From Verrucomicrobiales bacterium (GTDB taxonomy: Bacteria; Verrucomicrobiota; Verrucomicrobiia; Limisphaerales; UBA11358): a DNA stretch of 64,000 nt. Numbering within the stretch: position 1 is the stretch's first letter; each line of letters starts with the position of its first letter. Location: assembly GCA_028712475.1 (NCBI GenBank), contig JAQTQB010000005.1, positions 43,408-107,407 of the forward strand, written 5' to 3'. Position numbers and translations under genes: made by a program. Positions 1 through 64,000 of this stretch are shown piece after piece. The notes below the pieces were generated by a model. It saw only the letters and a list, made by a program, of their open reading frames with translations, was not told the DNA's origin and searched no databases.

Positions 1-2
1 CC

Positions 3-101
3 AAGGATATCATGCCCGACGCGCTGCATCCGAACGAGACTGGCTATAAAATCTGGGCCAGCGCCATGGAGCCGAAGTTGAAGGAACTGCTGTCGAATTA
101 A
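3..101 (+). CDS. C-terminal fragment of an SGNH/GDSL-type hydrolase (5-prime end lies outside the window)
   Basis: The frame is open from the window edge to TAA at 99-101. The translation ...[32 protein letters not shown] carries the D-x-x-H-P-N-x-x-G-Y block typical of SGNH hydrolase C-termini. Confidence 0.5.
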
Positions 102-142
102 GTGGAGCGCCGGGCACCGTCCCGGCTCGTTGGAAATTTAAA

Positions 143-204
143 AGCTCCACATTCCAAGCTCCAACCTCCAGAGAAGCTTCCAGCCTCAGGCATCAAACTG
201 AGGC
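143..204. repeat. Heptamer array (NNNTCCA x4, 143-170) followed by a 7-bp-stem hairpin (gcctcag/ctgaggc, 183-204) that spans the bioA stop codon
   Basis: Read directly: agctcca cattcca agctcca acctcca, then gcctcag-gcatcaaa-ctgaggc. There is no U-tract, so I do not call it a canonical terminator. Confidence 0.55.
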
Positions 205-1737
205 CTGCCGTCTGGGATTTGATGCTTGGTTCTTCACGGGGAAAATTTCCGTCACCGCTTCGCACAGCGTTGAAACCATCTTCTGCAATTGCGCCTTCGT
301 CGTGCAATAGGGCGGCATCAGCACAATTACGTTTCCTACAGGCCGCGTCAGCACGCCGCGCCGCGCCATCGCCTCGCATACGCGGATGCCGGCGCGGTCG
401 CGCAGGACAAACGGCTCGCGCGTCCGCCAGTTTTTAACAAGTTCAATTCCCGCGACCAGTCCGACATGGCGCACGTCGCCGATGTTTGGCAGCGACCAGA
501 GCGATTGCAGCACTTCGTGCAGATTTTTCTGCAACTGCGCGCGCTGGCGGATGGATTTTTCCGTCTGCAAAATTTCCACGCTCGCCACCGAGGCCGCCGC
601 GCCGAGCTGGTTGCCGGTGAAACTGTGGCCGTGGAAAAAAGTTTTAAACTCCTCGTATTCGCCAAGGAACGCGTCAAAAACTTTTTGCGTCGTGAGCGTC
701 GCCGCCATCGGCAGGTAGCCGCCGGTCAGGCCTTTCGCCAGGCAGAGAAAATCCGGCTGAACAGCTTCGTGATGAGAGGCGAATAAGCCATCGTAGCGGC
801 CGACGTGAGGAGGCTCTAATTTTTTCCGGGAATTTGGAATGAGCCTCCTCACGTCGGCTGCTACGATGCCAGTGCGGCCAAACCCAGTCATCACCTCGTC
901 CGCTATGAGCAGTGCGCCGTGGCGGCGCGCGATGTCCGCGACTTGTCGCAGCCAGCCGTCCGGCTGCGGAATCATTCCTGCCGCGCCTTGCATCAATGGC
1001 TCGAAAACGAATGCCGCGTAAGGATTCCCTTTTTTCTTCTGGGTGGAAAATTTCTGCTCCACTTCGCCGACACACTCCCAGTTGCACTTCCGATAATTCC
1101 GCGCGTCGGCGCGTTCCGGCTTGGCGCGGTTGAACGGACAGCGGTAGCAATACGGCGACATCACCTTGTCCGTCCTGAACAGCATCCCGCCGTAGGCCCG
1201 GTGAAACAGATCAATGTGGCCGAGCGAAACCGCGCCAATCGTGTCGCCGTGATACGCGCCGTCCAGCGAGAGAAATTTAGGAGTCACGGCTCGCGAGGAA
1301 GCTCGTCCCGCCGTTTTACCACGTGTGCGGCGCGTGAATTCATAGGCGAGCTTGAGCGCGACTTCCAACGCTGTCGAGCCGTCGTCGGAAAAGAAAACCT
1401 TCTCCAATTTCGGATTTCGGATTTCGGATTTCGGATTGGCTGCCTGAACCAGCTTTGCTGCCAGTAAAGACGCCGGTTCATTCGCATAGCCCAGCGCGGA
1501 GCTGTGGGAAATTTTCTTCAACTGCCGCGCGATGGCGGAATTGATCTTTGGATGCTGATGGCCGTGAAGATTGGTCCAGATGGAGGAATTGGCGTCGAGA
1601 TATTCCCTGCCGCGCACGTCGCGCAGCACTGCGCCCTGGCCGGAGGCGATGACGATAGGCTCGCGCTTGAGCCAGTCGCGCATCTGCGTGAAGGGATGCC
1701 AGACAAACTTCCGGTCGAGTTGGGCGAACTTGTTCAT
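193..1737 (-). CDS. bioA: Adenosylmethionine-8-amino-7-oxononanoate aminotransferase (BioA) with extra in-frame insert segments
   Basis: 514-aa ORF with class-III aminotransferase/BioA blocks: VWHPFTQM, SSIWTNLHGH, FFSDDGSTALEVALKLA, LLIADEVMTGFGRTG, DFLCLAKGLTGGYLP. Its ATGA start overlaps the bioF stop. Confidence 0.93.
   Translation of the reverse strand: MNKFAQLDRKFVWHPFTQMRDWLKREPIVIASGQGAVLRDVRGREYLDANSSIWTNLHGHQHPKINSAIARQLKKISHSSALGYANEPASLLAAKLVQAANPKSEIRNPKLEKVFFSDDGSTALEVALKLAYEFTRRTRGKTAGRASSRAVTPKFLSLDGAYHGDTIGAVSLGHIDLFHRAYGGMLFRTDKVMSPYCYRCPFNRAKPERADARNYRKCNWECVGEVEQKFSTQKKKGNPYAAFVFEPLMQGAAGMIPQPDGWLRQVADIARRHGALLIADEVMTGFGRTGIVAADVRRLIPNSRKKLEPPHVGRYDGLFASHHEAVQPDFLCLAKGLTGGYLPMAATLTTQKVFDAFLGEYEEFKTFFHGHSFTGNQLGAAASVASVEILQTEKSIRQRAQLQKNLHEVLQSLWSLPNIGDVRHVGLVAGIELVKNWRTREPFVLRDRAGIRVCEAMARRGVLTRPVGNVIVLMPPYCTTKAQLQKMVSTLCEAVTEIFPVKNQASNPRRQASV
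789..868. repeat. 80-nt palindromic element (28-nt arms, 24-nt loop) embedded in frame in bioA
   Basis: Arm 789-816 is catcgtagcggccgacgtgaggaggctc. The reverse complement of arm 841-868 is catcgtagcagccgacgtgaggaggctc, a 27/28 match. The element encodes the extra BioA residues IVAADVRRLIPNSRKKLEPPHVGRYDG. Confidence 0.9.
1407..1437. repeat. Heptanucleotide tandem repeat (ATTTCGG)x4.4 inside the bioA coding sequence
   Basis: Direct reading gives atttcgg atttcgg atttcgg atttcgg att. On the coding strand it translates as NPKSEIRNPKL. Confidence 0.92.
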
Positions 1738-2906
1738 GGCTTCAAGGTATTCAGCGCCGCAAGCAGTTCAGCTACGTCTTCCGCCGAGTGTGCAGCGGTC
1801 AGCGTGATCCGCAACCGCGCCGCGCCGCGCGCCACGGTCGGATAACGAATGGCGGGAATAAAAATGTTTTGCTCGCGCAGTTTTGCAGCCAGGTCAACGG
1901 CCTTGGTTTCGTCGCCAATCATGAGCGGGATGATGGCGCTGGGAATTGCGGATTGCAGATTGCGGATTGCGGATTGAAATTCTGCAACGCGCGACCGCAG
2001 CTTTTCTTTGAGTGATTTACCGGCGGCAGATTGAACGACTTGAATTCCTGCCGTGGCTGCCGCGGCGGCGGCGGGAACGGGCGCGGTGCTGAAAATGAAA
2101 CTGCGGGCGCGGTGCATGAGAAGATCAATCAGCGGACGCGAGCCGCAAATGTAGCCTCCGCTGGCGCCGAGCGCCTTGCCAAGCGTGCCCATCTGGATTT
2201 CAATCCGGCTGCCGACACCAAGCTCTTCCGCAAGGCCACGCCGCTTTTCCCCGTAAAGCCCGGTCGCGTGCGCTTCGTCCACCATGAGCCAAGCGCCGTA
2301 TTTGTCCTTGAGCATGACGATTTCCCGGAGCGGTGCGGTGTCGCCGTCCATCGAAAAAATGGATTCAGTGACGATTAGGACGCGCTTTCGATGTTGGATG
2401 TGTTTTTTTGCCCACATCAACTTTTCTTCCAGGTCGTTCAGATCATTGTGGGCAAAGACGCGGAGCTTTGCGCCGCTCAAGCGCGCGCCGTCCACGATGC
2501 AGGCGTGGACAAGTTTGTCGAGAATGATGATGTCGTCCTTGCCTAGCAGCGCGCAAATCGTGCCGGTGGCGGCGGCGTAACCGGTGGAAAATGTCAGCGC
2601 GGCCCCGGTCTTTTTGAAAGCAGCGAGTGTTTCCTCCAGTTCGTGAAACGGCGCAAGCGAACCGCAGATGAGCCGGGACGCGCCCGCGCCCGCGCCAGAT
2701 TTTTCGACCGCTTTGATCGCGGCCTCTTTAAGCGCCGGATGATTGGCGAGGCCGAGATAATCGTTGGAAGAAAAATTCAGAAAAGTTGTGCCGGCGATTT
2801 TGATTCTTGGCGACTGCGGTGAATCCACCCGGCGCAGTTCGCGGTGCAAGCCTTGTGCGCGCAAGGCTTCAAGGCGCTGGTTCAATTCTTCATCGAACGG
2901 ATTCAT
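1734..2906 (-). CDS. bioF: 8-amino-7-oxononanoate synthase (BioF)
   Basis: 390-aa ORF with an alpha-oxoamine synthase signature: NFSSNDYLGL, GAGASRLICG, LMVDEAHATGLYG, and GTLGKALG containing the PLP lysine. It lies immediately upstream of bioA and overlaps it. Confidence 0.92.
   Translation of the reverse strand: MNPFDEELNQRLEALRAQGLHRELRRVDSPQSPRIKIAGTTFLNFSSNDYLGLANHPALKEAAIKAVEKSGAGAGASRLICGSLAPFHELEETLAAFKKTGAALTFSTGYAAATGTICALLGKDDIIILDKLVHACIVDGARLSGAKLRVFAHNDLNDLEEKLMWAKKHIQHRKRVLIVTESIFSMDGDTAPLREIVMLKDKYGAWLMVDEAHATGLYGEKRRGLAEELGVGSRIEIQMGTLGKALGASGGYICGSRPLIDLLMHRARSFIFSTAPVPAAAAAATAGIQVVQSAAGKSLKEKLRSRVAEFQSAIRNLQSAIPSAIIPLMIGDETKAVDLAAKLREQNIFIPAIRYPTVARGAARLRITLTAAHSAEDVAELLAALNTLKP
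1945..1976. repeat. Heptanucleotide tandem repeat (ATTGCGG/ATTGCAG)x4.5 inside the bioF coding sequence
   Basis: Direct reading gives attgcgg attgcag attgcgg attgcgg attg. On the coding strand it translates as FQSAIRNLQSAI. Confidence 0.9.
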
Positions 2907-2913
2907 CGGGGGA

Positions 2914-2991
2914 ATTTACGATTTGAGACTTGCGATTTACGAGCCAAAAGACTCACTGTCGCGTCAATCGTAAATCGCATATCGTAAATTT
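2914..2991. repeat. Two inverted heptamer arrays (ATTTACG family) forming a long imperfect hairpin in the bioF/amidohydrolase intergenic gap
   Basis: Left array, 2914-2941: atttacg atttgag acttgcg atttacg. Right array, 2969-2989: cgtaaat cgcatat cgtaaat, which is the reverse complement of atttacg atatgcg atttacg. About 27 nt separates them. Confidence 0.8.
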
Positions 2992-4234
2992 ACATCGGCG
3001 GAACCGCCCAACGGCCATCAATCATGCTGGCCTTCACATTTCCCGCGTGGGCGAGAACGGTTTCGTAAGCGTCGGCGGATTCTGCCCCGGCTGGAATCGC
3101 AATCAAATCGGCGAAAGCGTTTTTGGCAAGCTCGCCAGTCTGTCCGGCCAGACCCAGTGCGCGGGCACCGTTGACGGTGGCCATGCGGAGAATTTCCAAC
3201 GGCGAAATAGTTTTATCGGCGGCTGCAAGCTGGCGCATCTCTTCGAACATGTTGAGTTCAGGTTTTTGCTTTCCGGTCTTGCGCGTCGTGGCCAGGCTGT
3301 CCGTGCCGAGGCAGAGGTTGGCGCCCGCGTTGGCAAGCCGTTCGCGCAGAAACGGCGCATGGCGGAAGTAATCATGGCTGCGCGGGCAATGCACGATGTT
3401 GACGCGGTGTTTGCCGAGCAGGGCGGCGTCGCCGCGCGCGAGATAGTTGACGTGGATGGCAAGCAGGTTTTCGCCGAGAATTTTATGGCGGGCGGAATGT
3501 TTCACGGGCGAACCGATGCCGCAGTCGCTCATGTCGCGCTGGTTCCGCTTAAGCCAGTCGAACATTTTGCCGCGCGCGTGCAGGAACATCTCAAATTCCT
3601 CCCCGGATTCAGAGATGTGGGTGCAGATGCGCCACTTTTTCTTGCGCGCAACCTCCGCGCTCAAGCGCAGCAATTCGGGCAGGGTGGAGTAGGGCGCATG
3701 GGGCGAAAGCGCGGCGTAACAGCGGGCGTGGGCCAGCGAATCAATTGTCTCGACGGTTTCGCGTAAAATTTCCTTTGGCTCACGGCGTGCGCGGATACCG
3801 GTCATTTCGAGAAACGAAAACACGCGCAACGGCGTGGCGTCCCAGGTTTCCGGCAGCAGGTCCGGCATGGCCTCGATGTCGGCAACGGTGGTCGTGCCGG
3901 TTTTCAAAAGCTGGTGCGCACCGCGCAGCCAGGAGTGGGCGTAGTTGGAGTAGCTCCAGCCGGTTTTGGCGGCGGTGATCAGCGAGATCCAGTCGGTGAA
4001 TGTTTTCGGCGGCGGCAACTGCCCGGCCATGTCCGTGTAATCCAGATGGCAGTGGGCGTTGATAAGCCCGGGCAGCAAGATTACTTCGCCGAGGTCAAAA
4101 ACTTTTTCGCCAGACTGCGGTTGCAAGTCCGCCCATGAACCGACAGCGCGGATGCGGTTTCCAGAAATCAGGACGGCGCCGTTTTCAATCGGCGGCTGCG
4201 AGACCGGCAGAATCGTGCGGGCGCGGAGAATCAC
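2990..4234 (-). CDS. Amidohydrolase-superfamily protein (chlorohydrolase/aminodeoxyfutalosine-deaminase-like)
   Basis: 414-aa ORF with the metal-binding motif LPGLINAHCHLDYT, a downstream HISE motif and GTDS. The subfamily cannot be fixed without a search. Confidence 0.78.
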   Translation of the reverse strand: MILRARTILPVSQPPIENGAVLISGNRIRAVGSWADLQPQSGEKVFDLGEVILLPGLINAHCHLDYTDMAGQLPPPKTFTDWISLITAAKTGWSYSNYAHSWLRGAHQLLKTGTTTVADIEAMPDLLPETWDATPLRVFSFLEMTGIRARREPKEILRETVETIDSLAHARCYAALSPHAPYSTLPELLRLSAEVARKKKWRICTHISESGEEFEMFLHARGKMFDWLKRNQRDMSDCGIGSPVKHSARHKILGENLLAIHVNYLARGDAALLGKHRVNIVHCPRSHDYFRHAPFLRERLANAGANLCLGTDSLATTRKTGKQKPELNMFEEMRQLAAADKTISPLEILRMATVNGARALGLAGQTGELAKNAFADLIAIPAGAESADAYETVLAHAGNVKASMIDGRWAVPPM

Positions 4235-4236
4235 TG

Positions 4237-4590
4237 CTAGACTCCGGCATCACGGCGGACTTTTTTCAGCTTGACGGCATCCTGATGCTTGTGCGCCTTG
4301 AATTTGTTGTGCTGCTTGCGGATTTGCTGCTCGATTTTTTTGGTCACGCGGTCAATCGCCGCGTAGAGGTCGCTTTCCACATCTTTGGCAAACAGGTCGG
4401 GGCCGCGCACGGCAAGGCGCATGGAGCATGAGAATTGTTTTTCCGGCACGCGCGTATGATCATGTTCAAGCGTGACGCGGGCATCAATGGCCCTTGGGTC
4501 GAAGTGATCCAGTTTTTTGATGCACTTCACGACATGCGCCTCGATGGCTTTGGTCAGGGTCAGGTTGTGAGTCGAGAGAATCAATTTCAT
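4237..4590 (-). CDS. hpf: Ribosome hibernation promoting factor (short HPF/RaiA family)
   Basis: 117-aa ORF MKLILSTHNLTLTKAIEAHVVKCIKKLDHFDPRAIDARVTLEHD... is typical of sigma-54 modulation protein/S30EA family N-termini. Confidence 0.87.
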   Translation of the reverse strand: MKLILSTHNLTLTKAIEAHVVKCIKKLDHFDPRAIDARVTLEHDHTRVPEKQFSCSMRLAVRGPDLFAKDVESDLYAAIDRVTKKIEQQIRKQHNKFKAHKHQDAVKLKKVRRDAGV

Positions 4591-4710
4591 GTCTTAAAGA
4601 TGTGACTGTCGCGCGAGTAAATCCAGTTTTCTTGATAAATTTTTTTGTGAAGCGAGAGTCATGCCAATTTTTCTTGTCTTTGGCCGGAACTGGTTTAACT
4701 TGCCGCGCAA

Positions 4711-6213
4711 ATGGTTCAGGGTTTGCAACTCTCCACGCGCTTGACGCAGTCAATGGTGCTTGCGCCGCAGCTCCAGCAATCGCTGGCGCTGCTGCAAGCT
4801 CCCACACTGGAACTCAAGGCCCTCGTCGAACAGGAACTGCAGCAGAATCCAGTCCTTGAAGAGGTCGAAGGTTCCGAAGTCGAGCTGCCGGACAAGCCTG
4901 TCGAAGAAATGGGCGAAAACAGCGACGCCACCGCCACCGCCGATCCCTCCGAACGCGCCGAGGATGCGCCAGTGGACGTGGAAAAGGCCGACGACGCGCC
5001 AGCCGATGATTTTCAGGAGGAATTTGACAAGCTTGTGCAGCTGGACCAGGAGTGGCGCGATAATTTTTCCCAGACGAACGCCCCCATCCGCCAGTCCACC
5101 GAGGATGAAGAACGGCGGCAGTTCATGTTCGACTCGCTCACCTCGGGAACTTCCTTCACGCAAATGTTGATGGATCAGGCGCGTGAATCTGATTTGACTG
5201 CGGACCAGCAAGCCATAGCCGAGCTCGTCATCGGCAACATTGACGATTACGGCTATCTCAAGGCGACGGTCGAGGAGATTTCCACGGCCAACAATCTTCC
5301 GGCCGATAAAATTGCTGAAGTCCTCAAAGTCATCAAAACCTTTGATCCGGCCGGCACCGGTGCGGGCGATCTGCGCGAATGCCTCATGCTCCAGCTCGAG
5401 CGCAAAGGCCAGCAGGACTCGCTCGAATACCGCATCATCCGCGATTTCATGGAGGCGCTGGGCAAACGCCGCATCCCCGAAATCGCACGCGGAACCGGGC
5501 GCGATGTGGACGAAGTCCAGGAATCCCTTGCTAAGATCGCACATCTGGAGCCGCGCCCCGGACGCGCCTTTCTGCCGGACACGGACCAGTTCGTTTCGCC
5601 CGAAGTGTTCGTGACCAAAGTCGGCGATGATTTCACCGTCGCCACCAACAACGACAACGTCCCGCATCTTCGCATCAGCAACGTTTACAAGGATCTCATG
5701 GCGCAGGGCGAGAACAACGCCGAGGTGAAGAATTACATCCGCGAGAAGATCCGCGCCGGAAAATTCCTCATCAAGAGCCTGCACCAGCGGCAGCAGACCA
5801 TCGGCAACATCGGCCGGGAGATAGTCAAACGTCAGCGCGAGTTCATGGAAAAAGGCGTCGCGCATCTGAAGCCGATGACGATGGCGCAGGTAGCCGAAGT
5901 GGTCGGCGTGCATGAAACCACCGTGAGCCGCGCCGTTTCCGGCAAATACATCGAGACGCCGCAGGGCATTTTCGAGATGAAATTTTTCTTCACCGCCGGC
6001 TTGCAGACCGCCTGCGGCACCGGTGTTTCCAACACGAGCGTGAAGGACATGATCGCCGAAATCTTTAAGAACGAGAATCCCAGCAAGCCGTTGTCCGACC
6101 AGGAAGTCGTGAAGATGGTCGGCGAAAAAGGCATCACCATCGCGCGCCGCACCGTCGCCAAATACCGCGACGAGTTGAACATCCTCCCGTCGAATCTGCG
6201 CAAGGTTTATTGA
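4711..6213 (+). CDS. rpoN: RNA polymerase sigma-54 factor
   Basis: 500 aa. It has the glutamine/leucine-rich region I (LAPQLQQSLALLQAPTLELKALVEQELQQNPVLEE), an acidic region II and the C-terminal RpoN box ARRTVAKYR. Confidence 0.96.
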   Translation: MVQGLQLSTRLTQSMVLAPQLQQSLALLQAPTLELKALVEQELQQNPVLEEVEGSEVELPDKPVEEMGENSDATATADPSERAEDAPVDVEKADDAPADDFQEEFDKLVQLDQEWRDNFSQTNAPIRQSTEDEERRQFMFDSLTSGTSFTQMLMDQARESDLTADQQAIAELVIGNIDDYGYLKATVEEISTANNLPADKIAEVLKVIKTFDPAGTGAGDLRECLMLQLERKGQQDSLEYRIIRDFMEALGKRRIPEIARGTGRDVDEVQESLAKIAHLEPRPGRAFLPDTDQFVSPEVFVTKVGDDFTVATNNDNVPHLRISNVYKDLMAQGENNAEVKNYIREKIRAGKFLIKSLHQRQQTIGNIGREIVKRQREFMEKGVAHLKPMTMAQVAEVVGVHETTVSRAVSGKYIETPQGIFEMKFFFTAGLQTACGTGVSNTSVKDMIAEIFKNENPSKPLSDQEVVKMVGEKGITIARRTVAKYRDELNILPSNLRKVY

Positions 6214-6340
6214 ACGGCTTTGCCCCTTTTCGTTCAGCGCCTTCACATGCACGGATTCAGGGCGAGAAATCTCCACAATGATGTTACTGAATCCTTCGTT
6301 GACGCAGGCAGATTTCTGGCGGCGCGGAACCGGCGGAGAT

Positions 6341-8206
6341 TTATTTCACGTCCTTTAACTGGAAACGCACGCTGGCGACGCCGGCCTTCAAGTCTATCTC
6401 AACCGGGACGGCGGTTTTCCTGAAAGTTTCCAGCATCGCGGCATTGTCCGAAAGCACGTCGGCGGTAAATCCGATGATGCCTTGTTGCGTTGCCACTTTT
6501 GCCAGATGCCGCAGCAAGAAGACGGCAATCCCGCGCTGCCTGAAATCTTCCTGCACCACGATGGCCACTTCCGCCCAGTTGGTTGCCGGGTCGCGATAAT
6601 AACGCCCGACGGCGATGAGCCGCTGGCGGCCTTCCCACACGATCTCGCCGGTGATGGCCATCGCGTCGTGATAATCCAGCGTGACCATTTGCTGAAGCGT
6701 TTCATGCCGCAGATGCCGGAGCGTTCCAAAGTAGCGCTGATAAATCGTCGCCGTCGTGTGCGAATAAAAAAGTTCCTTCAGCAAATTTTCATCCGTCGGC
6801 TGGATGGGCCGGAAATGAACCTTCAAGCCGCCCTGAAATTCATGGTCGGTCTCAAATTTTTTCGGATATGGCTGCAAACCTTGCGGCAGGGCGATCTGAT
6901 TCGGATGAACCAGCCGGGCTTCACGCGCCTGCTGCATCAGTTCATCGCGGAATTTCGGATGCGCAATGTGGATGAGCGCCAGCACCCGTTCGCGCACGGA
7001 TTTCCCGTGCAGACAGGCCACGCCGTATTCGGTCACGACATAGTGGACATCCGCGCGCGTGGTGACGACGCCCGCTCCGGTCTTGAGCCAGGGAACGATC
7101 CGCGAAACCGAGCCGTCGCACGTGGTGGAGGGCAGGGCGATGATGGGCTTGCCATTTTCCGACCGCGCCGCGCCACGCACAAAATCCACCTGCCCGCCGA
7201 AGCCGCTGTAAAATTTCCCGCCGATTGAATCCGCGCAGACCTGCCCCGTCAAATCCACTTCGATGGCCGAGCTGATGGCGATCATGTCGCGGTTGCGCGC
7301 GATCTGGAACGGGTCGTTGGTGAACTCGGTGGGGCAGAATTCAAACGCCGGATTGTCGTGAATGTAATCGTAGAATTTGCGGTTGCCGAAACAAAAGCTG
7401 GTGACGATTTTCCGGGGCAGAAGCGTCTTGCGCCTGCCGTTCAGCACGCCTGATTCGATCAATGGCACGACGGCTTCGGTTATCATTTCCGTGTGCATTC
7501 CGAGGTCGCGCTTGTTTTTCAACGCGGCCAGCACCGCGCTGGGAATCGCGCCGATGCCGGTCTGCAACGTCGCACCGTCCGGCACGAGCGATTCGATGAA
7601 CTCGGCGATCTTTTGCGCCTCAGGCGTGATGGGCTCCATCGGAAATTCCAGCACCGGCAGTTCGCTTTTCACCATTGCGTCGAGTTCGCTCACATGGACA
7701 AAGCTGTCGCCGAGCGTGCGCGGCATGTTGGGATTCACTTCGGCAATGACAAAATCCGCCGATTCGACGGCGGCCTTGACCACGTCCACAGAAACGCCAA
7801 AGCTGCAAAAACCGTGCGCGTCCGGCGGGCTGACCTGGACGAGCGCCACATCAAGGTGCATCCGTTTTTCGCGGAACATGCGTGGGATTTCCGACAAAAA
7901 CAGCGGCGTGTAATCGGCCACGCCTTCGTTGACCGCGTCACGGACGTTGGCGCCGATGAAAAAAGAATTCTGCCGGAAATGTTCCAGCAGATCGCGCCGC
8001 GCATACGGGGCCGGGCCGTGGGTAAGGATGTGCAGCACCTCGACGTCGTAAACTTCCGGCGCGCGCGCCGCGAGCGCCTCGACAAGCGCCTGCGGTGCCG
8101 CGCAACCCGAACCGATAAACACACGCATCCCGCTGCGCAGACAGTTCAGCGCTTCTGCTGCCGGTTTCCACGGAAAAAGGGATTCGTCCATAAACCAATA
8201 AACCAC
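6341..8206 (-). CDS. Acetyl-CoA hydrolase/transferase family protein fused to a C-terminal GNAT acetyltransferase domain
   Basis: 621 aa. The N-terminal 430 aa resemble 4-hydroxybutyrate/acetyl-CoA transferases (VFIGSGCAAPQ, GFGGQVDF). The C-terminal region QEDFRQRGIAVFLLRHLAKVATQQG matches the GNAT acetyl-CoA binding motif. Confidence 0.85.
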   Translation of the reverse strand: MVYWFMDESLFPWKPAAEALNCLRSGMRVFIGSGCAAPQALVEALAARAPEVYDVEVLHILTHGPAPYARRDLLEHFRQNSFFIGANVRDAVNEGVADYTPLFLSEIPRMFREKRMHLDVALVQVSPPDAHGFCSFGVSVDVVKAAVESADFVIAEVNPNMPRTLGDSFVHVSELDAMVKSELPVLEFPMEPITPEAQKIAEFIESLVPDGATLQTGIGAIPSAVLAALKNKRDLGMHTEMITEAVVPLIESGVLNGRRKTLLPRKIVTSFCFGNRKFYDYIHDNPAFEFCPTEFTNDPFQIARNRDMIAISSAIEVDLTGQVCADSIGGKFYSGFGGQVDFVRGAARSENGKPIIALPSTTCDGSVSRIVPWLKTGAGVVTTRADVHYVVTEYGVACLHGKSVRERVLALIHIAHPKFRDELMQQAREARLVHPNQIALPQGLQPYPKKFETDHEFQGGLKVHFRPIQPTDENLLKELFYSHTTATIYQRYFGTLRHLRHETLQQMVTLDYHDAMAITGEIVWEGRQRLIAVGRYYRDPATNWAEVAIVVQEDFRQRGIAVFLLRHLAKVATQQGIIGFTADVLSDNAAMLETFRKTAVPVEIDLKAGVASVRFQLKDVK

Positions 8207-8406
8207 CGTTGCAAATCAGCTGCAAAAAATCAGCAACAAAATTTTGCCGTGAAGATTCCCCGGTCGGCCTTGCATTGATTTGGTGGACAGGCCGGGGCGG
8301 GCAGAATCAATGATAAAGCAAGATTTGGCGAGGTTTTCGCAATGGCGTCCCTGAATTCTTCGTTGACGGTGCGAGGTTCGTAGGTAGAATTTCCCAATCG
8401 GTTTGA

Positions 8407-9510
<1,104 letters not shown>

Positions 9511-9528
9511 GCGAAAGCAAAATTCAAA

Positions 9529-9558
9529 ACGGCGGACTGGAAACAGTCCGCCGTTTTT
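9529..9558 (+). terminator. Rho-independent terminator of gap
   Basis: Stem acggcggactg, loop gaaa, stem cagtccgccgt (11-bp perfect stem), followed by ttttt. It lies 19 nt after the gap stop codon. Confidence 0.85.
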
Positions 9559-9561
9559 ATG

Positions 9562-9673
9562 CGCTGAAGGCGCTACGGAAATTAGCCCAGGGTTGCGAGG
9601 TGGCCCGTCCGGCTCGGCCCGATCTACCCTGGGTAACTCGCAAAAAACAATTCCACCCTGAAGGGGTGGCGGA
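9562..9673. repeat. Structured repeat element, left copy (inverted partner at 14609-14707)
   Basis: The sequence cgctgaaggcgctacggaaattagcccagggttgcgagg...ctaccctgggtaactcgcaaaaaacaattccaccctgaaggggtggcgga matches the reverse complement of 14609-14707, apart from one 17-nt indel and scattered mismatches. It contains the small hairpins gcgc-tgaag-gcgc and ccaccc-tgaa-ggggtgg. It abuts the helicase stop codon. Confidence 0.85.
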
Positions 9674-9677
9674 AATT

Positions 9678-12600
9678 TTAGCTCGCAGCCGCAAGGTTCG
9701 GACGCAGATTCCACACAAAGCCGATTGAATCCAGTTGTTGTTTGCGGGCCGGAGAAATTTTGCCACGAAAGTTTGCCGTGCGCTGGCCATTGACCCATTT
9801 TCCAAGCCGCTTTTGCTCGAGCGAAATATGTTCGCGGGATTTTTGCGGGACGTTGCAATGACCGTGAATTTTTCTGAACTCGACGAGTGCTGTAAACATT
9901 CTCTCCCAACTCAATGGTTCAACGAGCATCCAAATAAAACCGAGTTCATCAAGCCGCTTGGCGCGTTCTGCCATAATTGGGCGTTTATATCGTTTCGCAG
10001 CCCTTTGGTTTCTAACCCATGTTCCGAGTTCCCGGTATTTGCCAGAACGTTGAGGCACATTTGTGTGACCATGCTCCTGCTTGAACTCGACCAACTGCCG
10101 AAAATATTTCTCCCAATGATTGCTGTTTGGATCCCAATCAAAGCCCAACTCATCGAGCCGACGGGATCGCTCCGCATCAAGCAATCCTTTATTATTGATC
10201 ACTCTTTGTTCTGAAACCCAATCTGCAAGTCTCGGATTTTCTTTGCAACGCTGGGGCACAAGACAATTCCCATGTGCTTGCTTGTATTGTTGGAGCGCGA
10301 GGAACATTGCGTCCCACGCCTGAGCAGCCGTCAGTATATTGCCGCGTTGATTGAGCATTGGCAGTGCGCCTCGTCGCTCAACAATCCACTCGAAGCCAAT
10401 TCCATCCAAAGCAGCCATGCGTTCAGCTTTTAATTCTCCATGCTTTTTGAATCGCCGTTGCGTGGCAACCCAGTTGGCAAGTTTGCGATTGCCTGACCAT
10501 TGCCCCGGAACTCGGCAATGACCATGCTCACTTTTGAATGCTTGGAGAGCTTCGAGCATTTTCCCCCAGCCCTCGTCATCGGATGAAACTCCACCATGTT
10601 GCGGCGACCAGTCGAAACCAAGTTCATCGAGTCGTGCAATCTGTGTTGAGTCAAGTTTCCCCTTTCGACGATCCCGGCGTTGAATTGTCACCCACCAGCC
10701 AAGCTTTCTATTCGGGACAAATTTCTGCGGGACATTTGCATGATCATTTTCCAGACGGAATTGTTTGAGCACTGCAAACATTGCTTCCCACGCTTGTCCG
10801 GGCGGTCGCCCACCAGACCAGCTAACGCGCCATGAGAATCCGAGCGCATCAAGTGCGGTGATGCGTTTGGCAGATAGTTTCCCAGCCACTTTGCGCGCTC
10901 TTTGAACTGCAACCCAACTGGCCAGCTTTGGATTCTTTGACCATTTCGTCGGAACGCGGCAGTGCCCGTGTTCAGAGTGGAATTGCCGGAGCATTTCAAA
11001 CATTTGTTCCCACTGTTTGGAAAGCGGTTGCCATTCAAAACCGATGCCGTTGAGCCTTTGTTCGCGCGCCGCGTCAAACTCGCCATTCTTTTTGAATTGC
11101 CGCTGGGTCACCATCCACCTTCGCAATTGCGCATCCATGACACTGTCACGCGGTTTTCCGTTGTGCATTGGCCGTAGATACTGAACCAACTTCGCGAACA
11201 TGGTTTCCCATTCACCATCATTCGTGTTCCAAGCAAAACCGATTTCGTCCATCTGCCGCACTTGGTCAGCCGTCAGGTTGTTCCGTTGCTTTGCTGCGCG
11301 CTGGTGATAAACCCACCGTGCCAGTTCTGGATTTGCCTGCCAATCGGCGGGAACATTGCAATGCCCGTGCAGCTTGAAGAATTCGCCCACTTCAGAAAAC
11401 ATCTCACTCCATGTGCGCGACACAGGTTTGTGAAAATCCGGCGGCAATTTCGGCGCTGGCGTGCTCTTGTTCCGCTGCCAAATAAATCCAACCGCATCCA
11501 AAGTGCGAAACCGCGCATCGCTTAATTGTCCGGTTTTTTTAGCCCTTCGCTGTGTCAACACCCAGCGGTTTAGCTTGGCCGTCTCGTCATCAATGACTCT
11601 CACGATTGAAGCGCCATTTGCAGACGCGCATTTTTTGAATCGCTCGAACATTTCAAACCACTGCTTGTCAGTGTTTGGAGGCGCAGGTGTCCATGGGAAA
11701 TCAATTTCGTCTAACCGCTTCTTAATTTCGACTGGCAGCGTTCCGTTCTTGAGTCGTCTCCGTTGCTCGGTCATCCAGTTCGCCAAGCCCGGATAATTTT
11801 TGTCGAGATGTGAAACTGCCAGATGTCCATGCTCGGCTTTATGTGCGAGCAGTGCTGCAATCCTCTCATTCAAATCTTTGGCCGGCGGCAAGGCGTTGGG
11901 CGCTTTCCACTCAAAGCCGATTGAGTTTAGTCGGCCTTCGTAGTCCTTGTTCAGTTTGCCTTGGTTGCCCTTGTATCTTTGGGCGGACACCCATCTACCG
12001 AGCAGTGGGTTCTCCTTCCATTTGACCGGCACAAGCGTGTGGCCAAACCGTTCTTTGTAAGCACACAACTCCGCGAATCGTTCATCCCAAGTAGCCACGC
12101 CACCCGTCCACTCAAATCCGATTTTCTCCAGCATCGCAATCCGTTCACTAGACAGCTTGTTGCGACCGTAATCAACGCGCTGGGAGCTGACCCACCTTGC
12201 AAGCTTCTTGTTTTCCTTCCAATTCAAAGGGACGAAGCAATTGCCAAAACGATTTCGGTAATCCAAGAGCGCAAGATAATATGTCCGCCATGTGCTGGCG
12301 TGCGGCGACCATTTGAATCCGATGCGGTCGAGCAGTGCGATTTTTTCTTCCTCTAGCACCCCATCTTTTTGCAGCACGCGCTGATTTACGACCCAAGTTG
12401 CAAGTTTCTGATTTTCCGGCCAACGGGCGGGCATGTCGCGATTCCCATGCTTCTGCTGATAAGCCAAGAGTTGTCCATAACGCTCAAACCAACCTTCACC
12501 AATCGCATCAAGACACGCAGCGGTAATTGATTGTCGCAAACTATCCAGCGAAATCTCCGGGCCAATCATTTCCAAGCGTTCACGAATACGACTTTCATCA

Positions 12601-14573
12601 AAGCCGCCAGTCCGTCCGCGTTGGATTCGCATATCGTCTATGATTTGCGACAGCAAATCATCCTGCTCTTTCAACGCTTGAAGGACTTTCCAAATCTCGT
12701 CGAAGTTGCTCCGCAGAACGGCTTGCTCAACCGTTTCGCCTCGCGTCTTCTCCACATAAAGCGGCACGAGCACATACCCGAATTGCTTGCCGGGCGACCG
12801 ACGCATCGCGCGACCAGTCGCTTGAACAATGTCAACCATGCTCCGGCGCGGCGCGAGAAACGCGACCATGTCAACCGCAGGCACGTCAACTCCTTCAGTC
12901 AAACATCTGGCGTTGGAAAGAATCGCGTGCGGCGCTGACTTGAACCCACGCATGACGCGCTCACGATAGGCGGTAGGCATCGCGCCTTCGATATGCTCGC
13001 AATGGAATCCCTGCAAATGATTGGAGATGCCCGCCGCTCCATCAGAGGTAAAAGATTTTGCGGCATCCACTCTTGAGTGAAACGTGAAAACCTTCGAGAC
13101 GTTGTATTTCTCAATGGCAGATTTTAGGGCGATTTGATTGGCAACCTGACGCGCTTTGATTTCTTCGCCTTTAACCAAGACAATCCCGCGCCGGAGCAAT
13201 TCGTCATTCACCATGTCAGAAGTAACTTCTGAAATGATGACTTTGTAATCAGAAATAATTCCTCGCTTCGCCGCCTCGCTGAATGGCAGACGGTAAACAA
13301 TCGGGCCGTAAGTCTCCCGTTTGTCCATCGAGAAAACAAGTTGGGCACCGCCATCTTTGTTTTTGGCGAGTGGATTGTAATGTCGCGGGGTGGCGGTCAC
13401 GAACAGACGTTTGTGGATGGAAATGTTTTTATCTTCCAGCGCAAAACCAAAGTTGCGGCCTTCGCGTCCGGCGGTCTTGTGCGCTTCATCAAACACGGCA
13501 AAGTCAAACGCCTCGCCCGGCTTCATCGCCCCGCCAACGACGGACGCGGATTGGTAGGTGGAGAAAATCATTTTCACGCCGGCAAAAGGTGCGTCCAGAA
13601 AACTCCGCACGCTCGCGGTGTCGGTGGAGACTTGAAAGTCGAGGTCGGATTGTTGCGTGGTGAGCGCGTCTATGCCTTCCTTCACGGTCGGGTCGGAGCA
13701 GACGCAGAGATAGGCGAGACCCGGCAATCGGGTTTCGCGCAGCCATTCGTGAAGGGTCTGCCGCAGCAACGCAAGCGAAGGCAGCAGGACGAGAATCTTG
13801 CAACCAGCATTGGTGGGGCGAGGCTCCTGACGAGCCGGTTCGGTGGAATTTCCAGCACGGCTCGCGGGGACGCTTGCCCCACAGGCCTTCGCAATATGTT
13901 CAGCCACCCAAAGTGCAACGAGCGTTTTGCCCGTGCCGCAAGCCATGATCGCGGAAACGCGGTCGTGTGTTTGCAGCGCGGGGAGCAAGGCGTCCAGCGC
14001 TTCGGTCTGGTGCGGGAGCGGTGATTTTTTCGGCGCGATGAAAGCGGTGTCGGCCAGCCACGCTTCCATCGCGCGGAAGTCACCGGCTTCCAAACGATCC
14101 AAGTCCGAGCCACGGATGCAGAAGAAACCCTGGCGGTCATTGAGGACGGCGGGCAGTTCGTCGCAGTTGGTGAGCAGCACGCGGCTGTGGATGCGCGAAC
14201 TATCGGCCAGTCCGATGAAGGTGGAGAGTTCACGCCACGTCAGCGCCGGGCGTCCGGTGCGGAACTTGATTTGATAGGCGTTGAACTGGCCGAGCAAAGT
14301 TTGCAACACGCCGTCCACGCCCTGATCCTGCTGCGTGAGGCCGAGATTTTTGAGGATGTCGAGCGGGACGGAACCGTGCGGCCAGACTTGCGCGGCGTCG
14401 TATTTCCGTTGCGTGGCGAGATAGGCTTCGGCGAAAACTTCAAACGCAGCACCGCGAGATTGCTCGTCGGGCAGCGCGGCAATCTTCTGTTCCAATTCAG
14501 CAAAGCTGGTCAGGCCAGAGAACAAATGTCGCTGGACGAAGAAGGTCGCTTTTGGATGGCGAGCCGTTGCCAT
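9678..14573 (-). CDS. Large nuclease-helicase: N-terminal PD-(D/E)xK-like module, SF2 (type III restriction Res-like, DEAH) helicase, and 13 tandem helicase-associated (HA) domain repeats
   Basis: 1631 aa. The N-terminus has FEVFAEAYL...GVDGVL...YQIKFR, a restriction-endonuclease-like D...(Q/E)xK pattern. Helicase motif I is ACGTGKT, motif II is FDEAHK and motif VI is QATGRAMR. Thirteen repeats of about 67 aa follow, with the pattern W-x3-F-x2-L-x2-(F/Y)-x4-GH-x2-VP ... L-x-WV-x2-QR ... L-x2-(I/L)GF-x-W. Confidence 0.9.
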   Translation of the reverse strand: MATARHPKATFFVQRHLFSGLTSFAELEQKIAALPDEQSRGAAFEVFAEAYLATQRKYDAAQVWPHGSVPLDILKNLGLTQQDQGVDGVLQTLLGQFNAYQIKFRTGRPALTWRELSTFIGLADSSRIHSRVLLTNCDELPAVLNDRQGFFCIRGSDLDRLEAGDFRAMEAWLADTAFIAPKKSPLPHQTEALDALLPALQTHDRVSAIMACGTGKTLVALWVAEHIAKACGASVPASRAGNSTEPARQEPRPTNAGCKILVLLPSLALLRQTLHEWLRETRLPGLAYLCVCSDPTVKEGIDALTTQQSDLDFQVSTDTASVRSFLDAPFAGVKMIFSTYQSASVVGGAMKPGEAFDFAVFDEAHKTAGREGRNFGFALEDKNISIHKRLFVTATPRHYNPLAKNKDGGAQLVFSMDKRETYGPIVYRLPFSEAAKRGIISDYKVIISEVTSDMVNDELLRRGIVLVKGEEIKARQVANQIALKSAIEKYNVSKVFTFHSRVDAAKSFTSDGAAGISNHLQGFHCEHIEGAMPTAYRERVMRGFKSAPHAILSNARCLTEGVDVPAVDMVAFLAPRRSMVDIVQATGRAMRRSPGKQFGYVLVPLYVEKTRGETVEQAVLRSNFDEIWKVLQALKEQDDLLSQIIDDMRIQRGRTGGFDESRIRERLEMIGPEISLDSLRQSITAACLDAIGEGWFERYGQLLAYQQKHGNRDMPARWPENQKLATWVVNQRVLQKDGVLEEEKIALLDRIGFKWSPHASTWRTYYLALLDYRNRFGNCFVPLNWKENKKLARWVSSQRVDYGRNKLSSERIAMLEKIGFEWTGGVATWDERFAELCAYKERFGHTLVPVKWKENPLLGRWVSAQRYKGNQGKLNKDYEGRLNSIGFEWKAPNALPPAKDLNERIAALLAHKAEHGHLAVSHLDKNYPGLANWMTEQRRRLKNGTLPVEIKKRLDEIDFPWTPAPPNTDKQWFEMFERFKKCASANGASIVRVIDDETAKLNRWVLTQRRAKKTGQLSDARFRTLDAVGFIWQRNKSTPAPKLPPDFHKPVSRTWSEMFSEVGEFFKLHGHCNVPADWQANPELARWVYHQRAAKQRNNLTADQVRQMDEIGFAWNTNDGEWETMFAKLVQYLRPMHNGKPRDSVMDAQLRRWMVTQRQFKKNGEFDAAREQRLNGIGFEWQPLSKQWEQMFEMLRQFHSEHGHCRVPTKWSKNPKLASWVAVQRARKVAGKLSAKRITALDALGFSWRVSWSGGRPPGQAWEAMFAVLKQFRLENDHANVPQKFVPNRKLGWWVTIQRRDRRKGKLDSTQIARLDELGFDWSPQHGGVSSDDEGWGKMLEALQAFKSEHGHCRVPGQWSGNRKLANWVATQRRFKKHGELKAERMAALDGIGFEWIVERRGALPMLNQRGNILTAAQAWDAMFLALQQYKQAHGNCLVPQRCKENPRLADWVSEQRVINNKGLLDAERSRRLDELGFDWDPNSNHWEKYFRQLVEFKQEHGHTNVPQRSGKYRELGTWVRNQRAAKRYKRPIMAERAKRLDELGFIWMLVEPLSWERMFTALVEFRKIHGHCNVPQKSREHISLEQKRLGKWVNGQRTANFRGKISPARKQQLDSIGFVWNLRPNLAAAS
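13813..13882. repeat. Imperfect 70-nt palindromic element in frame within the helicase gene, between motif I and motif Ia
   Basis: Arm 13813-13837 is gtggggcgaggctcctgacgagccg. The reverse complement of arm 13858-13882 is gtggggcaagcgtccccgcgagccg, a 19/25 match. The loop contains ggaattt, as does the bioA element loop. It encodes CGASVPASRAGNSTEPARQEPRPTN. Confidence 0.7.
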
Positions 14574-14608
14574 GCGGAAAGAGTATCAATTCATTCTGCG
14601 AAGAAAAG

Positions 14609-14707
14609 CCTCCGCCACCCCTTCAGGGTGGAAATAATTTTTGGGGCGTTTTCCTAGGGTAGCTCGTTCCTCGCAACCCTAGGCTAATTTCCGTTACGCC
14701 TTCAGCG
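14609..14707. repeat. Structured repeat element, right copy (inverted partner of 9562-9673)
   Basis: See 9562-9673. It begins 36 nt upstream of the helicase start codon. Confidence 0.85.
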
Positions 14708-14716
14708 TATTTGAAT

Positions 14717-14800
14717 TCACTTCGTCGTCTGCGGCGTTTCCTGAATCACTTTTTTCTGCTCCAGCTTTTCCAGCTTGGGCGCGATGAACAAGCCACAGTC
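14717..14800 (-). pseudogene. Relic duplicate of the msrA 3-prime end (last ~25 codons plus stop)
   Basis: The minus-strand frame reads ...CGLFIAPKLEKLEQKKVIQETPQTTK*. The C-terminus of the intact MsrA is ...GYCRVVIAPKLEKLEKAKVIQTEPQTGKN*. DNA 14729-14787 aligns with 15349-15407 at roughly 78% identity by hand alignment. Confidence 0.65.
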
Positions 14801-14810
14801 GCGCATCATT

Positions 14811-15065
14811 TCAGCGATACACTTCGCGCCTGTGCCCGACGGTGATGACGAGGATTTGCAAAACGCGGTCATGGATTTCGTAAATCACCCGGTAATCGCC
14901 GATGCGAATCCGCCACGCGTCGCGGCCTTTGAGTTTTTTCACGTCCTGCGGGCGCGGGTTGGTTTCCAATCCGGCCAGCCGCGCCAAAACCCGCCTGGCG
15001 ATTTCATCCGGCAGACGATCCAGTTCCTTCTGAACCGACTTGGGCAGGATGACTTAAAATTTCAT
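14811..15065 (-). pseudogene. RelE/ParE-family type II toxin with an in-frame TAA at codon 4
   Basis: The minus strand reads ATG AAA TTT TAA GTC ATC CTG..., giving MKF*VILPKSVQKELDRLPDEIARRVLARLAGLETNPRPQDVKKLKGRDAWRIRIGDYRVIYEIHDRVLQILVITVGHRREVYR*. The ATG overlaps the antitoxin stop in a classic ATGA junction. No ATG, GTG or TTG occurs in frame within the first ~35 codons after the stop; the first is GTG at 14951-14949, too far in to give a full-length toxin. Confidence 0.8.
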
Positions 15066-15292
15066 TTTGCCTTGCGGCTTCGGCTGGCGCGGTAGCTCGT
15101 CAGGGTGGCGCACTGGCCGGCGGCAACTTCGGAATGCGCCCGGTCGTGCAGGACGTCGTAAGCCTGTATGTCGGCCAATTCTTCTTCGGCTGCGCGAAGA
15201 TGCTCGTAAGTCTGCAAATCAAGCACGACGCCGGTGCGTTTGCCCTTGGCATCTGTGAGAAACTGTTCACTTTTGACGGCCAGCGTTTTCAT
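15062..15292 (-). CDS. Type II antitoxin (Phd/YefM- or RelB-like)
   Basis: 76 aa, MKTLAVKSEQFLTDAKGKRTGVVLDLQTYEHLRAAEEELADIQAYD.... It sits immediately upstream of the RelE/ParE-like frame with a 4-nt overlap. Confidence 0.75.
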   Translation of the reverse strand: MKTLAVKSEQFLTDAKGKRTGVVLDLQTYEHLRAAEEELADIQAYDVLHDRAHSEVAAGQCATLTSYRASRSRKAK

Positions 15293-15333
15293 TGGAAAAT
15301 TTTAACCGATTCCAAATTATTCGCAACTCGTTA

Positions 15334-16005
15334 CTAATTCTTCCCGGTCTGCGGCTCGGTTTGGATCACTTTTGCCTTCTCCAGTTTTTCCAGCTTGGGC
15401 GCGATGACGACCCGGCAATAGCCCTGGCTGGAATTGTTGTCGTAGTATTCCTGGTGATAATCCTCGGCCTTGTAAAATTTCTTGAGCGGCACGATTTCCG
15501 TGACGATGGGATTATGGAAATCCGCCTGCGCCGCCAGCTTGGATTTTTCCGCGAGCAGTTTCTGTTTCTCATCACGATACAAAATGATGGAGCGATACGA
15601 CGTGCCCACATCCGCGCCCTGACGGTTTAACGTGGTCGGGTCGTGCGCCTGCCAGAAAACTTCCAGCAGCTTGCTGTAGGAAATTTTTGCGGGATCAAAT
15701 TCAATCTCCGTGACCTCGGCGTGGCCGGTCGTCTCGGTGCAGACCTGCTGGTAGGTCGGATTTTCCGTGGTGCCGCCGGCAAAGCCGCTGGTCACGGAAA
15801 CCACGCCGGGCAGCCGTTCAAACACGGCCTCCATGCACCAGAAGCAGCCGCCGCCGAGATCGGCGATTTCAGTTTTGTTCGTCGCGGACATTTTGGATTC
15901 AGTTGTGTTTATAACTGACTTGGTTGATTGAGCCGGTTGTTCTGCACGCGAACAAGATAAATTCAACGCGCCTACAGCCAGCAGGAGAGGGAGAATGTTT
16001 TTCAT
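15334..16005 (-). CDS. msrA: Peptide-methionine (S)-S-oxide reductase MsrA with an N-terminal lipoprotein-type signal
   Basis: 223 aa with the signal/lipobox LLLAVGALNLSC and the catalytic GGGCFWCMEAVF. Confidence 0.93.
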   Translation of the reverse strand: MKNILPLLLAVGALNLSCSRAEQPAQSTKSVINTTESKMSATNKTEIADLGGGCFWCMEAVFERLPGVVSVTSGFAGGTTENPTYQQVCTETTGHAEVTEIEFDPAKISYSKLLEVFWQAHDPTTLNRQGADVGTSYRSIILYRDEKQKLLAEKSKLAAQADFHNPIVTEIVPLKKFYKAEDYHQEYYDNNSSQGYCRVVIAPKLEKLEKAKVIQTEPQTGKN

Positions 16006-16066
16006 TTTGGTTTCAATGTCTGCCGGTATGTCGCGCCCGAACAGGGGAACCTTACACCCTTTTCAA

Positions 16067-16261
16067 TCAATCCGCCTCGGGCTTGTCCAGATGCTGGCCG
16101 GGCGGCGGCGGCGGGGACGGATGGACTCCGCCGTGTTGCTCGCTTTCATTGTTGGCGGCATTTTTAGCCTGCTGCTTGGCAATTGAATAAGCCTGGGCAA
16201 ACGCGGAACCCGCCACAAGCAACGCACAGAAAAATGCGATGGGCGTTCTCATAAATGTCAA
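16067..16261 (-). CDS. Small secreted hypothetical protein (probable true start at the ATG at 16252)
   Basis: Signal peptide MRTPIAFFCALLVAGSAFAQA, then a proline run. It is directly adjacent to the prc stop. No family was recognised. Confidence 0.45.
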   Translation of the reverse strand: MTFMRTPIAFFCALLVAGSAFAQAYSIAKQQAKNAANNESEQHGGVHPSPPPPPGQHLDKPEAD

Positions 16262-18634
16262 TCATCGCGCGATCAAGGTGCGGCTGGCAGACAAAAGCGA
16301 GATGTAATCCTCAAGAATATGTTCGGCCTCGGTGAGCGCCGGATCCGGCGGCGGTGATTTTTTATCCGTTGCCGCCGCAACGGCGCTGGTTGAACCAGCC
16401 GATGTAATTTTATTCGTCCTGGCAAAAGCGCTGTCGGACGATGCCTCGCCGTTTGTTTTGAAATAGCTGTCAAAATTGGAATCGTAGTCGTAGGTGGCTC
16501 CAGATGCGTGATTCGTCGTGGTTGTCAACGACATCGGTTCCGGCAGTCCAGGCTGCTCGGAATTCTTCACGGTGATCTCGTAGGTTTTCATGCCCGATGC
16601 CTGCCGCGCCTCCCGTTCCTTGTCGCGCGCCTTCTGGCGGGCCTGGTTCGCCCGCCGTTCCTTGATCTGCTCGCGTTCGTTCAGCGACGCGGTTTTATCG
16701 GCCTGCATTTTTTTGAACTGCTGGATGTCCTGCTGGATGTATGCAAAATCCTGATTGCTCATGACCCGCGCTTCGGAATGAAGGCGGAGGTCGGCGAGAA
16801 ACGGTTCCACCAGGTTCAGCTTGTCATATTTCACGCTGGGGATTGTGTCCCACGGCAGCGGGTTTTCCAGCGCGGTCTCGCCGATGTCGGGTGAATAATT
16901 AAACACGTCCGGCAAAATGATGTCCGGCACGACGCCTTTCAACTGGGTCGAAGCGCCGCTGACGCGATAGAATTTACGGATGGTGATCTTGACCGTGCCG
17001 GGGTCGTTCGTGGCGGTAGGCATGTAGGGCCCTAGCGGGTTCAGATTTTGCACGGTGCCTTTGCCGTGGGTGGAAATATCGCCGATGACAATGGCGCGCC
17101 CGTAATCCTGCAACGCGGCGGCGGCGATCTCGGCGGCGGACGCGCTGAAACGGTTGATCAACACGGCGAGCGGACCGCCATAAAGCACGGACGAATCAGT
17201 GTCGGCATCCACTTTGACGCTGCCGTCCGGCGAGCGGGCGAGGACGATGGGGCCGTCTTTGATGAACAGGCCGGTGAACTTGATGGCTTCCTCCAGCGAG
17301 CCGCCGGGGTTGCTCCGCAAATCGAGGATGATCCCGTCCACTTTTTCCTGCTCCAGTTTTTTGATCAGCATGGCGACATCTGTCGTGGTGCTTTTGACGG
17401 AATGACTGGCGCTGCCGGGCAGGTCAATCGTGGCGTAAAACGAGGGCAGGTCAATGACGCCGATGCGGTTGGTGCCGCCGTGGCCGTTGGGCATTTCGAT
17501 GAGCTTCGCCTTGGCCTCGGAATCTTCGAGCTTGATTTCGTCGCGGGTCAAAGTCACGACGTGACGCGCGGTCCGGTCAGCCGCCGGGCTGATGGTCAGC
17601 CGCACCTCGGTTCCCTTCGAGCCGCGAATGAGCTGGACGACCTTGCCGAGTTCCATGTCCACCACGTCCACCGGCGGCTTGCCGCCCTGCGCCACGGCGA
17701 CGATGCGGTCTTTTTCATTCAACTGCCTGCTCTTGTCCGCCGGGCCGCCACGAAGAATTTTGCTGATGGTGCAATAGCCGTCGTCCTCCGTCAGTTGCGC
17801 GCCGATGCCGAAGAGCGAAAGGCTCATGTTGATGGAAAAATCCTGCGCGTGCTGGTTGTTCAAATAATCCGTGTGCGGATCATAGGCATGAGCCATTGCG
17901 TTGAGATAGGCCTGCAAAACATCCGTGCTGTCCCAGTTCGTGGCCATGTGGAAATTCCAGCGGTAATGCTTCGCGAGCGTCTCGGCGATGTCGGCGGGCG
18001 CGGTTTTGGACAGGGCGATGACGGCGTTGTCGTTGGTCGCCGAAAGTTCGCGGCTCAATTTTTCCTGCAAATACTGGTAGCGCAACTGGTCGCGCCAGAG
18101 CTGCTTCGCCTCGTCCAGATCCTTCGGATATGGCGCATGGCGGCGGTCAATCAAAATCCGGTCGCTGCCGGTGAATTTGAATTTGCCATGCTTCAGCAAA
18201 TCTTCCACATAAGCGTCATGCTCGCGCAGGCGTTCGAGGAAACGCTGATAAATCTCAAACGCCGGTGTCAGGTCGGCAATGCCCCTGGTCGTAATCGTAA
18301 GCCGGTCGAGATTGGTCCGGTAGTGCGCGAAGCCTGCGATGTCCGATTGCAGGAAGTTCTCGCGGCGCGGATCCAGCGTTTCAATGTAGCCATCGAGAAA
18401 GCGTTCTGACATCTCCGCGTCCAGCGGTTGCTGTGAGTAATGAAACTCCTCCAGCAGCCGGGCGGTGACGTAGGCGATGCGTCCGTCGTTCGGGCCGGGC
18501 GACAACGCCCCCGGAACGGCCGCCGTCGTGGCCGGGCTGGCGATGATGCTGATGATGATAGAACAGCCGAGCAGGACGCTGGACGCGATGACGGCTGGCG
18601 TTTTAATCTTTAGATGGCGCATGATGATTTGCAA
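16262..18634 (-). CDS. prc: Carboxy-terminal processing (tail-specific) protease, S41 family
   Basis: 790 aa with a Prc-type N-terminal domain (FLDGYIETLDPRRENFLQSDI), a PDZ region, the S41 core (LRSNPGGSL, the catalytic serine context) and FYRVSGASTQLKGV. Confidence 0.9.
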   Translation of the reverse strand: MQIIMRHLKIKTPAVIASSVLLGCSIIISIIASPATTAAVPGALSPGPNDGRIAYVTARLLEEFHYSQQPLDAEMSERFLDGYIETLDPRRENFLQSDIAGFAHYRTNLDRLTITTRGIADLTPAFEIYQRFLERLREHDAYVEDLLKHGKFKFTGSDRILIDRRHAPYPKDLDEAKQLWRDQLRYQYLQEKLSRELSATNDNAVIALSKTAPADIAETLAKHYRWNFHMATNWDSTDVLQAYLNAMAHAYDPHTDYLNNQHAQDFSINMSLSLFGIGAQLTEDDGYCTISKILRGGPADKSRQLNEKDRIVAVAQGGKPPVDVVDMELGKVVQLIRGSKGTEVRLTISPAADRTARHVVTLTRDEIKLEDSEAKAKLIEMPNGHGGTNRIGVIDLPSFYATIDLPGSASHSVKSTTTDVAMLIKKLEQEKVDGIILDLRSNPGGSLEEAIKFTGLFIKDGPIVLARSPDGSVKVDADTDSSVLYGGPLAVLINRFSASAAEIAAAALQDYGRAIVIGDISTHGKGTVQNLNPLGPYMPTATNDPGTVKITIRKFYRVSGASTQLKGVVPDIILPDVFNYSPDIGETALENPLPWDTIPSVKYDKLNLVEPFLADLRLHSEARVMSNQDFAYIQQDIQQFKKMQADKTASLNEREQIKERRANQARQKARDKEREARQASGMKTYEITVKNSEQPGLPEPMSLTTTTNHASGATYDYDSNFDSYFKTNGEASSDSAFARTNKITSAGSTSAVAAATDKKSPPPDPALTEAEHILEDYISLLSASRTLIAR

Positions 18635-18696
18635 ACTTCGACCGAATATAGCGCAATTCGTTCAGCAAGGAAAACATTTTGAGCGCGGCGAAATTA

Positions 18697-21069
18697 TTAT
18701 GTTCCTCCGTTTTTGCGGGACGGGTTGCGCCGGACCTTCACAAGCACAACCATGACAGCAACCCACACACATCCCCACCCAAACCAATCGCCATGCCGGT
18801 TGTAAAAGGTCGGCGCGGGTTTTTCAGCCGGCAACGGCAGTTCCATGGTCATCCAGCCGGGGCCGTAAATGCCGCCGGTGGCGTCCTTGAAAACCTGCCG
18901 CACCCGTCCGTGCGTGTCTATCCAGCAGGTCACGCCGTTGTTGCAGGAGCGCACGAGCGGCAGGCCGTTTTCCACCGCGCGGAAAATCCCGGCGGCGGCC
19001 TGCTGCCATTGCTCCGCGCCTTCGCCGAACCAGCCGTCGTTGGTCAGGTTCACAAGAAAATCAATGTCATCGCGGGCGGAATCGCGGGCGGTCTGCGGAA
19101 ACATGTCTTCAAAGCAGATCAGCGGCGCGGTCTTGATGGGAGCGCCGGCCTCCGGCCCGGCATTCAGGGAAATCACATTTATTTCGGGCCGGGCCGGAGG
19201 CCGGCGTTCCAATTCAAAACTCCCGGGTTTTTCGCCGGCTTCGTAGCCGCCGGTGATGGGCGTGAGCCATTTCACGAATGGCAGCCAGCGCACGAGCGGA
19301 ATGTATTCGCCGAAGATGACGAGCTTTTGCTTGTGATAGACGCTGACAAATTTTCCATCCGGGTCGAACAGGAACGCGGAGTTGAAAACGTCGTAATCAT
19401 TTTTGCCCTTCGCATCGGGCCGCCACACGGCGTCGTCCGCATTAAACATCATCCAGACGTGATGCGCGCGGACGAGGTTGGTGATGGCGGCGTAGCTGGC
19501 CTCGTCGAATTCCGGCAATGCCGATTCCGGCCAGATGAGCAGGTCGGTTGAACCTCTCACCTCGTCCGTCTGCCCGTTTGGCGGGGCGATGGTGGAGGAA
19601 GCCAAAGCCTTTTCCGTGAGCGCGAGCAATTGCTGAAAGCGATTTGAATTTGCGCTCGAGTCCCAAATCATGCTTTGCGGCACGCTTGGCTGAATCATCG
19701 TAATGCGGAGCGGGGCAGGGCTGAAACTGGAGTCTGGCTTGGCCCGCATTTGAAAACTGCCGGTGGCAAACAAAATGGCGACGACGAGCAGCGGCAGAAA
19801 AACTTCCGGCTGCCAGGCAAAGCGCGCGTCCGGCTTGGAAAAAATGGCGAGCATTGCCGAGAACAGCGACAACGAAACCCACACGACCAGAAACGAAACG
19901 CCATAAACACCCGTGACCGCCGCGATTTGAATAAGCGGCGTAAGCTGATATTGGGACGTGCCGAGCATGTTCCACGGAAACCCGCCGAGGAAACGTGCGC
20001 GAATCATTTCAAGGCCGACCCAGGTTGCCGCGCCCGCCAGCGCCCAAAGATTTCGCCTTGTCCAGGTGCCGGCTCCAATTTTTCCAGCGAAGAGCCACGT
20101 CCAGACGGCAAAGTAAAGAGCCATGAACGCGCTCAACGCGACCCAGCCCAAAACCGGATAGCCCGCCACGGGAATCAGCAGCAGCCAGTAAAGTGATGCG
20201 AGCCAGAATGAAATTCCGGCGACGTAGCCGACGCGAAAGGCATCGCCGCCAGATTGACCAAGCGCGGCGACGAGCATCAGTGCAGGCGCGACCCACGCAA
20301 AACCGGCGATGCCGGGGTTGGGAAATGCTGCGGCCAGCAAAAGCCCGGCGACGATGGCCAGCAGGTAGCCGCTGCGGATGAACAGTTCGTTCCAGACACT
20401 TTTGAGAATGGTGAATGGTGAATAGCCATCCACAAACGTCGGCCCCGGCTTCGTGCATTTCGCGGCCTTCTTCAAAACCGACGGACTCGCGTTGACGACC
20501 ACGGCTTCGCGCGAACCGCGCCACACGGCGAAATCGGCAGAGGAATTTCCGGCGTAATCAAAACCGCGCGCGCCAAATTTTTCCGTTAGCAGCTTGAGCT
20601 TGTTTTCGCTCCGCAAATTGGTTTTGCCGTCGCTGCCCAGCACTTCGTCAAACAAACCGACGTGACTGGCGACGGGCAGGGCCATTTGCAAGTCCGATGC
20701 AGTGGCGAGAATCAGTTTTCGCCCGCCAGATTTTTGTTCGCGCAGAAACGCCAGAAATTTTTCGTGATAGGGCAGGGTGACGGGATCAATTTTAATCCGC
20801 CGTGCCAGTTGTTTTTTTAGAAAGGCGCGGCCGCGCATCCACCAGACCAGGACGGGCAGAAGCCAGAACGGATTCCGCCGCAGCAAACGCGCGAGGTGTT
20901 CCCAAAGCAGGTCGGTCTTGATGAGCGTGCCGTCCAGATCCACCACGAGCGGGATTTGATTTGAGGGCGGCGCGGCTGGCGTTGACGGCATAGGGATGAT
21001 TAACCGTTGAGCGCGCGGTGGGGCAAGGTTTTTTTGGCCGGGAAACGGACGGGGCATCTCGTGATTCAC
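18697..21069 (-). CDS. lnt: Fusion protein: N-terminal HAD-IB-like phosphatase domain plus apolipoprotein N-acyltransferase (Lnt: polytopic membrane domain and CN-hydrolase domain)
   Basis: 790 aa. HAD motif I is VVDLDGTL, motif II is LATAS, and GNSSAD is motif-IV-like. Multiple TM helices follow, then a CN-hydrolase domain with LIWPESA and the catalytic-Cys context PLICFEDMF. The start overlaps the upstream gene in an ATGA junction. Confidence 0.85.
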   Translation of the reverse strand: MNHEMPRPFPGQKNLAPPRAQRLIIPMPSTPAAPPSNQIPLVVDLDGTLIKTDLLWEHLARLLRRNPFWLLPVLVWWMRGRAFLKKQLARRIKIDPVTLPYHEKFLAFLREQKSGGRKLILATASDLQMALPVASHVGLFDEVLGSDGKTNLRSENKLKLLTEKFGARGFDYAGNSSADFAVWRGSREAVVVNASPSVLKKAAKCTKPGPTFVDGYSPFTILKSVWNELFIRSGYLLAIVAGLLLAAAFPNPGIAGFAWVAPALMLVAALGQSGGDAFRVGYVAGISFWLASLYWLLLIPVAGYPVLGWVALSAFMALYFAVWTWLFAGKIGAGTWTRRNLWALAGAATWVGLEMIRARFLGGFPWNMLGTSQYQLTPLIQIAAVTGVYGVSFLVVWVSLSLFSAMLAIFSKPDARFAWQPEVFLPLLVVAILFATGSFQMRAKPDSSFSPAPLRITMIQPSVPQSMIWDSSANSNRFQQLLALTEKALASSTIAPPNGQTDEVRGSTDLLIWPESALPEFDEASYAAITNLVRAHHVWMMFNADDAVWRPDAKGKNDYDVFNSAFLFDPDGKFVSVYHKQKLVIFGEYIPLVRWLPFVKWLTPITGGYEAGEKPGSFELERRPPARPEINVISLNAGPEAGAPIKTAPLICFEDMFPQTARDSARDDIDFLVNLTNDGWFGEGAEQWQQAAAGIFRAVENGLPLVRSCNNGVTCWIDTHGRVRQVFKDATGGIYGPGWMTMELPLPAEKPAPTFYNRHGDWFGWGCVWVAVMVVLVKVRRNPSRKNGGT

Positions 21070-24002
21070 GGCGCGACCGACACGTTATCGAACAGCGTGG
21101 AGTTCAGCACGGAATTGTTGTGCGCGGTGACGGCAAAACCCGCCAGCAGGTTTTTGTTCATGGGAATCCTGACGCTGCCGGTGGAAACCCAGTTCGTGCC
21201 ATCGGCGGAAACGTAGCCGATGAAAATATTGCCGCTGCGCGTGAGCTTCAGCCAGTGCGGCACTTTTACCGCCGGCCCGTCGGTGCTGGTCGTGAGATTG
21301 TCTGTCGCCGCGCGCGATTGAAACACGGAACCTCCCAGTCCCGTGAAACCCACAAATGCGTATTTCGCCCCGGCGGAAATATTTTCGCGCAGCATCACGC
21401 CGGCCTTTGCCCATGGGTCGGTGTATTGAAACGACTGGACGCGCGCGATGATCTGGCCGTCGCCCGCCAGCGGCTTGTAGGCAAAACGAAACGCATCGGC
21501 GCTTTCCCAGATGTCGCTGCCGGAGGCGAGCAGATGAAAATTACCGTTCAGGAAAGTTGTCTCGCCGGGCAAACCAACATCGCCGATGTCCGCATCCTGC
21601 CAGCCATGCGGCAAGGTCGGCGGCGCGACGTGCAGCGCACTGATCCATTGGGCGAACACGGCCACGGCCTTTTCATCCACGACATTTTTGGCGAGCGGCG
21701 GCATCTGGTTTTCACCGGCAAGGCTCATGCGGCGGAACAAAATTGATTTGTTCGTGTCGCCGGGCGCGATGATTTTTGCGCCGGTGATGCCAAGCGGATT
21801 TTGCACGGGGCCGTTGATGAGATTCTGCTTCGCAAGCGGCGTGTCGAAGCGCGCATCAAAGAACGCGCCCGCGCCGCCGGGGCGATGGCATTGCGCGCAA
21901 TTGGCATCGAGGTAGGAACGGATTCGCAAATTCGGCGATGCGTGCGGGTCGGCGATGGCGGCAAGTTTGGGCAGGCGGGAAATTTTCTTTTCGTCGAGCG
22001 GCATGTCAAACAGCGCGAGGTGATTCAACGTGCGAAGCTGGTTGTCAGTGACGCCGTTCGGATACTTGAAATCGCCATTCAACTGGCGCGTTTTCACGCC
22101 GAGAACACCGCCGGAGATTGTCGTGTGGCAGGTGATGCAATCCTGCCGGCCGGGATAAAACCATTTTTGCGTGCGCGAGCCGGCCGCAGTTTTGACTTCG
22201 ATGTCCTCGTTCGTTCCCACGGAAACCAGATCCGCATCGCTATTATCCGCGCGCCATTTGTAGCTCGCGCCATAGACGGTGCCGTCCGTGTCGCGAACGA
22301 GCAGGCGCGTCTCAAGGCGGTGGAGAATCCGGGGATTCGTGTCGTCCACCGGCAGTTGGAAATCTTTCACGAACACCGTGCCGGCGGGGAATGTCCATTC
22401 GCCCGTTTCCGAAAAATTGATTTTGGAATTCGCCGGCACCACGAGCCAGCGCGACTTCACCGCGCCATCCGACCACAGCGGCGAATTGACCGTGTAAGGA
22501 ATCAGCGCGTCGGCGGGCGTAAGTTTTTCGAGGTCGGCGAACGCGCCGGTTTGCGAGAGGAGATTTGGCAAAACTTTGGCCGGCGGTGGCGGGCCGCCGC
22601 GTTGCAGTTTGTAAATGCACCCGCCGATGCTGCTCATCTGGCAGAGATAAATTTCGCCGTCGGCGTCCGTGCCAAAGGATGAGAGGCCGGTGTAATCCGT
22701 GCCTGCGTTCGGGCCGGGGCCTTTGGGCAGGACGCAGAGCAGCGTTTTTTTGAACGGCGTGGTCGTCTCGTCAAGCGCCCAGACGGTGCGCATGACGTTG
22801 TCGCCAAAAATATATTTGCCGCCGAGGTCGCGCGCGAATTCTTTGCCGCGATAAACATAACCGCCGATGACCGCGCGGCCTTCGCTGTGCGAATAATCCA
22901 GCGCCGGCCCGCGGCTCGTGCCGATGAACGGGGCGGCCATTTTGCCGAGCGTGCCTTCGCAGCGGTTCCACTGGAAATTAAGGCCGGACTCGCCGGATTC
23001 GATCACGTCAATCTCTTCGCGCGCGCTTTCGCCGACGTCGCCGATGAAAATTTTCCCGCCCGGCGCGTCGTAAGACATGCGATGCGGACTGCGCAGGCCG
23101 AGGCAGAAAAATTCCTCCAGCACATTCGACTGGCCGACGAACGGATTGTCGTTCGGAATGAAATAATTTGCGGTGAAGCCGCCAGTTGGCTGGCGTGGCG
23201 GAGCGTGGCTCACATCTCCGCCGCGACAATCCACGTCCACGCGAAAGACGCCTGAATAAAGGCTTTTATTGATGATCTGGTCGTTGTCGCCGACGGAATT
23301 GTCACCGTCCGTCCAGTAAAGGAATCCATTCGTGGGGTGGAAAAACATTCCGCCGCCGTGATGCCAGACGGTCTGGTTGGTGAGATCCACGAAAGTTTTC
23401 ACCGAGCCGGGAATGGCGACGCCGTCCGCGTCGAGCTTGTAGCGTTCGAGACGGTCGTGATAGGTGCCGGGCAGAACCGGATCGGGCCGGGTGGTCGGAC
23501 TGCCGGCGACGGTGCCCGGTTTGACCCAGGTGTAATAGACGAACATGAAATGATTAGTGGCGAAGCCGGGATGAAATGCGATGCCCAACAGCCCGGAATC
23601 GTCCCAGCCCTGGCATTGGCTGCTGATGTCGAGGATGAGTTTTTTCTCCATCGCGCCGGGAGTGTTTTGAAACGTCCACACGCGGCCTTCACGTTCCCAG
23701 ACGCAAAGTTCGTCCGTGCCAGGAACGGACGTAAGGCCGGTGCTGTTGGTGAAAACGAGATTGGTGAACGCGACGACGGCGGACCAGTTGCCGGAAATGC
23801 CCGGCGCTACTTCGGGCATCGTGCCGTTGAGAAATGCGCCGACAGGCGGACGATTGGTGAGGCCGTAGGGTTTGGCGGCGGCGTGGAAAATGAGGCCGCC
23901 CAGCAAAGCGAGGGACAGCAGCCATTGGCGGTTTTTGAAAAACGTCTTGATCACAACCGGGACGCGCACAAGTTTCGCCGCCCCGCGCGCGGCGTCAACC
24001 AA
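21066..24002 (-). CDS. Secreted multidomain protein: PQQ-dependent sugar dehydrogenase-like beta-propeller, c-type cytochrome motifs, and a C-terminal concanavalin/LamG-like domain
   Basis: 978 aa with an N-terminal signal anchor. GIAFHPGFATNHFMFVYYT is typical of soluble glucose/sorbosone dehydrogenase folds. There are two CxxCH motifs (CITCH, CAQCH). The C-terminal ~190 aa are beta-rich (DIWESADAFRFAYKPLAGDGQI...). Confidence 0.78.
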   Translation of the reverse strand: MVDAARGAAKLVRVPVVIKTFFKNRQWLLSLALLGGLIFHAAAKPYGLTNRPPVGAFLNGTMPEVAPGISGNWSAVVAFTNLVFTNSTGLTSVPGTDELCVWEREGRVWTFQNTPGAMEKKLILDISSQCQGWDDSGLLGIAFHPGFATNHFMFVYYTWVKPGTVAGSPTTRPDPVLPGTYHDRLERYKLDADGVAIPGSVKTFVDLTNQTVWHHGGGMFFHPTNGFLYWTDGDNSVGDNDQIINKSLYSGVFRVDVDCRGGDVSHAPPRQPTGGFTANYFIPNDNPFVGQSNVLEEFFCLGLRSPHRMSYDAPGGKIFIGDVGESAREEIDVIESGESGLNFQWNRCEGTLGKMAAPFIGTSRGPALDYSHSEGRAVIGGYVYRGKEFARDLGGKYIFGDNVMRTVWALDETTTPFKKTLLCVLPKGPGPNAGTDYTGLSSFGTDADGEIYLCQMSSIGGCIYKLQRGGPPPPAKVLPNLLSQTGAFADLEKLTPADALIPYTVNSPLWSDGAVKSRWLVVPANSKINFSETGEWTFPAGTVFVKDFQLPVDDTNPRILHRLETRLLVRDTDGTVYGASYKWRADNSDADLVSVGTNEDIEVKTAAGSRTQKWFYPGRQDCITCHTTISGGVLGVKTRQLNGDFKYPNGVTDNQLRTLNHLALFDMPLDEKKISRLPKLAAIADPHASPNLRIRSYLDANCAQCHRPGGAGAFFDARFDTPLAKQNLINGPVQNPLGITGAKIIAPGDTNKSILFRRMSLAGENQMPPLAKNVVDEKAVAVFAQWISALHVAPPTLPHGWQDADIGDVGLPGETTFLNGNFHLLASGSDIWESADAFRFAYKPLAGDGQIIARVQSFQYTDPWAKAGVMLRENISAGAKYAFVGFTGLGGSVFQSRAATDNLTTSTDGPAVKVPHWLKLTRSGNIFIGYVSADGTNWVSTGSVRIPMNKNLLAGFAVTAHNNSVLNSTLFDNVSVAP

Positions 24003-24083
24003 TTATCCCGCCGCAATCCACCGATAATTATTCGCAAGCGACCGGCAGCAGAAATGTTTCCAGACGACTACTCTCCCGCCCGC

Positions 24084-24911
24084 ATGAAAACTCTAAATCA
24101 GAAACTCGCGGTCGTTTTGACCGGCTTGACAATGTTGACCGGCACGCTGCCCTCGCACGCGGATGAACGGTTTTTCACTTACATCTATGACGCCGACGTG
24201 ATTCCCCAGGGCCGCTGGGAATTTGAACAATGGCTCACCTACCGCAAGGGTTATGACGGCGACAATCATGATTACGACCGATACATCTGGGATTTCCGCG
24301 AGGAGATGGAATACGGCCTGACGGAAAAGTTGAGCGGCTCGCTTTACTTGAATTTCCGCCAGGAGCAGATGGTCGCGCAACAGGCGGGATTGTCGGACTC
24401 CAGCGAATTTTCGTTCAAGGGCGTCTCCGCCGAATTTAAATACCAACTGCTCAATCCCAACACCAAGCCCGTGGGTGTGGCGCTGTATTTCGAGCCAACC
24501 TACAATGGCAACGAGCAGGAACTGGAGTATAAGCTGATCGTCTCCAAAAATATTGGCGACCACTGGGTGCTGGCGGCCAACGCCGCATTCGAGCAGGAAT
24601 GGGAGCAGGAGGACGCGGCCACCAAAATGGAATCGGTGCTGGAATTCACGGCCGGTGCCGCCTACCGCTTCACGCCCAACTGGTCGGGTGGTATTGAAGG
24701 GCGCTATCATTCGGTCTATGAAGGCACGACGTTGAACGAACATCTCGGCACCGGCTGGTTTCTGGGGCCGAACATTCACTACGGCACCGACAAATGGTGG
24801 GCGACCCTGACCGTGCTGCCGCAGATCGCCGGTAATCCGACTGACGACGGCATCAATCTCACCGAACATCAAATTTTCGAAACGCGGCTTATTTTCGGCA
24901 TCAGCTTCTGA
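24084..24911 (+). CDS. Putative outer-membrane beta-barrel protein
   Basis: The start is chosen at MKTLNQKLAVVLTGLTMLTGTLPSHA, a signal peptide within the longer track ORF 23337..24911. It has an alternating amphipathic beta pattern and ends in ...RLIFGISF, the C-terminal aromatic residue typical of OM barrels. Confidence 0.6.
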   Translation: MKTLNQKLAVVLTGLTMLTGTLPSHADERFFTYIYDADVIPQGRWEFEQWLTYRKGYDGDNHDYDRYIWDFREEMEYGLTEKLSGSLYLNFRQEQMVAQQAGLSDSSEFSFKGVSAEFKYQLLNPNTKPVGVALYFEPTYNGNEQELEYKLIVSKNIGDHWVLAANAAFEQEWEQEDAATKMESVLEFTAGAAYRFTPNWSGGIEGRYHSVYEGTTLNEHLGTGWFLGPNIHYGTDKWWATLTVLPQIAGNPTDDGINLTEHQIFETRLIFGISF

Positions 24912-25006
24912 CGCGCCATGAAAAGTTTCTTTCATGGTCACCGGCCGGGACGAACGGCGGCTTGTCCCGGGCATCGGCGGCGCAGCAGCACAGCCCTGCC
25001 TAAATC

Positions 25007-25555
25007 ATGAGCGATTGGATTCATCGGATCATCGCACCCTCGGCGATCATCATCAGCGCCGGGGCGATCCCGTGCTACGCCACGACGTATCTGACGGTCG
25101 GGCAGGCGCAGAAAATCTGCTTCACCAACGCCACGCAATTCATCGCCGCCGACGTGACGCTCACGTCGGAGCAGAGGAAGGCCATCACCAAAGATTCCGG
25201 CGTGCGCGTCCGGCTGGACACGCAGAAAGTCTGGCGCGTCCAGAACGGCGACAAATTCATCGGCTGGTTCATTCAGGACGAAGTGCTGGGCAAGCACGAA
25301 TATATCCAATGGGTGCTGGCGCTCAACGCCGACGGCAGCGTGCGGCAGATCGAGATCCTGGATTACCGCGAAACCTACGGCTACCAGGTCCGCGATGAAA
25401 AATGGCGCGCGCAGTTTTATGGCAAGCAACATGGCGCGAAACTCAAGCTGGACGACGACATCAAGAACATCAGCGGCGCGACCTTGAGCAGCCGTCACAT
25501 CGCCGACGGCGTCAAACGGCTGTTAAGTTTTTATGAGCTTGTCCTCAAGAAATAG
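25007..25555 (+). CDS. Periplasmic FMN-binding domain protein (candidate flavinylation substrate)
   Basis: 182 aa with a hydrophobic N-terminus. The C-terminal NISGATLSS matches the (S/T)GAT flavinylation core of FMN_bind domains (NqrC/RnfG type). Confidence 0.78.
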   Translation: MSDWIHRIIAPSAIIISAGAIPCYATTYLTVGQAQKICFTNATQFIAADVTLTSEQRKAITKDSGVRVRLDTQKVWRVQNGDKFIGWFIQDEVLGKHEYIQWVLALNADGSVRQIEILDYRETYGYQVRDEKWRAQFYGKQHGAKLKLDDDIKNISGATLSSRHIADGVKRLLSFYELVLKK

Positions 25556-26522
25556 TTCGGAGCGCGGCTGTGTGCGAAGCATCAGCCGCAGCCCTCACGA
25601 ATTGTCCGATATGCTGCGGCTGGGTCTGCGACCACATCTGCGCTCCGAACCCAAAATCCGCCGCTGCCGTCCGTTGCTCGGCACGTTCGTGGAGATCACC
25701 GCTTCGGGAAACGCCTGGCACCGTCTCGGTCTGAACCCTGCGCTTGACTTGCCGAGCCGTTGTTCGGCGTTCCATGAGGCCGTTGACGCCGCCTTTGCGG
25801 CGATGAAAAAAATCCAGAACATGATGAGCGCGCATGACCCGGCCAGCGAACTCTCGCTGCTCAATCGCGAAGCGGCGCACCGGATTGTCACCGTGAGCCG
25901 GGAGACGTATGAAGTCCTGCGCCGTGCCGACCGGATGGCGGTTGAATCCAAGGGGGCGTTTGATTACACCGTCGCGCCCACCTTGGCACGCTGGGGGCTT
26001 TTGCCGGCTACGTTGCAATGTGAGAATGCCGGGAACTGGCGCGATGTGCTGCTGCTGCGCCGCCGGCAGGTGCGTTTTCTTCGTCCGCTCACGCTGGATC
26101 TCGGTGGCATCGCCAAAGGGTTTGCGGTGGACCAGGCCATCGAAGTGTTGCGCGAACACGGCGTCGCGTCCGCCATGGTGAACGCGGGCGGCGATCTGCG
26201 TGTGTTCGGCGCGCAATCATCCAGGATTCATCTGCGGCATCCCTCGCAGCCGCAACAGTTCGCGCACCGCATCGAACTGGCGCAGGCCGCGCTCGCCACG
26301 TCATCACCGTGCTTCACGGAGAAAAATCTGCACGGACAGCGGGTGAGCCATCTTGTTGATTCGATCCGGCAGACGGCCGTCACCGGCGTCATCAGCGTTT
26401 CCGTGCGCGCCCAGGAATGTTGGCTGGCCGATGCGCTGACGAAAGTCGTGCTCAACGCGCCGCAACTCGCGCAAAAAATGCTGGCGAAATATGGAGCCGA
26501 GGCTTTCGTGCTGACCGCCTGA
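25533..26522 (+). CDS. apbE: FAD:protein FMN transferase (ApbE family). The start is uncertain, with an alternative ATG at 25611.
   Basis: ApbE blocks are present: MGTFVEI-like LLGTFVEITA, SELSLLN, FDYTVAP and LDLGGIAKGFAVDQA. Confidence 0.87.
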   Translation: MSLSSRNSSERGCVRSISRSPHELSDMLRLGLRPHLRSEPKIRRCRPLLGTFVEITASGNAWHRLGLNPALDLPSRCSAFHEAVDAAFAAMKKIQNMMSAHDPASELSLLNREAAHRIVTVSRETYEVLRRADRMAVESKGAFDYTVAPTLARWGLLPATLQCENAGNWRDVLLLRRRQVRFLRPLTLDLGGIAKGFAVDQAIEVLREHGVASAMVNAGGDLRVFGAQSSRIHLRHPSQPQQFAHRIELAQAALATSSPCFTEKNLHGQRVSHLVDSIRQTAVTGVISVSVRAQECWLADALTKVVLNAPQLAQKMLAKYGAEAFVLTA

Positions 26523-26527
26523 TTTTT

Positions 26528-26561
26528 TAACCGTGTCCATGCGTGTCCATCCGTGGTTAAA
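26528..26561. repeat. Small palindromic/direct-repeat element in the apbE-membrane gene spacer
   Basis: In ttaaccgtgtccatgcgtgtccatccgtggttaa, the motif cgtgtccat is repeated at a 10-nt offset. The outer arms ttaaccg / cgtggttaa are imperfectly complementary. Confidence 0.55.
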
Positions 26562-26570
26562 TTTTGAGAA

Positions 26571-27014
26571 ATGAAACGACGTGGACTGCAAATGGGCCGA
26601 CGCCACCGCCGCACGCTTTACGCGGCGAGCCTCGCGCTGTTTCTTTCGGGAATTTCCTGGGCATGGATTTATCACCTGGACGAAGCCGGGCGGGCAGGGG
26701 AAGAACTGATGCGGATGAAAACGTCGCTCATCGCAGTCCACGGTTTCAGCGCGATGGTGTTTGTGCTGCTGCTGGGAACCTTGCTCGCCGGTCATGTCCG
26801 CCGCGCATGGCACGCGCACAAGAACCGCAAGAACGGAGTTTTTTTCCTCACGATGGCCTGCCTGCTGACGCTTTCCGGCTACTTGCTTTATTATCTGGGC
26901 GATGAACATGTGCGCGCCGTCGTCAGCAACTTTCATTTGTGGCTTGGTGTGACGGCCCCGATGTTATTGATCTGGCACATCTGGCTGGGCCGCCGCGCCA
27001 CTCGGCGTGATTGA
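26571..27014 (+). CDS. Four-TM histidine-rich membrane protein (possible di-heme cytochrome b-like / DUF4405-like)
   Basis: 147 aa with four predicted helices. Conserved-looking His residues lie in or near the helices (IYHL, AVHGF, AGHV, FHLW, IWHIW). The family assignment is tentative. Confidence 0.55.
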   Translation: MKRRGLQMGRRHRRTLYAASLALFLSGISWAWIYHLDEAGRAGEELMRMKTSLIAVHGFSAMVFVLLLGTLLAGHVRRAWHAHKNRKNGVFFLTMACLLTLSGYLLYYLGDEHVRAVVSNFHLWLGVTAPMLLIWHIWLGRRATRRD

Positions 27015-27051
27015 GCGTTGAACAACGCCTTGAACATGGCAGACTGTCAAC

Positions 27052-28047
27052 GTGCGCGAACTTTCTAAACGCCCTCAAAAAATCGGCGAAACCGCTGAAG
27101 CCGTCGCCGCGCCTGCGTTCACCGAACGTCCGGTGTGGCGCGCGGTTGGCGATGGCTGGCGGCATCTGCACGGCAGCGTGCGCGGCGCGGGCGCGAGCTT
27201 CGAGTGGCACGACTTCAAGGCGAACGTGGAATTTGACTGGGGCAAAAGTTTTCATCCCGGCAGCATCGAAGTCTGCCTGAACCTCGAAGGCGAAGGCCGC
27301 GTCAGTCTCAACAAACAGGAAGCGGTGTTCGCACCGTTGACCGCCGGATTCTACCGGCGCGGCGAACAAACTTTGCCAGCCACGCGATCGGCGAACCAGC
27401 GGCATCAGTTTCTCACCGTCGAGATGTCGTTCGATTTTTTGCGGCGGCATCTGGGCGAATTCGTCACCTCGCTGCACCCGCTCGTGCGCGAAGTCGTGGC
27501 CGGGCAATCCGAAAAATCCGCCGTCGCGCCGTCCACGCGCCTGACCAGCCGCCAGCAGCAATTGCTCGCCAGCCTGCGCGAGGCCCCGGTGCTGGCGCTC
27601 GCGCAATCCGTCTGGTATCAGGCCAAGGCGCTGGAAGTAGCGGCGGAATTTTTCTTCGTCGCGCCGGGCGAACAGGAATTATTCTGCCAGCGGCAGCAGC
27701 GCATTGCCGCCGAGCGCGTGGAAAAGGTCGTCGCCGTCCTGCGCGAAAAATTATCATCGCCGCCCGCGCTGGAGGAACTCGGACGCGCCGCCGGTTGCAG
27801 CCCGTTTCATTTGAGCCGGACATTTTCCACGGCCACGGGCATGACGATCCCGCAATACACGCGGCAGTTGCGGATGGAGCGCGCGGCGGAACTGTTGAAG
27901 TCGGGCAGGTTCAACGTCACCGAGGCTGCGCTGGAGGTGGGCTATTCGAGCTTGAGCCATTTCAGCCAGGCATTTCACGAGACCTTCGGCTGCTGTCCCG
28001 GCCTTTATCCGCTCAAAACGCCGACGCAGCAAACCGCGCTCAAATAA
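27052..28047 (+). CDS. AraC-family transcriptional regulator
   Basis: 331 aa. The C-terminal HTH pair is LEELGRAAGCSPFHLSRTFSTATGMTIPQY ... VTEAALEVGYSSLSHFSQAFHETFGCCP. Confidence 0.86.
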   Translation: MRELSKRPQKIGETAEAVAAPAFTERPVWRAVGDGWRHLHGSVRGAGASFEWHDFKANVEFDWGKSFHPGSIEVCLNLEGEGRVSLNKQEAVFAPLTAGFYRRGEQTLPATRSANQRHQFLTVEMSFDFLRRHLGEFVTSLHPLVREVVAGQSEKSAVAPSTRLTSRQQQLLASLREAPVLALAQSVWYQAKALEVAAEFFFVAPGEQELFCQRQQRIAAERVEKVVAVLREKLSSPPALEELGRAAGCSPFHLSRTFSTATGMTIPQYTRQLRMERAAELLKSGRFNVTEAALEVGYSSLSHFSQAFHETFGCCPGLYPLKTPTQQTALK

Positions 28048-28322
28048 ACAACCAGCCGGAGTGATGACGGTCCGGCGGCGGAGTCGCTGGGATGGCGTGA
28101 TGGTTCTGATTGGCCCGCGGTGATTTTTGCGGCTCGACAGGTTGGGAGCCGCGCAGTATGTATGGCTTCATGGTGTTCGCTTTTCGTTTCAGTGTTTTCT
28201 GGGGCGTGAGTCCCACAACTTGTGGCTCGGCACCGCTCACGCGGCGCAACCCACGTTTATCCCGGAGAGCAGACACCGTTTTCACTTTCATCGCCAGCCA
28301 TACTGTCTAGGCGGCAGAGCGT

Positions 28323-28760
28323 ATGGCAACTATATCAAAGTCATCCAAAGTAGCGTGGTCGGTTGCTTTGTGTGTTTGCGCTGCCCTTGTGATTGGGAGC
28401 GTGGCCCGGACTTACTTGATTATTCGCACCGACCGAATTCGCACGCATGTGACGCTGCATTTTAGCAACGGAGAGCACGACATTATTTTTGGTGCACCGG
28501 CAGGCAGATATCTTATCCATTTTGCTAGTGACCCCAAGGCTGCGACATCGGGAGTGTTTCCTGCTACGAATGTTATGGGCTGTCACATTATGACCAGCAT
28601 TGACAGTTCGATCGGTCAGTCCATTCTCAAGCCGACAAGCGCAGAGCACATGTCATTTGTGATTTCCGGCAGCGACGCGTTTCAAGCGCAGAAGCTATCT
28701 GTTTCAGTTTCTGGAGTGGGGCCGGCAGGAGTTTACATGGATGTGAGACCCACGTTTTGA
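28323..28760 (+). CDS. Orphan membrane-anchored hypothetical protein
   Basis: 145 aa with an N-terminal TM segment (VAWSVALCVCAALVIGSV). It lies in a ~1-kb stretch of lower G+C and poor coding signal, and I recognise no homology. Confidence 0.3.
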   Translation: MATISKSSKVAWSVALCVCAALVIGSVARTYLIIRTDRIRTHVTLHFSNGEHDIIFGAPAGRYLIHFASDPKAATSGVFPATNVMGCHIMTSIDSSIGQSILKPTSAEHMSFVISGSDAFQAQKLSVSVSGVGPAGVYMDVRPTF

Positions 28761-29104
28761 TGATGCCGCCTCCTATGAGGGTTCATCGGTCAAGCGCTAA
28801 GTGAAGGGCTTCATTTTTTAAAAAGTGTTTTGGTTTTATTCCGGTCAGCGTCTCCGTCCGCAAGGCGTTGAAGTTGCCTTCAAGCTCATCCTCCTATCCG
28901 TGCGTCAACCCAGCGGTTGAGCACATTAAAACGTATGCGATCGTTTTTGGCGGACGGAGCGGGGCGGCTCATTCTAACTCACGGGTGAACGCTCATTCAC
29001 CCAAGGCCGTGTGCGAGCGCATCGCCATGCGTCGCGGACGGCACAGCGCGCCTCCCCGTCAAATCTAAAATGAGATTCTTGCAAAATCCGTCCGGCCTGA
29101 AATA

Positions 29105-30004
29105 ATGCGCCGGCACCAATCCACAACATCTCACATTATGAAATTCAACCTTGCCCATCTGCTTGCCTTCACCTGCGGCTTCACGCTGGCGGGCAGCCTC
29201 GCCTTTGCCGCGCCGATTCCCGATTACTGCCAGACCGGCGGCTTTGCGCTCGGCTGCCAGGCGTGGACGTTCAAGGAATTCACCGTGATGGAGGCCATCC
29301 AGAAAACGGCGGAGGCGGGCGGCAAGGTCATTGAATTTTTTCCCGGCCAGAAATTCAGCCCGGAACAGCCCGGCTTGAAATTCGACCACAACGCCACTGA
29401 CGAAATGATCGCGGCGGTCAAGACGCAGTTGGAAAAATCCGGCATCCGGGCGGTGAATTATGGCGTCGTTGAAATCCCGAAAGATGAAGCGGCCGCGCGG
29501 AAAATTTTTGAATTTGCCAAAACATTCGGCCTCTATGGCATCACCACGGAGTCCGTGGACGCGATTGACACGATTGAGAAGCTGGTGAAGGAATACGACA
29601 TCCGCGTGGGCTTTCACGACCATCCGCGCCGCCCGCTCGATCCACTCTACAAAATGTGGGATCCCGCCTACATCTTGAGCGTCGTCAAAGACCGCGACCC
29701 GCGCATTGGTTCCTGCGCCGATGTTGGACATTGGGTGCGTTCGGGTTTGGATCCCGTGGCCTGCCTGAAAATTTTGGAGGGGCGCATCATCAGCTCGCAC
29801 ATGAAGGATTTGAACAAAAAATCGCCATCCGCCCATGATGTTCCCTTCGGCACCGGGGTCTCAAACATCGCCGGAGTCCTGGACGAATTGAAACGCCAGC
29901 ATTTCGCCGGCAACGTCTCGATTGAATACGAATACGACTGGAAGAGCTCATTGCCGGAGGTGGCCCAATGCATCGGCTTCGTGCGTGGTTATGGCAGCCG
30001 GTAG
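29105..30004 (+). CDS. Secreted sugar phosphate isomerase/epimerase (xylose isomerase-like TIM barrel). The likely start is the ATG at 29138.
   Basis: Signal peptide MKFNLAHLLAFTCGFTLAGSLAFA. The motifs GFHDHP, GSCADVGHW, SSHMKD and VSIEYE are typical of AP endonuclease 2/xylose isomerase-like TIM proteins. Confidence 0.84.
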   Translation: MRRHQSTTSHIMKFNLAHLLAFTCGFTLAGSLAFAAPIPDYCQTGGFALGCQAWTFKEFTVMEAIQKTAEAGGKVIEFFPGQKFSPEQPGLKFDHNATDEMIAAVKTQLEKSGIRAVNYGVVEIPKDEAAARKIFEFAKTFGLYGITTESVDAIDTIEKLVKEYDIRVGFHDHPRRPLDPLYKMWDPAYILSVVKDRDPRIGSCADVGHWVRSGLDPVACLKILEGRIISSHMKDLNKKSPSAHDVPFGTGVSNIAGVLDELKRQHFAGNVSIEYEYDWKSSLPEVAQCIGFVRGYGSR

Positions 30005-30117
30005 CCGGTTCAATCGGAGCGCCGATGCGGAGACCCTGCATGAAAAAATTCTTCCCTGTCCAGCTGGTGCGTGCCAAAACTATTCAATCAACTGTTTTGC
30101 TATGACGCGCCACAACA

Positions 30118-31506
30118 TTGGATATGAACAACAAGCTGGCTGCTCGAAATAAGTTCGCGCGCCGCCGCTTTCTGCAACTGACCGCGCTGGCGGCCGGATC
30201 GGCAGCGCTGGGTTTCCCGAACCTGCTCCCGGCGCGGGGCGCAAATGAAAAGTTGAACGTCGGCTTCATCGGCCTGGGCGGCCAGGGCCGCAGCCGGTTG
30301 AAGGAGATTCTGGGTTGCGACGTGAACGTCACCGCCTTGTGCGACGTGGACGAAAAGCAAACCGGCGAGTGCAGAAAAATTTTGGAGACGACGCCTTACA
30401 CGCCCAAAACCTGCCTGGACTATCGCGAACTGCTTCAAACAGATCTGGACGCGGTCGTCATCGCCACGCCGGATCACTGGCACGCGCCCATCGCCACGGC
30501 GGCGTTGAAATCCGGACGGCATGTGTTCTGCGAGAAACCGCTGGCGCATTGGATTTATGAAGCGCGCGAACTTCGTCTGCTCGCGCAGCAAAATCCCCGG
30601 CTTGTCACCCAGATGGGCAATCAAGGCAGCGCCTCGCCAAACATGCGCCGTGCGATCGAGTTGATTGCCGGAGGTGTCATTGGCAAGGTTCGTGAAGTTC
30701 ATGTCTGGGTGCCCCGGAGCAAATCGTTCAAGCCGGGCCAGCCCGTCCCCGTGGGTGAAGATGCCGTTCCCGCCGGATTGCATTGGGATGCCTGGCTTGG
30801 CCCGGCGCCATTTCACCCTTACAAAAAGGGGATTTATCATCCCGAAGCCTGGCGTGCCTGGTATGATTTTGGCGGCGGCTCAATCGCCGACTGGGGTTGC
30901 CACGGCTTGAACCTGCCGTTCCGCGCGTTGAAACTGGACTATCCGACACGCATTGAAACTGACGTTCCCGGCAAGCCGGTCGCCAGCTACCCGGAGCATG
31001 TCCGCATCCGTTTTGATTTTGCCGCGCGCAACGCCCTGCCGCCGCTGACCATCTGGTGGTATGATGGCGGACGGTTGCCGCCCGCTGACGTCGTGCCAAA
31101 GTCAATCGTCAGCTACTACGGAGAGATGCCGGCCGGCGGCGTTTTGATTCTCGGCGACAAAGGTTTCACCTTTGGCGCCCCGCATCCAGGGGCGGATTAT
31201 ATCCAGCTTGCCGACGAGAAGAAATTATCCGGCATCTTGCGCTACCAGCCCGGCGGCAACATCCCGGAATCACTGCCGCACAGCCCCGGCCACCTTAATG
31301 AATGGACGCTCGCCTGTGCCGGCGGCCCGCCGACGTTCTCCAGTTTTGAAGTGGGCGGGCACCTCACGGAAATAGCCCTGTCCGGCGTTGTCGCGCTGCG
31401 CAGTGGCAAGACACTGGAATGGGATGGCGAAAAAATGACCGCAACCAACACGCCCGAAGCCGGGAAATACATCAGGCCGGATTACCGCACCGGCTGGAAG
31501 ATATAA
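30118..31506 (+). CDS. Gfo/Idh/MocA-family oxidoreductase with a TAT signal
   Basis: Twin-arginine leader ARRRFLQLTALAAGSAALG. The Rossmann segment is LNVGFIGLGGQG, with DAVVIATPDHWHAP and EKPL. Confidence 0.88.
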   Translation: MDMNNKLAARNKFARRRFLQLTALAAGSAALGFPNLLPARGANEKLNVGFIGLGGQGRSRLKEILGCDVNVTALCDVDEKQTGECRKILETTPYTPKTCLDYRELLQTDLDAVVIATPDHWHAPIATAALKSGRHVFCEKPLAHWIYEARELRLLAQQNPRLVTQMGNQGSASPNMRRAIELIAGGVIGKVREVHVWVPRSKSFKPGQPVPVGEDAVPAGLHWDAWLGPAPFHPYKKGIYHPEAWRAWYDFGGGSIADWGCHGLNLPFRALKLDYPTRIETDVPGKPVASYPEHVRIRFDFAARNALPPLTIWWYDGGRLPPADVVPKSIVSYYGEMPAGGVLILGDKGFTFGAPHPGADYIQLADEKKLSGILRYQPGGNIPESLPHSPGHLNEWTLACAGGPPTFSSFEVGGHLTEIALSGVVALRSGKTLEWDGEKMTATNTPEAGKYIRPDYRTGWKI

Positions 31507-31611
31507 AAAATGATTGGCGCGCAATCCGTTTTGGGTATCGTGAGCCGGTATAAAAACGGCAGGCATCGCGAGCAGAACCCTGTTTGCCATGGCGAATAAA
31601 AACTTAACAAC

Positions 31612-32160
31612 ATGAACGACTCGACTGATAAAAAACCAAACGGTTCCGGCGAAAGCCCGTGCTGCAATTGTGACTACACGCTGGCCTTTCTGTTGTTGCG
31701 CGGCTGGCTGGCGGTGCGCGCCATCCTGGCGGGCATTGAAAAATTCGGAGCCTACAAAACCATCCAGCAACCGTTTATTGACCCCGCAACCGGCCAGCCA
31801 GACCCCAATGCGGTGGTGGACATAAAAGTGAAGTTTTATTCGCTGGCAAATTACAACGGCATCCCGGCGTCCTTGCAGGGCAAGTTTGCCAACGAACCGT
31901 TGCTGCCCCATTTCGCCACGGCGGCCTTCAACTTTCTGCTTGGTCCGGCGCTCATCATCACCGGCGTGATGTTGTTGATCGGCCTCGGCACGCGGATATC
32001 ACTGTTCGTGCAAGGTTTGATTTATATTGCGTTGACCGTGGGCTTGATTTTAATCGGACAAAACGACGGGCCTCCTTACTTGGGCATCCACCTCGCCCTT
32101 GTCGCGTTCGCGCTGATGCTCGCCAAACACAACAAGCTCGCGCTTCTCAAAAAATGGTAA
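31612..32160 (+). CDS. DoxX-like polytopic membrane protein
   Basis: 182 aa with 3-4 hydrophobic helices (LAFLLLRGWLAVRAILAGIEKF...). It lies between two periplasmic oxidoreductase genes and overlaps the next gene by 7 nt. Confidence 0.55.
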   Translation: MNDSTDKKPNGSGESPCCNCDYTLAFLLLRGWLAVRAILAGIEKFGAYKTIQQPFIDPATGQPDPNAVVDIKVKFYSLANYNGIPASLQGKFANEPLLPHFATAAFNFLLGPALIITGVMLLIGLGTRISLFVQGLIYIALTVGLILIGQNDGPPYLGIHLALVAFALMLAKHNKLALLKKW

Positions 32161-33497
32161 ACCAGCCTTTCACCCGCCGGGAATTCATCAGCACCACCGC
32201 CGCCGCCGGGGCTGGTTTGTTGCTGGCTTCTTGCAGCCCCGACAGCAGCCAGAAAGCAGCCGGTCCCAAAAATCCGGCGCTCAATAAAATCAACATCGCG
32301 CTCGTCGGCTGTGGCGCACAAGGGCAGGTGCTGCTTGATTCGCTGCTCGTGATCGAAGGCATCCGCCTGGCGGCCATCGTGGACATCTGGGACTACAACC
32401 GCACCAGCAACGTCCGCCGGCTCAAAAGCCAGGGCGTGGAGGTCAACGGTTATGAGAACTTCGAAGACCTGCTTGCGCACGAAAAAGATTTGCAGGCGGT
32501 CATTGTCGCCACGCCGGATTTCTGGCACGCCCCCATAACGAATGCCTGCCTTAAAGCGGGATTGGATGTGTATTGCGAGAAAATGATGAGCAACACCATA
32601 GAAGGCGCCCGTTCCATGGTGCAGACGATGCGGGAAACCGGCAGACTGTTGCAGATCGGCCATCAGCGCCGCAGCAACCCGCGTTATATGTTTGCGCTCA
32701 ACCGGCTGGTGCGGGACGCGAAGCTGTGCGGACGGCTCACTGCGGCCAACGGGCAGTGGAACCGCGCGGTCTCCGAAGATCTGGGCTGGCCGAAAAAATT
32801 CACCATGTCCCCCGAAGAACTCGCCAAATATGGTTACAAGGACATGCACCAGTTTCGAAACTGGCGCTGGTTCAAAGGCCTTGGCGGCGGTCCCTTGTCC
32901 GATCTTGGCGCGCATCAGATTGATATTTTCAACTGGTGGTTTGGCGTCATGCCCTCGTCGGTCATGGCCAGCGGCGGCGTGGATTACTACAAAAACCACG
33001 AGTGGTATGACAACGCGATGGTGATTTACGAATATCCGTTGCCGACCGGAATGGCGCGCGCGTTCTATGAGGTGCTGACGACGACGAGCGCGGGCGGCGG
33101 TTATTTTGAAATGTTCATGGGCGACGAAGGCACGATCAAAATGTCGGAGAATCCCCTTATCACCAAGCTTTACCGGGAAGAACGGGCGCCAGCCTGGGAC
33201 GATCTGGTGGCAAAAAATTATCTGCGCGCCAGCGCCGTCGCCGCCCCGACAGGTGACGCCGACAAAGTGGATGTTCGTGAAACGGCCCCACTCCTGCAAT
33301 ATGAAATCCCGGTCACGTTCAACAAAAAAATCCACCAGCCGCATCTGGAGAATTTTTTCAACGCCATCCGCGGCAAGGCCAGATTGAACTGCCCGGCGGA
33401 CGAGGCGTTCTCCAGCGAATACGTCATCCACAAGGCGAACGAAGCCATCGCCGTGCGAAAAACGATTGCCATCACCCCCGAAGAGATCGAAGCTTGA
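32154..33497 (+). CDS. Gfo/Idh/MocA-family oxidoreductase with a TAT signal
   Basis: Leader TRREFISTTAAAGAGLLLASC. It has INIALVGCGAQG, AVIVATPDFWHAP and EKMM. Confidence 0.88.
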   Translation: MVNQPFTRREFISTTAAAGAGLLLASCSPDSSQKAAGPKNPALNKINIALVGCGAQGQVLLDSLLVIEGIRLAAIVDIWDYNRTSNVRRLKSQGVEVNGYENFEDLLAHEKDLQAVIVATPDFWHAPITNACLKAGLDVYCEKMMSNTIEGARSMVQTMRETGRLLQIGHQRRSNPRYMFALNRLVRDAKLCGRLTAANGQWNRAVSEDLGWPKKFTMSPEELAKYGYKDMHQFRNWRWFKGLGGGPLSDLGAHQIDIFNWWFGVMPSSVMASGGVDYYKNHEWYDNAMVIYEYPLPTGMARAFYEVLTTTSAGGGYFEMFMGDEGTIKMSENPLITKLYREERAPAWDDLVAKNYLRASAVAAPTGDADKVDVRETAPLLQYEIPVTFNKKIHQPHLENFFNAIRGKARLNCPADEAFSSEYVIHKANEAIAVRKTIAITPEEIEA

Positions 33498-33508
33498 AGC
33501 CATAACGT

Positions 33509-34174
33509 ATGAAAAAAATGTTTTTGAAATTGTCCGTGGCTGCCGCCTTGCTCGCCGTCACCACCGTGTTCGCCGATGATCAGGTGGTTCTGAAAACTGA
33601 TCTGCCCAAGCCGCTGTTCGTCGGCACGCCGGTTCCCATCAAGCTGCCAAATCTCGAGCCTGCCCGCACCGGCAAGCGCCCTGATTTCATGGTTCCCGCC
33701 GGCACGGTGAATCTCGCCAAGGGCAAAAAAGTTTCCGCCAGCGACAACGATCCCGTCATCGGCACGCTCGATTTGATCACCGATGGCGACAAGGAAGGCG
33801 ATGAAGGTTCGTGGGTGGAACTCGGGCCCGGCAGGCAATGGGTGCAGATTGATCTTGAAAAAGACGCGAACATTTCCGCCGTCCTGATCTGGCATTTCCA
33901 TTCGCAGGCGCGGGTTTACTTTGACGTGGTCGTGCAGGTTTCCGACGACCCGAAGTTTGAAAAGGACGTGAAGACAATCTTTAACGCCGATGCCGCCAAC
34001 GAACTTGGTCTCGGCGCGGGCAAGGACTTTGCCTACATCGAAACCTACGAAGGCAAGTTGATTGACGCAAAAGGTGTCAAAGGCCGTTACATCCGGTTTT
34101 ACAGCAAGGGCAACACGACCAACAAACTGAATCACTACATCGAGGTCGAAGTGTTTGGCAAGCCCGCCGCCTGA
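33509..34174 (+). CDS. Secreted discoidin (F5/8 type C)/galactose-binding-like domain protein
   Basis: Signal peptide MKKMFLKLSVAAALLAVTTVFA. WVELGPGRQWVQIDLEKDANISAVLIWHFH ... RYIRFYSKGN matches the F5/8-C pattern. Confidence 0.75.
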   Translation: MKKMFLKLSVAAALLAVTTVFADDQVVLKTDLPKPLFVGTPVPIKLPNLEPARTGKRPDFMVPAGTVNLAKGKKVSASDNDPVIGTLDLITDGDKEGDEGSWVELGPGRQWVQIDLEKDANISAVLIWHFHSQARVYFDVVVQVSDDPKFEKDVKTIFNADAANELGLGAGKDFAYIETYEGKLIDAKGVKGRYIRFYSKGNTTNKLNHYIEVEVFGKPAA

Positions 34175-34385
34175 ACGAAGCGCAGCGTTCACGCCGCTTC
34201 ATCGTTCGTGGCGAAAAGTTTTCTGGTTGAAACCGGGCTTGAAGTTTTTGAGGGTTCAAGCGGGCTGAAGCCCGCGCTCCGGCTGCAACGAGATCAAGCT
34301 TACGACGCCATCACTTAAAATCCGTTGGGCGATCTTTATCGCCCTTGCGCTGCTCGCGCTTGCCGTCCGCCTCCCGCAACCCGGC

Positions 34386-35804
34386 GTGCGGCCGATGCAC
34401 ACGGACGAATCCATCAACGCCTACATCGTCGGCCAGTTGCTTGCCGGAGAAAGCTTTCACTACGACCCGCAGGATCGTCACGGCCCGGCGCTCGCCGCCG
34501 AAACCCTGCCGTTGGTCAAATTGCTTGGCGTAAAAAAGTTCGCCGACCTGACCGAACCTCAACTGCGCATGGTTCCCGCCCTCACAGGAGCCGTCACCGT
34601 TTTACTATTTGGCGCGGGCGTGGAGATATTTGGATTCACAGCGTGCATCATCGCTGCGCTGCTGTTCGCCTTCGCGCCGCTGCCGGTTTATTACAGCCGC
34701 TATTTCATTCATGAAACCTTGTTTGTCGCCGCCACCCTGGGGCTGATTCTTTCCGGCGGGCGGGCGCTTAAAAAAAAATCCCTTCTGCCCGCCGCGCTTG
34801 CCGGAGGCTGCGCCGCTGTGATGCTCGCGTGCAAGGAAACGGCGGTCATCCACTTCTTCGCACTGGCCGTTGTTCTGATTGCCCGCTGTTTGGGAACGCC
34901 GGCCTCCGGCACGGCCCGGACGAAAGAATTTTTGAAACACGTCGTGCCGGAGACCGGCGTTCCGTCCGCAAAGATAATTTTCACCGCCGCCGCAGTTTTT
35001 ATCTTCACCGTGATTTTGCTGTTCACCTGGTTCGGCCAGAACTGGCCGGTGTTTTTAAATTTGCTGGACGCGATTCCACGCTTCGCCGACCGCGCCGGTG
35101 GCCAAGGCCACGAAAAGCCGTTCTGGTATTACTCAACCCTCCTCGGTGGCGGCTGGTCGGGCGCGGTGATTCTTGGTCTGGCGGCGCTGGGCATTTTTCG
35201 CGCGTTCAAATCGGGCCGCAGGCTTTGGGTCGTCATTTACGCGTTGCTCATCGCCGTGATTTACAGCGCGATTCCCTACAAAACTCCGTGGCTCGCTCTG
35301 AACCTCTGGCTGCCGCTGGCAATTCTCGCAGGCATGGCGCTCGAATGGATTTGGTTCGCCACGTCAAAACTTCCCATCCGTGTTTTGGTTCTGGTTTTCA
35401 TCGGTGCGTTAGGAATTTTAATCGCCCATGACACGCGGCAACGGGTGTTTGTGAATCCTGCGGGCGAAAAAAATCCCTATGCCTACGCCCATACTTCCGA
35501 AGATTTGCTGCGCCTGCCGGCGCGTCTGGAGGAACTGGCGCGGGAAAACAAAATTCAAAATCCGCTCATCGCCGTGGTCGCCGCCGATGCGTGGCCGTTG
35601 CCCTGGTATTTGCGGAAATTTCAACAGACCGGCTTCTGGCAGCCGGGGCAGGAGACCGGCCCGGCGGATTTTTTCATCACCACGACGGATGTGCACGGCA
35701 CGCTGGCAGAGCGATTGAAAGATTTCCGCCCGGAATTTTTCGGCGTCCGCCCGGAAGTCCTGATGATTCTCTGGACGCCGCTGCCGGCTGGAAACAAACC
35801 ATGA
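34386..35804 (+). CDS. GT-C-fold-like polytopic membrane protein (TIGR03663/Agl23-like family). The annotated GTG start probably truncates the first TM helix.
   Basis: 472 aa with RPMHTDESINAYIVG near the N-terminus and many TM helices. The same frame is open upstream from 34269 and encodes a TM-like segment, KIRWAIFIALALLALAVRL, but no ATG, GTG or TTG occurs there. Confidence 0.72.
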   Translation: MRPMHTDESINAYIVGQLLAGESFHYDPQDRHGPALAAETLPLVKLLGVKKFADLTEPQLRMVPALTGAVTVLLFGAGVEIFGFTACIIAALLFAFAPLPVYYSRYFIHETLFVAATLGLILSGGRALKKKSLLPAALAGGCAAVMLACKETAVIHFFALAVVLIARCLGTPASGTARTKEFLKHVVPETGVPSAKIIFTAAAVFIFTVILLFTWFGQNWPVFLNLLDAIPRFADRAGGQGHEKPFWYYSTLLGGGWSGAVILGLAALGIFRAFKSGRRLWVVIYALLIAVIYSAIPYKTPWLALNLWLPLAILAGMALEWIWFATSKLPIRVLVLVFIGALGILIAHDTRQRVFVNPAGEKNPYAYAHTSEDLLRLPARLEELARENKIQNPLIAVVAADAWPLPWYLRKFQQTGFWQPGQETGPADFFITTTDVHGTLAERLKDFRPEFFGVRPEVLMILWTPLPAGNKP

Positions 35805-36637
35805 GCGAACCGGTCATCCATGTTTCCAAACATCAAGCAATGGCAACGCAGTTTCAGGTGCGCATTGCTGACGAGGAGAAAAGCTACGCCGCGCAAGCGG
35901 CACAGGCCGCGTTTGCTTTGACGGACAAGCTGGAATCGCACTTGAGCCGCTTCCGCGCCAACAGCGACATTTCCCAAGTTGCACAACTGGTGCCCGGCGA
36001 AAAACTGCGCTTGAGCGAACCGGTTTTCGCCTGCCTTGAGATCGCCAAAAAAATGGAGACTGCCACGCGCGGCGCATTTTCCGTGACCGCCGCTGCGTTG
36101 AAAACACAAGCGGCGTTGCCACAATGGTCGTTGTTTTCCAAAGAATTTTCCATCCGCTGCGACGGCGGCAAACTGGATTTTGATCTGGGCGCGATCGGCA
36201 AAGGTTTTGCGCTGGATCGCATGGCGGAAGTTTTGCAAGAGTGGGATTGCCCGGCATTCCTGCTCGTGGCGGGCGGCAGCAGCATCCTCGCGGGTGATGC
36301 GCCTGCGGGAACGACCGGCTGGTCGTGCGGACTGGGCGATGATCATTCGCCGCACCGTTACTGGCTGAAAAATTGTTCCTTGAGCGGCTCCGGCCTCGTG
36401 GTGAAGGGACAACATATTTTTGATCCGCGCACCGGGACGGTTGCACAGCGCAAAAATCGTGCGTGGGCTTTGGCCGACAGCGCCGCCGAATCAGACGCAC
36501 TCTCGACCGCCTGCATGGTCTTGGATGAAGTGGAAATCGCCGGGGTCGTCGGGGAAAGCCATGACTGGCTGGTCTTTTTGGAAGAGCTTGGAACGTGTCG
36601 TTGTCTTGGCTGTCGCGCCTCCCCGCCGCGTGCTTGA
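35801..36637 (+). CDS. Second ApbE-family FAD:protein FMN transferase
   Basis: The start is chosen at MSEPVIHVSKHQAMATQFQV..., an ATGA overlap with the upstream stop. ApbE blocks are present: SDISQVAQL, FDLGAIGKGFALDRM, IFDPRTG. Confidence 0.84.
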   Translation: MSEPVIHVSKHQAMATQFQVRIADEEKSYAAQAAQAAFALTDKLESHLSRFRANSDISQVAQLVPGEKLRLSEPVFACLEIAKKMETATRGAFSVTAAALKTQAALPQWSLFSKEFSIRCDGGKLDFDLGAIGKGFALDRMAEVLQEWDCPAFLLVAGGSSILAGDAPAGTTGWSCGLGDDHSPHRYWLKNCSLSGSGLVVKGQHIFDPRTGTVAQRKNRAWALADSAAESDALSTACMVLDEVEIAGVVGESHDWLVFLEELGTCRCLGCRASPPRA

Positions 36638-36639
36638 TT

Positions 36640-37197
36640 TCAGGACGCGGCTGGCTCTGGCGCCGGTTTTTTGGCGACGATGACGGCAGCCGGGCGCAAC
36701 AGGCGTTCGCGGAGCTTGTAGCCCCTGCGGATCTGCTGGACGACATTGCCTTCCGGCACGCTTTCGGTTTCCTGTTGCGACACCGCTTCGTGAAATGTGG
36801 GGTCGAAGGCCTTGCCGGTGGCATCCACTTCTTCCAGACCGGATTCGGCGAGGACGCCCTTGATCTGCTGTTGAATCATGGCGATGCCGGCCTGCAAGGA
36901 GGCAATCCCGGTTTGCGGGACTTGCGCGGTCTGCGCGGCGGCCTGCGCCATTTCAAAATTATCCAGGATGGGGAGCAGTTTCTGGAGCAGGGAGGCGTTG
37001 GCGAACTGGGCCGCCTCGGTTCGTTCACGGGCGGCGCGTTTTTTGTAATTTTCAAAATCAGCGGTCACGCGCAGCAGCCGTTCCCAATGCTCATCGGCCT
37101 TGGCGGCACGGGTCTGGAGTTCGGCCAGTTGCTCCGGCGTCAGTTCGAGCGCTACGACTTCATCGTCAACATCAGCCATGTTTTCTTCTTTCTTCAT
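36640..37197 (-). CDS. grpE: Nucleotide exchange factor GrpE
   Basis: 185 aa with RVTADFENYKKRAARE, LLPILDNFE, and the C-terminal GYKLRERLLRPAAV. Confidence 0.93.
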   Translation of the reverse strand: MKKEENMADVDDEVVALELTPEQLAELQTRAAKADEHWERLLRVTADFENYKKRAARERTEAAQFANASLLQKLLPILDNFEMAQAAAQTAQVPQTGIASLQAGIAMIQQQIKGVLAESGLEEVDATGKAFDPTFHEAVSQQETESVPEGNVVQQIRRGYKLRERLLRPAAVIVAKKPAPEPAAS

Positions 37198-37280
37198 GCA
37201 AATTGTTTCGTGTAAAAATAAAATCTTGCCGGCAGATTAAACCATCCGCCGGAATCCGCAACCGGGATGAAGCGGCGTGA

Positions 37281-40200
37281 TCAGTATGCCGGGACGAGCT
37301 TTTGAAATTCCGGCCGGTTGCGGATGGCATTGAAACGCGTATCCTTGCGGGCTTCGACGATGAGGTCGAGCGCCATCGAGTTGGTCAGGAGCCGTCTGGA
37401 ACTCATCTGGATGGCAATGCCAAGATTTTTCAACGAGTCGTCAGTTTTTCCGTTGATTGATTGGAACGCGGCCAGATCGAAACGCGGTTCAGGCTTGTCG
37501 GGCAGCAGCACGACGAGTTTTTGCAGCGCGGCTTCAAGTTTGGCGTAGTCGCCGAGCATTGCGGAAATCTGTGCCATCGCGGTGACATTTTCTGGACGGG
37601 CGTTCGGGTCGGCCAAAGCCTGGTCAAACAACGCGGCGGCCTGCCGGAACAGTTCGGTGGCGCGGTTGGTTTCCTGCATCTGGTTGTAAAGGCTGCCCAA
37701 GTTCAGGATGTTCTGGAAGTTGGTCGGATTGGCGATTGCCTCGCTTTGCAGTTTTTGCAATTGCTCCTGAATGTGGCCGCGTTCGGCGGATTGCAGCTTG
37801 AAATCCTTCAACTGGTTGATGAGGTTTTTAATCTGGTCGTTGTAGGGGTCAAGCTTGATGCAGGTCTGGGCAACAATCAGCGCGTCCTCCAGCCGGTTGA
37901 ACTGGAGCAGGAAGTTGACGTAGCGATAAACGGCCTCCGGGCTGTAAGGGCAGAACGCAAATGCCTGTTTGAAGGCAAAGTCGGCTTCCTTGATCAGTGC
38001 CTGCCTTTCCGCCTCGTTTTTCGGGGCATATTCCGGAGGGCAATCCCGGCCCAGCCGCCACGCATAAACCCCGGCGATTGAACTGCGCAGTTTGGAAAAG
38101 GCCTTCTGCCCGCCGTCATCGCGGATGAATTTGCGGTCGCCCTTGAAGCCGGCGTAATTGTTACCGACATAAAGTCTCTGGGAGAAATCCGAGATTTCCT
38201 GCGGCTTGGTGTCGTAAGTGATCCAGTTGCCGATGAGCCGTTCGGAATACTTGCTCCAGAACTCATGGTCGCGCTTGAAAACCTCCGGGGGCAGCGACGG
38301 CAGCGGATTGCGGTTGATTTTCATGATGATGCCAAAAGGCGTCTCGTAGGGATACATCCAGTCGAGCGGGAAACTTTCCTCGATGTAAAATTCATTGGTC
38401 GGGTTGTGGTCGAAAATAACCTTGCATAACAGGCCGTTGATCATCATCACGGCGACCTGGCCGGAAACCTGCACACGGCCGTTTTCCACTTTGACATTTT
38501 CGCCGGGACGAAGCTGTCCCAGCGCCTGCCGGCGCGCGACGTCATCGGTGTATTGCTGGAAACATTCCTGTGAATCTTGCGGCGACGGGATGTAAATCTC
38601 GTTGGGCGGATAAACTCCTTCAGCCCGGCGGCGTGCTTCGACTTTTGCGCCTAATTTTGTGAACGGCACGTCCAGGACGGTGTAGGCGAGGCTCGACAGG
38701 CTGCGAACCAGCGGATTTTTTTCACCCAGCAATTTTACAAATTCCCGGAAGAACGGCGGATCCTGCTGCTGGCTGCGGAAATATTGCGAGCGCAGATAAT
38801 CCAGATAAGTTCCGTCGGCGAGCGCATTTTGGGTGATAAGGTAGCAATCGCGGCGGTCAAAATTTTGATCCTGCTTGGGCTGGCAACTGTGCGGGATGAA
38901 GCTCTCGCAAAAAATCATGTAGGTCGGGCAAAAACGGCCGGGGTCGGTGCCGCCGAAAACAATCGAGTCGCGCGCCATTTCGGGATAGACAAGGTCGCCT
39001 TTCGGACCTTTCATCGCTTCCGCGCGGAGCTTGGCGTCGTAAATCATTTTGCCATCTGGTCCGACAAAGGGCGGGGTGAACATGTCGTGGCCGAACCAGT
39101 AGCCAAACCAGTGGTTGCGCTGCTCGCTCTTATACCAGTGGGACAGACCGGACCAGACCGGCATGGCCGTGAAGATCAGGAGCACAATCAGAACCGGCCC
39201 GCGTTGGCGGTAGGCCAGCAACGCCAAGATGAAAATGGTGGCGGTCGCCACTAGAATGAGATTGGCGAAAATCGGCAGTCCGTATTGGTCGGTTTCAAAA
39301 GCCTTGGCGACGTAGTGCGGCAGTTGGAACAGGCTTATTTCCCCGGCAGGGCCAAAATAAAGCCGGCCTGCCGCATCCACGAGGCAATATACCGCCAGCA
39401 CCAGGGCGATGCCGCCGCCCAGCAATCCCCAGCGCCGGAATTTCAGATAATGCGTGGCCATGTAGGCCGACAGCAGCGCCAGCCCGTAGCCGATCATGAT
39501 GGCCACCACCGCGTGGGAGGCGCAAAAGAACACCTTGCTCTCCTCCGCCTGCTGGCGGTCGGGCGACGTGTTCATGATCATGGTCAGCAAAATGCCGACG
39601 CAGAAGTAAATGGCCGTCAGCCCGATGATCCAGGAACGTTCGCGGTTCTTCATTTTGAACAGGAAGAAGAACGGCAGGAGGGCGATGAAAAGGCAGACCC
39701 AGCTGAACGAACCCGCGAGGCCATCCACCAACAGTCCCAGTTGCATCATGAAGCGATAAGGATCGGCAAACACGTCCGTTGGGCTGGCTTTTTCATACTG
39801 GCCGCGAGTTAGCGCATGGAAAAAACCTTCCACCGTGCGCGGATAACCCCATTGCATCGGCGGACACGTCATGCCCGAGATCGGCTCGTAAAAATAAAAT
39901 GAAGCCCCGACCGCATAAAGAATTCCCATGAAAATGACCGATTTCCATTCCGTTCCGATGCTTTTGGTTTTGAGGCTCAACCAGAAGCAGGCCGCGATCG
40001 AACCAATCCCCACCATGTGGAAAATGGCGATGAACATCGGGCTCAAGGCGTTCAACGCGGGAAACCATTTGGCGGCGAGTGCCATGCAGCCCAGCAAATA
40101 GATGATGCTGTTGCCCAAAAAAAGATCGCGACCGAGACGGGGCAGGGCGGCGGCGATGCAAACCTCGATGCCCATGGCAGCCACGAGCATGGTCTGGTGA

Positions 40201-40853
40201 ATCGTCGCGCACACGCCGAAGAAAAACATCGCGATGTAGAGATAGCGTCTTTGGTGCGGCGCATAAATCCAGCGCAGAAGGCAGAGCGCCACCACCATCA
40301 GCCACGGCACGTCAAAAATCGAGATGCGGTTGATGACCACCGATTCTTTCCACATGAACCCGTCGAATCCCAGCATCAGCCCTGCGACGATGCCCGTGAC
40401 CACGCAGATGAGGTTCTCCCATTTGCGGTTCATTGTTTTCAATTCTTCGATGCCCTCGATGAGCATGCTGCTGCCGCGCGACACCATCAAGCCGACCAAA
40501 CCGCACGCCATCGCCTCGGCAAACGATTCGCCCACCTCCACCCGCCAGGCCACGTTGCCGAACGGCACGATCACCGTCCACAGCCATGAATAAATCGCCC
40601 AGAACGGATAGCCCGGCGGATGCGGAATGCCCGCGTAAAAGGACGCCGTGCAAAGCTCGCCGGAATCTTCCAGCGTCACTTCCGGCGCGAGCGTCAGCAG
40701 ATAAGCCGTCCACACCACGCCGAAACTGATGGCCATCACCAGCCAGTCCATCCTACGGAACAACGGGGGAACTTTGACGGGGACGGGTTTGGCGACCGGG
40801 GCATTGGTCGCATTCGGTTTCTTGCCCTGTGCTTTGCTTTTGTCTTTGCTCAT
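37281..40853 (-). CDS. DUF2723 (TMEM260-like, GT-C-type) polytopic membrane protein with a C-terminal TPR region
   Basis: The motif SFYAGIPHPPGYPFWAIYSWLW is characteristic of DUF2723. There are more than 10 TM helices and TPR-like helical repeats in the last ~250 aa. The start is chosen at MSKDKSKAQGKK. The track ORF extends to 41090, but that extension looks non-coding. Confidence 0.83.
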   Translation of the reverse strand: MSKDKSKAQGKKPNATNAPVAKPVPVKVPPLFRRMDWLVMAISFGVVWTAYLLTLAPEVTLEDSGELCTASFYAGIPHPPGYPFWAIYSWLWTVIVPFGNVAWRVEVGESFAEAMACGLVGLMVSRGSSMLIEGIEELKTMNRKWENLICVVTGIVAGLMLGFDGFMWKESVVINRISIFDVPWLMVVALCLLRWIYAPHQRRYLYIAMFFFGVCATIHQTMLVAAMGIEVCIAAALPRLGRDLFLGNSIIYLLGCMALAAKWFPALNALSPMFIAIFHMVGIGSIAACFWLSLKTKSIGTEWKSVIFMGILYAVGASFYFYEPISGMTCPPMQWGYPRTVEGFFHALTRGQYEKASPTDVFADPYRFMMQLGLLVDGLAGSFSWVCLFIALLPFFFLFKMKNRERSWIIGLTAIYFCVGILLTMIMNTSPDRQQAEESKVFFCASHAVVAIMIGYGLALLSAYMATHYLKFRRWGLLGGGIALVLAVYCLVDAAGRLYFGPAGEISLFQLPHYVAKAFETDQYGLPIFANLILVATATIFILALLAYRQRGPVLIVLLIFTAMPVWSGLSHWYKSEQRNHWFGYWFGHDMFTPPFVGPDGKMIYDAKLRAEAMKGPKGDLVYPEMARDSIVFGGTDPGRFCPTYMIFCESFIPHSCQPKQDQNFDRRDCYLITQNALADGTYLDYLRSQYFRSQQQDPPFFREFVKLLGEKNPLVRSLSSLAYTVLDVPFTKLGAKVEARRRAEGVYPPNEIYIPSPQDSQECFQQYTDDVARRQALGQLRPGENVKVENGRVQVSGQVAVMMINGLLCKVIFDHNPTNEFYIEESFPLDWMYPYETPFGIIMKINRNPLPSLPPEVFKRDHEFWSKYSERLIGNWITYDTKPQEISDFSQRLYVGNNYAGFKGDRKFIRDDGGQKAFSKLRSSIAGVYAWRLGRDCPPEYAPKNEAERQALIKEADFAFKQAFAFCPYSPEAVYRYVNFLLQFNRLEDALIVAQTCIKLDPYNDQIKNLINQLKDFKLQSAERGHIQEQLQKLQSEAIANPTNFQNILNLGSLYNQMQETNRATELFRQAAALFDQALADPNARPENVTAMAQISAMLGDYAKLEAALQKLVVLLPDKPEPRFDLAAFQSINGKTDDSLKNLGIAIQMSSRRLLTNSMALDLIVEARKDTRFNAIRNRPEFQKLVPAY

Positions 40854-41126
40854 TTGCCGGATAACATTTTGTAAGGCCGCATAGTTGAAAGGCATTGCTG
40901 GTATTTGTCCATCAAAAACGACGTGCTTAATAGACGGGTGAACGTCAAATTCGTTCAATTTGCCTGTGCTGACAAGGCAGGGCAGGGCAGTCAGATCAAA
41001 CCGCCGTGTCACCAATTTTCCTGAAAAATAGCCGGCCAAAGAAGTCAAACTGCCGAAAAAGATGACGCGGAACGCGCTTCGTTTGCTCAATCACCCAATG
41101 CTTGCCCACCAAATCAAGCAAGGCCG

Positions 41127-43052
41127 CTATTGCGGTGGGAACGCGCGCCAAGTGATGCTGACGTTCTGATAGCCCATGGCAATTCCAAAAATGTCCGTCG
41201 CCGTGAGGTTCACGCTCAAATGATTCCCAACCACAGAGACTTCGGCAGGATCCACGCTCACATAAGAAATCGTGGCCGGATAGCCGCCGCCAATGGGCGA
41301 TGGAATGGCATTCACGTCACCAATCGAACCGGAGTCGTCAAAAATCGCCGAGTTGATGATGACCTGAAAATCGCTGGGGATGAACCCAAAGTCCAGGCTG
41401 TCCAGATTCGTAGAGATGGACATGCCAAAGCCACCAACAGAGAAGTAATCATCCGGATAATTTATGGTCTGTTCGATGGCAGGCCGGGCGGCGGCGATGC
41501 TGATGTTCGCATCCACCGGGTCAAGCGCGCTATTATTGGTCTGGCCGATGGTGCCTTGATAGACGACAAGGAATTTGGTGCCGGAGGGTGCCGGGCCGGG
41601 ATAAGTCATGTTCGCGCTGCTGCCGTCCGGCAGAATGCCGCCCGATACCATGTCGCTCAAGTTCGTGTGCTGGACGAGGGACCGGTTTCCGCTGGCATCC
41701 TCTTCAAACAAGGAGAACGCACCGTTGTAGAAATCCTGGCCGGAAGTGTTTTTGTTCGTGAACGTGTAGATGTCTGTATTGGTGTCCCAATTAAAGCCCA
41801 CGTCCAATGTCCCGCGAAAGAAATAATCCAGAATGCCCGCGCTATATTCCACCGCTTTGGGGATGAGAATGTCGTGATAAGCCTTAAGAACATTATCGTC
41901 TTGAATCGTGCTGGAAACTTCAAGGACGCGCCCGCTTTTTCTGGTATAAGCACCCAGATATGTGAGCGCGCTGTGATTTGCAAAAGAAATCCCATCGCCG
42001 GTTTTATCGAGATAAATGCGATTGACCAGTTCTTCGTCTTTCAATAGAACCGTCCTGACTCCATTCCCCAAGGTTGTTCTTTTTTTGGGGTAGTCCGTGC
42101 TGGTTTGCAACGAGGGATAGGGAAAGTAATGCTTGGAGTAATCCTTGTCGCTTAGTTTGAAGTATTCACGGTAGGTCGTAGTTCTCCCGATGAAATTTCC
42201 GTTGCTGAATTCGGCGAGGCCTAGTTTTTTGCCGGAAACATTATTTTTATCATCGTTGAGAGCCTGGGTGTTCCCTGTGTAAAAATCCCTGTCCCAAAAA
42301 TCCTGCATTTTTGTGAAACCAGCCGCGCGCCAGTTCAACAAGTTGGCTGAATAATTCAATTGCTGCCAATGGTCTGCGCCATATTGCTCCATGGCACTAT
42401 AATAAGGAGGCCAAAAACTCAAATGCTGTTCGTTACGGACGTGTTGAGGTTGACTCGTATCTTGCAGCAGATGAACAACGTCTCCAAGACCTCGAAACAT
42501 TTGAGCTAAAAAACTGTTGCGAATGATTGGGTTGGCATTGGTCAAACCTTGCCATTCGTTTTGTCGCACGTTTTGCCATGTCCATTCATTCATCGTATTG
42601 AAATTTGGAAAAGGCAGCCGAGAATTTATACCGGGTTCATTGAACCATGCGGCCCAATTAAAAGAATTCACACCATATATTTGGTTTCCATCAAATTCAA
42701 CCGGCGGAATATCTGAAAGGCCTTGGCCATTCAAAGGATTGTAAAAATGATTATATGATCTGGCTCCGCCAGCGTCCTCATAGAGGTCATCTTCCCGAAT
42801 TGCTCCAAGAGACATCCAGCCAAATTCTCCGCCGATAGGCCGATAATCTCCACCGAATGGAAACAGGAGTTGGCCGCTAGGATCGGTTACAGTAATTGTA
42901 TTCAAGAATTCCTTGTATCCGTCCGACTGTGCAGAAACGATGGAGGCCGCACTCATGGTAATATGTTGATGCACGACAACTTCGTGTGCAACGGAGACGA
43001 ATGGGAGGCTCAACGCCAGCAACATCAAAGCAATTGCATTATTTTTCATCAT
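41127..43052 (-). CDS. Secreted protein with an N-terminal zinc-dependent phospholipase C/P1-nuclease-like domain and an uncharacterised beta-rich C-terminal half
   Basis: The start is chosen at MMKNNAIALMLLALSLPFVSVAHE, a signal peptide. The motifs HQHIT, SYNHFYNPLNGQGL and LGDVVHLLQDTSQPQHVRN match the metal-ligand blocks of the Zn-PLC fold. The gene has lower G+C than its surroundings. Confidence 0.62.
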   Translation of the reverse strand: MMKNNAIALMLLALSLPFVSVAHEVVVHQHITMSAASIVSAQSDGYKEFLNTITVTDPSGQLLFPFGGDYRPIGGEFGWMSLGAIREDDLYEDAGGARSYNHFYNPLNGQGLSDIPPVEFDGNQIYGVNSFNWAAWFNEPGINSRLPFPNFNTMNEWTWQNVRQNEWQGLTNANPIIRNSFLAQMFRGLGDVVHLLQDTSQPQHVRNEQHLSFWPPYYSAMEQYGADHWQQLNYSANLLNWRAAGFTKMQDFWDRDFYTGNTQALNDDKNNVSGKKLGLAEFSNGNFIGRTTTYREYFKLSDKDYSKHYFPYPSLQTSTDYPKKRTTLGNGVRTVLLKDEELVNRIYLDKTGDGISFANHSALTYLGAYTRKSGRVLEVSSTIQDDNVLKAYHDILIPKAVEYSAGILDYFFRGTLDVGFNWDTNTDIYTFTNKNTSGQDFYNGAFSLFEEDASGNRSLVQHTNLSDMVSGGILPDGSSANMTYPGPAPSGTKFLVVYQGTIGQTNNSALDPVDANISIAAARPAIEQTINYPDDYFSVGGFGMSISTNLDSLDFGFIPSDFQVIINSAIFDDSGSIGDVNAIPSPIGGGYPATISYVSVDPAEVSVVGNHLSVNLTATDIFGIAMGYQNVSITWRAFPPQ

Positions 43053-43383
43053 TGCTCCTCTTGATAGAAAACAAAATTGCCGCAACAATCGCCGAAATAA
43101 TTGTTCCAAGAACCGTATTCATGAGGATACAAATCAGATCGTCTGTAAAAATGCCGTTGAATGGTGCTGTGGGCATTTTGTTCCCAATTATCAAGTATAC
43201 AGGAAGGCCGATTACACCTCGGATTAAAGCAAAAAACATTGCCACGCCACCCTCGCCGCTTCCATGTGCAAAAAGATGGAAACAAATAATCACAAAAAAA
43301 GTAAAAGCTGCAAACAGCAAGCCACCACGAATTGCAACTTTTGCTACTGCACAAAGTTTTGTTTTTGTTTCTGGATTTTTCAT
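43039..43383 (-). CDS. Small 3-TM membrane protein, hypothetical
   Basis: The start is chosen at MKNPETKTKL. It has three hydrophobic helices. G+C is about 40% by hand count of lines 43081-43200. It lies 7 nt downstream of the giant gene stop and overlaps the next gene start by 14 nt. Confidence 0.5.
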   Translation of the reverse strand: MKNPETKTKLCAVAKVAIRGGLLFAAFTFFVIICFHLFAHGSGEGGVAMFFALIRGVIGLPVYLIIGNKMPTAPFNGIFTDDLICILMNTVLGTIISAIVAAILFSIKRSNDEK

Positions 43384-43390
43384 AGTTTTT

Positions 43391-46300
43391 TCAAAAGGAA
43401 TCAATTTTCCACGCGCCGTTCTCCTTAACAAATTCTATCGGAAATGTGATGGCTTGTCCGTCAATCGTTTGCTGGAAATAGTATTCAGCCGTGTCACCAT
43501 TAACAAAAACTGGCTTCAGTGTTCCGATCTGACCAATGGCGGAAATGGTGGTGACGGTGCCAAGATCAAGAAATGACTGCCGGTATTTGTCTGCCGAGAG
43601 GCTGGAGAAATCCGATGCCGCGCCCGGAATGTCGGCAGCGGCAATCCGGGCGGTCATGTGGTTCCAAACCGCCAGCACGGGGTCCGCATCTCCACTCGGA
43701 GCTGTGCATAGAATCACGCGGTTGTTGCCGGTGTCGGCAATATAGAACAGGTCGTTGGTGAAATTATTGACCGCAGCCACCGCATACGGCTGGCTTAAAT
43801 TGGTGGTCACTGCGTAGTCAATGCTGGACGCGGTGATGCTGAAAAACCCGCTTGCCGGAAATTTGAATTTCTGGATGCGGTTGTTGCCGGTGTCCGCCAC
43901 ATAAACGCCGCGCGTGCCAACGCAGAGGTTGACCGGCCCACTGAATTGTCCCAAGGCAGTGCCATTGGTTCCCGCCACGCCTTGAACCGAACTTCCCTGT
44001 GCCAGCACGATCCGGTTGTTCCCTGAATCCACGACATACAACGTGCCGACCGAATCATAGGTGAGTCCCTTGGGCGCATTGAACTGGCCGACGGCACTAC
44101 CCGCTGCGCCGAAGGAGGCGATGAATGCGCCGGTCGTCACTGCGAATTGCTGAATCCGATGGTTGCCGGAATCCGACACCGAAATGCTCTGACCGTCGGG
44201 AGTGACCGCGACATCGAACGGGGCATTGAACGCGCCGTTAGTTGTCCCGGAAATTCCGTTTGTAAATCCGATGACACCTCGAACACCAAAATTCGTGTCC
44301 GCCGCGAATGAACTGCTTGTCGGCTTCAATTTCCAAACCTGATTGCTGGCGCTCACGGCCACATAAACATTGCCCGCTGCGTCCACGTCAAAGCCCGACG
44401 GATTCGTGCCAACGCTGCTCAAGGAGCGGATGGTGCTGCCGTTGGTGCTGAATTCCGTAAGCGTCGCAGCGCTGCGCGACAAAACGTAAAGATTGGTGCC
44501 GATCAATTTTAAATCCACCGGGTCGGTGATGCTGGCGAACGTCGCCACCGTCGGCGGCATCTGCACATTGATGCGGATTGGCTGATTAATCTCGTCCAAG
44601 GCCACGGCGTTCCATCCGCCCACGCTGGAAAAGCGACCCGTGGTGGTCTGAATCGTAACGACCGGGAAGTATTCGCCGTTGGTCGCGTAAGCGTGGGTGA
44701 TGGAATTCAGATTGTTGGTGACAAAATCGGCAAGGCTGTCGCCGTTGAAATCATAAGCCGCCTGCTGAAAGGTTCCGGGCATATTGGTCTGAACCTGGAA
44801 CGTGACGGTCAACGGAGCAAAGCCGGCAATCGGCGTGGCCTGGAGTTGAACCGGATTGTTCAGGCTGCCATTAGCATTGGTGGTCGTAATGATGTTGATT
44901 GAAGCAACATTGGTGCTTCCGGTCAAATCTTCGAGCAAGGCTGTGATGATGTTGGTGCCCGCATCCAACGGCACGTTCAAGGCGTTAAAGTTTGTGCCAT
45001 TCACAAAGGCCAGAACGCCATTGACCGTGACTTGTTTCAGAGAACCAGCGGTGAAATTCCCGCTGACGTTCACCCTTGACGCGTTGAACGAGACATTGTT
45101 GACAGGATTGGTGATCGAAATGGTTGGCGGAACAGAATCCAGAACCAGAGTGGTCTCCTCCCATGTCTGATGCGCGTTTGACGGCAATCCCCGGAGTCCG
45201 ACCCAGACATCATGCGCTCCCTGATTTGTGCCGAGGCTTACCGTGAGATTGGATGACGTGTAGGCTGTCCACGTTGCCCCCGCAAAATTCGTGCTGTCCA
45301 CCAGCAACGCGAAGTAAGACGGCACGCCGCCCAAAACCGTGATGATGCCGCTGACGATGTTGGTGCTGACGTATTGATTCGCAAACGAGAAAGCAAAGCT
45401 GATTTTGTTCGGGTCGGCGCCGTTCAGATATTCCTGCAAATTATTGGTGCCATCACTGTCATAGTCACCGAGCGGATCCAAACCACCATGGCCGAAATAG
45501 TTTGTTTCCCAAGTCCCCAGCGCGCCGTCGGGATTCGCCAGATAATCCGGCAGGCCCGACCAATAGGTGCCGGCCGGATAACCGATGATGTTCGGATTGA
45601 AATTCGTTCCAGTGTAATATCCACCGCTGCCAATCTGCACGGAAACCATGTCATCCAGAAAATTCGCAAGGGGAACATTGGTTGGAAAATAGACCCAGAA
45701 TGATGTCAGCCCGGACGAATCCGTAGTCAAGGTCAGGCTCGTCTCCGCAATGCCATTCGTGGCCGTGGCAAGCTGGACTGCGCCACTGACAATTGCGACA
45801 GCTTCCTCGATGTTGGTCAGCGGTGCTGAACCGGCTCCGGTGAGTTGCACCGTCACCGGCAGAAACATCCCGGCGGCGTTCGTCTGATATTGACCGCCGG
45901 TTATCTGAAATTTCGGAATGACAATGGTTAGTTGCAAATTGGTTCCCACCCCCAGCCCGCCTTCAGGACTGGCGGCATAAAAGTTGATCGTGCAATTGGT
46001 GTTGACCGTATCAAAGGCATAGGCAAACACCTCGACCTCCCCGTTGGTGCCGGTATCAAGTCTTAAATCGGAGAATTCATTGTATTGAATAACCTCCGCA
46101 TCCGAATTGGTATCCAACCATAAATCACCTTGGGCAACCCGGACATAGACCGGTGCATTGGTCAACGGATTGCCCGCCAAATCGGTGACCCGAAATTGAA
46201 ATGATTGCGCCAGGAAAGGATTAGCGCAGGCCCCAGCCTGGATGATTTGAGGTTTGGGTTCAACGGGATTGTAGTAAACAGAGTAGGGCCGGGTATAGTC

Positions 46301-49300
46301 AGGCTCGTTTGATGAATATGTCGTCCCATATCCAAGCTCATAATCGCTTCCATCACCGGCACCCCAAGCATACAACTTTCCGTCTGATGCAAGCGCGACG
46401 GAAAAGTCATATCCAGCAACGACCATTGCAGCCTTGAACGCATTGGTCAATTGCAAAGGCAAATACGTCTCGCCACTGTAATCGCCTATCCCAAGTTTTC
46501 CATTATCTTTATCGCCCCAAGACCAAATGTTTCCTGCACTGTCCACGGCAAACGAATCATACCTCCCGCCCGCGACTTGGACGGCATTGCTCAAACCTAT
46601 CACTTGCACAGGCCGGTTAGTCTTATTGCCGCTCTGACCATTCCCCAATTCACCACTATAATTTGCTCCCCAGGCCCAGACTAACCCGTTGGACTGAACT
46701 GCTAGACTGTGATGTGCACCGGCAGCAACTTGGGCGATGTTGGCCAGATTTGTTACAAGAACTGGCGTTTGAGAATCGGTATAATTACCATTGCCTAACT
46801 CTCCAAAAAAATTGTAGCCCCAGGCTTTCACAGTTCCATCCGCTAAACGAACCAATACTTGATCAAATCCAGATGCCACTTGAACGGCGTTGGTGATCCC
46901 AGCAATCTGGGCTGGTGTTGAATTGCTGCTTCCTGTCCTATATATGTCTCCCCAGCCCCAGACAGTTCCATCAGATTCAACAACCAGTGAATTATAGCCT
47001 CCTGCCGCAATATCAACGACATTAGTAAGTCCAGGCACAGGCACAGGTGTTAGCTGATAGTCGCCAGAGGCGACAGTCCCAAGTTCACCAGACCAATTAT
47101 CGCCCCAGGCCCAAACAGTTCCATTTTCAGCAAGCGCCAACGCGTGATATTTCCCGGCAGAGATTTTAACAATGTTCGTCAGGCCTGGAATTTCTTTTGG
47201 GACGCTAGTTCCATAGTATTCAGAGGCGGCACCACCCAAAACTTCCCGACCCCAAGCCAAAACATGTCCATTGGGCTTCAGATAAAATGCAAAATCATCT
47301 CCAGCAGAAATCATCGGCATCTGTGAATGCTCCTTAAAAGTTGCTGTCACAGAATTTGTCCCGCTCCAAGCCGTCACGCTGACGAAACAATCGGCATTGG
47401 TTGTTAAAGGCAGAAACAGATAAACGGCAGCCATGCCATTTGAGTCGGTTCTTAAAGCAATGGAATTTGTCGTTGTTCCATTGGTGGATGTGGTTAATCC
47501 GCCTTGGGCGGCAGTGAAAATCAGCGGTGCGTTGGTCAAAATCACACCGTTGGTGCCGGTGATTTTCACGGCCAAGGCAATTGGGAGAAGACTGCCCGGC
47601 GCGCCGCATTGATAATTTCCTTTGTCAATTGTCAGTTGCGGCAAAACACCATTGTAATAATTTGTCGGATCGGTGCCGTTGAGATATTCGTTCAAGTTGC
47701 TCACGCCGTCGCCGTCGTAATCGCCACTGCCGGTTTGGGTATAATTGCCGAGCCATTTCCATTCCCACCAGTCGGGCAGGCCGTCGTAATCGGAATCTTC
47801 ATTCACGGGATAATGGTAGCCGGGGTCGGGTGTGTTGGTGTCGGCATAACCACCGTCCTGTGGCGCGTAGGTGGTCATTGTTCGGAGTTCCGCCAGCAGA
47901 TTGGGATTGATGTTCGTCGTGCCCGCATTCCGAAGACCGCTGGCATCGGTCAGATAATAACTGCCCGCACCGGCGCTTTGAAAGGGCAAGTCGCCTATGC
48001 CGATGGGATTGCCAAAATCATTATAATCGGGGTAGAACCCGTTGTAACTGCCGCTGAAGTGGCCGCCAGAATTGTCGAAGTTCATGTCAACCAAGATGCA
48101 GTTGGTCATGTTAAAACCCCAGCTTGTGGTTGATCCCTCTCCAACCAGCGAATAGTTATTCTCGTCGCCAGAATCGGGCGTGTTGGCAAAGGTCGCGTTC
48201 TGGGCGAAAAGGGACGCGCCCCCGTAGAGGCCCACCAGATTGACATTGGTGCGCACATTGGCCATCAGCACGTTTCTCAAATTCAGGGTCAGTGATTGAT
48301 AACTGCTGACCTTCACACCGTTCTGGCAGTTGGCCATCTGCACATTGGTCAAGTTCACGGTGCCCCCGCCCATGATGGCCGTTTGCGCAAAGGCAAAGCG
48401 CATGTTTTGCAGTGAACTCGTGCTGCCGGTGAGCCACAATGCATCAGCGGCGTAATAGCCGTCCGGGGCGCCCGTCGAGCCGCCGATGTTGTCGCCCACG
48501 CTGTTGTCGTCTTTCGCCGTGAATATCACCGGACGATCAGCCGCCGCATTTATTTTTATGGCCTGAATGCAAATATAAGCATTGTTCGTGTATTTAAGCA
48601 CCGCGCCACCCTCAAAGATATTGGTTCCCCAAAGGAGCACGTTGCCGCTGATGTAATAGGTCGTGTTGCTCTGAAAGGTGTAGTTGGTCTGGCTGCTGTT
48701 GACCGTTTGATAATCCAGCACGAAACCTTGCGTTGGCAACGCGGCTTTGGCCATGAGCATGGGCTTGGAGGCGTCGTTTTTCGCCAGCCGTTGCGGTGGC
48801 AACGCCAGATGCCGGGAAGCCGTATGCGAATTCTTGCCGGAACCCGACTGCATCGCCGTCAGGGGCAAAGCCGCCAACCCGTCAGCAATGGCGTCCACCG
48901 GCACTTCCTCCACCAGAAACTGCCGCCCGTCGAGTTGCTGCCATTGCTTGCCCACCAATGCCTTCGCATCCTTCGCCCCCGCCTCTTTCGCATTCTGCTC
49001 CAGCAAAAATGCCCGCCCCGGTATCATCTGCATCGTGCCGAAACCAAGGCTTTGATCGGTCAGGGCCAGCCCCGTCTGCTCCGGCAATTTTGTTGTTTGG
49101 ATGGTCGGCTGCGGAGGCGCAAAGAACTCGGTCAGGACTTGAAGCCGGGCAGTGCCGGGGTTCAGGCCGAATGATTCGGGTGTCGGCGGCTGTTGCCGCA
49201 GGATTATGTCCTGCTCAAACCCGGCCTTGGTGTAGGTGTAGCGCAAATCCGCCTTGAAATCCGTGAACGCATTTTGATAGACCACTTGGTTGTTGCCCAC

Positions 49301-49726
49301 CACGACCCCGATGGAATTTGTCAGTTCGGCGATCAACACGCTGTTCTTTCCGTCAAAAAAACTCAACCCGATGGGCCGGCTTTTCAGGTGCTGCCCGTCC
49401 GGGGTCACCAGTTCAATCTGGCCTTTATAAATGTCGCCGGGGAAATAGGCCTGATGCTGGCCGCTGGTCGCCGCCGCCGTGCCGTTGGGCAGAATATCAA
49501 TCCATTCCCTGGATTCCACCCATTGTCCATTCCGCTGGTGGTGCATTCCCGTCTCCAGTTCGGTGTAGCTGTGGATGCAATTGGTGCCATTCTCCACGGT
49601 GGTCTTGCTCACCACACGCCAGTCCGCCCCGCGCCCGGTGACAAAATAACCAGACTGCGCGCGGGCAAGGCCGGCAACGAGAACCGCAGCGAGCATGACA
49701 ACCGGCCAGTTCATTTTTGATTTCAT
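43391..49726 (-). CDS. Giant secreted/surface protein (2111 aa) with a beta-helix-like region, a 7-blade RCC1 propeller, Ca-binding D-x-D-x-D-G-type motifs, Ig-like segments, an NHL propeller and a C-terminal NTF2/SnoaL-like module
   Basis: The signal peptide is MKSKMNWPVVMLAAVLVAGLARAQ. There are seven RCC1-type repeats, for example AGKYHALALAENGTVWAWGDNWSGELG. DSDYDGLPDWWE, DYDGDGVSNLNEYLNGTDP and DYDSDGTNNLQEYLNGADP are present. There are five NHL-type repeats, for example GQFNAPKGLTYDSVGTLYVVDSGNNRIV. Confidence 0.85.
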   Translation of the reverse strand: MKSKMNWPVVMLAAVLVAGLARAQSGYFVTGRGADWRVVSKTTVENGTNCIHSYTELETGMHHQRNGQWVESREWIDILPNGTAAATSGQHQAYFPGDIYKGQIELVTPDGQHLKSRPIGLSFFDGKNSVLIAELTNSIGVVVGNNQVVYQNAFTDFKADLRYTYTKAGFEQDIILRQQPPTPESFGLNPGTARLQVLTEFFAPPQPTIQTTKLPEQTGLALTDQSLGFGTMQMIPGRAFLLEQNAKEAGAKDAKALVGKQWQQLDGRQFLVEEVPVDAIADGLAALPLTAMQSGSGKNSHTASRHLALPPQRLAKNDASKPMLMAKAALPTQGFVLDYQTVNSSQTNYTFQSNTTYYISGNVLLWGTNIFEGGAVLKYTNNAYICIQAIKINAAADRPVIFTAKDDNSVGDNIGGSTGAPDGYYAADALWLTGSTSSLQNMRFAFAQTAIMGGGTVNLTNVQMANCQNGVKVSSYQSLTLNLRNVLMANVRTNVNLVGLYGGASLFAQNATFANTPDSGDENNYSLVGEGSTTSWGFNMTNCILVDMNFDNSGGHFSGSYNGFYPDYNDFGNPIGIGDLPFQSAGAGSYYLTDASGLRNAGTTNINPNLLAELRTMTTYAPQDGGYADTNTPDPGYHYPVNEDSDYDGLPDWWEWKWLGNYTQTGSGDYDGDGVSNLNEYLNGTDPTNYYNGVLPQLTIDKGNYQCGAPGSLLPIALAVKITGTNGVILTNAPLIFTAAQGGLTTSTNGTTTNSIALRTDSNGMAAVYLFLPLTTNADCFVSVTAWSGTNSVTATFKEHSQMPMISAGDDFAFYLKPNGHVLAWGREVLGGAASEYYGTSVPKEIPGLTNIVKISAGKYHALALAENGTVWAWGDNWSGELGTVASGDYQLTPVPVPGLTNVVDIAAGGYNSLVVESDGTVWGWGDIYRTGSSNSTPAQIAGITNAVQVASGFDQVLVRLADGTVKAWGYNFFGELGNGNYTDSQTPVLVTNLANIAQVAAGAHHSLAVQSNGLVWAWGANYSGELGNGQSGNKTNRPVQVIGLSNAVQVAGGRYDSFAVDSAGNIWSWGDKDNGKLGIGDYSGETYLPLQLTNAFKAAMVVAGYDFSVALASDGKLYAWGAGDGSDYELGYGTTYSSNEPDYTRPYSVYYNPVEPKPQIIQAGACANPFLAQSFQFRVTDLAGNPLTNAPVYVRVAQGDLWLDTNSDAEVIQYNEFSDLRLDTGTNGEVEVFAYAFDTVNTNCTINFYAASPEGGLGVGTNLQLTIVIPKFQITGGQYQTNAAGMFLPVTVQLTGAGSAPLTNIEEAVAIVSGAVQLATATNGIAETSLTLTTDSSGLTSFWVYFPTNVPLANFLDDMVSVQIGSGGYYTGTNFNPNIIGYPAGTYWSGLPDYLANPDGALGTWETNYFGHGGLDPLGDYDSDGTNNLQEYLNGADPNKISFAFSFANQYVSTNIVSGIITVLGGVPSYFALLVDSTNFAGATWTAYTSSNLTVSLGTNQGAHDVWVGLRGLPSNAHQTWEETTLVLDSVPPTISITNPVNNVSFNASRVNVSGNFTAGSLKQVTVNGVLAFVNGTNFNALNVPLDAGTNIITALLEDLTGSTNVASINIITTTNANGSLNNPVQLQATPIAGFAPLTVTFQVQTNMPGTFQQAAYDFNGDSLADFVTNNLNSITHAYATNGEYFPVVTIQTTTGRFSSVGGWNAVALDEINQPIRINVQMPPTVATFASITDPVDLKLIGTNLYVLSRSAATLTEFSTNGSTIRSLSSVGTNPSGFDVDAAGNVYVAVSASNQVWKLKPTSSSFAADTNFGVRGVIGFTNGISGTTNGAFNAPFDVAVTPDGQSISVSDSGNHRIQQFAVTTGAFIASFGAAGSAVGQFNAPKGLTYDSVGTLYVVDSGNNRIVLAQGSSVQGVAGTNGTALGQFSGPVNLCVGTRGVYVADTGNNRIQKFKFPASGFFSITASSIDYAVTTNLSQPYAVAAVNNFTNDLFYIADTGNNRVILCTAPSGDADPVLAVWNHMTARIAAADIPGAASDFSSLSADKYRQSFLDLGTVTTISAIGQIGTLKPVFVNGDTAEYYFQQTIDGQAITFPIEFVKENGAWKIDSF

Positions 49727-49797
49727 TTTTCCTTCCGATGTTTTTTCCGCAAATCAAGACCGCTGCAAAATTTGTTTTACGCACCACCTCACCCCGG

Positions 49798-49831
49798 CCC
49801 TCTCCCCCAACTCTGTTGGCGGAGAGGGGGG
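49798..49831. repeat. Palindromic element in the leader of the giant gene
   Basis: ccctctcc(ccc)-aactctgttggc-ggagaggg(ggg): 8-bp G/C-rich arms with a 15-nt interval between them. Confidence 0.6.
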
Positions 49832-49890
49832 AAACTTTCGCCGTCGCCCTGGCTGCTTAAGATTCATTTCCAGACGCCAGACCCCATTTT

Positions 49891-50604
49891 TCATTTCATC
49901 ACGCGGTCGGACGGGAGTTGAAACTCCAGGCGGACGCCCGCATTGGCGGAATCAGTGTGCGGCCATTCGGCATCGGCGGCAAACTGGATTTCGCGCCGCC
50001 GGGCAATGATGTCGTTCACGGCGGTTTCCAACTGCCGGCGGGCGGTGGTGGCATCGCCTTGTGCGCCGGTCTGGTCGCCTTGCACGCCTTGATAATCCAC
50101 CAGCGCCGTTTGCAGCGCGGTGATTTTGGCGGGCGTGATGCCGGGCAGCGCGTCGGTGGCGAGCTTGCTTAAAATATTTGCGGCGGTCTGCTCCAGCAAA
50201 CTGCGGCTGTTGTAAAACTGCTGGCCCACGCCGTAGTCCTTCAGCTTCACCGGCCCGGTGGCGTCGTATTTCTGCCGGGCGCGTTTCTGCACTTCCTGAA
50301 TCTTGTTCACGAGGTCATCCATCAATCCGCTTTCCTCGGCGGTGACGCCCTGTTTGCCGGTGGTTCCCTGCACGGCCTGCGCGCCCAGGTTGCGCGCGGC
50401 GGCAATGGCGGTCGTCAAGCCGGTGACTTTGGCGGCGTCAATTCCACCAACGGCGAGCGTGGCGGCATAGGCCGGTTTTTTGGCGGCGGCGGCAATTTCT
50501 TCGGCCCCGCTCAATTCATCGAGCAAGGATTGATTGACGATGCCCCGTTTGGGCGTGGTTTTCGGCGCAGGTGCAGGAGCGGGTGTCGGCGTGGGATCGG
50601 GCAT
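49891..50604 (-). CDS. Orphan hypothetical protein with a proline-rich N-terminus and a predicted helical body
   Basis: 237 aa beginning MPDPTPTPAPAPAPKTTPK..., then an Ala/Gln/Thr-rich region that is probably alpha-helical. It has no signal peptide and I recognise no family. The frame has good coding-like composition. Confidence 0.6.
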   Translation of the reverse strand: MPDPTPTPAPAPAPKTTPKRGIVNQSLLDELSGAEEIAAAAKKPAYAATLAVGGIDAAKVTGLTTAIAAARNLGAQAVQGTTGKQGVTAEESGLMDDLVNKIQEVQKRARQKYDATGPVKLKDYGVGQQFYNSRSLLEQTAANILSKLATDALPGITPAKITALQTALVDYQGVQGDQTGAQGDATTARRQLETAVNDIIARRREIQFAADAEWPHTDSANAGVRLEFQLPSDRVMK

Positions 50605-50610
50605 GATTAG

Positions 50611-50638
50611 TTTATGGTTGAGGGTTGATGGTTGAGAG
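50611..50638. repeat. Heptamer array (TTGAKGG family x4) directly upstream of the orphan gene start
   Basis: Reads tttatgg ttgaggg ttgatgg ttgagag, ending 7 nt from the ATG at 50604. Confidence 0.75.
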
Positions 50639-50715
50639 CATTGGCGAAAGCAAGGATTTTTAACCAGTCACGGCAGGCGGGCGGGCTGATTTGGCGTAAC
50701 TGGTTGAAAACAAGC

Positions 50716-50946
50716 TGACACGGCAGGAATTTAGCGTTTCCCGGCAGAAAATCAGGGCTTCCCGGCTGGAAAATAAGGCCGCACGGCTGGTGGCCAGCAT
50801 CACCCGGCAGAAAGACAGCATCACCCGGCTGGAAAACAGGATTGCCCGGCAACCGGACGGTGTTTCCCGGCGACTTTTTATCTCCGCCCGGCTGACGGAC
50901 AGGTTTCTCCGGTAGGAAAACATTGCCGGACGGCTGGCGGCTGGTG
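50716..50946. repeat. Eleven-unit, exactly phased 21-bp repeat array (consensus about ttyCCCGGCwGraaaacAGg)
   Basis: The core CGG(C/T) starts at 50721, 50742, 50763, 50784, 50805, 50826, 50847, 50868, 50889, 50910 and 50931. That is ten successive intervals of exactly 21 nt. Confidence 0.9.
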
Positions 50947-51012
50947 CCCCAGACATCGGCAGTGCCGGGAACCGGCTTGACTTTAGGCAATGAAAACTTC
51001 CCGCGTCTAACA

Positions 51013-51057
51013 GACGCAAGAGTGGCGACGCAAGAGTGGCGACGCAAGAGTGGCGAC
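51013..51057. repeat. 14-bp perfect tandem repeat (gacgcaagagtggc) x3.2
   Basis: Direct reading gives gacgcaagagtggc gacgcaagagtggc gacgcaagagtggc gac. It is preceded by the small palindrome gcgtc-taaca-gacgc. Confidence 0.92.
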
Positions 51058-51310
51058 AATTTCCTTGATTGGTGAAACTAAATTCATTGCCGGACAGGGT
51101 TTTAGTTTTGCACGGATGCGAAGTCAACAATCTTTTCCATTTATTTTAGAAATTCATAATCGTGGCAGCGGATGTGAGTCCGCTCGGATTTCCCAAATAA
51201 TGGAGCTGCTTGCGTCGGCTACCACAGGGTTTTGAAAAAGCTTCGTTTGCTTTTTTATTTCCAATCCGCCGTCGGTTTGGGCAGCATTCAGCAAATTTCG
51301 GAAGCAAATC

Positions 51311-52054
51311 ATGTATCAAGGGAAAAAAATTGTCGTCGTCATGCCCGCCTATAACGCGGCGCAGACTGTCACCAAAACCGTGGATGAAGTCCACCAGCAG
51401 CAGATCGTGGATAAAATCATCCTCGTGGATGACCGCAGCCGCGATGACACGGTGCAGGTGGCGTCGTCGTTGCTAGGCGTGTGCGTCCATGTCCACGAGA
51501 AAAACACCGGCTACGGCGGCAACCAGAAGACGTGCTACCGGCTTGCGCTCGAGGCCGGTGCGGACATCGTCATCATGGTCCACCCGGATTATCAATACAC
51601 GCCCAAGCTGATTCCGGCGCTGGCCTGCATGATTGCGAACGACCTGCATCCGTGCGTGCTGGCCAGCCGCATTTTGGGCGGGTATTCGCTGCAAGGCGGG
51701 ATGCCGGGCTGGAAATATGTGGCGAACCGTTTTCTCACGCTGGCGGAAAATATTCTGCTGGGCGCAAAACTTTCGGAATACCACACGGGTTACCGGGCGT
51801 TTTCCAAGGAGGTTTTGCAGAAGCTTGACCTGTCAAAAAACTCCGACGATTTCGTGTTCGACAACCAGATGCTTGCGCAGATCCTCTGGCACGGCTTTAC
51901 GATCGGCGAAGTGAGCTGCCCGACGAAATACTTCAAGGAAGCGTCGTCCATCAATTTCCGGCGCAGCGTGAAATACGGCTTCGGCTGCTTGAACGTCGGG
52001 CTGAAATTCCGGCTGGCAAAGATGGGGCTGTGCCGGTCGGATCTGTTTCCCTGA
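51311..52054 (+). CDS. Family 2 glycosyltransferase (polyprenyl-phosphate sugar synthase-like)
   Basis: 247 aa with the GT-A signature VVMPAYNAAQTV, ILVDDRSRDDT and VMVHPDYQY (DxD-like). It is short and soluble-type, like Dpm1/GtrB relatives. Confidence 0.87.
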   Translation: MYQGKKIVVVMPAYNAAQTVTKTVDEVHQQQIVDKIILVDDRSRDDTVQVASSLLGVCVHVHEKNTGYGGNQKTCYRLALEAGADIVIMVHPDYQYTPKLIPALACMIANDLHPCVLASRILGGYSLQGGMPGWKYVANRFLTLAENILLGAKLSEYHTGYRAFSKEVLQKLDLSKNSDDFVFDNQMLAQILWHGFTIGEVSCPTKYFKEASSINFRRSVKYGFGCLNVGLKFRLAKMGLCRSDLFP

Positions 52055-52111
52055 TCTGCGCAATCAAAAAACGCAAGGCCTCTCAAAATCCACTTCAAAG
52101 GCTTCCTGCCT

Positions 52112-53503
52112 TCATTTTGGAACGGGCCGGTGATAAATGAACCACCCGTAGCCGCCGATGCTAAAGTCAGGGATGAGGGTGTTAACAGAGTTCGGCCAGC
52201 CGCTGATTTTCACCGGCTTGAAGTCTTCTGCATTTGACAATTCAACGGATCCGGTTACGCGGCGGCTTGAAAGGTTGATCAGGACAAGGAACTCATCATT
52301 CGCATCCTTGCGCAGGAAGCTGACAATTTCTCCCGGAGCCGTGTTCTGAAGCCAGGCAACATCCCCGTTATAAAAGGCAGGGTATTGTTTGCGGAGCTTG
52401 ATTAAATCCCGGTAAATGTCGCGCAGAGGAGGGCGTCCGCCGGAGTTCCAAAATACCGGCATTTTTTCAAACAAGGCCGGATCTGCGGACTCGGTGGCAT
52501 CGCCCACTTCCATGCCGTTATAAAAGAGCGGGACGCCGTCGAGCGTCAACATCAACACCTGTGCCGCGAGGGCTCCATTCACGCCGTAACGCGCCACCGC
52601 CCGGATTTGCTCGTGGTTGTCGGTGAATCGCAGATGCATCGCGCCCTTGGGGAACTGCTGATCGGTGTGTTCCCACGAATCTTTTATGAAATAGGCAGGC
52701 ACCACGCTGTTCATGACCGTATTCAGCGTGCCAATCAGCGCCCATGAAGAATCCACGTCGAAAGCTTTTTCAAGCAGCGCCGGCTTGGCCCCGGCGTCAG
52801 CAAGAATAACGACTTGGGGATTGATCTTCTCAAGTTCAGTCCGGGCTGCCTCCCAAAAATCCATCGGCACCGTTGGAGCCACGTCGCAACGAAACCCGTC
52901 CACGCCAAAATCCTTCAACCAGTATTCCATCATTCCAATCATGTAGCGGCGAACCTCTGGATTCGCATAATTCAACCCGGCCACATCCGTCCAGGCAGGG
53001 TCGGGGGGGATAATCGCACCATTCGTATTCTGCAGGTAAAATTCCGGATGTGACATGAGAACGCTGTCCCAGGCAGTCTGGCCGGCGACAATATCCATGA
53101 CCACTTTCATGCCGCGCTTGTGGGCTTCCCCGACCAGTCGTTTGAAATCATTGGCGGTGCCATAGGCGGGGTTGATGGCATAAAAATCGCGCACCGCGAA
53201 CGGGCTTCCGATGGAACCTTTCTTCATCTTTTCGCCTGTCGGGTGGATTGGCATGAGCCAGAGAACGTCCACACCAAGATCGTTTAATTCATCCAGCCGG
53301 GCGGTAATAGTATTGAAATTCCCTTCCTTGGAGAAGTTTCGTGGAAAGATTTCATACACAACCGCACTCCGGAGCCAGCCGGGTGACTTGTGAGCGCCTG
53401 GAGCGGACGCATCCGCCGCTGAAACAACAGTGGGATGAATCGCCAACCAGCCGATGAATGCTATGACGAGCAGGTATCGCAGTTTTTGTTGGGTGCTGTT
53501 CAT
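52112..53503 (-). CDS. Secreted GH13 alpha-amylase-family glycoside hydrolase
   Basis: The start is chosen at MNSTQQKLRYLLVIAFIGWLAIHPTVVSA, a signal peptide. GH13 regions are present: DVLWLMPIHP, GMKVVMDIV, GVDGFRCDVA and FTDNHEQ. Confidence 0.88.
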   Translation of the reverse strand: MNSTQQKLRYLLVIAFIGWLAIHPTVVSAADASAPGAHKSPGWLRSAVVYEIFPRNFSKEGNFNTITARLDELNDLGVDVLWLMPIHPTGEKMKKGSIGSPFAVRDFYAINPAYGTANDFKRLVGEAHKRGMKVVMDIVAGQTAWDSVLMSHPEFYLQNTNGAIIPPDPAWTDVAGLNYANPEVRRYMIGMMEYWLKDFGVDGFRCDVAPTVPMDFWEAARTELEKINPQVVILADAGAKPALLEKAFDVDSSWALIGTLNTVMNSVVPAYFIKDSWEHTDQQFPKGAMHLRFTDNHEQIRAVARYGVNGALAAQVLMLTLDGVPLFYNGMEVGDATESADPALFEKMPVFWNSGGRPPLRDIYRDLIKLRKQYPAFYNGDVAWLQNTAPGEIVSFLRKDANDEFLVLINLSSRRVTGSVELSNAEDFKPVKISGWPNSVNTLIPDFSIGGYGWFIYHRPVPK

Positions 53504-53675
53504 GGGTTTTGAAGGGTTGAATTGATTTAATGAAGCATGTTTTCGGCATGCATTTTCAGGTGACAGAGAAGACCTTACCAAAAGGCCTAATAGCTGTCCA
53601 GCAACACAAACGGATAATTCCATCTCCGTATCTTTGCGCCTGGTCAAGCCGATTCCGGGTGGTCAGCGTGCGGTT

Positions 53676-54224
53676 TCACTTCGCAATCATCCCGCTCGCG
53701 CGGGCATAATTGAAGATGCCGCCGGCGTCCACGACCGGCCGCACATCGCCGAGCGGTTTGAAATGATGAACCTTGCCGGTGGCCTTGACAGTAACGGTCG
53801 CGGCGTCGAGGTCAACGGTCACGATGTCACCGGTTTTCAGCACGTCGCAGAGGCGCTCGGTGATTTCGCAGGGATATAGTTCACCGGTGGCGACGCAGTT
53901 GCGGAAGAAGATGCGCGCGAAACTTTCCGCGAGCACGAGATGGCAGTTGGCGGAACCCATCGCAATGGGCGCATGTTCCCGCGAGCTGCCACAGCCGAAA
54001 TTCTTGCCGCCAACGACGATGGGATAATCGCTGTCGAGCTGGCCTTCCTTGACGTAACGGACAGGGTAGAGCGATTTGGGCAGGCCGTCGAGGGCGTGGC
54101 TGCCGAGCTTTTCGTATTCCTCGGCAATCGTAGGCACGAGGTTCAGAAATTGCGCGGAGATGATCTGATCTGTGTCAATGTTGTCGCGCACGACGTAAAC
54201 AGGCCCGGTAAATACACTTTGCAT
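53676..54224 (-). CDS. leuD: 3-isopropylmalate dehydratase small subunit (LeuD/aconitase swivel-domain family)
   Basis: 182 aa with NIDTDQIISAQFL, GKNFGCGSSREHAP and SFARIFFRN. Confidence 0.84.
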   Translation of the reverse strand: MQSVFTGPVYVVRDNIDTDQIISAQFLNLVPTIAEEYEKLGSHALDGLPKSLYPVRYVKEGQLDSDYPIVVGGKNFGCGSSREHAPIAMGSANCHLVLAESFARIFFRNCVATGELYPCEITERLCDVLKTGDIVTVDLDAATVTVKATGKVHHFKPLGDVRPVVDAGGIFNYARASGMIAK

Positions 54225-54325
54225 GGGGCCAATGTGCCGCGCGGGAATAAAATTTTCAATCAGATTTCAGCGATCCGCCAAGGCTTCAACCTTGCCGCTG
54301 GTGATGAAATTTCTATAATCCGTCC

Positions 54326-55627
54326 GTGCTCGACATCAAATTGATTCGCGAAAAGACGGATTTTGTCCGCGCCCGGCTCGCGCTGCGCGGGGCAGGGGAC
54401 GAAAAGCTCATTGAGCAAATCCTGCAGGCCGACGAACAGCGGCGCACAATTTTAACAGAGGCCGAATCGCTCAAATCCCAGCGGAATCGCGTGTCGAAGG
54501 AAATCGGCGCGTTGATGGGACAGAAAAAAAATGAGGAGGCCGAGGCGAAGAAAAAGGAAACGCGCGACCTGGGCGACAAGATTGCCGGGCTGGACAAGCT
54601 CGTGAACAAGGCCGACGCCGAGCGCGACGCGTTGATGCTCCGGCTGCCGAATCTGCCGCACGAATCCGTGCCGCCGGGCAAAACAGCGGAGGATAATCCC
54701 GAAGTCCGCGTTCACGGCGAGAAAATAAATTTCAGCTTCAAACCCAAATCGCACGTTGAACTGTGCGATTCGCTCAAGCTGGTGGATTTCGCGCGTGCGG
54801 CGAAACTTTCCGGCAGCGGATTTCTGCTCTACACGAATTGGGGCGCGCGGCTGGAACGGGCGTTGATCCAGTTCCTGCTCGATCTGCACATCACGGAACA
54901 CGGCTACACGGAAGTTTCGCCGCCACTGATGGTCGGCGAGCAATGCCTGGTCGGCGTAGGGCAATTCCCAAAATTCAAAGACCAGTATTACGGCGTGGCC
55001 GAGGGCGACGATGCAAAAAATCTCGGCAAACTGTATTTGATACCCACGGCGGAAACGCCCGTGGCGAACATTCATCGGGAAGAAATTCTGGCGGAGAAAC
55101 AATTGCCGATTCGTTACTGCGCCTACACGCCGTGTTTCCGTGGCGAGGCGGGCGCGGCGGGCGTCGGCACGCGCGGCATGATCCGCGTGCATCAGTTCGA
55201 CAAAGTTGAGCTGATCAAAATCGTGAAGCCGGAGAACGGTTACGACGAACTGGAGAAGATGGTTTTGAACGCTGAAAAAGTTTTGCAACTCCTCGGCCTG
55301 CATTACCGTGTCATCATGCTTTGCACGGGCGACATGGGTTTTGGCAGCGCGAAGACTTACGACATCGAAGTCTGGGCGCCAGGGCAGGGGAGCTATCTGG
55401 AAGTTTCGAGTTGCTCGAACTGCGAAGACTTCCAGTCGCGCCGGATGAACCTGCGTTTCAAAGCGGAAAGCGGCGAAAACAAATTCCCGCATATCCTGAA
55501 CGGCAGCGGCACGGCCTTGGCGCGGCTGTTCGTCGCGCTCATCGAAACGCACCAGCAAGCGGATGGCAGCGTGAACATTCCCGCGCCATTGCAGCCATAT
55601 TTGAAAACCAATTGTATTTCCATTTAA
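54326..55627 (+). CDS. serS: Seryl-tRNA synthetase
   Basis: 433 aa with an N-terminal coiled-coil arm (MLDIKLIREK...) and class II motifs (YLIPTAE, FRGEAGAAGVGTRGMIRVHQFDKVE, NGSGTALARL). Confidence 0.96.
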   Translation: MLDIKLIREKTDFVRARLALRGAGDEKLIEQILQADEQRRTILTEAESLKSQRNRVSKEIGALMGQKKNEEAEAKKKETRDLGDKIAGLDKLVNKADAERDALMLRLPNLPHESVPPGKTAEDNPEVRVHGEKINFSFKPKSHVELCDSLKLVDFARAAKLSGSGFLLYTNWGARLERALIQFLLDLHITEHGYTEVSPPLMVGEQCLVGVGQFPKFKDQYYGVAEGDDAKNLGKLYLIPTAETPVANIHREEILAEKQLPIRYCAYTPCFRGEAGAAGVGTRGMIRVHQFDKVELIKIVKPENGYDELEKMVLNAEKVLQLLGLHYRVIMLCTGDMGFGSAKTYDIEVWAPGQGSYLEVSSCSNCEDFQSRRMNLRFKAESGENKFPHILNGSGTALARLFVALIETHQQADGSVNIPAPLQPYLKTNCISI

Positions 55628-55631
55628 GTTG

Positions 55632-55704
55632 AACCACCAAGACACAAAGACACAAAGGAATTTTCCCCATTCACTTTTCTTGGTGTCTTGGTGACTTGGT
55701 GGTT
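55632..55704. repeat. Long imperfect palindrome (25-nt arms) between serS and glgA
   Basis: Left arm aaccaccaagacacaaagacacaaa. The reverse complement of the right arm 55680-55704 is aaccaccaagtcaccaagacaccaa, a 22/25 match. The loop is 23 nt. Confidence 0.8.
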
Positions 55705-55715
55705 TATTTCCGCGA

Positions 55716-57203
55716 ATGAAAATTCTTCTGGCCATCAGCGAAGTTCATCCGTTCTCCAAGACCGGCGGACTGGCCGACATGGCCGGGGCGCTCGGCAAGG
55801 CGCTGGCGCACGCGGGTCACGAAGTTCGAATTGTCACGCCATTGTATCGCGGCATCCGCGAAAAGTTTCCAGCCATGCGCCGCGTGGAGTGGCAGTTCAA
55901 TCTGCCGCTCGGCGCGAAGTGGGAGCAGGGGAATTTGTGGGCTCTGGAGCTTGAAAAAGGGCTGACGGTTTATTTTATCGAGCATCCGGGATTTTTTGAT
56001 CGGCCGGGAATTTATCAGGAGAACAACATCAGCTACGCGGACAACGCCGCGCGGTTCATTTTTTTCTCCAAGTGCGTGGCGCAACTGGCGCGCTATTCGC
56101 CGTGGCGGCCGGATGTGGTTCATGTTCACGACTGGCAATCGGCACTCGTGCCGGTGTTGATGCTCCATCAAAAACGGGCTGAAGGGTGGGGGAATCCGCC
56201 GCCGACGTGCCTGACGATTCACAATCTGGCTTATCAAGGCATCTTCCCGGCGGGCGCATTTGCGCTGACAAACCTGCCAGCAGAATTTTTCACGCCGGAC
56301 GGCGCGGAGTTTTACAAGCAATTAAACTGTCTCAAGGCGGGCATTGTTTTTGCGGACGCCATCACTACGGTCAGCCCGCGTTATGCGCGAGAAATCACCA
56401 CCGAGTCGCTGGGTTGCGGCCTGGATGACCGGCTGCGCCAGCGGAGAAAGCAGCTTTTTGGAATCCTCAATGGCGTGGATTATGGTGAGTGGAACACAAC
56501 GAAAAATTCGTTTTTACCGCACGCTTATACAGTCACACGGCTGGCAGGAAAAGCGGCCAACAAACTGGCGCTGCAAAAAGAGCTTGGCCTGCCGCAACGA
56601 AAGGATGCGCCTTTGTTCGGCACGATTTCCCGGCTCGCCGAACAAAAGGGCGTGGACATCGAACTCGGCGCTTTGGAGGAGATGTTGAGTTCGGACATCC
56701 AGTTTATTTTGCTTGGAAGCGGTTCGTCGGTCTTTGAACGCGGCTATCAAAAACTCGCGAAGCGTTTCCCGGACAAGGTGGCCGTGCGGGTCGGCTACGA
56801 CGAAGGACTGGCTCATCGCATTGAGGCGGCGTGTGATTTTTATCTCATGCCATCGCAGTTTGAACCGTGCGGCTTGAACCAGATGTATAGCTTGCGTTAC
56901 GGCACGGTTCCGGTTGTCCGCGCCACCGGCGGCCTAGATGACAGCGTGATTGATTTTACACAGGACACGATGCGTGCCAACGGGATAAAATTCCAGGAAT
57001 ACTCGGCACGCGCACTGGCCAAGGGCATCCGCAAGGCGCTGGCAATTTACGGACAACCGGAATTGTTCCGCCGCTTCCGGCAAAATGCGATGCGCGCGGA
57101 TTTTTCATGGGAGCAAACCGTTGGCGAATATTTGAGGGCTTACGACGCGGCGAAGGTTTTCAGCGCTGGACAAGATTCACAAACCGCCGGGCGCGTTCCG
57201 TGA
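55716..57203 (+). CDS. glgA: Glycogen synthase (ADP-glucose type, GT5)
   Basis: 495 aa with the N-terminus MKILLAISEVHPFSKTGGLADMAGALGKALA and later HDWQSAL, PSQFEPCGLNQMYSLRYGT. Confidence 0.95.
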   Translation: MKILLAISEVHPFSKTGGLADMAGALGKALAHAGHEVRIVTPLYRGIREKFPAMRRVEWQFNLPLGAKWEQGNLWALELEKGLTVYFIEHPGFFDRPGIYQENNISYADNAARFIFFSKCVAQLARYSPWRPDVVHVHDWQSALVPVLMLHQKRAEGWGNPPPTCLTIHNLAYQGIFPAGAFALTNLPAEFFTPDGAEFYKQLNCLKAGIVFADAITTVSPRYAREITTESLGCGLDDRLRQRRKQLFGILNGVDYGEWNTTKNSFLPHAYTVTRLAGKAANKLALQKELGLPQRKDAPLFGTISRLAEQKGVDIELGALEEMLSSDIQFILLGSGSSVFERGYQKLAKRFPDKVAVRVGYDEGLAHRIEAACDFYLMPSQFEPCGLNQMYSLRYGTVPVVRATGGLDDSVIDFTQDTMRANGIKFQEYSARALAKGIRKALAIYGQPELFRRFRQNAMRADFSWEQTVGEYLRAYDAAKVFSAGQDSQTAGRVP

Positions 57204-57537
57204 CGGCGGCGCTCGGATTATCCGCCCGCCAAGGGGCGTTCCATAAAACGTAAAACTCAAAATCGGTCGCTTCGCGCTTGTGACTTTGCTGGAACCCGGC
57301 GAGGCGCGGACGCATGATTTCTTGAGCGGCAGCCAAGGCGATTTGTGCATTTTGTGGATCACCACCCGGCCAGAGTTTGGGCTGGATTTGAAACCGTGAA
57401 ATTTCTCCGCCCGGCCCGACGGCCTTATCATCATCGCCGCTTTCAATCATAGAAAGTGCCGACCAGCGATCCATCGCCGACACGGGCGCAACCAGCACAA
57501 AGCCGAGTAAAAATAGGATGGCCAGTCGAATTGTCAC
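57160..57537 (-). CDS. Small secreted lysozyme-like/SLT-type transglycosylase domain protein
   Basis: 125 aa with a signal peptide, then LSMIESGDDDKAVGPGGEISRFQI, which resembles the E-S-x catalytic block of SLT domains. Its 3-prime end overlaps the glgA 3-prime end by 44 nt (convergent). Confidence 0.5.
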   Translation of the reverse strand: MTIRLAILFLLGFVLVAPVSAMDRWSALSMIESGDDDKAVGPGGEISRFQIQPKLWPGGDPQNAQIALAAAQEIMRPRLAGFQQSHKREATDFEFYVLWNAPWRADNPSAAVTERARRFVNLVQR

Positions 57538-57698
57538 ATTAGACCAATAAGCCGGCAGCCATCAACCCGTCAACACCAGCTTTCAAACAATTAAATATAA
57601 CAGACATTGTGGCACTAGAACAAAGCTGTTTAAATCTTGATGATGATTTCTGGACAACTGGGCTGGTTTGGTGAATATATTGTCAAACCATTAAAATT

Positions 57699-57998
57699 AT
57701 GACACTAACAAAACGCGACCTCGTCATCCGCATCAGCAGCGAAACCGACCTCGGCCAGCAGCAGGTTTTTGATGTGGTGCAAAAAACCCTCGACTATATC
57801 ACTGAATCGCTGGCCAAGGGCGACAAAGTGGAACTGCGAAATTTTGGCGTTTTTGAAGTCAAGGTTCGCAAGGCACGAGTCGGGCGGAACCCGAACAAGC
57901 CGGAAACCGATGTGCCCATCCCTGCCCGCTCGATGGTCAAATTCAAGGCCGGCAAGGAAATGCGCGCAGAAGTTTTGAAGCTGCCGGCAAAAGCCTGA
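57699..57998 (+). CDS. HU/IHF-family DNA-binding protein (IHF-beta-like)
   Basis: 99 aa with LRNFGVFEVKVRKARVGRNPNKPETDVPIPARSMVKFKAGKEM, the typical DNA-binding arm. Confidence 0.9.
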   Translation: MTLTKRDLVIRISSETDLGQQQVFDVVQKTLDYITESLAKGDKVELRNFGVFEVKVRKARVGRNPNKPETDVPIPARSMVKFKAGKEMRAEVLKLPAKA

Positions 57999-58084
57999 CT
58001 CCAAAGTGAAGCCAGCCGGAAATCTTGAAAAGGATTTCCTGATTTGCTGTTTTCCAATTTCAAAATCTTCCTTACCCTTGCGGC

Positions 58085-59341
58085 ATGGAACGATTGCCTG
58101 GATTTCGCGACTTTTATCCCGAACCGCTCCCGCATCAGGATGTGTGGAGCGCCGACGCCCGTCAGCACATTTTTGACAAATGGCGTGGAACCGCCCGCCG
58201 CTACGGTTTCCGTGAATACGACGGCCCACCGCTCGAACCACTCGAACTATTCACGACGAAGAGCGGCGAGGAAATTGTCGGGCAACTTTACAACTTCGTG
58301 GACAAGGGTGAACGCGCCGTTTCGCTCCGCCCCGAAATGACCCCTACCCTTGCGCGCATGGTGGCCGCGCACGAACGCAACTACAAAAAACCCATCAAAT
58401 GGTTCGCACTCCCGCAACTGTTCCGCTACGAACGCCAGCAGAAAGGCAGGCTGCGCGAACATTTTCAATTCAACGCCGACATTATCGGGGAAACTGATCC
58501 GGCGGCGGATGCGGAATTGATCGCGCTGCTGATAGACACCCTGCGTTCCTTCGGCCTGGCCAGTGAGGATTTTGTCATCCGTTTGAGCAGCCGCAATGCG
58601 TGGCATGATTTCTTCAAGCATGGCGGCGGCGACATGGCGCACGAATACGCCTTTTACCAGATCGTGGACAAACTCGAACGCGAAGCCACGGAACACAGCG
58701 ACGAGAAACTTCGCGCACTCGGTTTCTCCCTCGAAGCCGTCGATGCCTTCATTGAAAAAGGGGCGCCGACGATTGAGTTGCAAAGCATCCTCGACAATCT
58801 GGCCGCGCGCGGCCTGCGCGATTTCGTGAAAATTGATTATCGCGTCATTCGCGGCCTGGCGTATTACACCGGCGTTGTGTTCGAGGCGTTTGATCGCAAG
58901 GGCGAATTCCGCGCCATCGCCGGTGGCGGGCGCTACGACAATCTCGTCAAGCTGATCAGCGGCGGCAAAGTGAATCTGCCCGCGCTCGGCTTCGGCATGG
59001 GTGATGTGGTGCTGCTGGAAATCCTCAAGGCGCGCGGCCTGCTGCCGCAATTCGACGCCAGCGTGGACGTTTTTGTTTTGATCGAAGACGAAAACCTCCG
59101 CGCGCCTTCGCTGAAACTCATTCAAGATTTGCGCACGGCGGGATTTGTTGTGGAGTATTCACTCACGCCTGCCAAATCGGACAAGCAATTCAAACGCGCA
59201 CAGGAGTTGAAAGCCGCGTTCACAGCCAAACTTGAAAGCGAATCCTATGTGCGCATCCGCAATTTGAAGTCACGCGATGAAGTGGTGGCAGGTGTCAGCG
59301 ATGTGGCCAATCACTTGCTGATCAAGACGAACCCTCAATAA
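58085..59341 (+). CDS. hisS: Histidyl-tRNA synthetase
   Basis: 418 aa with PGFRDFYP, RPEMTPTLARM, FRYERQQKGRLREHFQ and GGGRYDNL. Confidence 0.95.
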   Translation: MERLPGFRDFYPEPLPHQDVWSADARQHIFDKWRGTARRYGFREYDGPPLEPLELFTTKSGEEIVGQLYNFVDKGERAVSLRPEMTPTLARMVAAHERNYKKPIKWFALPQLFRYERQQKGRLREHFQFNADIIGETDPAADAELIALLIDTLRSFGLASEDFVIRLSSRNAWHDFFKHGGGDMAHEYAFYQIVDKLEREATEHSDEKLRALGFSLEAVDAFIEKGAPTIELQSILDNLAARGLRDFVKIDYRVIRGLAYYTGVVFEAFDRKGEFRAIAGGGRYDNLVKLISGGKVNLPALGFGMGDVVLLEILKARGLLPQFDASVDVFVLIEDENLRAPSLKLIQDLRTAGFVVEYSLTPAKSDKQFKRAQELKAAFTAKLESESYVRIRNLKSRDEVVAGVSDVANHLLIKTNPQ

Positions 59342-59351
59342 ACCTTCAGCC

Positions 59352-59383
59352 AAACAAAAAAGGCGTGGCTTTCGCCCCGCCTT
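59352..59383 (-). terminator. Probable rho-independent terminator of the rpsP-trmD-rplS operon (minus strand)
   Basis: On the minus strand: aaggcgggg-cgaaag-ccacgcctt followed by ttttttgtttgg. It lies between convergent hisS and rplS. Confidence 0.7.
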
Positions 59384-59403
59384 CGTGAAATTGGTTCGTC
59401 GAA

Positions 59404-59781
59404 TTACTTCGACGGTGTGGACACGGCTTTTTGCTGTTTTTCGTTGACCAGCGTCGCGCCCTTGCCGAGGCGTTTGCGCAGGTAGGTCAGTTTCGCGCGG
59501 CGCACTTGGCCGTGACGCTCAATTTCGATCTTGTCCACTCGCGGCGAGTGCAGCGGAAACACGCGTTCCACACCTTCGCCATAGCTGATGCGGCGCACGC
59601 TGAACGTTTCGTTCAGGCCGTGCCCGCGTTTGCCGATGACGACGCCCGCAAAAACCTGGATGCGTTCCTTGTCGCCTTCGACCACTTTGGTATGCACTTT
59701 GACCGAGTCGCCAACGGCGAATTTCGCGTCGTCTTTGCGATATTGTTCCGATTCAATTTTTTCTTGTAATGCCTGGTTCAT
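59404..59781 (-). CDS. rplS: 50S ribosomal protein L19
   Basis: 125 aa with [29 protein letters not shown] and RRAKLTYLR. Confidence 0.96.
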
Positions 59782-59795
59782 AATCTTTTAAAATT

Positions 59796-60464
59796 TTATT
59801 TCAACAAATCCGGCCGTTGCTTTTCCGTCCGCAACTTCGCCTGTTTGCGCCGCCACTTCTCGATCTCGGCGTGGTTGCCGGACATCAATACTTCGGGAAC
59901 TTTCATCCCGCGAAACTCCGCCGGCCGCGTGTATTGCGGATATTCCAGCAGCCCATGGCTGAAGGATTCATCGTGCGAACTTTCGTCGTCACCCAAAACT
60001 CCGGGCAGCAACCGCGTCACCGCGTCAATCACCACCATCGCGGGCAGCGCGCCGTTCGTCAGCACATAATCACCGATGGACAATTCGTCGTCGGCCAGCG
60101 CCTCGCGCACGCGCTCGTCAAAACCTTCGTAACTGCCACAGACCAGAAGCAGGTCGTCCTGCTGCGCCAGCTCGCGCGCAATGGACTGGTCAAAATTCCG
60201 CCCTGACGGCGACAACAAAATCACTCGCGTCTTTTCGCGCTGCAAACTTTCAATCGCTTCAAAGAGCGGTTCAACTTTCAGCAACATTCCCGGTCCGCCA
60301 CCGAATGGACGATCATCCACGGTCTTGTGCCGGTCGTGCGCCCAATCGCGCAGGTTATGGATTTTTAAATCCAACAAGCCCGCCTCGCGCGCCCGCTTCA
60401 CGATGCTTTCATCGAGCGGCCCGGCGAACATCGCCGGAAACAGCGTTAGCACGTCAATTTTCAT
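59796..60464 (-). CDS. trmD: tRNA (guanine37-N1)-methyltransferase
   Basis: The start is chosen at [21 protein letters not shown]. It has [13 protein letters not shown] and [13 protein letters not shown]-like [14 protein letters not shown]. Confidence 0.94.
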
Positions 60465-60483
60465 CCGTGCCTTAAATTTCCAC

Positions 60484-60729
60484 TCAACTCGCCGGCTTAT
60501 GTTCGACGATTTCAACCGAGCAACGCAGTCCTTTTTTCGCACTGCCGGCAAGCAAGAGCGAGCGGATCGCGTTGATCGTTATGCCCTGCCGCCCGATGAT
60601 CTTGCCAACGTCCTGCGGGTCGAGGCGTAATTCATAAACCGTCGTGCCTGCACGTTCCACCGGCGTGACGGTCACCGCGCCGGGATTTTGGACGAGTCCC
60701 TTGACGACATATTCCAAGAACGCCTGCAT
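60484..60729 (-). CDS. KH-domain RNA-binding protein (YlqC/UPF0109-like)
   Basis: 81 aa with [20 protein letters not shown], a GxxG KH motif. It occupies the canonical position between rpsP and trmD. Confidence 0.85.
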
Positions 60730-60746
60730 CGCGGAATAAAATAAAA

Positions 60747-61004
60747 TTAGGCCGCGGCCGGAACCGCCTTGCTCAACTTCTTGATGAAGCTGGCGACGGT
60801 GTCGCTCGGTTGCGCGCCTTTGCTGATCCAGTATTGGGCGCGGTCGAGTTTGAGCGAAAAATTGTCGCCCGGTTTCAACGGTTGATACAAGCCGATTTCC
60901 TCGATGAACTTGCCATCGCGGGGACTGCGGCCGTCGGCTACTACAATGCGAAACACCGGGGCGTTCTTCGTCCCGACGCGCTTCATGCGAATTTTTACTG
61001 CCAT
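60747..61004 (-). CDS. rpsP: 30S ribosomal protein S16
   Basis: 85 aa, [42 protein letters not shown]. Confidence 0.96.
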
Positions 61005-61035
61005 AAGTTTTTCAAAAGAGCGCGGAAACTATCAG

Positions 61036-61596
61036 TTGCACCGTATTTGGCAAGCCTTGTTTTATGAGAAAACGTCTCTTGCCGACAGGGTCAATCGCTG
61101 GTTTGCTAACGGCGTGAGCATTCCCTATGAGGAAGTGTTGGACGGCACGACGTTGCCGCGTTCCGCGCCCGGTGTGCGGCATGAACTGATTTGCGAACGT
61201 CTGCATACCGCGATGGCGGCGAGCGTGGCGAATCTCGGCAGCACGCAACTGCTCGCGCCGCGCACGAAAATCCGCGTTGCACATTCAACCACCATTTGTC
61301 CCGACCTTGCGCTGATCACGGCCGCCACGGGCAGGCTCTGGCTGGCCGTGGAAATTGTCCACACGGGCGACCATCATGCTGACACGGTCATAAAAAAGGA
61401 AATCTACGAACAGGTCCGCGTGCCGCGGCTGTGGATGATTGATCCGCGCTATGACAACGTGGAGATTTATCACAGCACGGAATTCGGCCTGGCGTTGAAA
61501 GGGATTCTGGCCGGGAGCGAAGTGTTGTCGGAAAAACTGGTTCCCGAATTTCAATTTGTCATCGCCGAATTGTTTGCCGCGCCCACGGCAAAATGA
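61036..61596 (+). CDS. Uma2-family (DUF820) putative endonuclease. The start codon is uncertain; TTG at 61036 is used.
   Basis: ICPDLALI ... WLAVEIVHTGDHHADTVIKKEIYEQVRVPRLWMIDP matches the PD-(D/E)xK Uma2 pattern. The upstream part of track ORF 60904.. overlaps rpsP and is not credible. Confidence 0.72.
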   Translation: MHRIWQALFYEKTSLADRVNRWFANGVSIPYEEVLDGTTLPRSAPGVRHELICERLHTAMAASVANLGSTQLLAPRTKIRVAHSTTICPDLALITAATGRLWLAVEIVHTGDHHADTVIKKEIYEQVRVPRLWMIDPRYDNVEIYHSTEFGLALKGILAGSEVLSEKLVPEFQFVIAELFAAPTAK

Positions 61597-61687
61597 CCCA
61601 GACATCCACATTTTTAAACAGGCTTTTGGTTGAACGGAAAGGCGTGATGGCTTGTCTCAATGTTGAAAGGTAAAAAACAATAAACTT

Positions 61688-62029
61688 ATGAACAAAATCA
61701 AACTGATTACTGTTGCCGCCGCCGCTTTTTTGGTGGCGGGATTCACATCAAGCCTGTCCGCCGCAGACGCGGGCAAGGAAAACACCATCACGGGCAGCAT
61801 GACCTGCGGCAAATGCACGCTGCATGAAACCAAGAGCTGCCAGAACGTCGTCCAGGTCACACAGGACGGAAAAACGGTCAACTATTACCTGAAGCATAAT
61901 GGCACGAGCAAGGATGCGCATGAAGCTATTTGCAAAGGCGGTTCTGAAAAAGTGACCGTCACCGGCACCGTTGAAGAAAAGGACGGCAAGGAAATTTTGA
62001 CCCCGACCAAGATCGAGCCGGTCAAATAA
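61688..62029 (+). CDS. Small secreted cysteine-containing hypothetical protein
   Basis: 113 aa with the signal peptide MNKIKLITVAAAAFLVAGFTSSLSA and four Cys residues (CGKC...C...C). I do not firmly recognise a family. Confidence 0.55.
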   Translation: MNKIKLITVAAAAFLVAGFTSSLSAADAGKENTITGSMTCGKCTLHETKSCQNVVQVTQDGKTVNYYLKHNGTSKDAHEAICKGGSEKVTVTGTVEEKDGKEILTPTKIEPVK

Positions 62030-62046
62030 ATTGGGATCTCAACATC

Positions 62047-62088
62047 CAACCGCCGCTGGAATTTTATTTCTGGCGGCGGTTGAATTTT
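62047..62088 (+). terminator. Hairpin terminator candidate whose right arm lies in the last codons of convergent hisA
   Basis: caaccgccgc-(16 nt)-gcggcggttg, a 10-bp stem followed by aatttt. Confidence 0.55.
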
Positions 62089-62819
62089 ACACAGTCCTCG
62101 TAATTCACGCCGCTGCCGCCAAAAATATCCAGCGCCGAGCCGATGGTCAGGTCAACCTTCCCCTGCCCTAGCCGCGTGACGGTTTCCAAATCTGCGAGCG
62201 AATTTGCACCGCCGGCGTAGGTGGTCGGAATCGGCGACCACCTGCCAAGCTTTGCCACGAGTTCGCCGTCAATGCCCCGGCATAAACCTTCCACGTCCAC
62301 GGCGTGAATTAAAAACTCCGCGCAGAATTCGGAGAACTTTTTCAGCGTTTCTGCATTGACCACAAGTTCCGTGAATTTCTGCCAGCGGTCGGTGACGACG
62401 AAATAATCTTCGCCGCGCCTGCGACAGCTCAAATCCAGCACGAGCCGGGCTTTGCCAATGGCCTTGGCCAGTTCGCCAAGCCGTTCCCAATCCACGCGGC
62501 CTTCGCGAAAAACCCAGCTCGTGACGATGACGTGCGACGCCCCGGCCTCAAGCCAGCCACGCGCGTTTTGCACATTGATGCCGCCGCCAATTTGCAGTCC
62601 GCCTGGAAACGCTGTGAGCGCGGAGCGTGCTTGGGCGTCATTGCCGGAGCCGAGCATGATGACGTGACCGCCGTAGAGGGTGTCACGCTTGTAAAGTTCG
62701 GCGAACCATGCGGCGGAACGGTCGGAGACAAAGTTCGTGCGCAGGCCGGCATCGCCGAGCGTGCCGCCGACGATTTGCTTTACTTTACCTTCATGCAGGT
62801 CAATGCAGGGACGAAACAT
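62064..62819 (-). CDS. hisA: ProFAR isomerase, HisA (HIS6-like long form)
   Basis: 251 aa with MFRPCIDLHEGKVKQIVGG, GGLQIGGGI, HAVDVEGL and YAGG. Confidence 0.87.
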   Translation of the reverse strand: MFRPCIDLHEGKVKQIVGGTLGDAGLRTNFVSDRSAAWFAELYKRDTLYGGHVIMLGSGNDAQARSALTAFPGGLQIGGGINVQNARGWLEAGASHVIVTSWVFREGRVDWERLGELAKAIGKARLVLDLSCRRRGEDYFVVTDRWQKFTELVVNAETLKKFSEFCAEFLIHAVDVEGLCRGIDGELVAKLGRWSPIPTTYAGGANSLADLETVTRLGQGKVDLTIGSALDIFGGSGVNYEDCVKFNRRQK

Positions 62820-62871
62820 GAGTTCAGGCTAGATTCACGCAACGAAAGTTCAAAGCTGAAAGATGAAGCAA

Positions 62872-62899
62872 AAGCCGCTCCGGTTTCCCAGAGCGGATT
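62872..62899 (-). terminator. Probable rho-independent terminator of the transglutaminase-like gene
   Basis: The minus strand reads ccgctc-tgggaaaccg-gagcgg followed by cttttgcttcatctttc. Confidence 0.55.
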
Positions 62900-62937
62900 T
62901 GATTGCAGTGTCACCACAGGCCAAGCCTACAAATTTT

Positions 62938-64000
62938 TCACTTCCAGACAAAGGCATCGCCGAAGCATTTGGACATGTTGCCGAGGTTTTGCAGGTATTC
63001 GTCTACCCGATACGCCGGGATCGAATCCGACAGGGACTGATACTCGTATTCCAAAACCAACTTTTTGCCGACCCGGCGAGTCTGCTTCCGGAACACAAAG
63101 GCAGGATCAGCAATGTTCTTGGTTTCCCTTTCGTAGGTCCAGGTTGTCGGGATGGTGATTTCCGTCCGCAGAATCTGGTGTTGCGGGTAACTTACGGCCA
63201 GCGGCAATTTCCGCTGCATGTCCACGGGCTTCTTGACGAATGCTGCGATGGAAAAGGGATAAAAATCACAGCGATATTTTTTGTTTTTGTCCGATTTAAT
63301 CCAAGCGTTGTCGATCGTGTAAAATTCCGTGACTTGGAACCGGTTTTGCGCTTCGTCGTCGAAGATTTCGACCGGCGAGGCCATCATGGTTCCCGGGTAA
63401 CTCCCCGCGTAGAAATGGGTATAGGTCTTTTCGATCTCGCTGCGCTTTGTGTTCGCAAACATCTCCCGCAGACTTTCGGCGTCCCGACCTTCCGCCACGG
63501 TGACGACTTTCAGGTCGGAGACACCCTGCTTTCTACCGAGGTCAAAGTTTTCCGTGATGGTCGTCAGCGGCAGTCCGGTCGTCTGGGGGATAGGCGTCAA
63601 CGAAGCGGTCTTCGGGGAAATCACCAAACCACAGCCATAGTTCGGCAGATAATGCATCGCCAGCGAACCGCGCTGATATCCCGCCGTGGGATCCAACCAC
63701 CAGGTCTGGCCGTCAATTCGCACCACGGTGATACAATGGTCAAAGATGCCGGCTGACGGCAGCCAGTCCTGGATCGTGTGTCGTGCCTGCGTGTTCACCA
63801 AAACTGGATAAGCCTCTATTCCCAGCCCGCGCAGCAGCGTCACATACAACAGCGACTTGTCTTTGCAATCGCCAAAGCGCTGCGAAAAAACCGTCGAAGG
63901 ATCCGCTGGTTTGTTGGCACTGACCCCGATTTCGATCCCAAAATACCGGATTTCATCCTGAACGAACCGGAGCACGGCCAGAACCTGCTGCTCCCGGCTG
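62938..64000 (-). CDS. Transglutaminase-like cysteine protease-fold protein with a C-terminal DUF3858-like region (N-terminus outside the window)
   Basis: The frame stays open to the window edge. QRFGDCKDKSLLYVTLLRGLGIEAYPVLV holds the catalytic Cys context, and FDHCITVV holds the His context. Confidence 0.8.
   Translation of the reverse strand, partial: SREQQVLAVLRFVQDEIRYFGIEIGVSANKPADPSTVFSQRFGDCKDKSLLYVTLLRGLGIEAYPVLVNTQARHTIQDWLPSAGIFDHCITVVRIDGQTWWLDPTAGYQRGSLAMHYLPNYGCGLVISPKTASLTPIPQTTGLPLTTITENFDLGRKQGVSDLKVVTVAEGRDAESLREMFANTKRSEIEKTYTHFYAGSYPGTMMASPVEIFDDEAQNRFQVTEFYTIDNAWIKSDKNKKYRCDFYPFSIAAFVKKPVDMQRKLPLAVSYPQHQILRTEITIPTTWTYERETKNIADPAFVFRKQTRRVGKKLVLEYEYQSLSDSIPAYRVDEYLQNLGNMSKCFGDAFVWK

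Follow-up and report, generated by a model that had tools for sequence, protein, structure and literature searches.

A GTAG-headed REP doublet, probably RayT-linked, inserted in frame within a verrucomicrobial bioA gene

How did a near-perfect palindrome come to lie in frame within bioA, between the GRTG motif and the block carrying the active-site lysine? The question is raised by the window, the whole 64,000-nucleotide stretch of verrucomicrobial DNA analysed here (Table 1). The arm length, complementarity and loop length attributed to this palindrome in an earlier note on the sequence are exactly those returned by the repeat search, and the absence of a stop codon is borne out, the reading frame being open across the element and running on into the LAKG lysine block. 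We consider it highly probable that a RayT-linked REP doublet of Verrucomicrobiota landed in the BioA loop following GRTG and was tolerated there as an in-frame segment of 26 residues.

Table 1. Coordinates of the features discussed, numbered from the first letter of the window.
Feature	Position	Strand	Basis and remarks
bioA (adenosylmethionine-8-amino-7-oxononanoate transaminase), 514 aa	193..1737	minus	ORF list, TIGR00508, PDB matches
bioF	1734..2906	minus	TIGR00858, 437 bits; bioF stop overlapped by bioA start
80-nt palindrome, arms 789-816 and 841-868 (28 nt, 27/28 = 96% complementary), 24 nt between	789..868		Repeat search
5' arm (gene orientation)	841..864	minus	Reads GTAGCAGCCGACGTGAGGAGGCTC, exactly the family consensus; encodes VAADVRRL
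Spacer/loop, variable, 24 nt	817..840	minus	Encodes IPNSRKKL
3' arm (gene orientation)	793..816	minus	Reads GAGCCTCCTCACGTCGGCCGCTAC, one mismatch to the consensus; encodes EPPHVGRY
Net in-frame insertion, 78 nt = 26 aa, I291-D316 (IVAADVRRLIPNSRKKLEPPHVGRYD)	790..867	minus	DNA alignment of window, L001 and L002; boundaries ambiguous by about 3 nt

The product of the bioA ORF matches the TIGR00508 profile with 452 bits (cutoff 405), and the best PDB matches of the 514-residue protein are BioA structures, down to E 3e-112. Gene order around bioA is syntenic with loci L001 to L003. All catalytic motifs of BioA are intact and an alignment of 53 sequences averages 72% identity, a conservation suggesting that the decorated enzyme is functional.

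Comparison with orthologues reveals an empty site. The syntenic orthologue of 473 residues (L002/L003) reads ...ACTGG joined directly to AAACATATTTGCC, where the window and L001 have 78 nt more. The spacing between the anchors on both sides is 117 nt in the window bioA and 39 nt where the site is empty; all distant BioAs (42-48% identity) and several close ones have this short GRTG-K-(L/M)FA...V spacing. An empty site is also seen in the orthologues P0081/P0082 and in a number of metagenome loci, L124 and L142 among them. The earlier note had counted about 27 extra residues after GRTG and had considered a loop of ancestral origin. The alignment to B. subtilis BioA, which breaks at query residues 292 and 318, both matching chain residue 263, leaves about 25 residues extra, and the empty orthologue gives a net 26. 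Since the syntenic orthologue is empty and the distant BioAs are short-spaced, the window carries a net insertion and not an ancestral loop. The repeat family of this insert recurs at the same codon in about 40 related proteins, which come from independent assemblies of ENA, JGI and NCBI. In the alignment of the window, L001 and L002 no convincing target-site duplication borders the insert; GGC is the most that could be taken for one.

An AlphaFold model of the window BioA (pLDDT 75.6, pTM 0.82) matches B. subtilis BioA 3du4 with a TM score of 0.79 on the target. The model needed distant BioAs; the alignment of the 53 close homologues alone gave a pLDDT of 41.6. In the model, the insert forms a loop of low confidence between PLP-binding Asp280 and Lys335, with residues 292-314 below pLDDT 50, and its flanks are intact (strand 276-280, helix 320-324, strand 330-333). 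The low model confidence in the insert and the unrelated sequences tolerated at the site make it plausible that the insert sits in an exposed surface loop. A harmless loop is not proven, because the insert begins three residues past R288, which corresponds to R253 of E. coli BioA, a residue studied by mutagenesis (PDB 1s07).

At the nucleotide level, the 80-nt palindrome consists of the 24-nt arms of a repeat family, both headed by GTAG in the window, plus four extra complementary flank bases (CATC/GATG). Flank pairs beyond GTAG are complementary in only 18-42% of the family copies, pairing usually ending at GTAG. The predicted mRNA fold of the 98-nt palindrome region has -60.5 kcal/mol, against -25.2 +/- 3.3 for shuffled sequences (z = -10.9); none of 200 shuffles folds as stably, which is far beyond chance. 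A hairpin of -60 kcal/mol within the bioA mRNA could slow translation. A search of Rfam with the hairpin yields only generic sub-threshold matches to animal miRNA precursors; these reach 41 bits, where the gathering score is 97, and are dismissed.

The bioA insert is an inverted doublet of the 24-nt GTAG-headed REP GTAGCAGCCGACGTGAGGAGGCTC, with the heads pointing outward as in REPINs. The suspicion of the earlier note that the palindrome is repeated elsewhere proved right: GTDB species genomes searched with two arm cores contain at least 118 family copies among the matches listed, nearly all in Verrucomicrobiota MAGs and many per genome. Among these same matches, MAG JACRJZ01 has at least 14 loci and several others 3-4. 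The family is seen across many Limisphaerales, Pedosphaera and Verrucomicrobiales MAGs, and the window holds a single copy, that of bioA. In the 232 arms from which the consensus was built, the GTAG head is conserved at positions that lie outside the search pattern (G 97%, T 94%, A 94%, G 98%). Eight of the arm positions 1-9 (GTAGCAGCC), also outside the pattern, are 91-99% conserved, position 5 being C in 76% and G in 20%. Of 272 arms with no more than 4 mismatches each, 252 have an inverted partner within 60 nt, heads outward, and the spacer measures 17-39 nt. The internal stem of each arm has only 4-5 bp (AGCC/GGCT or GAGCC/GGCTC) and a 10-nt loop, weaker than the typical 6-9 bp REP stems; arm pair 8-21 is C-G in 208 arms, A-T in 8 and a non-pair in 16. 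The outer flank next to GTAG prefers a pyrimidine (position -1 is C in 53% and T in 26%), and arm variants recur genome-wide as subfamilies. Some MAGs with copies bear non-verrucomicrobial labels such as Bifidobacterium, Klebsiella or Acidoferrum, probably through faulty binning; L004 and Pedosphaera L029 encode one and the same aminotransferase.

Mainly extragenic placement, which is usual for REPs, does not hold for this family, about half of which lies in long open frames. Among the matches listed, 54 of 110 copies have an open frame running through them that extends for 50 codons or more in both directions. In nine of the first 20 spanning frames, Pfam domains surround the element or extend across it; the host genes supported in this way code, among others, for UvrB, DnaE, a P-type ATPase, a POT transporter, Roc-COR, a type ISP enzyme and two aminotransferases. 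GTAG-to-CTAC lengths that are multiples of three are not enriched (10 of 54 ORF-spanned copies, 16 of 56 others), a comparison that is uninformative because what is really inserted extends a few bases into the flanks (in bioA, 78 nt as against 72 nt).

The link to transposition comes from relatives. Family arms are positioned on both sides of genes for RayT (REP-associated tyrosine transposase) in five of five contexts (L064, L208-213, L214-219, L220 and L221-222). In four contexts the downstream arm is within 3 nt of the RayT stop, and in L220 the nearest one is 54 nt beyond it. The L064 gene is preceded by a family doublet 60 nt upstream and its stop codon lies inside the GTAG of another arm. 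It shares 44.6% identity with the RAYT RB11751 of Rhodopirellula (E 6e-24), is frameshifted and gives a weak Pfam Y1_Tnp match (17 bits, below cutoff). The four other contexts hold intact RayT homologues of 192-233 aa, to which JGI gives the product name 'REP element-mobilizing transposase RayT'; the assignment to RayT rests on the RB11751 match and on these names. Many of the RayT contigs are short. Searching about 0.96 Mb of loci by tblastn with published RAYTs detects only two Y1-type genes, and the same queries find no RayT gene in the 64-kb window. The description of the palindrome in the earlier note as a REP/MITE-like selfish element tolerated in a gene is supported in substance, and the more exact name is a GTAG-headed REP doublet whose arms flank RayT genes.

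We favour the following scenario. A clade of RayT (HUH/Y1) transposases has the dispersed doublet as its cognate repeat and would mobilise it via a single-stranded hairpin intermediate. One copy inserted into the bioA loop after GRTG, between the Asp280 strand and the strand of catalytic Lys335, and would be translated as a 26-residue excursion, probably disordered, that leaves the enzyme core unchanged. The insert would have survived because its 78 nt are open in the frame used (VAADVRRL...EPPHVGRY) and because the loop tolerates extra residues. Its near-perfect arms may be kept by selection on the hairpin, or by conversion or re-insertion from other copies.

The BioA site is by no means occupied by this family only. 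Some insert is present after GRTG in 118 of the 120 closest BioA orthologues, and the inserts fall into 14 or more unrelated sequence types, among them families of palindromes and of heptamer repeats. The frame is kept at the site in all 77 BioA loci that include both flanks; their inserts measure +9 to +153 nt, always a multiple of 3 and free of stops. Such diversity brings up the idea that a resident REP hairpin acts as a target for RayT-type enzymes or for recombination between repeats and is replaced or refreshed again and again, to which we grant a real though minor chance. At least three GTAG-headed families, plus others, enter within a 3-codon window of BioA, the arms in bioA stay near the family consensus, and the preference for a pyrimidine beside GTAG is compatible with targeting. 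Insert type is also scattered over the BioA tree, with about 54 changes in a Fitch count, on a neighbour-joining tree that is rough, star-like and poorly resolved. The families enter, however, at slightly different codons, the GTAGGGCAGGCG family after R288 and others after G290 or one codon later. Furthermore, two other internal BioA sites and the C-terminus vary in length, as predicted if inserts are simply filtered by tolerance. If such targeting or refreshing did take place, it would explain both the near-consensus arms in an old insertion and the arrival of several unrelated families in three codons across an order; a transposase would then drive the generation of hypervariable loops within a conserved enzyme.

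The state of the arms leads to another proposal, that the hairpin or the loop is kept for use in bioA, as an mRNA structure tuning translation or stability or as a needed spacer loop. In orthologous bioA copies the arms are still complementary at 21-24 of 24 positions and, at 0.88-0.96, better conserved than the coding DNA beside them, at 0.83-0.84 (L001, L202 and L204; orthologues with an extra codon, at 0.3-0.6, are ignored as misaligned). The loop ends and the 24-nt loop length are kept while the loop centre has diverged, and two orthologous copies carry an identical variant on both arms. An old, passively tolerated insert would not be expected to keep arms so conserved and complementary. 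The high stability of the hairpin and the near-ubiquity of some insert at the site go in the same direction. We nonetheless find this co-option improbable. The at least 14 unrelated insert types, some of them short non-palindromic heptamer repeats of 3-12 aa, imply that no particular peptide or hairpin is required, and orthologues do without any insert (P0081/P0082, L124, L142). Since arm variants occur genome-wide as subfamilies, matching arms can stem from replacement and not from compensatory selection.

The element might also be a MITE whose parent was an insertion sequence of DDE type, its arms being terminal inverted repeats and not those of a RayT-associated doublet. Inverted repeats of 24 nt around a short non-coding core, each with a weak internal stem, would fit this origin. 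We regard it as very unlikely, for the arms are headed by GTAG, the bioA junctions have no clear target-site duplication and the same arms flank RayT genes in all five contexts; no insertion sequence with these 24-nt ends is found in the 0.96 Mb of loci, where the RAYT queries detect only the two Y1-type genes. That a metagenome mis-join or a dead bioA with an accidentally open frame underlies the whole observation is scarcely credible: the exact window protein (P0001) is known from one contig only, palindromes and repeats do break assemblies and RayT contigs are often short, but the same family is found at the same codon in the independent assemblies, the catalytic motifs and overall identity of the protein are preserved, the frame is kept in every locus with both flanks and the bioF-bioA operon structure is intact.

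Returning to the insertion of a RayT-linked doublet, this kind of event is already documented. The earlier note was aware of no equivalent in this lineage, which does not hold: Di Nocera, De Gregorio and Rocco (2013, BMC Genomics 14:522, PMC3733652) list in-frame GTAG REPs in the verrucomicrobium Opitutus terrae, where about 70 ORFs are described to contain them, dimers encoding 20-30 aa. As described there, the REPs of O. terrae and the bioA family share the phylum and the GTAG head, form inverted dimers whose spacers vary, lie in frame within known genes and flank RAYT genes. Both have DNA repair or replication genes among their hosts, uvrA and dnaE2 in O. terrae, uvrB and dnaE in the bioA family. 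They differ in the peptides encoded, VAGVADPGPGSASPA, VGPALAAGRE... and GTGVPPV...HGRDARAT among those given for O. terrae versus VAADVRRL...EPPHVGCY in the bioA family. The arms of the latter are longer (24 nt), with an internal stem of 4-5 bp against the 6-9 bp given in PMC3733652 for most GTAG REP families, and are spread over many MAGs, while the O. terrae REPs are described from a single genome. A single-codon hot spot common to several families is found in BioA; the O. terrae account of PMC3733652 is not known to report one. What is added here is a distinct repeat family with its cognate RayT and a BioA hot spot shared by multiple families.

REPIN-RAYT systems (Bertels and Rainey 2011, PMC3116915; PMC3337134) resemble the bioA family in that the doublet is the common unit, as in the great majority of the arms above, that copies of the repeat lie on both sides of the RayT gene and that persistence in the lineage is long, as it appears to be here. 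Classic REPINs of Pseudomonas and enterobacteria are overwhelmingly extragenic, whereas up to half of the bioA-family copies lie in long open frames; the O. terrae REPs depart from this pattern in the same way (PMC3733652). The Rickettsia palindromic elements (RPE; Ogata et al. 2000), as presented in PMC3733652 and PMC10969869, are likewise in-frame palindromes within many unrelated, apparently functional genes, are kept in orthologues and have been suggested to supply proteins with new segments. They belong to an unrelated lineage and have presumably unrelated sequences, and their description sets them apart: RPE-4 and RPE-6 are CGTC-tagged and not GTAG-headed (PMC3733652). The accounts of RPE-1 show no RayT association, unlike the bioA family, and RPE hosts are described as having reduced intracellular genomes, in contrast to the free-living soil and freshwater Verrucomicrobia that host the bioA family. 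RPEs are treated here as analogues of the bioA element and do not provide a family assignment.

In-frame REP insertion is one of the few known routes by which old bacterial enzymes acquire brand-new peptide segments, documented for the Rickettsia RPEs and the Opitutus terrae REPs. The family defined here is a well-delimited REP with a RayT, widespread in soil and freshwater Verrucomicrobiota and often intragenic. BioA offers a natural experiment in which a single loop of an essential-pathway enzyme is filled by many repeats, with empty alleles for comparison. This raises the questions of what the inserts cost the enzyme, whether very stable intragenic mRNA hairpins are neutral and whether RayT targets existing hairpins. 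In practice, such repeats inflate 'hypothetical' sequence in Verrucomicrobiota, break up MAG assemblies and can lead annotation by alignment astray. The second palindrome that the earlier note reported in the window, at 13813-13882, is real as well, with 25-nt arms that are 76% complementary and a position in frame within an ORF coding for a 1631-aa helicase.

The inverted-repeat search of the window finds two 28-nt arms at 789-816 and 841-868, complementary at 27 of 28 positions and separated by 24 nt, exactly the 80-nt near-perfect palindrome that the earlier note had placed in bioA. Folded as mRNA, this region reaches -60.5 kcal/mol against -25.2 +/- 3.3 for shuffled sequences (z = -10.9), and none of 200 shuffles folds equally well. 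The host ORF is assigned to BioA because its product scores 452 bits with TIGR00508 (cutoff 405) and its start overlaps the bioF stop; among solved structures, BioA enzymes come closest. Aligned with B. subtilis BioA, the sequence jumps cleanly from query residue 292 to 318, both of which fall on chain residue 263, so that about 25 residues are extra between GRTG and LFA. The flagged observation of in-frame extra residues is confirmed, their net number being 26.

Features of the window discussed in the text
Feature	Position	Strand	Description
bioA	193..1737	minus	514-aa ORF
bioF	1734..2906		
Net insert in bioA	790-867	minus	encodes I291-D316, IVAADVRRLIPNSRKKLEPPHVGRYD
Palindrome, GTGG-headed	13813-13882 in ORF 9678..14573	minus	25-nt arms, 76% complementary; 20-nt spacer
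Palindrome, third family (GGAGCGCCGGCCTCCGGCCCGGC / GGAACGCCGGCCTCCGGCACG)	19136-19213 in ORF 18700..21084	minus	CN_hydrolase domain, Lnt-like apolipoprotein N-acyltransferase
Palindrome, third family (GGAGCGCCGGCCTCCGGCCCGGC / GGAACGCCGGCCTCCGGCACG)	34893-34963 in ORF 34269..35801	plus	PMT_2 glycosyltransferase

Identity to the 120 nearest BioA homologues is 75-84%, and those with names belong to Verrucomicrobiae or Limisphaerales MAGs. The genes around that of the 473-aa BioA P0082 follow the order of the window (sigma-54, S30AE, amidohydrolase, bioF, bioA, GDSL lipase), and the P0082 DNA reads ...ACTGG|AAACATATTTGCC; at that point the DNA alignment gives 78 extra bases to the window and to the syntenic locus L001. 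Among 80 metagenome BioA loci, the spacing between the anchors DEVxTGFGR and PDFLCLAK (TGKMFACEHENV) is 39 nt in every distant BioA (42-48% identity) and also in several close ones. The empty site of P0082 and the uniform spacing of distant BioAs argue, as the earlier note had proposed, that the 78-nt segment is an insertion and no ancestral loop.

The insert follows G290, equivalent to E. coli G255 (R288 being R253; query 7-290 aligned to chain 8-255), and lies between D280, the conserved aspartate of ADE, and K335, the lysine of LAKG. AlphaFold reaches a pLDDT of 41.6 with close homologues and of 75.6 (pTM 0.82) with a deeper alignment. The latter model, which comes closest in structure to B. 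subtilis BioA 3du4, has residues 292-314 at pLDDT below 50 and the flanking strand 276-280, helix 320-324 and strand 330-333 in place. The picture agrees with a disordered excursion that leaves the core intact, but is no proof that the segment is exposed at the surface. Frame conservation among relatives is stronger evidence of tolerance than the model: of the BioA loci with both flanks, 77 of 77 are in frame at the insertion site, and all inserts, from +9 to +153 nt, are stop-free multiples of three, a pattern expected only if they are translated.

The element is dispersed. No second copy was found in the 64-kb window and an Rfam search gives no family for it, but at least 118 stretches match the pattern GACGTRAGGAGNCTC-N10-40-GAGCCTCCTCACGTC when one genome per GTDB species is scanned, in agreement with the earlier expectation of other copies. 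Verrucomicrobiota MAGs (Limisphaerales, Pedosphaera, Verrucomicrobiales) account for almost all of the matches listed, often with many in one genome. In these, eight of the nine arm positions left free by the pattern (GTAGCAGCC) are conserved at 91-99%, position 5 being C in 76% and G in 20%; the spacer is variable, both in its sequence and in its length of 17-39 nt, and complementarity outside GTAG falls to near chance. The repeat unit is therefore GTAGCAGCCGACGTGAGGAGGCTC, a variable spacer and the reverse complement, with GTAG heads outward. Such doublets account for 252 of 272 arms, and the window copy equals the consensus at 47 of 48 arm positions.

A tblastn search with the Rhodopirellula baltica RB11751 RAYT (sequence from Additional file 5 of PMC3733652) led to a gene with 44.6% identity (E 6e-24) in locus L064 of another MAG. 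A complete family doublet lies 60 nt upstream of this gene, and the GTAG of a downstream family arm contains its stop codon. Pfam Y1_Tnp matches it only weakly. In that MAG the RayT gene (7389-7965) is split by a one-base frameshift near 7735, which puts its HUH part in one frame and its Y...ENPLRAELV part in another; either a true pseudogene or an error in the consensus could explain the shift. The repaired query retrieves 2087 relatives of about 192 aa, many of them named by JGI "REP element-mobilizing transposase RayT". In four more genomic contexts, of intact homologues, family arms flank the gene on both sides in all four; the downstream arm lies -3 to +3 nt from the stop in three, and in L220 the nearest one is 54 nt past it. 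Gene and flanking repeats together form a REPtron, by which REP-RAYT systems are defined (PMC3733652; PMC3337134), an arrangement that gives the family a cognate RayT. The window itself contains no RayT gene. Many homologues are on very short contigs, as expected if flanking repeats break assemblies. The REP/MITE-like interpretation of the earlier note is supported and sharpened: the palindrome is best described as a REPIN-like doublet, inserted in frame, from a GTAG REP family associated with RayT.

Insertion within genes is not particular to bioA. Among the matches listed, 54 of 110 copies lie within an open frame that extends for 50 codons or more to either side, compared with 75% of trials for random segments of the same loci. 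Pfam domains lie around or across the element in nine of the first 20 spanning frames (four ambiguous, seven without match), in UvrB, DNA polymerase III alpha, a heavy-metal P-type ATPase, a POT transporter, a Roc-COR protein, a type ISP restriction enzyme, a pseudouridine synthase and two class-III aminotransferases. The real intragenic fraction is thus about a fifth to a half. Since the arm has a stop codon in only one of its three frames and its complement has none in any frame, the peptides VAADVRRL, SSRREEA, EPPHVGCY, SLLTSAAT and ASSRRLL recur.

The post-GRTG site of BioA is itself an insertion hot spot. At least three extra residues are present there in 118 of the 120 closest orthologues, whose other length variation is confined to two internal sites and the C-terminus. 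The inserts belong to several families, about 40 sequences to the one described here; others are doublets of GTAGGGCAGGCGTCTCGCCTGCCC (peptides VGQASRL...RRDACPT), GTAGCGGCGGTCTGTGACCGCCG (VAAVCDRR...GHRPPLQ) and GTTTGGAGTTCCGCCTTCAGGCGG (LEFRLQA...PPEGGTPN), and further types include several heptamer tandem repeats (NSKFKIQNSK, KSEIRNPKSE, QSPKSKVQSP). From one family to another the entry point shifts by as much as two codons. A rough NJ tree has about 54 changes of insert type, a number that, the tree being star-like, is taken only as evidence of repeated turnover.

The family's bioA copies in the window and in eight orthologues were compared, and in all nine the arms are complementary at 21-24 of 24 positions. 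The spacer is 24 nt in seven, including the window copy, and most of these spacers share their ends (ATTTCAAA...GAAGTTA) around a diverged centre. Identity to the window copy is 0.88-0.96 in the arms, against 0.83-0.84 in the adjacent, highly conserved coding DNA, and in two copies both arms carry the GTAGGAGAC variant. Such a pattern is not what passive decay of an old insert should leave; possible causes of the arm upkeep are selection on the hairpin, conversion from copies elsewhere in the genome and repeated re-insertion.

Di Nocera et al. (2013) divided REPs into two superfamilies, tagged by GTAG or by CGTC, and found intragenic GTAG REPs, frequently hosted by repair and replication genes, to be most numerous in the verrucomicrobium Opitutus terrae, where dimers encode 20-30 aa (PMC3733652). 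The kind of event is therefore already known, also within this phylum, for which the earlier note named no equivalent. The Rickettsia palindromic elements invoked as precedent serve as an analogue but are not the closest relative. RPE-4 and RPE-6 are CGTC REPs (PMC3733652). None of the O. terrae peptides listed there matches the bioA family. Neither this family nor the BioA hot spot is described in the full texts searched, an absence that is weak evidence, and novelty is modest. The case gains interest from its hot spot, its maintained arms and the empty alleles at hand for experiments.

The window has other intragenic repeats. The second, weaker case of the earlier note, at 13813-13882, is indeed an in-frame palindrome, encoding CGASVPASRAGNSTEPARQEPRPT directly past the GTGKT Walker A motif of a 1631-aa helicase (ResIII/DEAD, Helicase_C, 13 HA domains). 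Both third-family palindromes are in frame within real genes, which brings the window to at least four intragenic palindromes of three families. Within bioA, a heptamer tandem repeat (ATTTCGG x4, plus strand, ~1407-1437) encodes NPKSEIRNPK at residues ~101-110, and a single arm resembling the 13813-13882 family (~1287-1312) encodes GKTAGRASSRAV; they coincide with the relatives' two other internal length-variable sites, the second of which holds a different palindrome in L001 (GGTTGGAGTTCACGCTT...AAGCTTGGACTCCAACC). Between bioF and the amidohydrolase gene, 2913-2990 is an inverted repeat of heptamer-like units (ATTTACGATTTGAGACTTGCGATTTACGA...; 34-nt arms, 79% complementary), related to the repeat-encoded stretch SAIRNLQSAIPSAI at the bioF end.

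Heptamer tandem repeats (AAATCCG, GCCGATT) also occur in some family spacers (L118 4915-4983, L097 4249-4317, L006/L026/L093) and are the same as the heptamer-only inserts at the BioA hot spot of other species, hinting that the latter could be remnants or companions of REP doublets. The 12 nt beyond each GTAG in 116 copies (L004-L121) are G-poor (11-19% vs 30% background), with pyrimidines prevailing at -1 and -2 (-1: C 53%, T 26%) and A enriched at -5 and -6; this could be either a degenerate element extension or a target preference, and many copies from one MAG may bias the result. Some copies are on contigs binned as Bifidobacterium/Bifidobacteriaceae (L004, L035, L048, L049, L059, L072), Klebsiella (L038), Gammaproteobacteria (L023) or under Acidobacteriota names (L043, L074), probably mis-binned Verrucomicrobia DNA. 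L004 and Pedosphaera L029 encode the same class-III aminotransferase; the position of the element is identical in the two, but its left arm is read in different frames (VGADVRSL vs SSRREEA).

Follow-up and report, generated by a model that had tools for sequence, protein, structure and literature searches.

In the window analysed here, a stretch of 64,000 nucleotides from a soil Verrucomicrobium, a nuclease-helicase gene lies between gap and msrA and is enclosed by two inverted copies of a structured repeat. The features of the locus are listed below; the arms are named with respect to the gene, H1, H2 and H3 are hairpins, and "cassette" anticipates the interpretation that is argued in what follows.

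9526 to 9557, no strand: bidirectional intrinsic terminator of gap, flanking DNA that is also found in relatives and marks the left junction
9559 to 9688, plus strand: 3' arm of the putative cassette; the element reads forward on the plus strand and is convergent with the helicase gene
9561 to 9573, plus strand: H1 of the left arm, a folded hairpin of 4-5 bp, GCGC-TGAAG-GCGC
9574 to 9585, plus strand: conserved single-stranded linker TACGGAAATTAG(CC), invariant columns of the alignment
9586 to 9633, plus strand: H2 of the left arm, a long hairpin with conserved lower stem CCCAGGGT.GC / GC.ACCCTGGG and variable tip
9653 to 9669, minus strand: H3 of the left arm, CCACCC-TGAA-GGGGTGG, then AATTGTTTTT, terminator-like for the helicase gene in a terminator scan
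9678 to 14573, minus strand: cargo gene, 1631 aa, with Mrr-type nuclease, SF2 helicase motor and 13 HA repeats (Pfam)
14574 to 14595, minus strand: conserved leader from H3 to the start codon, ...GAATGAATTGATACTCTTTCCGC-ATG, kept across loci
14596 to 14710, minus strand: 5' arm of the putative cassette; the element reads forward on the minus strand, i.e. in helicase sense
14696 to 14708, 14653 to 14683 and 14615 to 14631, minus strand: H1, H2 and H3 of the right arm, from alignment and inverted repeats
14712 to 14790, minus strand: remnant of the native msrA 3' end, from alignment with the msrA end of a relative (L049); right junction

Judging from its sequence, the cargo protein is restriction-like, with a predicted Type ISP/IIG-like N-terminus and without a methyltransferase; its residues 36-482 match PADLOC PDLC03597 (E=1.8e-87). 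The GC3 of the gene is low, 0.576 (0.58, rounded) against 0.65-0.81 in the neighbouring genes; this comparison of composition, suggested in an earlier note on this DNA, counts in favour of a cassette.

The same note had observed the inverted-repeat bracket around 9559-14710, which was confirmed. The two longest inverted repeats of the whole 64-kb window are located here (I1, 9641-9688/14596-14643; I2, 9559-9600/14669-14710), and the arms align end to end: mean column identity is about 82%, blocks of 23-26 nt are perfectly conserved, and there is the single 17-nt indel already described. This indel lies at the tip of H2, and the extra stretch belongs to H2 of the left copy (9586-9633). The arms do flank the gene, but they reach slightly further than first stated: the left copy, said to touch the stop codon, is indeed in contact with it and in fact overlaps the last codons and the stop (9678-9680), and the right copy is separated from the ATG (14571-14573) by 22 nt rather than 36 nt. 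The element is present in two copies in the 64 kb, i.e. the two arms alone, and the two conserved arm blocks have no further match there (chance expectation 0.13 and 0.00).

The repeat unit, about 115-130 nt long, consists of H1, the linker GGAAATTAGCC, H2, an A-rich linker and H3. H1 and H3 are as originally described (9561-9573 and 9653-9669), and the layout of H3 followed by AATTGTTTTT recurs at three further loci (L044, L047, L048; other loci are designated by L and a number). The stem of H2 contains a conserved T.T mismatch and shows a compensatory change between the arms of the window (CCCAGGG/CCCTGGG versus CCTAGGG/CCCTAGG), while the length of its centre ranges from 9 to 26 nt across copies. 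The direct repeats CACGAATT were rejected as an obligatory part of the element; they are missing from several arms, including the left arm of the window, and stand alone in L053. Likewise rejected was a hairpin at 34260-34275 that had been considered similar: it is an isolated 6-bp hairpin, with neither linker nor H2, and the covariance model described below gives no match there.

The covariance model (R1) comprises 29 copies of the element, ascertained by an exact 19-mer and therefore a sample biased toward conserved copies. In the model, 97.9% of the cells are paired, and the observed covariation was reached by none of 500 shuffles. H1 is paired in 100% of the 29 copies, with AU/GC/UA and GC/CG/AU/UA/GU as pair types; as to the invariance of the linker, it should be noted that the search pattern itself fixed part of this region. 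The arms of the window match R1 at 9558-9643 (left, 73.8 bits, E=1.8e-19) and 14643-14711 (right, 78.6 bits, E=6.8e-21). The analysis shows the repeat to be an element of soil Verrucomicrobiota and Planctomycetota that is conserved, covaries and occurs in few copies; among the Verrucomicrobiota of soil and peat it is widespread.

At 16 loci R1 finds a second copy, and the two copies are convergent in 14 of these, tandem in two and divergent in none (binomial p=2.6e-7; p=1.1e-5 if the helicase cassettes are counted once). An apparent divergent pair in L030 was an artefact of a fold-back contig. Convergent inverted pairs are therefore shown to be the preferred arrangement of the repeat. In the source metagenome, the summed depth at the core is 215-244, compared with 21.8 for single-copy sequence, which corresponds to about 10 copies, located on 12 contigs.

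These numbers bear on the possibility that the gene is flanked by coincidence, by two copies of a REP-like repeat dispersed over intergenic regions. REPs are 20-40 nt long and occur in hundreds of copies without genes, and REPINs are inverted doublets that act as the mobile unit. The element resembles them as a short structured intergenic palindrome, and the REPIN enzyme (RAYT) is encoded once elsewhere in the genome, as is proposed below for the enzyme of the cassette; no RAYT was identified in the part of the genome that was searched. In favour of coincidence, some single copies lie beside housekeeping genes, and the related Acido-Lenti-1 motif (see below) forms tandem and alternating arrays in Lentisphaera. 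Single copies beside ordinary genes are common, a fact that we count against a cassette. On the other hand, the element is present in about 10 rather than hundreds of copies, its unit exceeds 75 nt and it carries cargo, 14 of the 16 pairs are convergent, and helicase orthologues as distant as 52% identity still have the bracket, each in its own surroundings. The earlier note had listed chance flanking by REP-type copies among its options, and had named hundreds of randomly oriented copies that do not tend to pair, together with a helicase that is syntenic and vertically inherited in all relatives, as what would undo its interpretation; what was found is a low copy number and a strongly non-random orientation, and coincidence appears very improbable.

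The helicase orthologues at 72%, 64% and 52% identity have both arms and lie in unrelated neighbourhoods, showing that the gene and the two arms are inherited as one unit; the orthologues are not syntenic, which answers a question raised in the earlier note. For many homologues the contig spans only 4.5-6.5 kb, suggesting assembly breaks at both flanks. Comparison of the window with L048 shows that the arms are under purifying selection: identity at codon position 3 is 0.41 (saturated), against 0.83-0.85 in the arms. The pairs are shown to have one or two genes between their copies, for the most part genes of anti-phage defence, or no gene at all:

nuclease-helicase: window, L017, L047, L048, L057 (diverged subfamily of the element)
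Dsr1: L022 (E=6e-55)
type I methyltransferase and S subunit: L011
type IIG: L002
HEPN/DUF4145-like: L017, L038
no cargo, copies 80-210 nt apart: L019, L014, L007, L029

Whatever the cargo type, the outer part of the arm (H1-linker-H2) is shared, whereas the inner part differs with the cargo; across cassettes, each 5' arm is orthologous to the other 5' arms, and each 3' arm to the other 3' arms. Truncated copies in L044 (both arms) and L029 break off inside H2, which, together with the shared outer part, supports H2 as the putative active site.

The left arm of the window starts straight after the T-run of the gap terminator, and homology with the relatives L049 and L055 stops at CCGCCGTTTTT, which is the left junction. 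In relatives that are 94% identical, gap adjoins msrA, without the helicase and without the toxin-antitoxin pair that is adjacent to it in the window. The empty site that the earlier note proposed to look for is found in L049 and L050 (gap, about 440 nt, msrA, no match to the covariance model), and its impression of an inserted islet proved correct. Presence/absence differences at orthologous sites were also seen at an MFS/acyltransferase locus, where the cassette is complete in L047, a solo palindromic unit stands in L034 and one arm in L031.

The insertion between gap and msrA is not clean: where the cassette stands, the relatives have about 410 nt of spacer that the window lacks, so that it could equally well have arrived by homologous exchange of the entire intergenic region. 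The spacer is hypervariable among relatives, and since it varies from genome to genome, comparison with the relatives did not give an exact insertion footprint. This variability, together with the neighbouring toxin-antitoxin pair, which clearly came by recombination inside msrA and left a duplicated msrA end, is what would be expected if the arms were portable homology, i.e. landing pads for a RecA-dependent double crossover in the arms or in flanking genes after DNA uptake, with no dedicated enzyme. The exactly conserved 23-26-nt blocks common to the arms, the different cargo within the same outer arms and the failure to find either a transposase or a target-site duplication (see below) point the same way. 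However, blocks of that length are barely long enough for efficient RecA recombination, the covariation of H1 and H2 and the invariant T.T mismatch indicate a constraint on structure, which homologous recombination would not require, and the inverted orientation of the arms is left unexplained, so that we regard portable homology as distinctly improbable.

The Pfam scan detected no transposase or integrase in the cassette, in line with the earlier claim that none lies inside, nor among the 45 ORFs of the window, and no transposase or recombinase was found between any of the pairs examined. No autonomous element with the same ends and a transposase was seen in the window or in about 0.6 Mb of loci. 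Target-site duplications outside the inverted repeats, which the earlier note had suggested as a check, did not emerge: the outer flanks of 13 pairs contain neither a duplication nor a consistent flank motif, the sole candidate being the imperfect AAAGCGG(T/CT)(C/T)GAC in L007. Neither an excised circle nor a within-population presence/absence polymorphism was observed. Carriage by phages or plasmids was rejected, as the core has no match in IMG/VR (0 matches) or PLSDB; megaplasmids contain only distant helicase homologues, of about 30% identity.

Phase-variable restriction systems are common, and inverted repeats around a defence gene could be sites for a site-specific invertase that switches the gene on and off. 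Such an invertible segment is hardly credible here. No recombinase gene is nearby, the promoter-proximal leader lies within the span of the arms and would flip along with the gene, the contigs of the source run contain no strand-changing joints at the arms, and pairs without cargo occur.

A further alternative is a function in expression rather than mobility. The 5' arm might be a promoter-proximal structured leader and the inverted 3' arm a terminator or stabiliser; the complementary UTRs may form a panhandle, and the arms would be co-inherited with transferred defence genes as a control of a toxic product. In the window, L047 and L048, H3 in antisense with its U-run follows the stop codon directly and is terminator-like. 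The leader GAATGAATTGATACTCTTTCCGC-ATG is conserved in L003, L020, L021, L027, L028, L038, L044, L047 and L048, and the leader from H3 to the ATG is reused before other ORFs in L027, L028 and L038. The G.U pairs favour one strand, which in the 5' arm is the sense strand of the cargo, and the separate orthology of 5' and 3' arms fits fixed expression signals. Finally, metatranscriptome contigs carry the element, one of them spanning 14523-14716, from the element into the start of the coding sequence; these contigs are unstranded and possibly include DNA, so they do not decide which strand is transcribed. A consensus scan for sigma-70 promoters found none in the arms. What an expression module does not account for is the existence of pairs without cargo and of solo palindromic units, where there is no gene to express, the identity of the outer arm across unrelated cargo, and the conservation (85-90%) of H1-H2 of the 3' arm, even though it lies between two convergent terminators (that of H3 and that of gap). 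The RNA-level role that was among the earlier options thus gains the terminator-like H3 and leaves the cargo-less pairs unexplained; as an account of the whole unit it appears unlikely.

Among the three options of the earlier note, a cargo cassette bounded by terminal inverted repeats gives the best fit, as the inverted-pair architecture recurs at many loci, with another single gene or with nothing between the copies. The segment 9559-14710 is, in our judgement, probably a non-autonomous cassette, in which one restriction-like nuclease-helicase gene is carried between inverted structured repeats and moved in trans. The repeat appears to form the ends of portable defence-gene cassettes, a family not described before. 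Of the earlier interpretation, the cassette and the islet are supported, while a target-site duplication and a mobilising enzyme were not found and the hairpin at 34260 is unrelated. Movement, present or past, would depend on a putative enzyme encoded elsewhere, which would recognize H1-linker-H2, the outer and cargo-independent portion of each arm. With its two inverted half-sites, fixed T.T mismatch and variable tip, the palindromic H2 is the likely binding or crossover site, and the solo palindromic unit H1-L-H2-L'-H1' may be an empty or scar state. The inner, cargo-specific part would provide the expression signals, namely the 5' leader before the ATG and, on the 3' side, H3 with the U-run as a terminator.

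Several known systems resemble the putative cassette in part. The repeats of MICs and MITEs are double-stranded transposase-binding sites of 15-40 bp that match those of a known IS, and they make target-site duplications. As in these elements, terminal inverted repeats bound the unit, there is no transposase inside and passenger genes or nothing between the repeats (Pfam and PADLOC scans), miniature versions without cargo exist, mobilization in trans is presumed, and presence/absence polymorphism occurs at orthologous sites. In contrast, the arms of the cassette exceed 100 nt and contain covarying hairpins, and neither a cognate IS nor a target-site duplication was found for it. Examples of MICs are MIC231, the qnrD and qnrS2 MICs and the Tn3-type MICs of Xanthomonas (PMC3913671, PMC4337579).

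A similar comparison can be made with systems based on site-specific recombinases. The pdif modules, or Xer-dependent integrative elements, of Acinetobacter plasmids have 28-bp sites with a fixed 6-bp spacer and a XerC/XerD consensus. They too are discrete modules of one or two genes (often toxin-antitoxin or resistance genes) between inversely oriented sites made of two inverted half-sites around a centre, have no recombinase inside and are moved by a host enzyme. However, the centre of H2 is variable (9-26 nt), and the cassette is chromosomal and from a different phylum; the likeness appears to lie only in the layout, single genes between sites of inverse orientation. Integron cassettes have one attC each and form co-oriented arrays beside intI and attI. 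They are promoter-poor single-gene cassettes, often for defence or toxin-antitoxin functions, likewise without a recombinase inside, and attC folds into a hairpin whose stem boxes are conserved, with some bases unpaired and a terminal structure that varies. The putative cassette differs in its two inverted arms and isolated loci; no intI or other integrase is present in the 64 kb, and H2 reads GGGTTGCGA, with no GTTRRRY core.

The core of the element also resembles the Acido-Lenti-1 RNA motif, Rfam RF01687 (Weinberg et al., 2010; PMC2864571). At the Rfam gathering thresholds the window contains no match, and permissive scans gave sub-threshold matches to Acido-Lenti-1 alone, with scores of 19.0 bits for the right arm, 16.7 for the left arm and 21.9 for L007, all below the gathering threshold of 37 and all on the strand opposite to the cargo-sense strand. 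In the motif, a conserved linker of about 12 nt with CUA at its start connects two hairpins, one with 8 bp and a 4-nt loop, the other with 5 bp and a 3-nt loop. Read as its reverse complement, H2-linker-H1 shares this layout and has nearly identical key sequence (CCUAGGGCUUACGCCCUAGG-CUAAUAAGGUA-CGGGCCUUCAGCCCU in a seed member, CCUAGGGU..ACCCUAGG-CUAAUUUCCGUUA-CGCCUUCAGCG in the element); the lower stem sequence, the start of the linker and the second hairpin match the seed, and the first hairpin has an extra variable stem where the motif has its 4-nt loop. The element further differs in the additional H3 module and in its pairing around defence genes, which has not been described for the motif. 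Both are multi-copy and intergenic, and they occur in related or co-occurring phyla (Lentisphaerae, Planctomycetes, Acidobacteria). In the element and in the published seed alike, wobble statistics point to the complement of the annotated strand.

We suggest, tentatively and with considerable doubt, that hairpin repeats of the Acido-Lenti-1 type may be attachment or terminal sites of integron-like, though differently built, exchangeable single-gene defence cassettes in the PVC superphylum and its neighbours, and not small RNAs. H2 would then be cut and joined by a putative hairpin- or palindrome-specific recombinase, a solo palindromic unit would represent an empty site, and the inverted arms would be hybrid sites formed after integration of a circular cassette.

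If this is true, a role would be found for a 15-year-old orphan Rfam motif, which may be annotated on the wrong strand. An enzyme recognizing a structured site of about 75 nt would be a candidate new recombinase, and the unidentified ORFs between arms (the 256-aa ORF of L041 and those of L028 and L005) are candidate new defence genes. If the units are mobile cassettes, they would provide poorly studied soil phyla with a route for shuffling single anti-phage genes that needs no phages, plasmids or integrons.

The two longest inverted repeats of the 64-kb window (9641-9688 with 14596-14643, and 9559-9600 with 14669-14710) combine into a single pair of arms, and the full-length alignment claimed in the earlier note is borne out, with 82% identity and one 17-nt indel. 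The features concerned are the following.

9559-9688, + strand, left arm (3' arm, stop-codon side)
9678-14573, - strand, nuclease-helicase ORF, 1631 aa, the single ORF between the arms
14596-14710, - strand, right arm (5' arm, ATG side)
14712-14790, remnant of the native 3' end of msrA, closest match to the end of msrA in the relatives
14811-14987, - strand, parE-like toxin
15062-15292, - strand, relB-like antitoxin

Each conserved arm block has exactly 2 matches in the window, against 0.13 and 0.00 by chance. Every arm contains a hairpin H1 (4-6 bp stem, GAA/AAA-type loop), a linker (GGAAATTAGCC), a hairpin H2 (lower stem CCCAGGGT.GC / GC.ACCCTGGG, T.T mismatch, variable tip) and, as its inner portion, an A-rich linker followed by a hairpin H3. 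The indel lies at the H2 tip, and the H2 stems of the two copies show a compensatory C>T / G>A difference. The left arm begins where the T-run of the gap terminator ends, and it does reach the helicase stop codon, which it overlaps; the right arm ends 22 nt from the ATG, rather than the 36 nt previously given. The gcgggc-tgaa-gcccgc hairpin at 34260-34275, formerly thought similar, is isolated and intergenic; it has neither linker nor H2 and was ruled out as a copy.

An exact-pattern scan found the element in 3 GTDB genomes, including a Verrucomicrobiales and a Phycisphaeraceae MAG, and matched 39 soil, peat and rhizosphere metagenome contigs, of which ~34 carry real copies. When 29 distinct copies are compared, every H1 cell is paired (100%) and several pair types occur; over the entire structure the figure is 97.9%, and neither shuffles nor slid registers come near these values. 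Since the search pattern prescribed the 5' half of H2, independent evidence comes from all of H1 and from the complementarity of the 3' half of H2. The proposed genome-wide count could be answered in part: two copies lie in the window, and word depth allows about ten at most in the source run, from a landfill metagenome (core summed depth 215-244 over 12 contigs, versus 21.8 for the single-copy helicase contig). Close gap homologues carry the label Verrucomicrobiae. It should be noted that one contig labelled as a Bifidobacteriaceae MAG (L002, CAYYWB010000106.1), which carries the Verrucomicrobia-type element and CACGAATT repeats, is 100% identical to peat contig L016 over 3.4 kb, and is probably mis-binned.

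A covariance model (R1), built from the 29 distinct copies, was searched against the window and all the other loci compared (L numbers).

Orientation of paired copies
Convergent around genes (9 loci): window, L011, L017, L022, L038, L041, L043, L047, L048
Convergent, 80-600 nt apart, little or nothing inside (5 loci): L007, L014, L019, L029, L037
Convergent, found later and outside the count of 16: L057
Tandem: L020, L027 (second L027 match weak)
Divergent: L030 only, a fold-back contig

Copies thus pair non-randomly, 14 of 16 pairs being convergent as compared with 25% by chance (p=2.6e-7; p=1.1e-5 with helicase cassettes counted once). The divergent pair of L030 (Ga0182028_1294622) is an assembly artefact, since 1-2153 is the reverse complement of 2188-4336 (98.6% identity). 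The inverted-arm architecture is real and recurrent.

According to Pfam and PADLOC scans, the cargo bracketed by the pairs consists mostly of defence genes.

Cargo across loci
Nuclease-helicase: window, L047, L048, L057
Variant helicase, then HEPN-like ORF: L017
Dsr1-type SIR2 protein: L022 (E=6e-55), also L024
Type I methyltransferase and specificity subunit: L011
Type IIG enzyme: L002/L016
DUF4145/HEPN-like ORF: L038
GIY-YIG-like ORF: L027
ORFs without assigned family: L041, L028, L037

All cargo types share one outer arm portion (H1-linker-H2); the inner portion (A-rich linker, H3, leader) is cargo-specific. The helicase-type 5' arm, leader and first codons (ATGGCAA...) are reused before unrelated ORFs in L027 (GIY-YIG-like), L028 (203-aa) and L038 (DUF4145/HEPN-like), a pattern suggestive of cargo exchange behind a constant leader. 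Many arms are preceded by CACGAATT direct repeats with a period of ~10-11 nt (L017 1190-1236, L029 735-775); these also occur without the element (L053 7770-7800). They form a repeat module of their own, which may serve for protein binding or as a preferred target.

In the window cargo protein, an Mrr-type nuclease is combined with a ResIII/Helicase_C motor and 13 HA repeats. A PADLOC model of a Type IIG/ISP-like restriction enzyme matches the N-terminal 450 residues (E=1.8e-87). The methyltransferase is absent: the nuclease and motor are those of Type ISP/IIG restriction enzymes, and the HA repeats take the place of the half responsible for methylation and target recognition. The L017 variant (1392-4685) has the same N-terminus and a different C-terminal repeat (GW..GDWLGT type, weak INT_rpt match). 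Distant homologues (~30% identical) are frequent on megaplasmids of Streptomyces and Pseudomonas. The compositional comparison suggested earlier gave a lower GC3 for the helicase (0.58; HA part 0.53) than for neighbouring genes (0.65-0.81). Elsewhere in the window, 43391-49726 encodes a giant surface/repeat protein unrelated to the cassette (2111 aa; RCC1-like, NHL and glucodextranase-B domains), and the GC-rich repeat GGGAGCGCCGGCCTCCGGCCCGGC occurs 4x (102-126, 19137-19161, 19188-19213, 34891-34925), forming a hairpin pair at 19136-19213.

Arms in helicase homologues (identity to the window helicase)
L044, 83%: both arms truncated inside H2
P0003 (homologue), 81%
L047, 72%: both arms present
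L048, 64%: both arms present
L056, 58%: no arms detected
L057, 52%: both arms present, diverged subfamily

As to synteny, the helicase orthologues are flanked by differing neighbours, and the cassette acts as a non-syntenic unit. Many homologue contigs measure just 4.5-6.5 kb, which is what assembly breaks at a repeat on both sides would give. In the comparison of the window with L048, identity is 41% at third codon positions and 83-85% in the arms, so the arms are under purifying selection. Across cassettes, each arm resembles its counterpart on the same side (5' with 5', 3' with 3'), so the split between the two arms is an old one.

The empty site sought in relatives was found in L049 and L050 (gap 94% identical), which share the window synteny: gap, ~440 nt with a small ORF, msrA, yacG and tsp. 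Their gap-msrA interval holds no helicase, no toxin-antitoxin pair and no R1 match. Homology with the window breaks off on the left at CCGCCGTTTTT / ATGCGC; on the right it starts again at about GCGTAT / TTGAATTCAC, and both junctions coincide exactly with the outer arm ends. The impression of an inserted islet stands to this extent, but the cassette replaces ~410 nt and is not a clean insertion. The spacer is different again in L053/L054 and in L055, and the site is a variable hotspot. At an MFS/acyltransferase locus, the helicase cassette is present in full in L047. L034 has a single palindromic solo unit there (H1-L-H2-L'-H1'), which R1 matches on either strand with 77.9 and 48.6 bits; L031 has a single arm, and in L029 a left arm truncated at the H2 tip is accompanied by an intact reverse arm.

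The duplicated msrA end reported beside the cassette was confirmed: the toxin-antitoxin pair (within 14712-15410) lies between the msrA remnant and intact msrA, whose last ~75 nt form a second copy (79% identity). L049/L050 lack the pair, which looks like a gain by recombination inside msrA.

The proposal that the arms act as RNA retains some ground: immediately downstream of the helicase stop codon, H3 in antisense and its U-run resemble a terminator, the element is present in metatranscriptome contigs (unstranded), one of which extends from the element into the coding start, and G.U-type cells favour the cargo-sense strand of the 5' arm (29 copies). However, H1-H2 of the 3' arm is conserved although two convergent terminators enclose it, which, with the cargo-less and solo units, argues for a function at the DNA level. 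Truncated copies break preferentially in H2, and from this breakpoint cluster H2 is proposed as a candidate recognition or crossover site.

Read as its reverse complement, H2-linker-H1 is very similar to the published seed of Acido-Lenti-1, but the element scores 17-22 bits against a threshold of 37, and is treated here as an expanded relative, not a member. In that seed (PMC2864571, supplement 183; 70 unique sequences), the paired columns of the annotated strand hold 38 A.C/C.A versus 8 G.U cells, which suggests the opposite strand; Rfam may have assigned the wrong strand, or the motif may function as DNA. The closest architectural analogues are mobile insertion cassettes/MITEs, pdif modules and integron cassettes, each of which fails at least one defining feature. 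For the first, a target-site duplication and a cognate IS are expected, and neither was found; pdif modules have a dif consensus, none being noted in the arms; integron cassettes have an attC consensus and co-oriented sites, whereas here there is no attC consensus and the sites are inverted.

The element core has no match in viral and plasmid collections. Against a cassette bounded by terminal inverted repeats stand the lack of a target-site duplication at the outer flanks of the 13 pairs compared and of any transposase or recombinase among the 45 ORFs scanned in the 64-kb window, an absence previously noted for the cassette interior; in its favour are the recurrent architecture and the comparative data. 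The support for mobility is comparative, and the window most likely harbours a non-autonomous cassette for a defence gene, bounded by structured terminal inverted repeats.

Follow-up and report, generated by a model that had tools for sequence, protein, structure and literature searches.

The gene at 9678..14573 on the minus strand of the window (the whole 64-kb stretch of DNA analyzed here) encodes what is, on balance, probably an ATP-driven translocating endonuclease that derives from the Type ISP restriction enzymes and has no methylase. In this reading, an array of helicase-associated (HA) domains would recognize DNA, the gene is carried in a unit bounded by inverted repeats, and defense is the most likely role.

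Domain architecture of the helicase-nuclease

From its ATG start, the reading frame encodes 1631 aa, which the ORF list and Pfam divide into a nuclease, an SF2 translocase and 13 HA units, in that order. The Mrr-family PD-(D/E)xK nuclease domain (14154..14465, minus strand; residues ~37–140) is defined by alignment to the nuclease of LlaBIII, the Pfam match being marginal (Mrr_cat_2, E = 9.7e-5 over residues 61–140, barely passing the 22-bit cut-off at 22.7 bits). It is followed by an SF2 helicase-like ATPase/translocase (12621..14033, minus strand; residues ~181–651), assigned through homology to LlaBIII and LlaGI and through PADLOC, with Pfam matches to ResIII (9.6e-12, residues 183–397) and Helicase_C (3.3e-13, residues 483–592). 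The array (9711..12494, minus strand; residues 694–1621) was delineated by Pfam, unit alignment and AF2 as 13 three-helix modules; the Pfam scan of the 1631-aa protein places HA (PF03457) on 13 separate stretches (E = 1.8e-219). Pfam matches and the LlaBIII alignment agree on the three-part arrangement of PD-(D/E)xK nuclease, DEAH helicase and HA array that the first-pass annotation of this DNA had proposed, with its 13 HA repeats; the array, put there at ~55% of the protein, measures ~57%. The identical protein is also present on one Logan contig.

Kinship of the head to Type ISP restriction enzymes

The head of the protein, residues 37–651, matches LlaBIII (PDB: 4XQK) with E = 1.5e-60 across both RecA lobes, and LlaGI (PDB: 5FFJ) with 2.5e-53. 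Within this region, residues 37–229 align with the LlaBIII nuclease, which confirms the nuclease assignment independently of Pfam. In the alignment, E45, D83, D87, Q101 and K103 are the counterparts of LlaGI E38, D74, D78, Q92 and K94, motif residues that have been probed by mutagenesis; the substitutions D74A, D78A and K94A abolished cleavage (PMC2790908). The motor carries Walker A GTGKT (213–217), DEAH (362–365), TATP (393–396) and motif VI QATGRAMR (584–591). The nuclease catalytic residues, singled out beforehand as a point on which the assignment could fail, are intact and, like Walker A, DEAH, TAT and motif VI, invariant in all 121 of 121 homologues.

The Type ISP enzymes are anti-phage systems carried on plasmids; they translocate along duplex DNA, and cleavage follows collision. 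Plasmid genes annotated as “type ISP restriction/modification enzyme” cover 92–95% of the head. Like LlaBIII and LlaGI, the window protein is a single polypeptide with an N-terminal Mrr-family nuclease bearing the E...D-x3-D...Q-x-K motif and an SF2 ATPase of the same family, in the same order. Unlike them, it has neither a gamma-class N6-adenine methyltransferase nor a target-recognition domain (TRD), and its C-terminal 940 aa are made of 13 HA modules. The LlaBIII alignment stops at LlaBIII residue 658 (residue 651 of the query) and thus gives no confirmation of a coupler domain, which in Type ISP enzymes joins the motor to the methylase; residues 652–693 are a short stretch that links the motor to the first HA unit. 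Across the whole 1631 aa, no methyltransferase family appeared among the Pfam or NCBIfam matches; no TRD was matched in either database, and the C-terminal 940 aa are wholly taken up by the HA units. The head is thus predicted to be a nuclease and DNA motor of the Type ISP lineage, in which an HA array has replaced the methylase and TRD. Having no methylase, the protein does not strictly qualify as a restriction-modification enzyme. Neither this kinship nor the flanking inverted repeats described below figured in the first-pass annotation.

PADLOC-DB v2 returned partial matches only, to the N-termini of REase_MTase models (REase_MTase_IIG, 1.8e-87), to the PbeA motor and to a motor fragment of mREase_IV; the REase-MTase fusion models were matched over their first ~450 positions only. 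With no full-length match to a named-system model in this database, the earlier impression that the architecture fits no named system stands. Type IV enzymes (SauUSI-type; Mrr) are modification-dependent restriction enzymes that combine a nuclease and a motor. The window protein resembles them in its Mrr-family nuclease, NTP-driven motor, separate putative DNA-reading module and lack of a cognate methylase. It differs from them in having no SRA, EVE/PUA or DUF3427 modified-base reader, and the PADLOC mREase_IV matches span just ~75 residues of the motor.

Conservation and exchange of the HA array

The HA units are 62–67 aa each and, with a mean pairwise identity of 37% (range 26–58%) within the array, are diverged from one another. 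The array is colinear, unit by unit, with those of L029 (13 units, 56–90% identity per unit) and P0126 (12 units), and is colinear also with the arrays of L024 and L036. At positions that vary between units, agreement is 58% in orthologous units versus 13% in non-orthologous ones. The dN/dS of the array is 0.107 (~0.11), with dS saturated. Colinearity, saturation and dN/dS all uphold the suggestion that the repeats are diverged rather than recently amplified, and the array is old and under purifying selection. It is also mobile relative to the motor: P0001, whose motor is 87% identical, and L008 carry arrays non-orthologous to the window array, whereas L029, with a motor only 64% identical, has the same array. 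The array therefore appears to be exchanged independently of the motor, and behaves as a swappable specificity module would. The window protein belongs to a sub-lineage with a conserved array of 12–14 units.

More than 2,300 homologues were found at E ≤ 1e-20. The 120 closest have 0–8 HA units (mode 7), most of them 5–8; the same architecture was also found with 15, 14 and 12 units, giving an overall range of 0–15. Among the top 150 cluster representatives, 29 have at least 13 HA units, with a maximum of 26 in other proteins. Two expectations of the first-pass annotation are not upheld by these counts: that a 13-copy array is exceptional, and that HA domains occur in one or a few copies, since this family usually has multi-copy arrays and longer ones are known. 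Proteins from Rhodococcus qingshengii and from verrucomicrobial MAGs share the combination of Mrr nuclease, ISP-like motor and HA array, and differ in that most have 5–8 units. One of them, the R. qingshengii plasmid protein WP_064689746.1 (“DEAD/DEAH box helicase”; 1201 aa, 8 units), adjoins a NACHT gene. Database entries with this architecture are annotated generically only, the MAG proteins being named “Helicase associated domain protein”, and our literature search found no functional study or experiment on any protein with this architecture.

In an AF2 model of seven units, the individual units are confidently predicted (mean pLDDT 88), with a pTM of 0.45 and low-confidence linkers, which leaves the solenoid envisaged earlier, taken as a rigid body, unsupported. 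A PDB fold search with this model gave no match with E < 1, and a search with a single-unit model (pLDDT 90) returned nothing informative, 2KTA itself not being recovered; in these searches the HA fold was not linked to any established DNA-binding fold. For 2KTA, a solved HA domain, the title of the publication states that the structure “indicates domain binding to DNA” (PMC3637686). Tandem HA domains are also present in TtrA and in telomeric TniQ target selectors, where the authors who describe these proteins suggest that they recognize telomere DNA.

Insertion between GAPDH and msrA

The gene sits in a stretch of ordinary chromosomal genes. In six related contigs the msrA–GAPDH gap is 106–458 bp, with no helicase between. 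Homology with the near-identical relative L050 breaks at 9558 and returns at 14710, within a base or two of the outer ends of the flanking repeats. The segment 9559–14710 (5.15 kb), with the gene as its sole cargo, is inserted between GAPDH and msrA. L050 itself has ~400 bp of unrelated sequence at this site and is therefore not a clean empty site. We found no consistent direct repeat that could be a target-site duplication at the outer junctions of 14 repeat pairs, which are flanked by a T-run or GAATTCA. With neither a transposase nor a target-site duplication found, the mobility of the unit is seen as presence versus absence only. At the same msrA/GAPDH site, L055 carries a 6.3-kb insert that encodes an unrelated 2062-aa secreted protein and has no copy of the repeat.

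A bidirectional terminator-like hairpin (9526..9557, no strand assigned) lies between GAPDH and the unit; it is native, as part of a 94.5%-identical block in common with L050. On the other side, just outside the 5′ repeat, is a duplicated remnant of the msrA 3′ end (14717..14790, minus strand) that aligns to the msrA 3′ end of L050. It accounts for a direct repeat, D2 (14720–14787 and 15340–15407, 79% identity), and its ORF terminates in ...KLEKLEQKKVIQETPQTTK. Next comes a toxin-antitoxin pair (14811..15292, minus strand), composed of a putative 76-aa antitoxin (15062–15292), with no Pfam match, and a ParE-family toxin (14811–15065; ParE_toxin E = 1.7e-13 with the stop masked). The toxin has an in-frame stop at codon 4 (MKF*VILPK...) and, as a pseudogene, makes the module weak evidence. 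Of the proposed inserted islet beside a toxin-antitoxin module, the insertion and the adjacency of the pair are borne out, and the weight placed on the module is not. A tRNA gene as integration target was ruled out, as the window has none. The low-GC region at 41–48 kb was considered as a second defense islet and rejected, since it encodes a giant RCC1/NHL-repeat protein.

Flanking inverted repeats

Both ends of the unit are formed by inward-facing structured repeats. The 3′ repeat, TIR-like (9558..9690, plus strand; nhmmer E = 3.7e-22), overlaps the stop codon with its inner end; the 5′ repeat (14596..14711, minus strand; 3.6e-26) runs on as a conserved leader to the ATG. Each is ~120 nt long and modular, with three hairpins that show clean covariation, and the pair is 82% identical. 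The repeats are 85–96% identical where third codon positions of the gene are 46% identical, and in L008, L020, L024, L032 and L036 a copy precedes the helicase ATG by ~100 nt. In the 3′ repeat, hairpin C with its T-run (9669–9653), terminator-like on the sense strand of the gene, looks like the terminator of the gene. A scan of the 5′ repeat and leader for sigma-70 promoters gave nothing convincing, and no Rfam family reached its gathering threshold anywhere in the window; a match to Acido-Lenti-1 (19 bits over part of the repeat, against a gathering score of 37) was taken as chance. Chance inverted repeats were ruled out by an expectation of 0 in shuffles, by 42 loci elsewhere and by the covariation. 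A helicase-specific 5′ leader was likewise ruled out, as unrelated genes are flanked by the repeat too and copies are present at 3′ ends.

The repeats may be no part of a mobile unit. They could be REP/BIME-like intergenic terminators or insulators that gather around acquired genes, the helicase having arrived otherwise, for example by homologous recombination; we regard this as possible but doubtful. Such an origin would fit the outward-facing terminator-like hairpins at each end, the mosaic make-up of the repeats, which can carry extra outer modules (CACGAATT iterons or a terminator hairpin), and the unrelated genes at the same intergenic site in L050 and L055. The duplicated, diverged msrA 3′ end beside the unit hints at recombination, and neither a transposase nor a target-site duplication was found. 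Against it, all 14 two-copy loci in our repeat survey are inward-facing, both breakpoints of the insertion fall at the outer repeat ends to within a base or two, and the only two copies in the 64 kb are both at this gene. Near-empty forms exist as well: a back-to-back pair in L017, a 434-bp form in L030, and a form with a truncated helicase in L032.

Cargo of repeat pairs in related genomes

In related Limisphaerales/Verrucomicrobiota, pairs of the same repeat bracket Type III RM systems, Type IIG-like methylases, and EcoRI-type and C-5 methylases. Further bracketed cargo includes PD-Lambda-1 (1.9e-91), a ZorD-like gene with a PD-T4-1-like one, an LmuA-like STAND NTPase and a DruA fragment. 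A defense role for the window gene, suggested in the first-pass annotation, is strengthened by this association with recognized defense systems. The helicase is the only recurrent cargo, linked to ~16 of 46 repeat copies; the survey was seeded with sequence flanking the gene itself, which biases the cargo frequencies and makes a recurring helicase expected. The ~35 cargo proteins scanned include no member of a transposase or recombinase family, and no integrase was found among the neighbors scanned.

Mobile insertion cassettes, MITEs and REP/REPIN elements resemble this arrangement in having inverted terminal repeats around passenger genes without a transposase, near-empty miniatures, dispersed hairpin-forming copies, and presence or absence at a conserved site. 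The units described here differ in showing no consistent target-site duplication and, in the cargo scanned, no cognate transposase, and in their ~120-nt modular repeats with three covarying hairpins and their consistently defense-type cargo. Integron cassettes use arrays of directly oriented attC sites beside an integrase, unlike these units, each of which is solitary and has its repeats inverted.

A lone gene between inverted copies of a dispersed hairpin repeat is the defining pattern of REP-associated transposases, and the window gene shows it. The flanked gene here is a PD-(D/E)xK nuclease–SF2 helicase rather than the IS200/IS605-like Y1 (HUH) transposase (RAYT) of REP/REPIN elements. The pattern raises the prospect of a DNA-transfer or mobilization helicase like TtrA, whose array would read the hairpin repeats and whose nuclease and motor would nick and then unwind or move its own unit and, in trans, the cassettes with other cargo. 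TtrA-like helicases of Streptomyces linear replicons have an SF2 motor of the same family (27–33% identity, from residue ~187), a C-terminal tandem HA array for which telomere recognition has been suggested, and a location beside terminal inverted repeats or structured DNA; such “Helicase associated domain protein” genes lie ~0.2–2 kb from the ends of linear plasmids. That the helicase is the sole recurrent cargo and that no cassette examined holds a conventional transposase would also suit a mobilizer. We nevertheless judge this role improbable. TtrA-like proteins are without the Mrr nuclease, the matches beginning only at residue ~187, and their place is at the telomeres of linear plasmids and chromosomes, where they are implicated in conjugal transfer of the ends, whereas the window gene is part of an insertion at an interstitial site of a verrucomicrobial chromosome. 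The repeat of L008 is 93% identical yet its HA array is non-orthologous, so array and repeat are not matched, and homologues with motors 66–71% identical have no flanking repeat at all. The recurrence of the helicase, as noted, follows from the seeding. We know of no PD-(D/E)xK-plus-SF2 fusion that acts as a transposase.

Genomic contexts of distant homologues

Distant homologues (L044–L049) have no flanking repeat and are solitary among metabolic genes, although defense-type neighbors (TIR_2/Mrr, GmrSD or RecD2-like genes) occur in two to three of five contexts. The first-pass annotation had asked whether homologues are uniformly embedded in housekeeping contexts: the defense-type neighbors speak against uniformity, and the solitary copies among metabolic genes count against the defense reading, which comes through this check only in part. 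These copies would suit a housekeeping or stress enzyme of DNA repair or recombination, acting on stalled forks or unusual structures, for which the association with mobile and defense genes would be incidental. The motor is distantly similar to RadD, Hef, XPB and UvrB, which agrees with such an enzyme, as do the strong purifying selection and the homologue that adjoins a RecD2-like helicase. We consider it very improbable, since restriction enzymes are by far the closest characterized relatives (1e-60 versus 1e-8 for RadD), the position of the gene is non-syntenic between related genomes, and near-identical relatives are without the gene at the same site. Moreover, HA numbers that vary from 0 to 15 and the shuffling of arrays between close motors are what conflict genes, rather than core repair genes, typically show.

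Proposed mechanism and implications

We return to the favored reading, a Type ISP-derived translocating nuclease. Here the HA array would bind DNA and select the substrate, each unit adding its own conserved contacts; positional orthology, purifying selection, module shuffling and the published suggestions on HA domains all point to DNA binding. Binding would then license the motor, which, by homology and with its motifs intact, is expected to translocate along duplex DNA at the expense of ATP, and the Mrr nuclease may cut when the motor stalls or collides, by analogy with LlaGI and LlaBIII. With no cognate methylase present, discrimination between self and non-self would have to lie in what the array recognizes, candidates being a base modification, a particular DNA structure or end, and a foreign sequence. 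Because the same repeat pairs bracket anti-phage systems elsewhere, defense against phages or other invading DNA is, by association, the most likely role. A further point counts against this mechanism: without a methylase, a translocating nuclease must somehow be kept from cutting the chromosome that encodes it, and the analysis identified no such protection. How such a derivative of Type ISP enzymes escapes self-damage is a question that it raises.

The HA domain is widespread (34,173 cluster representatives of PF03457 in the library searched), with one small NMR structure and a function that is not established. A family in which an HA array stands where a well-understood restriction motor has its target-recognition half offers a hypothesis for the role of HA that is concrete and can be tested. 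Unit-by-unit conservation combined with shuffling is how a modular specificity device is expected to look and, if the array is one, it would be relevant to programmable DNA binding. A more far-reaching combination, which we rate as unlikely, is that HA arrays are modular DNA readers exchanged to retarget a translocating nuclease and, jointly, that the repeats constitute an undescribed cassette system of Limisphaerales with the HA helicase-nuclease as candidate mobilizer. If true, array exchange would parallel specificity-subunit swapping in a protein-only form independent of any methylase, with each three-helix unit having its own specificity, and the cassettes would carry defense genes singly to intergenic positions with no transposase encoded on the element. 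Should the gene prove to be one more uncharacterized helicase-nuclease, carried by a MITE-like element of the ordinary kind, the main gain is improved annotation. The repeat-bounded cassettes may reveal a new route of defense-gene mobility, and searching between repeat pairs offers a way to new defense genes in Verrucomicrobiota.

Domain architecture and kinship to Type ISP enzymes

The helicase–nuclease ORF (9678..14573, − strand, ATG start) encodes a 1631-aa protein in which a Pfam scan identified 13 stretches of the HA domain (PF03457, E = 1.8e-219), ResIII at residues 183–397, Helicase_C at residues 483–592 and a marginal Mrr_cat_2 match at residues 61–140 (22.7 bits, cut-off 22). The 13 HA units, of 62–67 aa each, occupy residues 694–1621; all contain the invariant residues L, W, Q-R and F-x-W, and they are 26–58% identical in pairwise comparison (mean 37%). 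The first-pass annotation had described this ORF from the sequence; its coordinates proved exact, and the Pfam domains and 13 diverged units were recovered.

The head of the protein (residues 37–651) matches the Type ISP enzymes LlaBIII and LlaGI in three collinear blocks spanning the nuclease and both RecA lobes, with RadD as the runner-up (E = 1e-8). The protein also matches the first ~450 of the 1646 positions of the PADLOC model REase_MTase_IIG (1.8e-87), and genes named "type ISP restriction/modification enzyme" on annotated plasmids show ~30% identity over 92–95% of the head. The nuclease motifs of LlaGI are E38, D74, D78, Q92 and K94, and the mutants D74A, D78A and K94A lose cleavage but still translocate (Smith et al., PMC2790908). 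Their counterparts in the window protein, by HMMER alignment, are E45, D83, D87, Q101 and K103. None of the five positions varies across the window protein and 120 homologues, so that the nuclease module proposed for the N-terminus does carry its catalytic residues. Walker A G213 and K216, DEAH 362–365, TAT 393–395 and motif VI Q584, G587, R588 and R591 are invariant in the same set.

Pfam and NCBIfam scans found neither a methyltransferase nor a target-recognition domain in any part of the 1631-aa chain, and the gap between the end of the ISP-homologous region and the start of the HA array is 42 residues. The nuclease–motor half resembles that of Type ISP enzymes, but the protein fails two of their defining features, the methylase and the target-recognition domain. 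PADLOC contains no model of the whole architecture, in agreement with the earlier statement that it matches no named system, and a literature search found no published study on the combination of nuclease, ISP-like motor and HA array. Databases already contain many proteins of the nuclease–motor–HA family under generic names. An HA-domain helicase was also found in 115 Pseudomonas plasmid records (hits H33–H37, Pseudomonas aeruginosa megaplasmids), with a motor 35–36% identical to that of the window protein from residue 188 and no nuclease; clinical megaplasmids thus commonly carry the HA-helicase family as well.

Copy number, conservation and predicted shape of the HA array

More than 2,300 proteins matched the head alone at E <= 1e-20. 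The 120 best matches (62–87% identical, mainly from Verrucomicrobia/Pedosphaera MAGs) carry 0–8 HA units each, with a mode of 7, when counted with a profile made from the units of the window protein itself, some low counts being contig-end truncations. A profile of one HA unit, run against 1.84 billion cluster representatives, yielded 34,173 HA proteins; of the top 150, 29 have at least 13 units, and the maximum is 26. The three-part architecture itself occurs with 15 (P0129), 14 (P0186) and 12 (P0126) units, and with 8 in a RefSeq Rhodococcus plasmid protein, while motor-only HA proteins have up to 17–20. The 13-copy array, previously called exceptional, lies in the upper tail of the range with others above it, and is not unique.

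The orthologue at locus L029 is 1599 aa long, and its motor is only 64% identical to the window's. Its 13 array units pair 1:1, 2:2 and so on to 13:13 with the window units, at 56–90% identity. The P0126 array keeps the same order with unit 9 missing, and the arrays of loci L024 and L036 are colinear with the window array to the limit of their loci. At the 20 most unit-variable positions, agreement is 58% between orthologous units versus 13% between non-orthologous ones. The comparison of the window with L029 gives a saturated dS (about 2–3) and dN/dS values of 0.08 in the motor, 0.107 in the array and 0.145 in the nuclease. Selection therefore maintains every HA unit. Judged by these alignments, the array is old, constrained and modular; the units are diverged rather than recently amplified, as first described, given their colinearity, the saturated dS and their low mean identity.

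Homologue P0001 has a motor 87% identical to the window's, yet just four HA units, none of them orthologous, and the array of locus L008 is likewise non-orthologous. On this comparison of sequences, array and motor are swapped independently of each other, an exchange that can be likened to that of specificity modules in restriction systems.

AlphaFold2 predicted with good confidence (mean pLDDT 88) that each HA unit is a module of three helices; in the 7-unit array model (pTM 0.45) some linkers are of low confidence. The predicted picture is one of tethered modules with short-linker blocks rather than a single rigid solenoid. Fold searches with the HA model returned nothing informative.

Flanking repeats and the insertion site

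A repeat finder located a pair of inverted repeats, 9559–9690 (3′) and 14596–14710 (5′), which bracket the helicase gene and face inward; they are the only two copies in the 64-kb window. Each copy contains three hairpins. In 34 copies drawn from other genomes, two stem pairs covary cleanly (A-U in 17 versus G-C in 14, and U-A in 19 versus C-G in 13), with a score matched by 0 of 500 shuffles, and stem pairing is 88.9% versus 30–52% in slid controls. The 21-nt repeat core turned up in 42 GTDB genome stretches, almost all from MAGs of Limisphaerales or Verrucomicrobia subdivision 3, and in a profile search the copies face inward in 14 of 14 two-copy loci, spaced 0.09–6 kb apart. Conservation is far higher in the repeats than in the gene: the window and L029 are 85% identical in the repeats, 67% in the gene and 46% at third codon positions, and the 5′ repeat of L024 is 96% identical to the window's while its motor is only 62% identical.

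The ~120-nt repeat family is modular (L002–L043 on Limisphaerales MAG contigs, and the window copies at 9558–9690 and 14596–14711). On the outer side there are either two to three CACGAATT iterons in tandem, a GGCCGAGCTTCGGCC hairpin, or a terminator-like hairpin whose stem covaries and whose GGAAAC loop is conserved; hairpin C has at least three sequence variants. Hairpin A with its left flank (14678–14709, +) gave an Rfam match to Acido-Lenti-1 RNA, a motif from the neighbouring phyla Acidobacteria and Lentisphaerae; at 19 bits (gathering score 37, E = 0.023), this sub-threshold match is probably due to chance.

The neighbours of the helicase gene are housekeeping genes (rpoN, HPF, acetyl-CoA hydrolase, GAPDH, msrA, Tsp and Lnt), a neighbourhood that the other helicase loci do not share. 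In six related contigs found by an MsrA scan, Tsp, msrA and a convergent GAPDH are adjacent, with an msrA–GAPDH gap of 106–458 bp. The alignment of the near-identical relative L050 (GAPDH 98.9% identical) to the window breaks off at 9558 and restarts at 14710, the outer repeat ends; 9559–14710 is thus a discrete insertion. As caveats, L050 holds about 400 bp of unrelated sequence at this site, and no target-site duplication is visible at the unit junctions. The msrA/GAPDH site is a recurrent insertion point in this lineage. It holds a 2062-aa secreted protein in L055 (4465–10653) and a small lipoprotein-like ORF in L050 (rc, 857–1254).

A toxin–antitoxin pair (14811–15292, −) adjoins the helicase unit. 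Its ParE-family toxin has an in-frame TAA at codon 4 (MKF*VILPK...) and so is a pseudogene; the 76-aa ORF upstream has a 4-nt overlap with the toxin start (ATG), an arrangement seen in TA operons, and matched no Pfam family. The pair sits between two copies of the last ~70 nt of msrA (14717–14790 and 15334–15407, 79% identity), the outer one a remnant ORF ending ...QETPQTTK. The TA module thus seems to have inserted into the msrA 3′ end, bringing or leaving behind a replacement end. Identity to L050 is only 85% for msrA, and its contrast with GAPDH hints at recombination in the region. Elsewhere in the window, a low-GC stretch (41127–49726, −; down to 47% versus about 57%) contains the gene for a 2111-aa RCC1/NHL-repeat protein, together with a 660-aa ORF without a Pfam match. 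It may be a further segment of horizontal origin, with no connection to the helicase finding.

Cargo of the repeat-bounded cassettes

Helicases lie between or inside repeats in the window, L029, L024/L026, L036/L003 and L008, and in truncated form in L020 and L032. Other cassettes carry a Type III RM pair (L035), Type IIG-like methylase-specificity fusions (L021, L007), EcoRI-type and C-5 methylases (L040, L027), PD-Lambda-1 (L042, E = 1.9e-91), a ZorD-like SNF2 helicase with a PD-T4-1-like protein (L041), an LmuA-like STAND NTPase (L013), a DruA fragment (L010) or DUF2779 (L033), beside several proteins without assigned function; L017 and L030 are near-empty. No transposase was found among the cargo scanned. 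The material surveyed consists of 8-kb pieces of MAG contigs, which can be chimeric, and the cargo frequencies are biased because the repeat survey was seeded with the window gene's own flank.

The truncated copies, a 234-aa N-terminal fragment in a 1.16-kb unit (L032, 1212–2373) and a 545-aa deletion form (L020, 535–2338), both inside repeat pairs, indicate that some helicase copies are decaying. The 5′ repeat and leader are common to the window (14574–14711) and L033 (2217–2360), and the sharing extends through the start codon and the first three codons (ATGGCAACG, M-A-T) of the helicase and the unrelated DUF2779 gene. This shared stretch suggests that the L033 cargo was replaced by recombination just inside the coding start. 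At L005/L038 (CAILDU010000048.1), a distantly related nuclease-helicase, 31–33% identical to the window head, has flanks from the same repeat family; a second helicase lineage therefore uses these cassettes.

More distant homologues differ in location in every genome, have no repeat, and only sometimes adjoin defence-type genes (TIR_2/Mrr, GmrSD, RecD2-like). The association with defence genes anticipated by the first-pass annotation holds for the sister cassettes and only sometimes for these homologues.

Proposed function

We consider it unlikely that the window protein is a DNA-mobilising factor parallel to TtrA. TtrA-like proteins have the same motor family and tandem HA tail and are located at linear-replicon ends, whereas the window protein adds a nuclease and is non-telomeric; moreover, one repeat family flanks helicases with unrelated HA arrays, and many homologues have no repeat at all. 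We favour a role in defence. The protein joins an intact ISP-type nuclease and motor, lacking methylase and target-recognition domain, to a constrained, positionally conserved and exchangeable array, within a repeat-bounded insertion whose sister cassettes hold defence cargo. The HA array would bind DNA and select the substrate, in line with published suggestions that HA domains bind DNA; the motor would translocate along duplex DNA; and the nuclease would cut upon stall or collision, by analogy with LlaGI and LlaBIII. The repeat-bounded defence cassettes are a less expected result than the protein itself.
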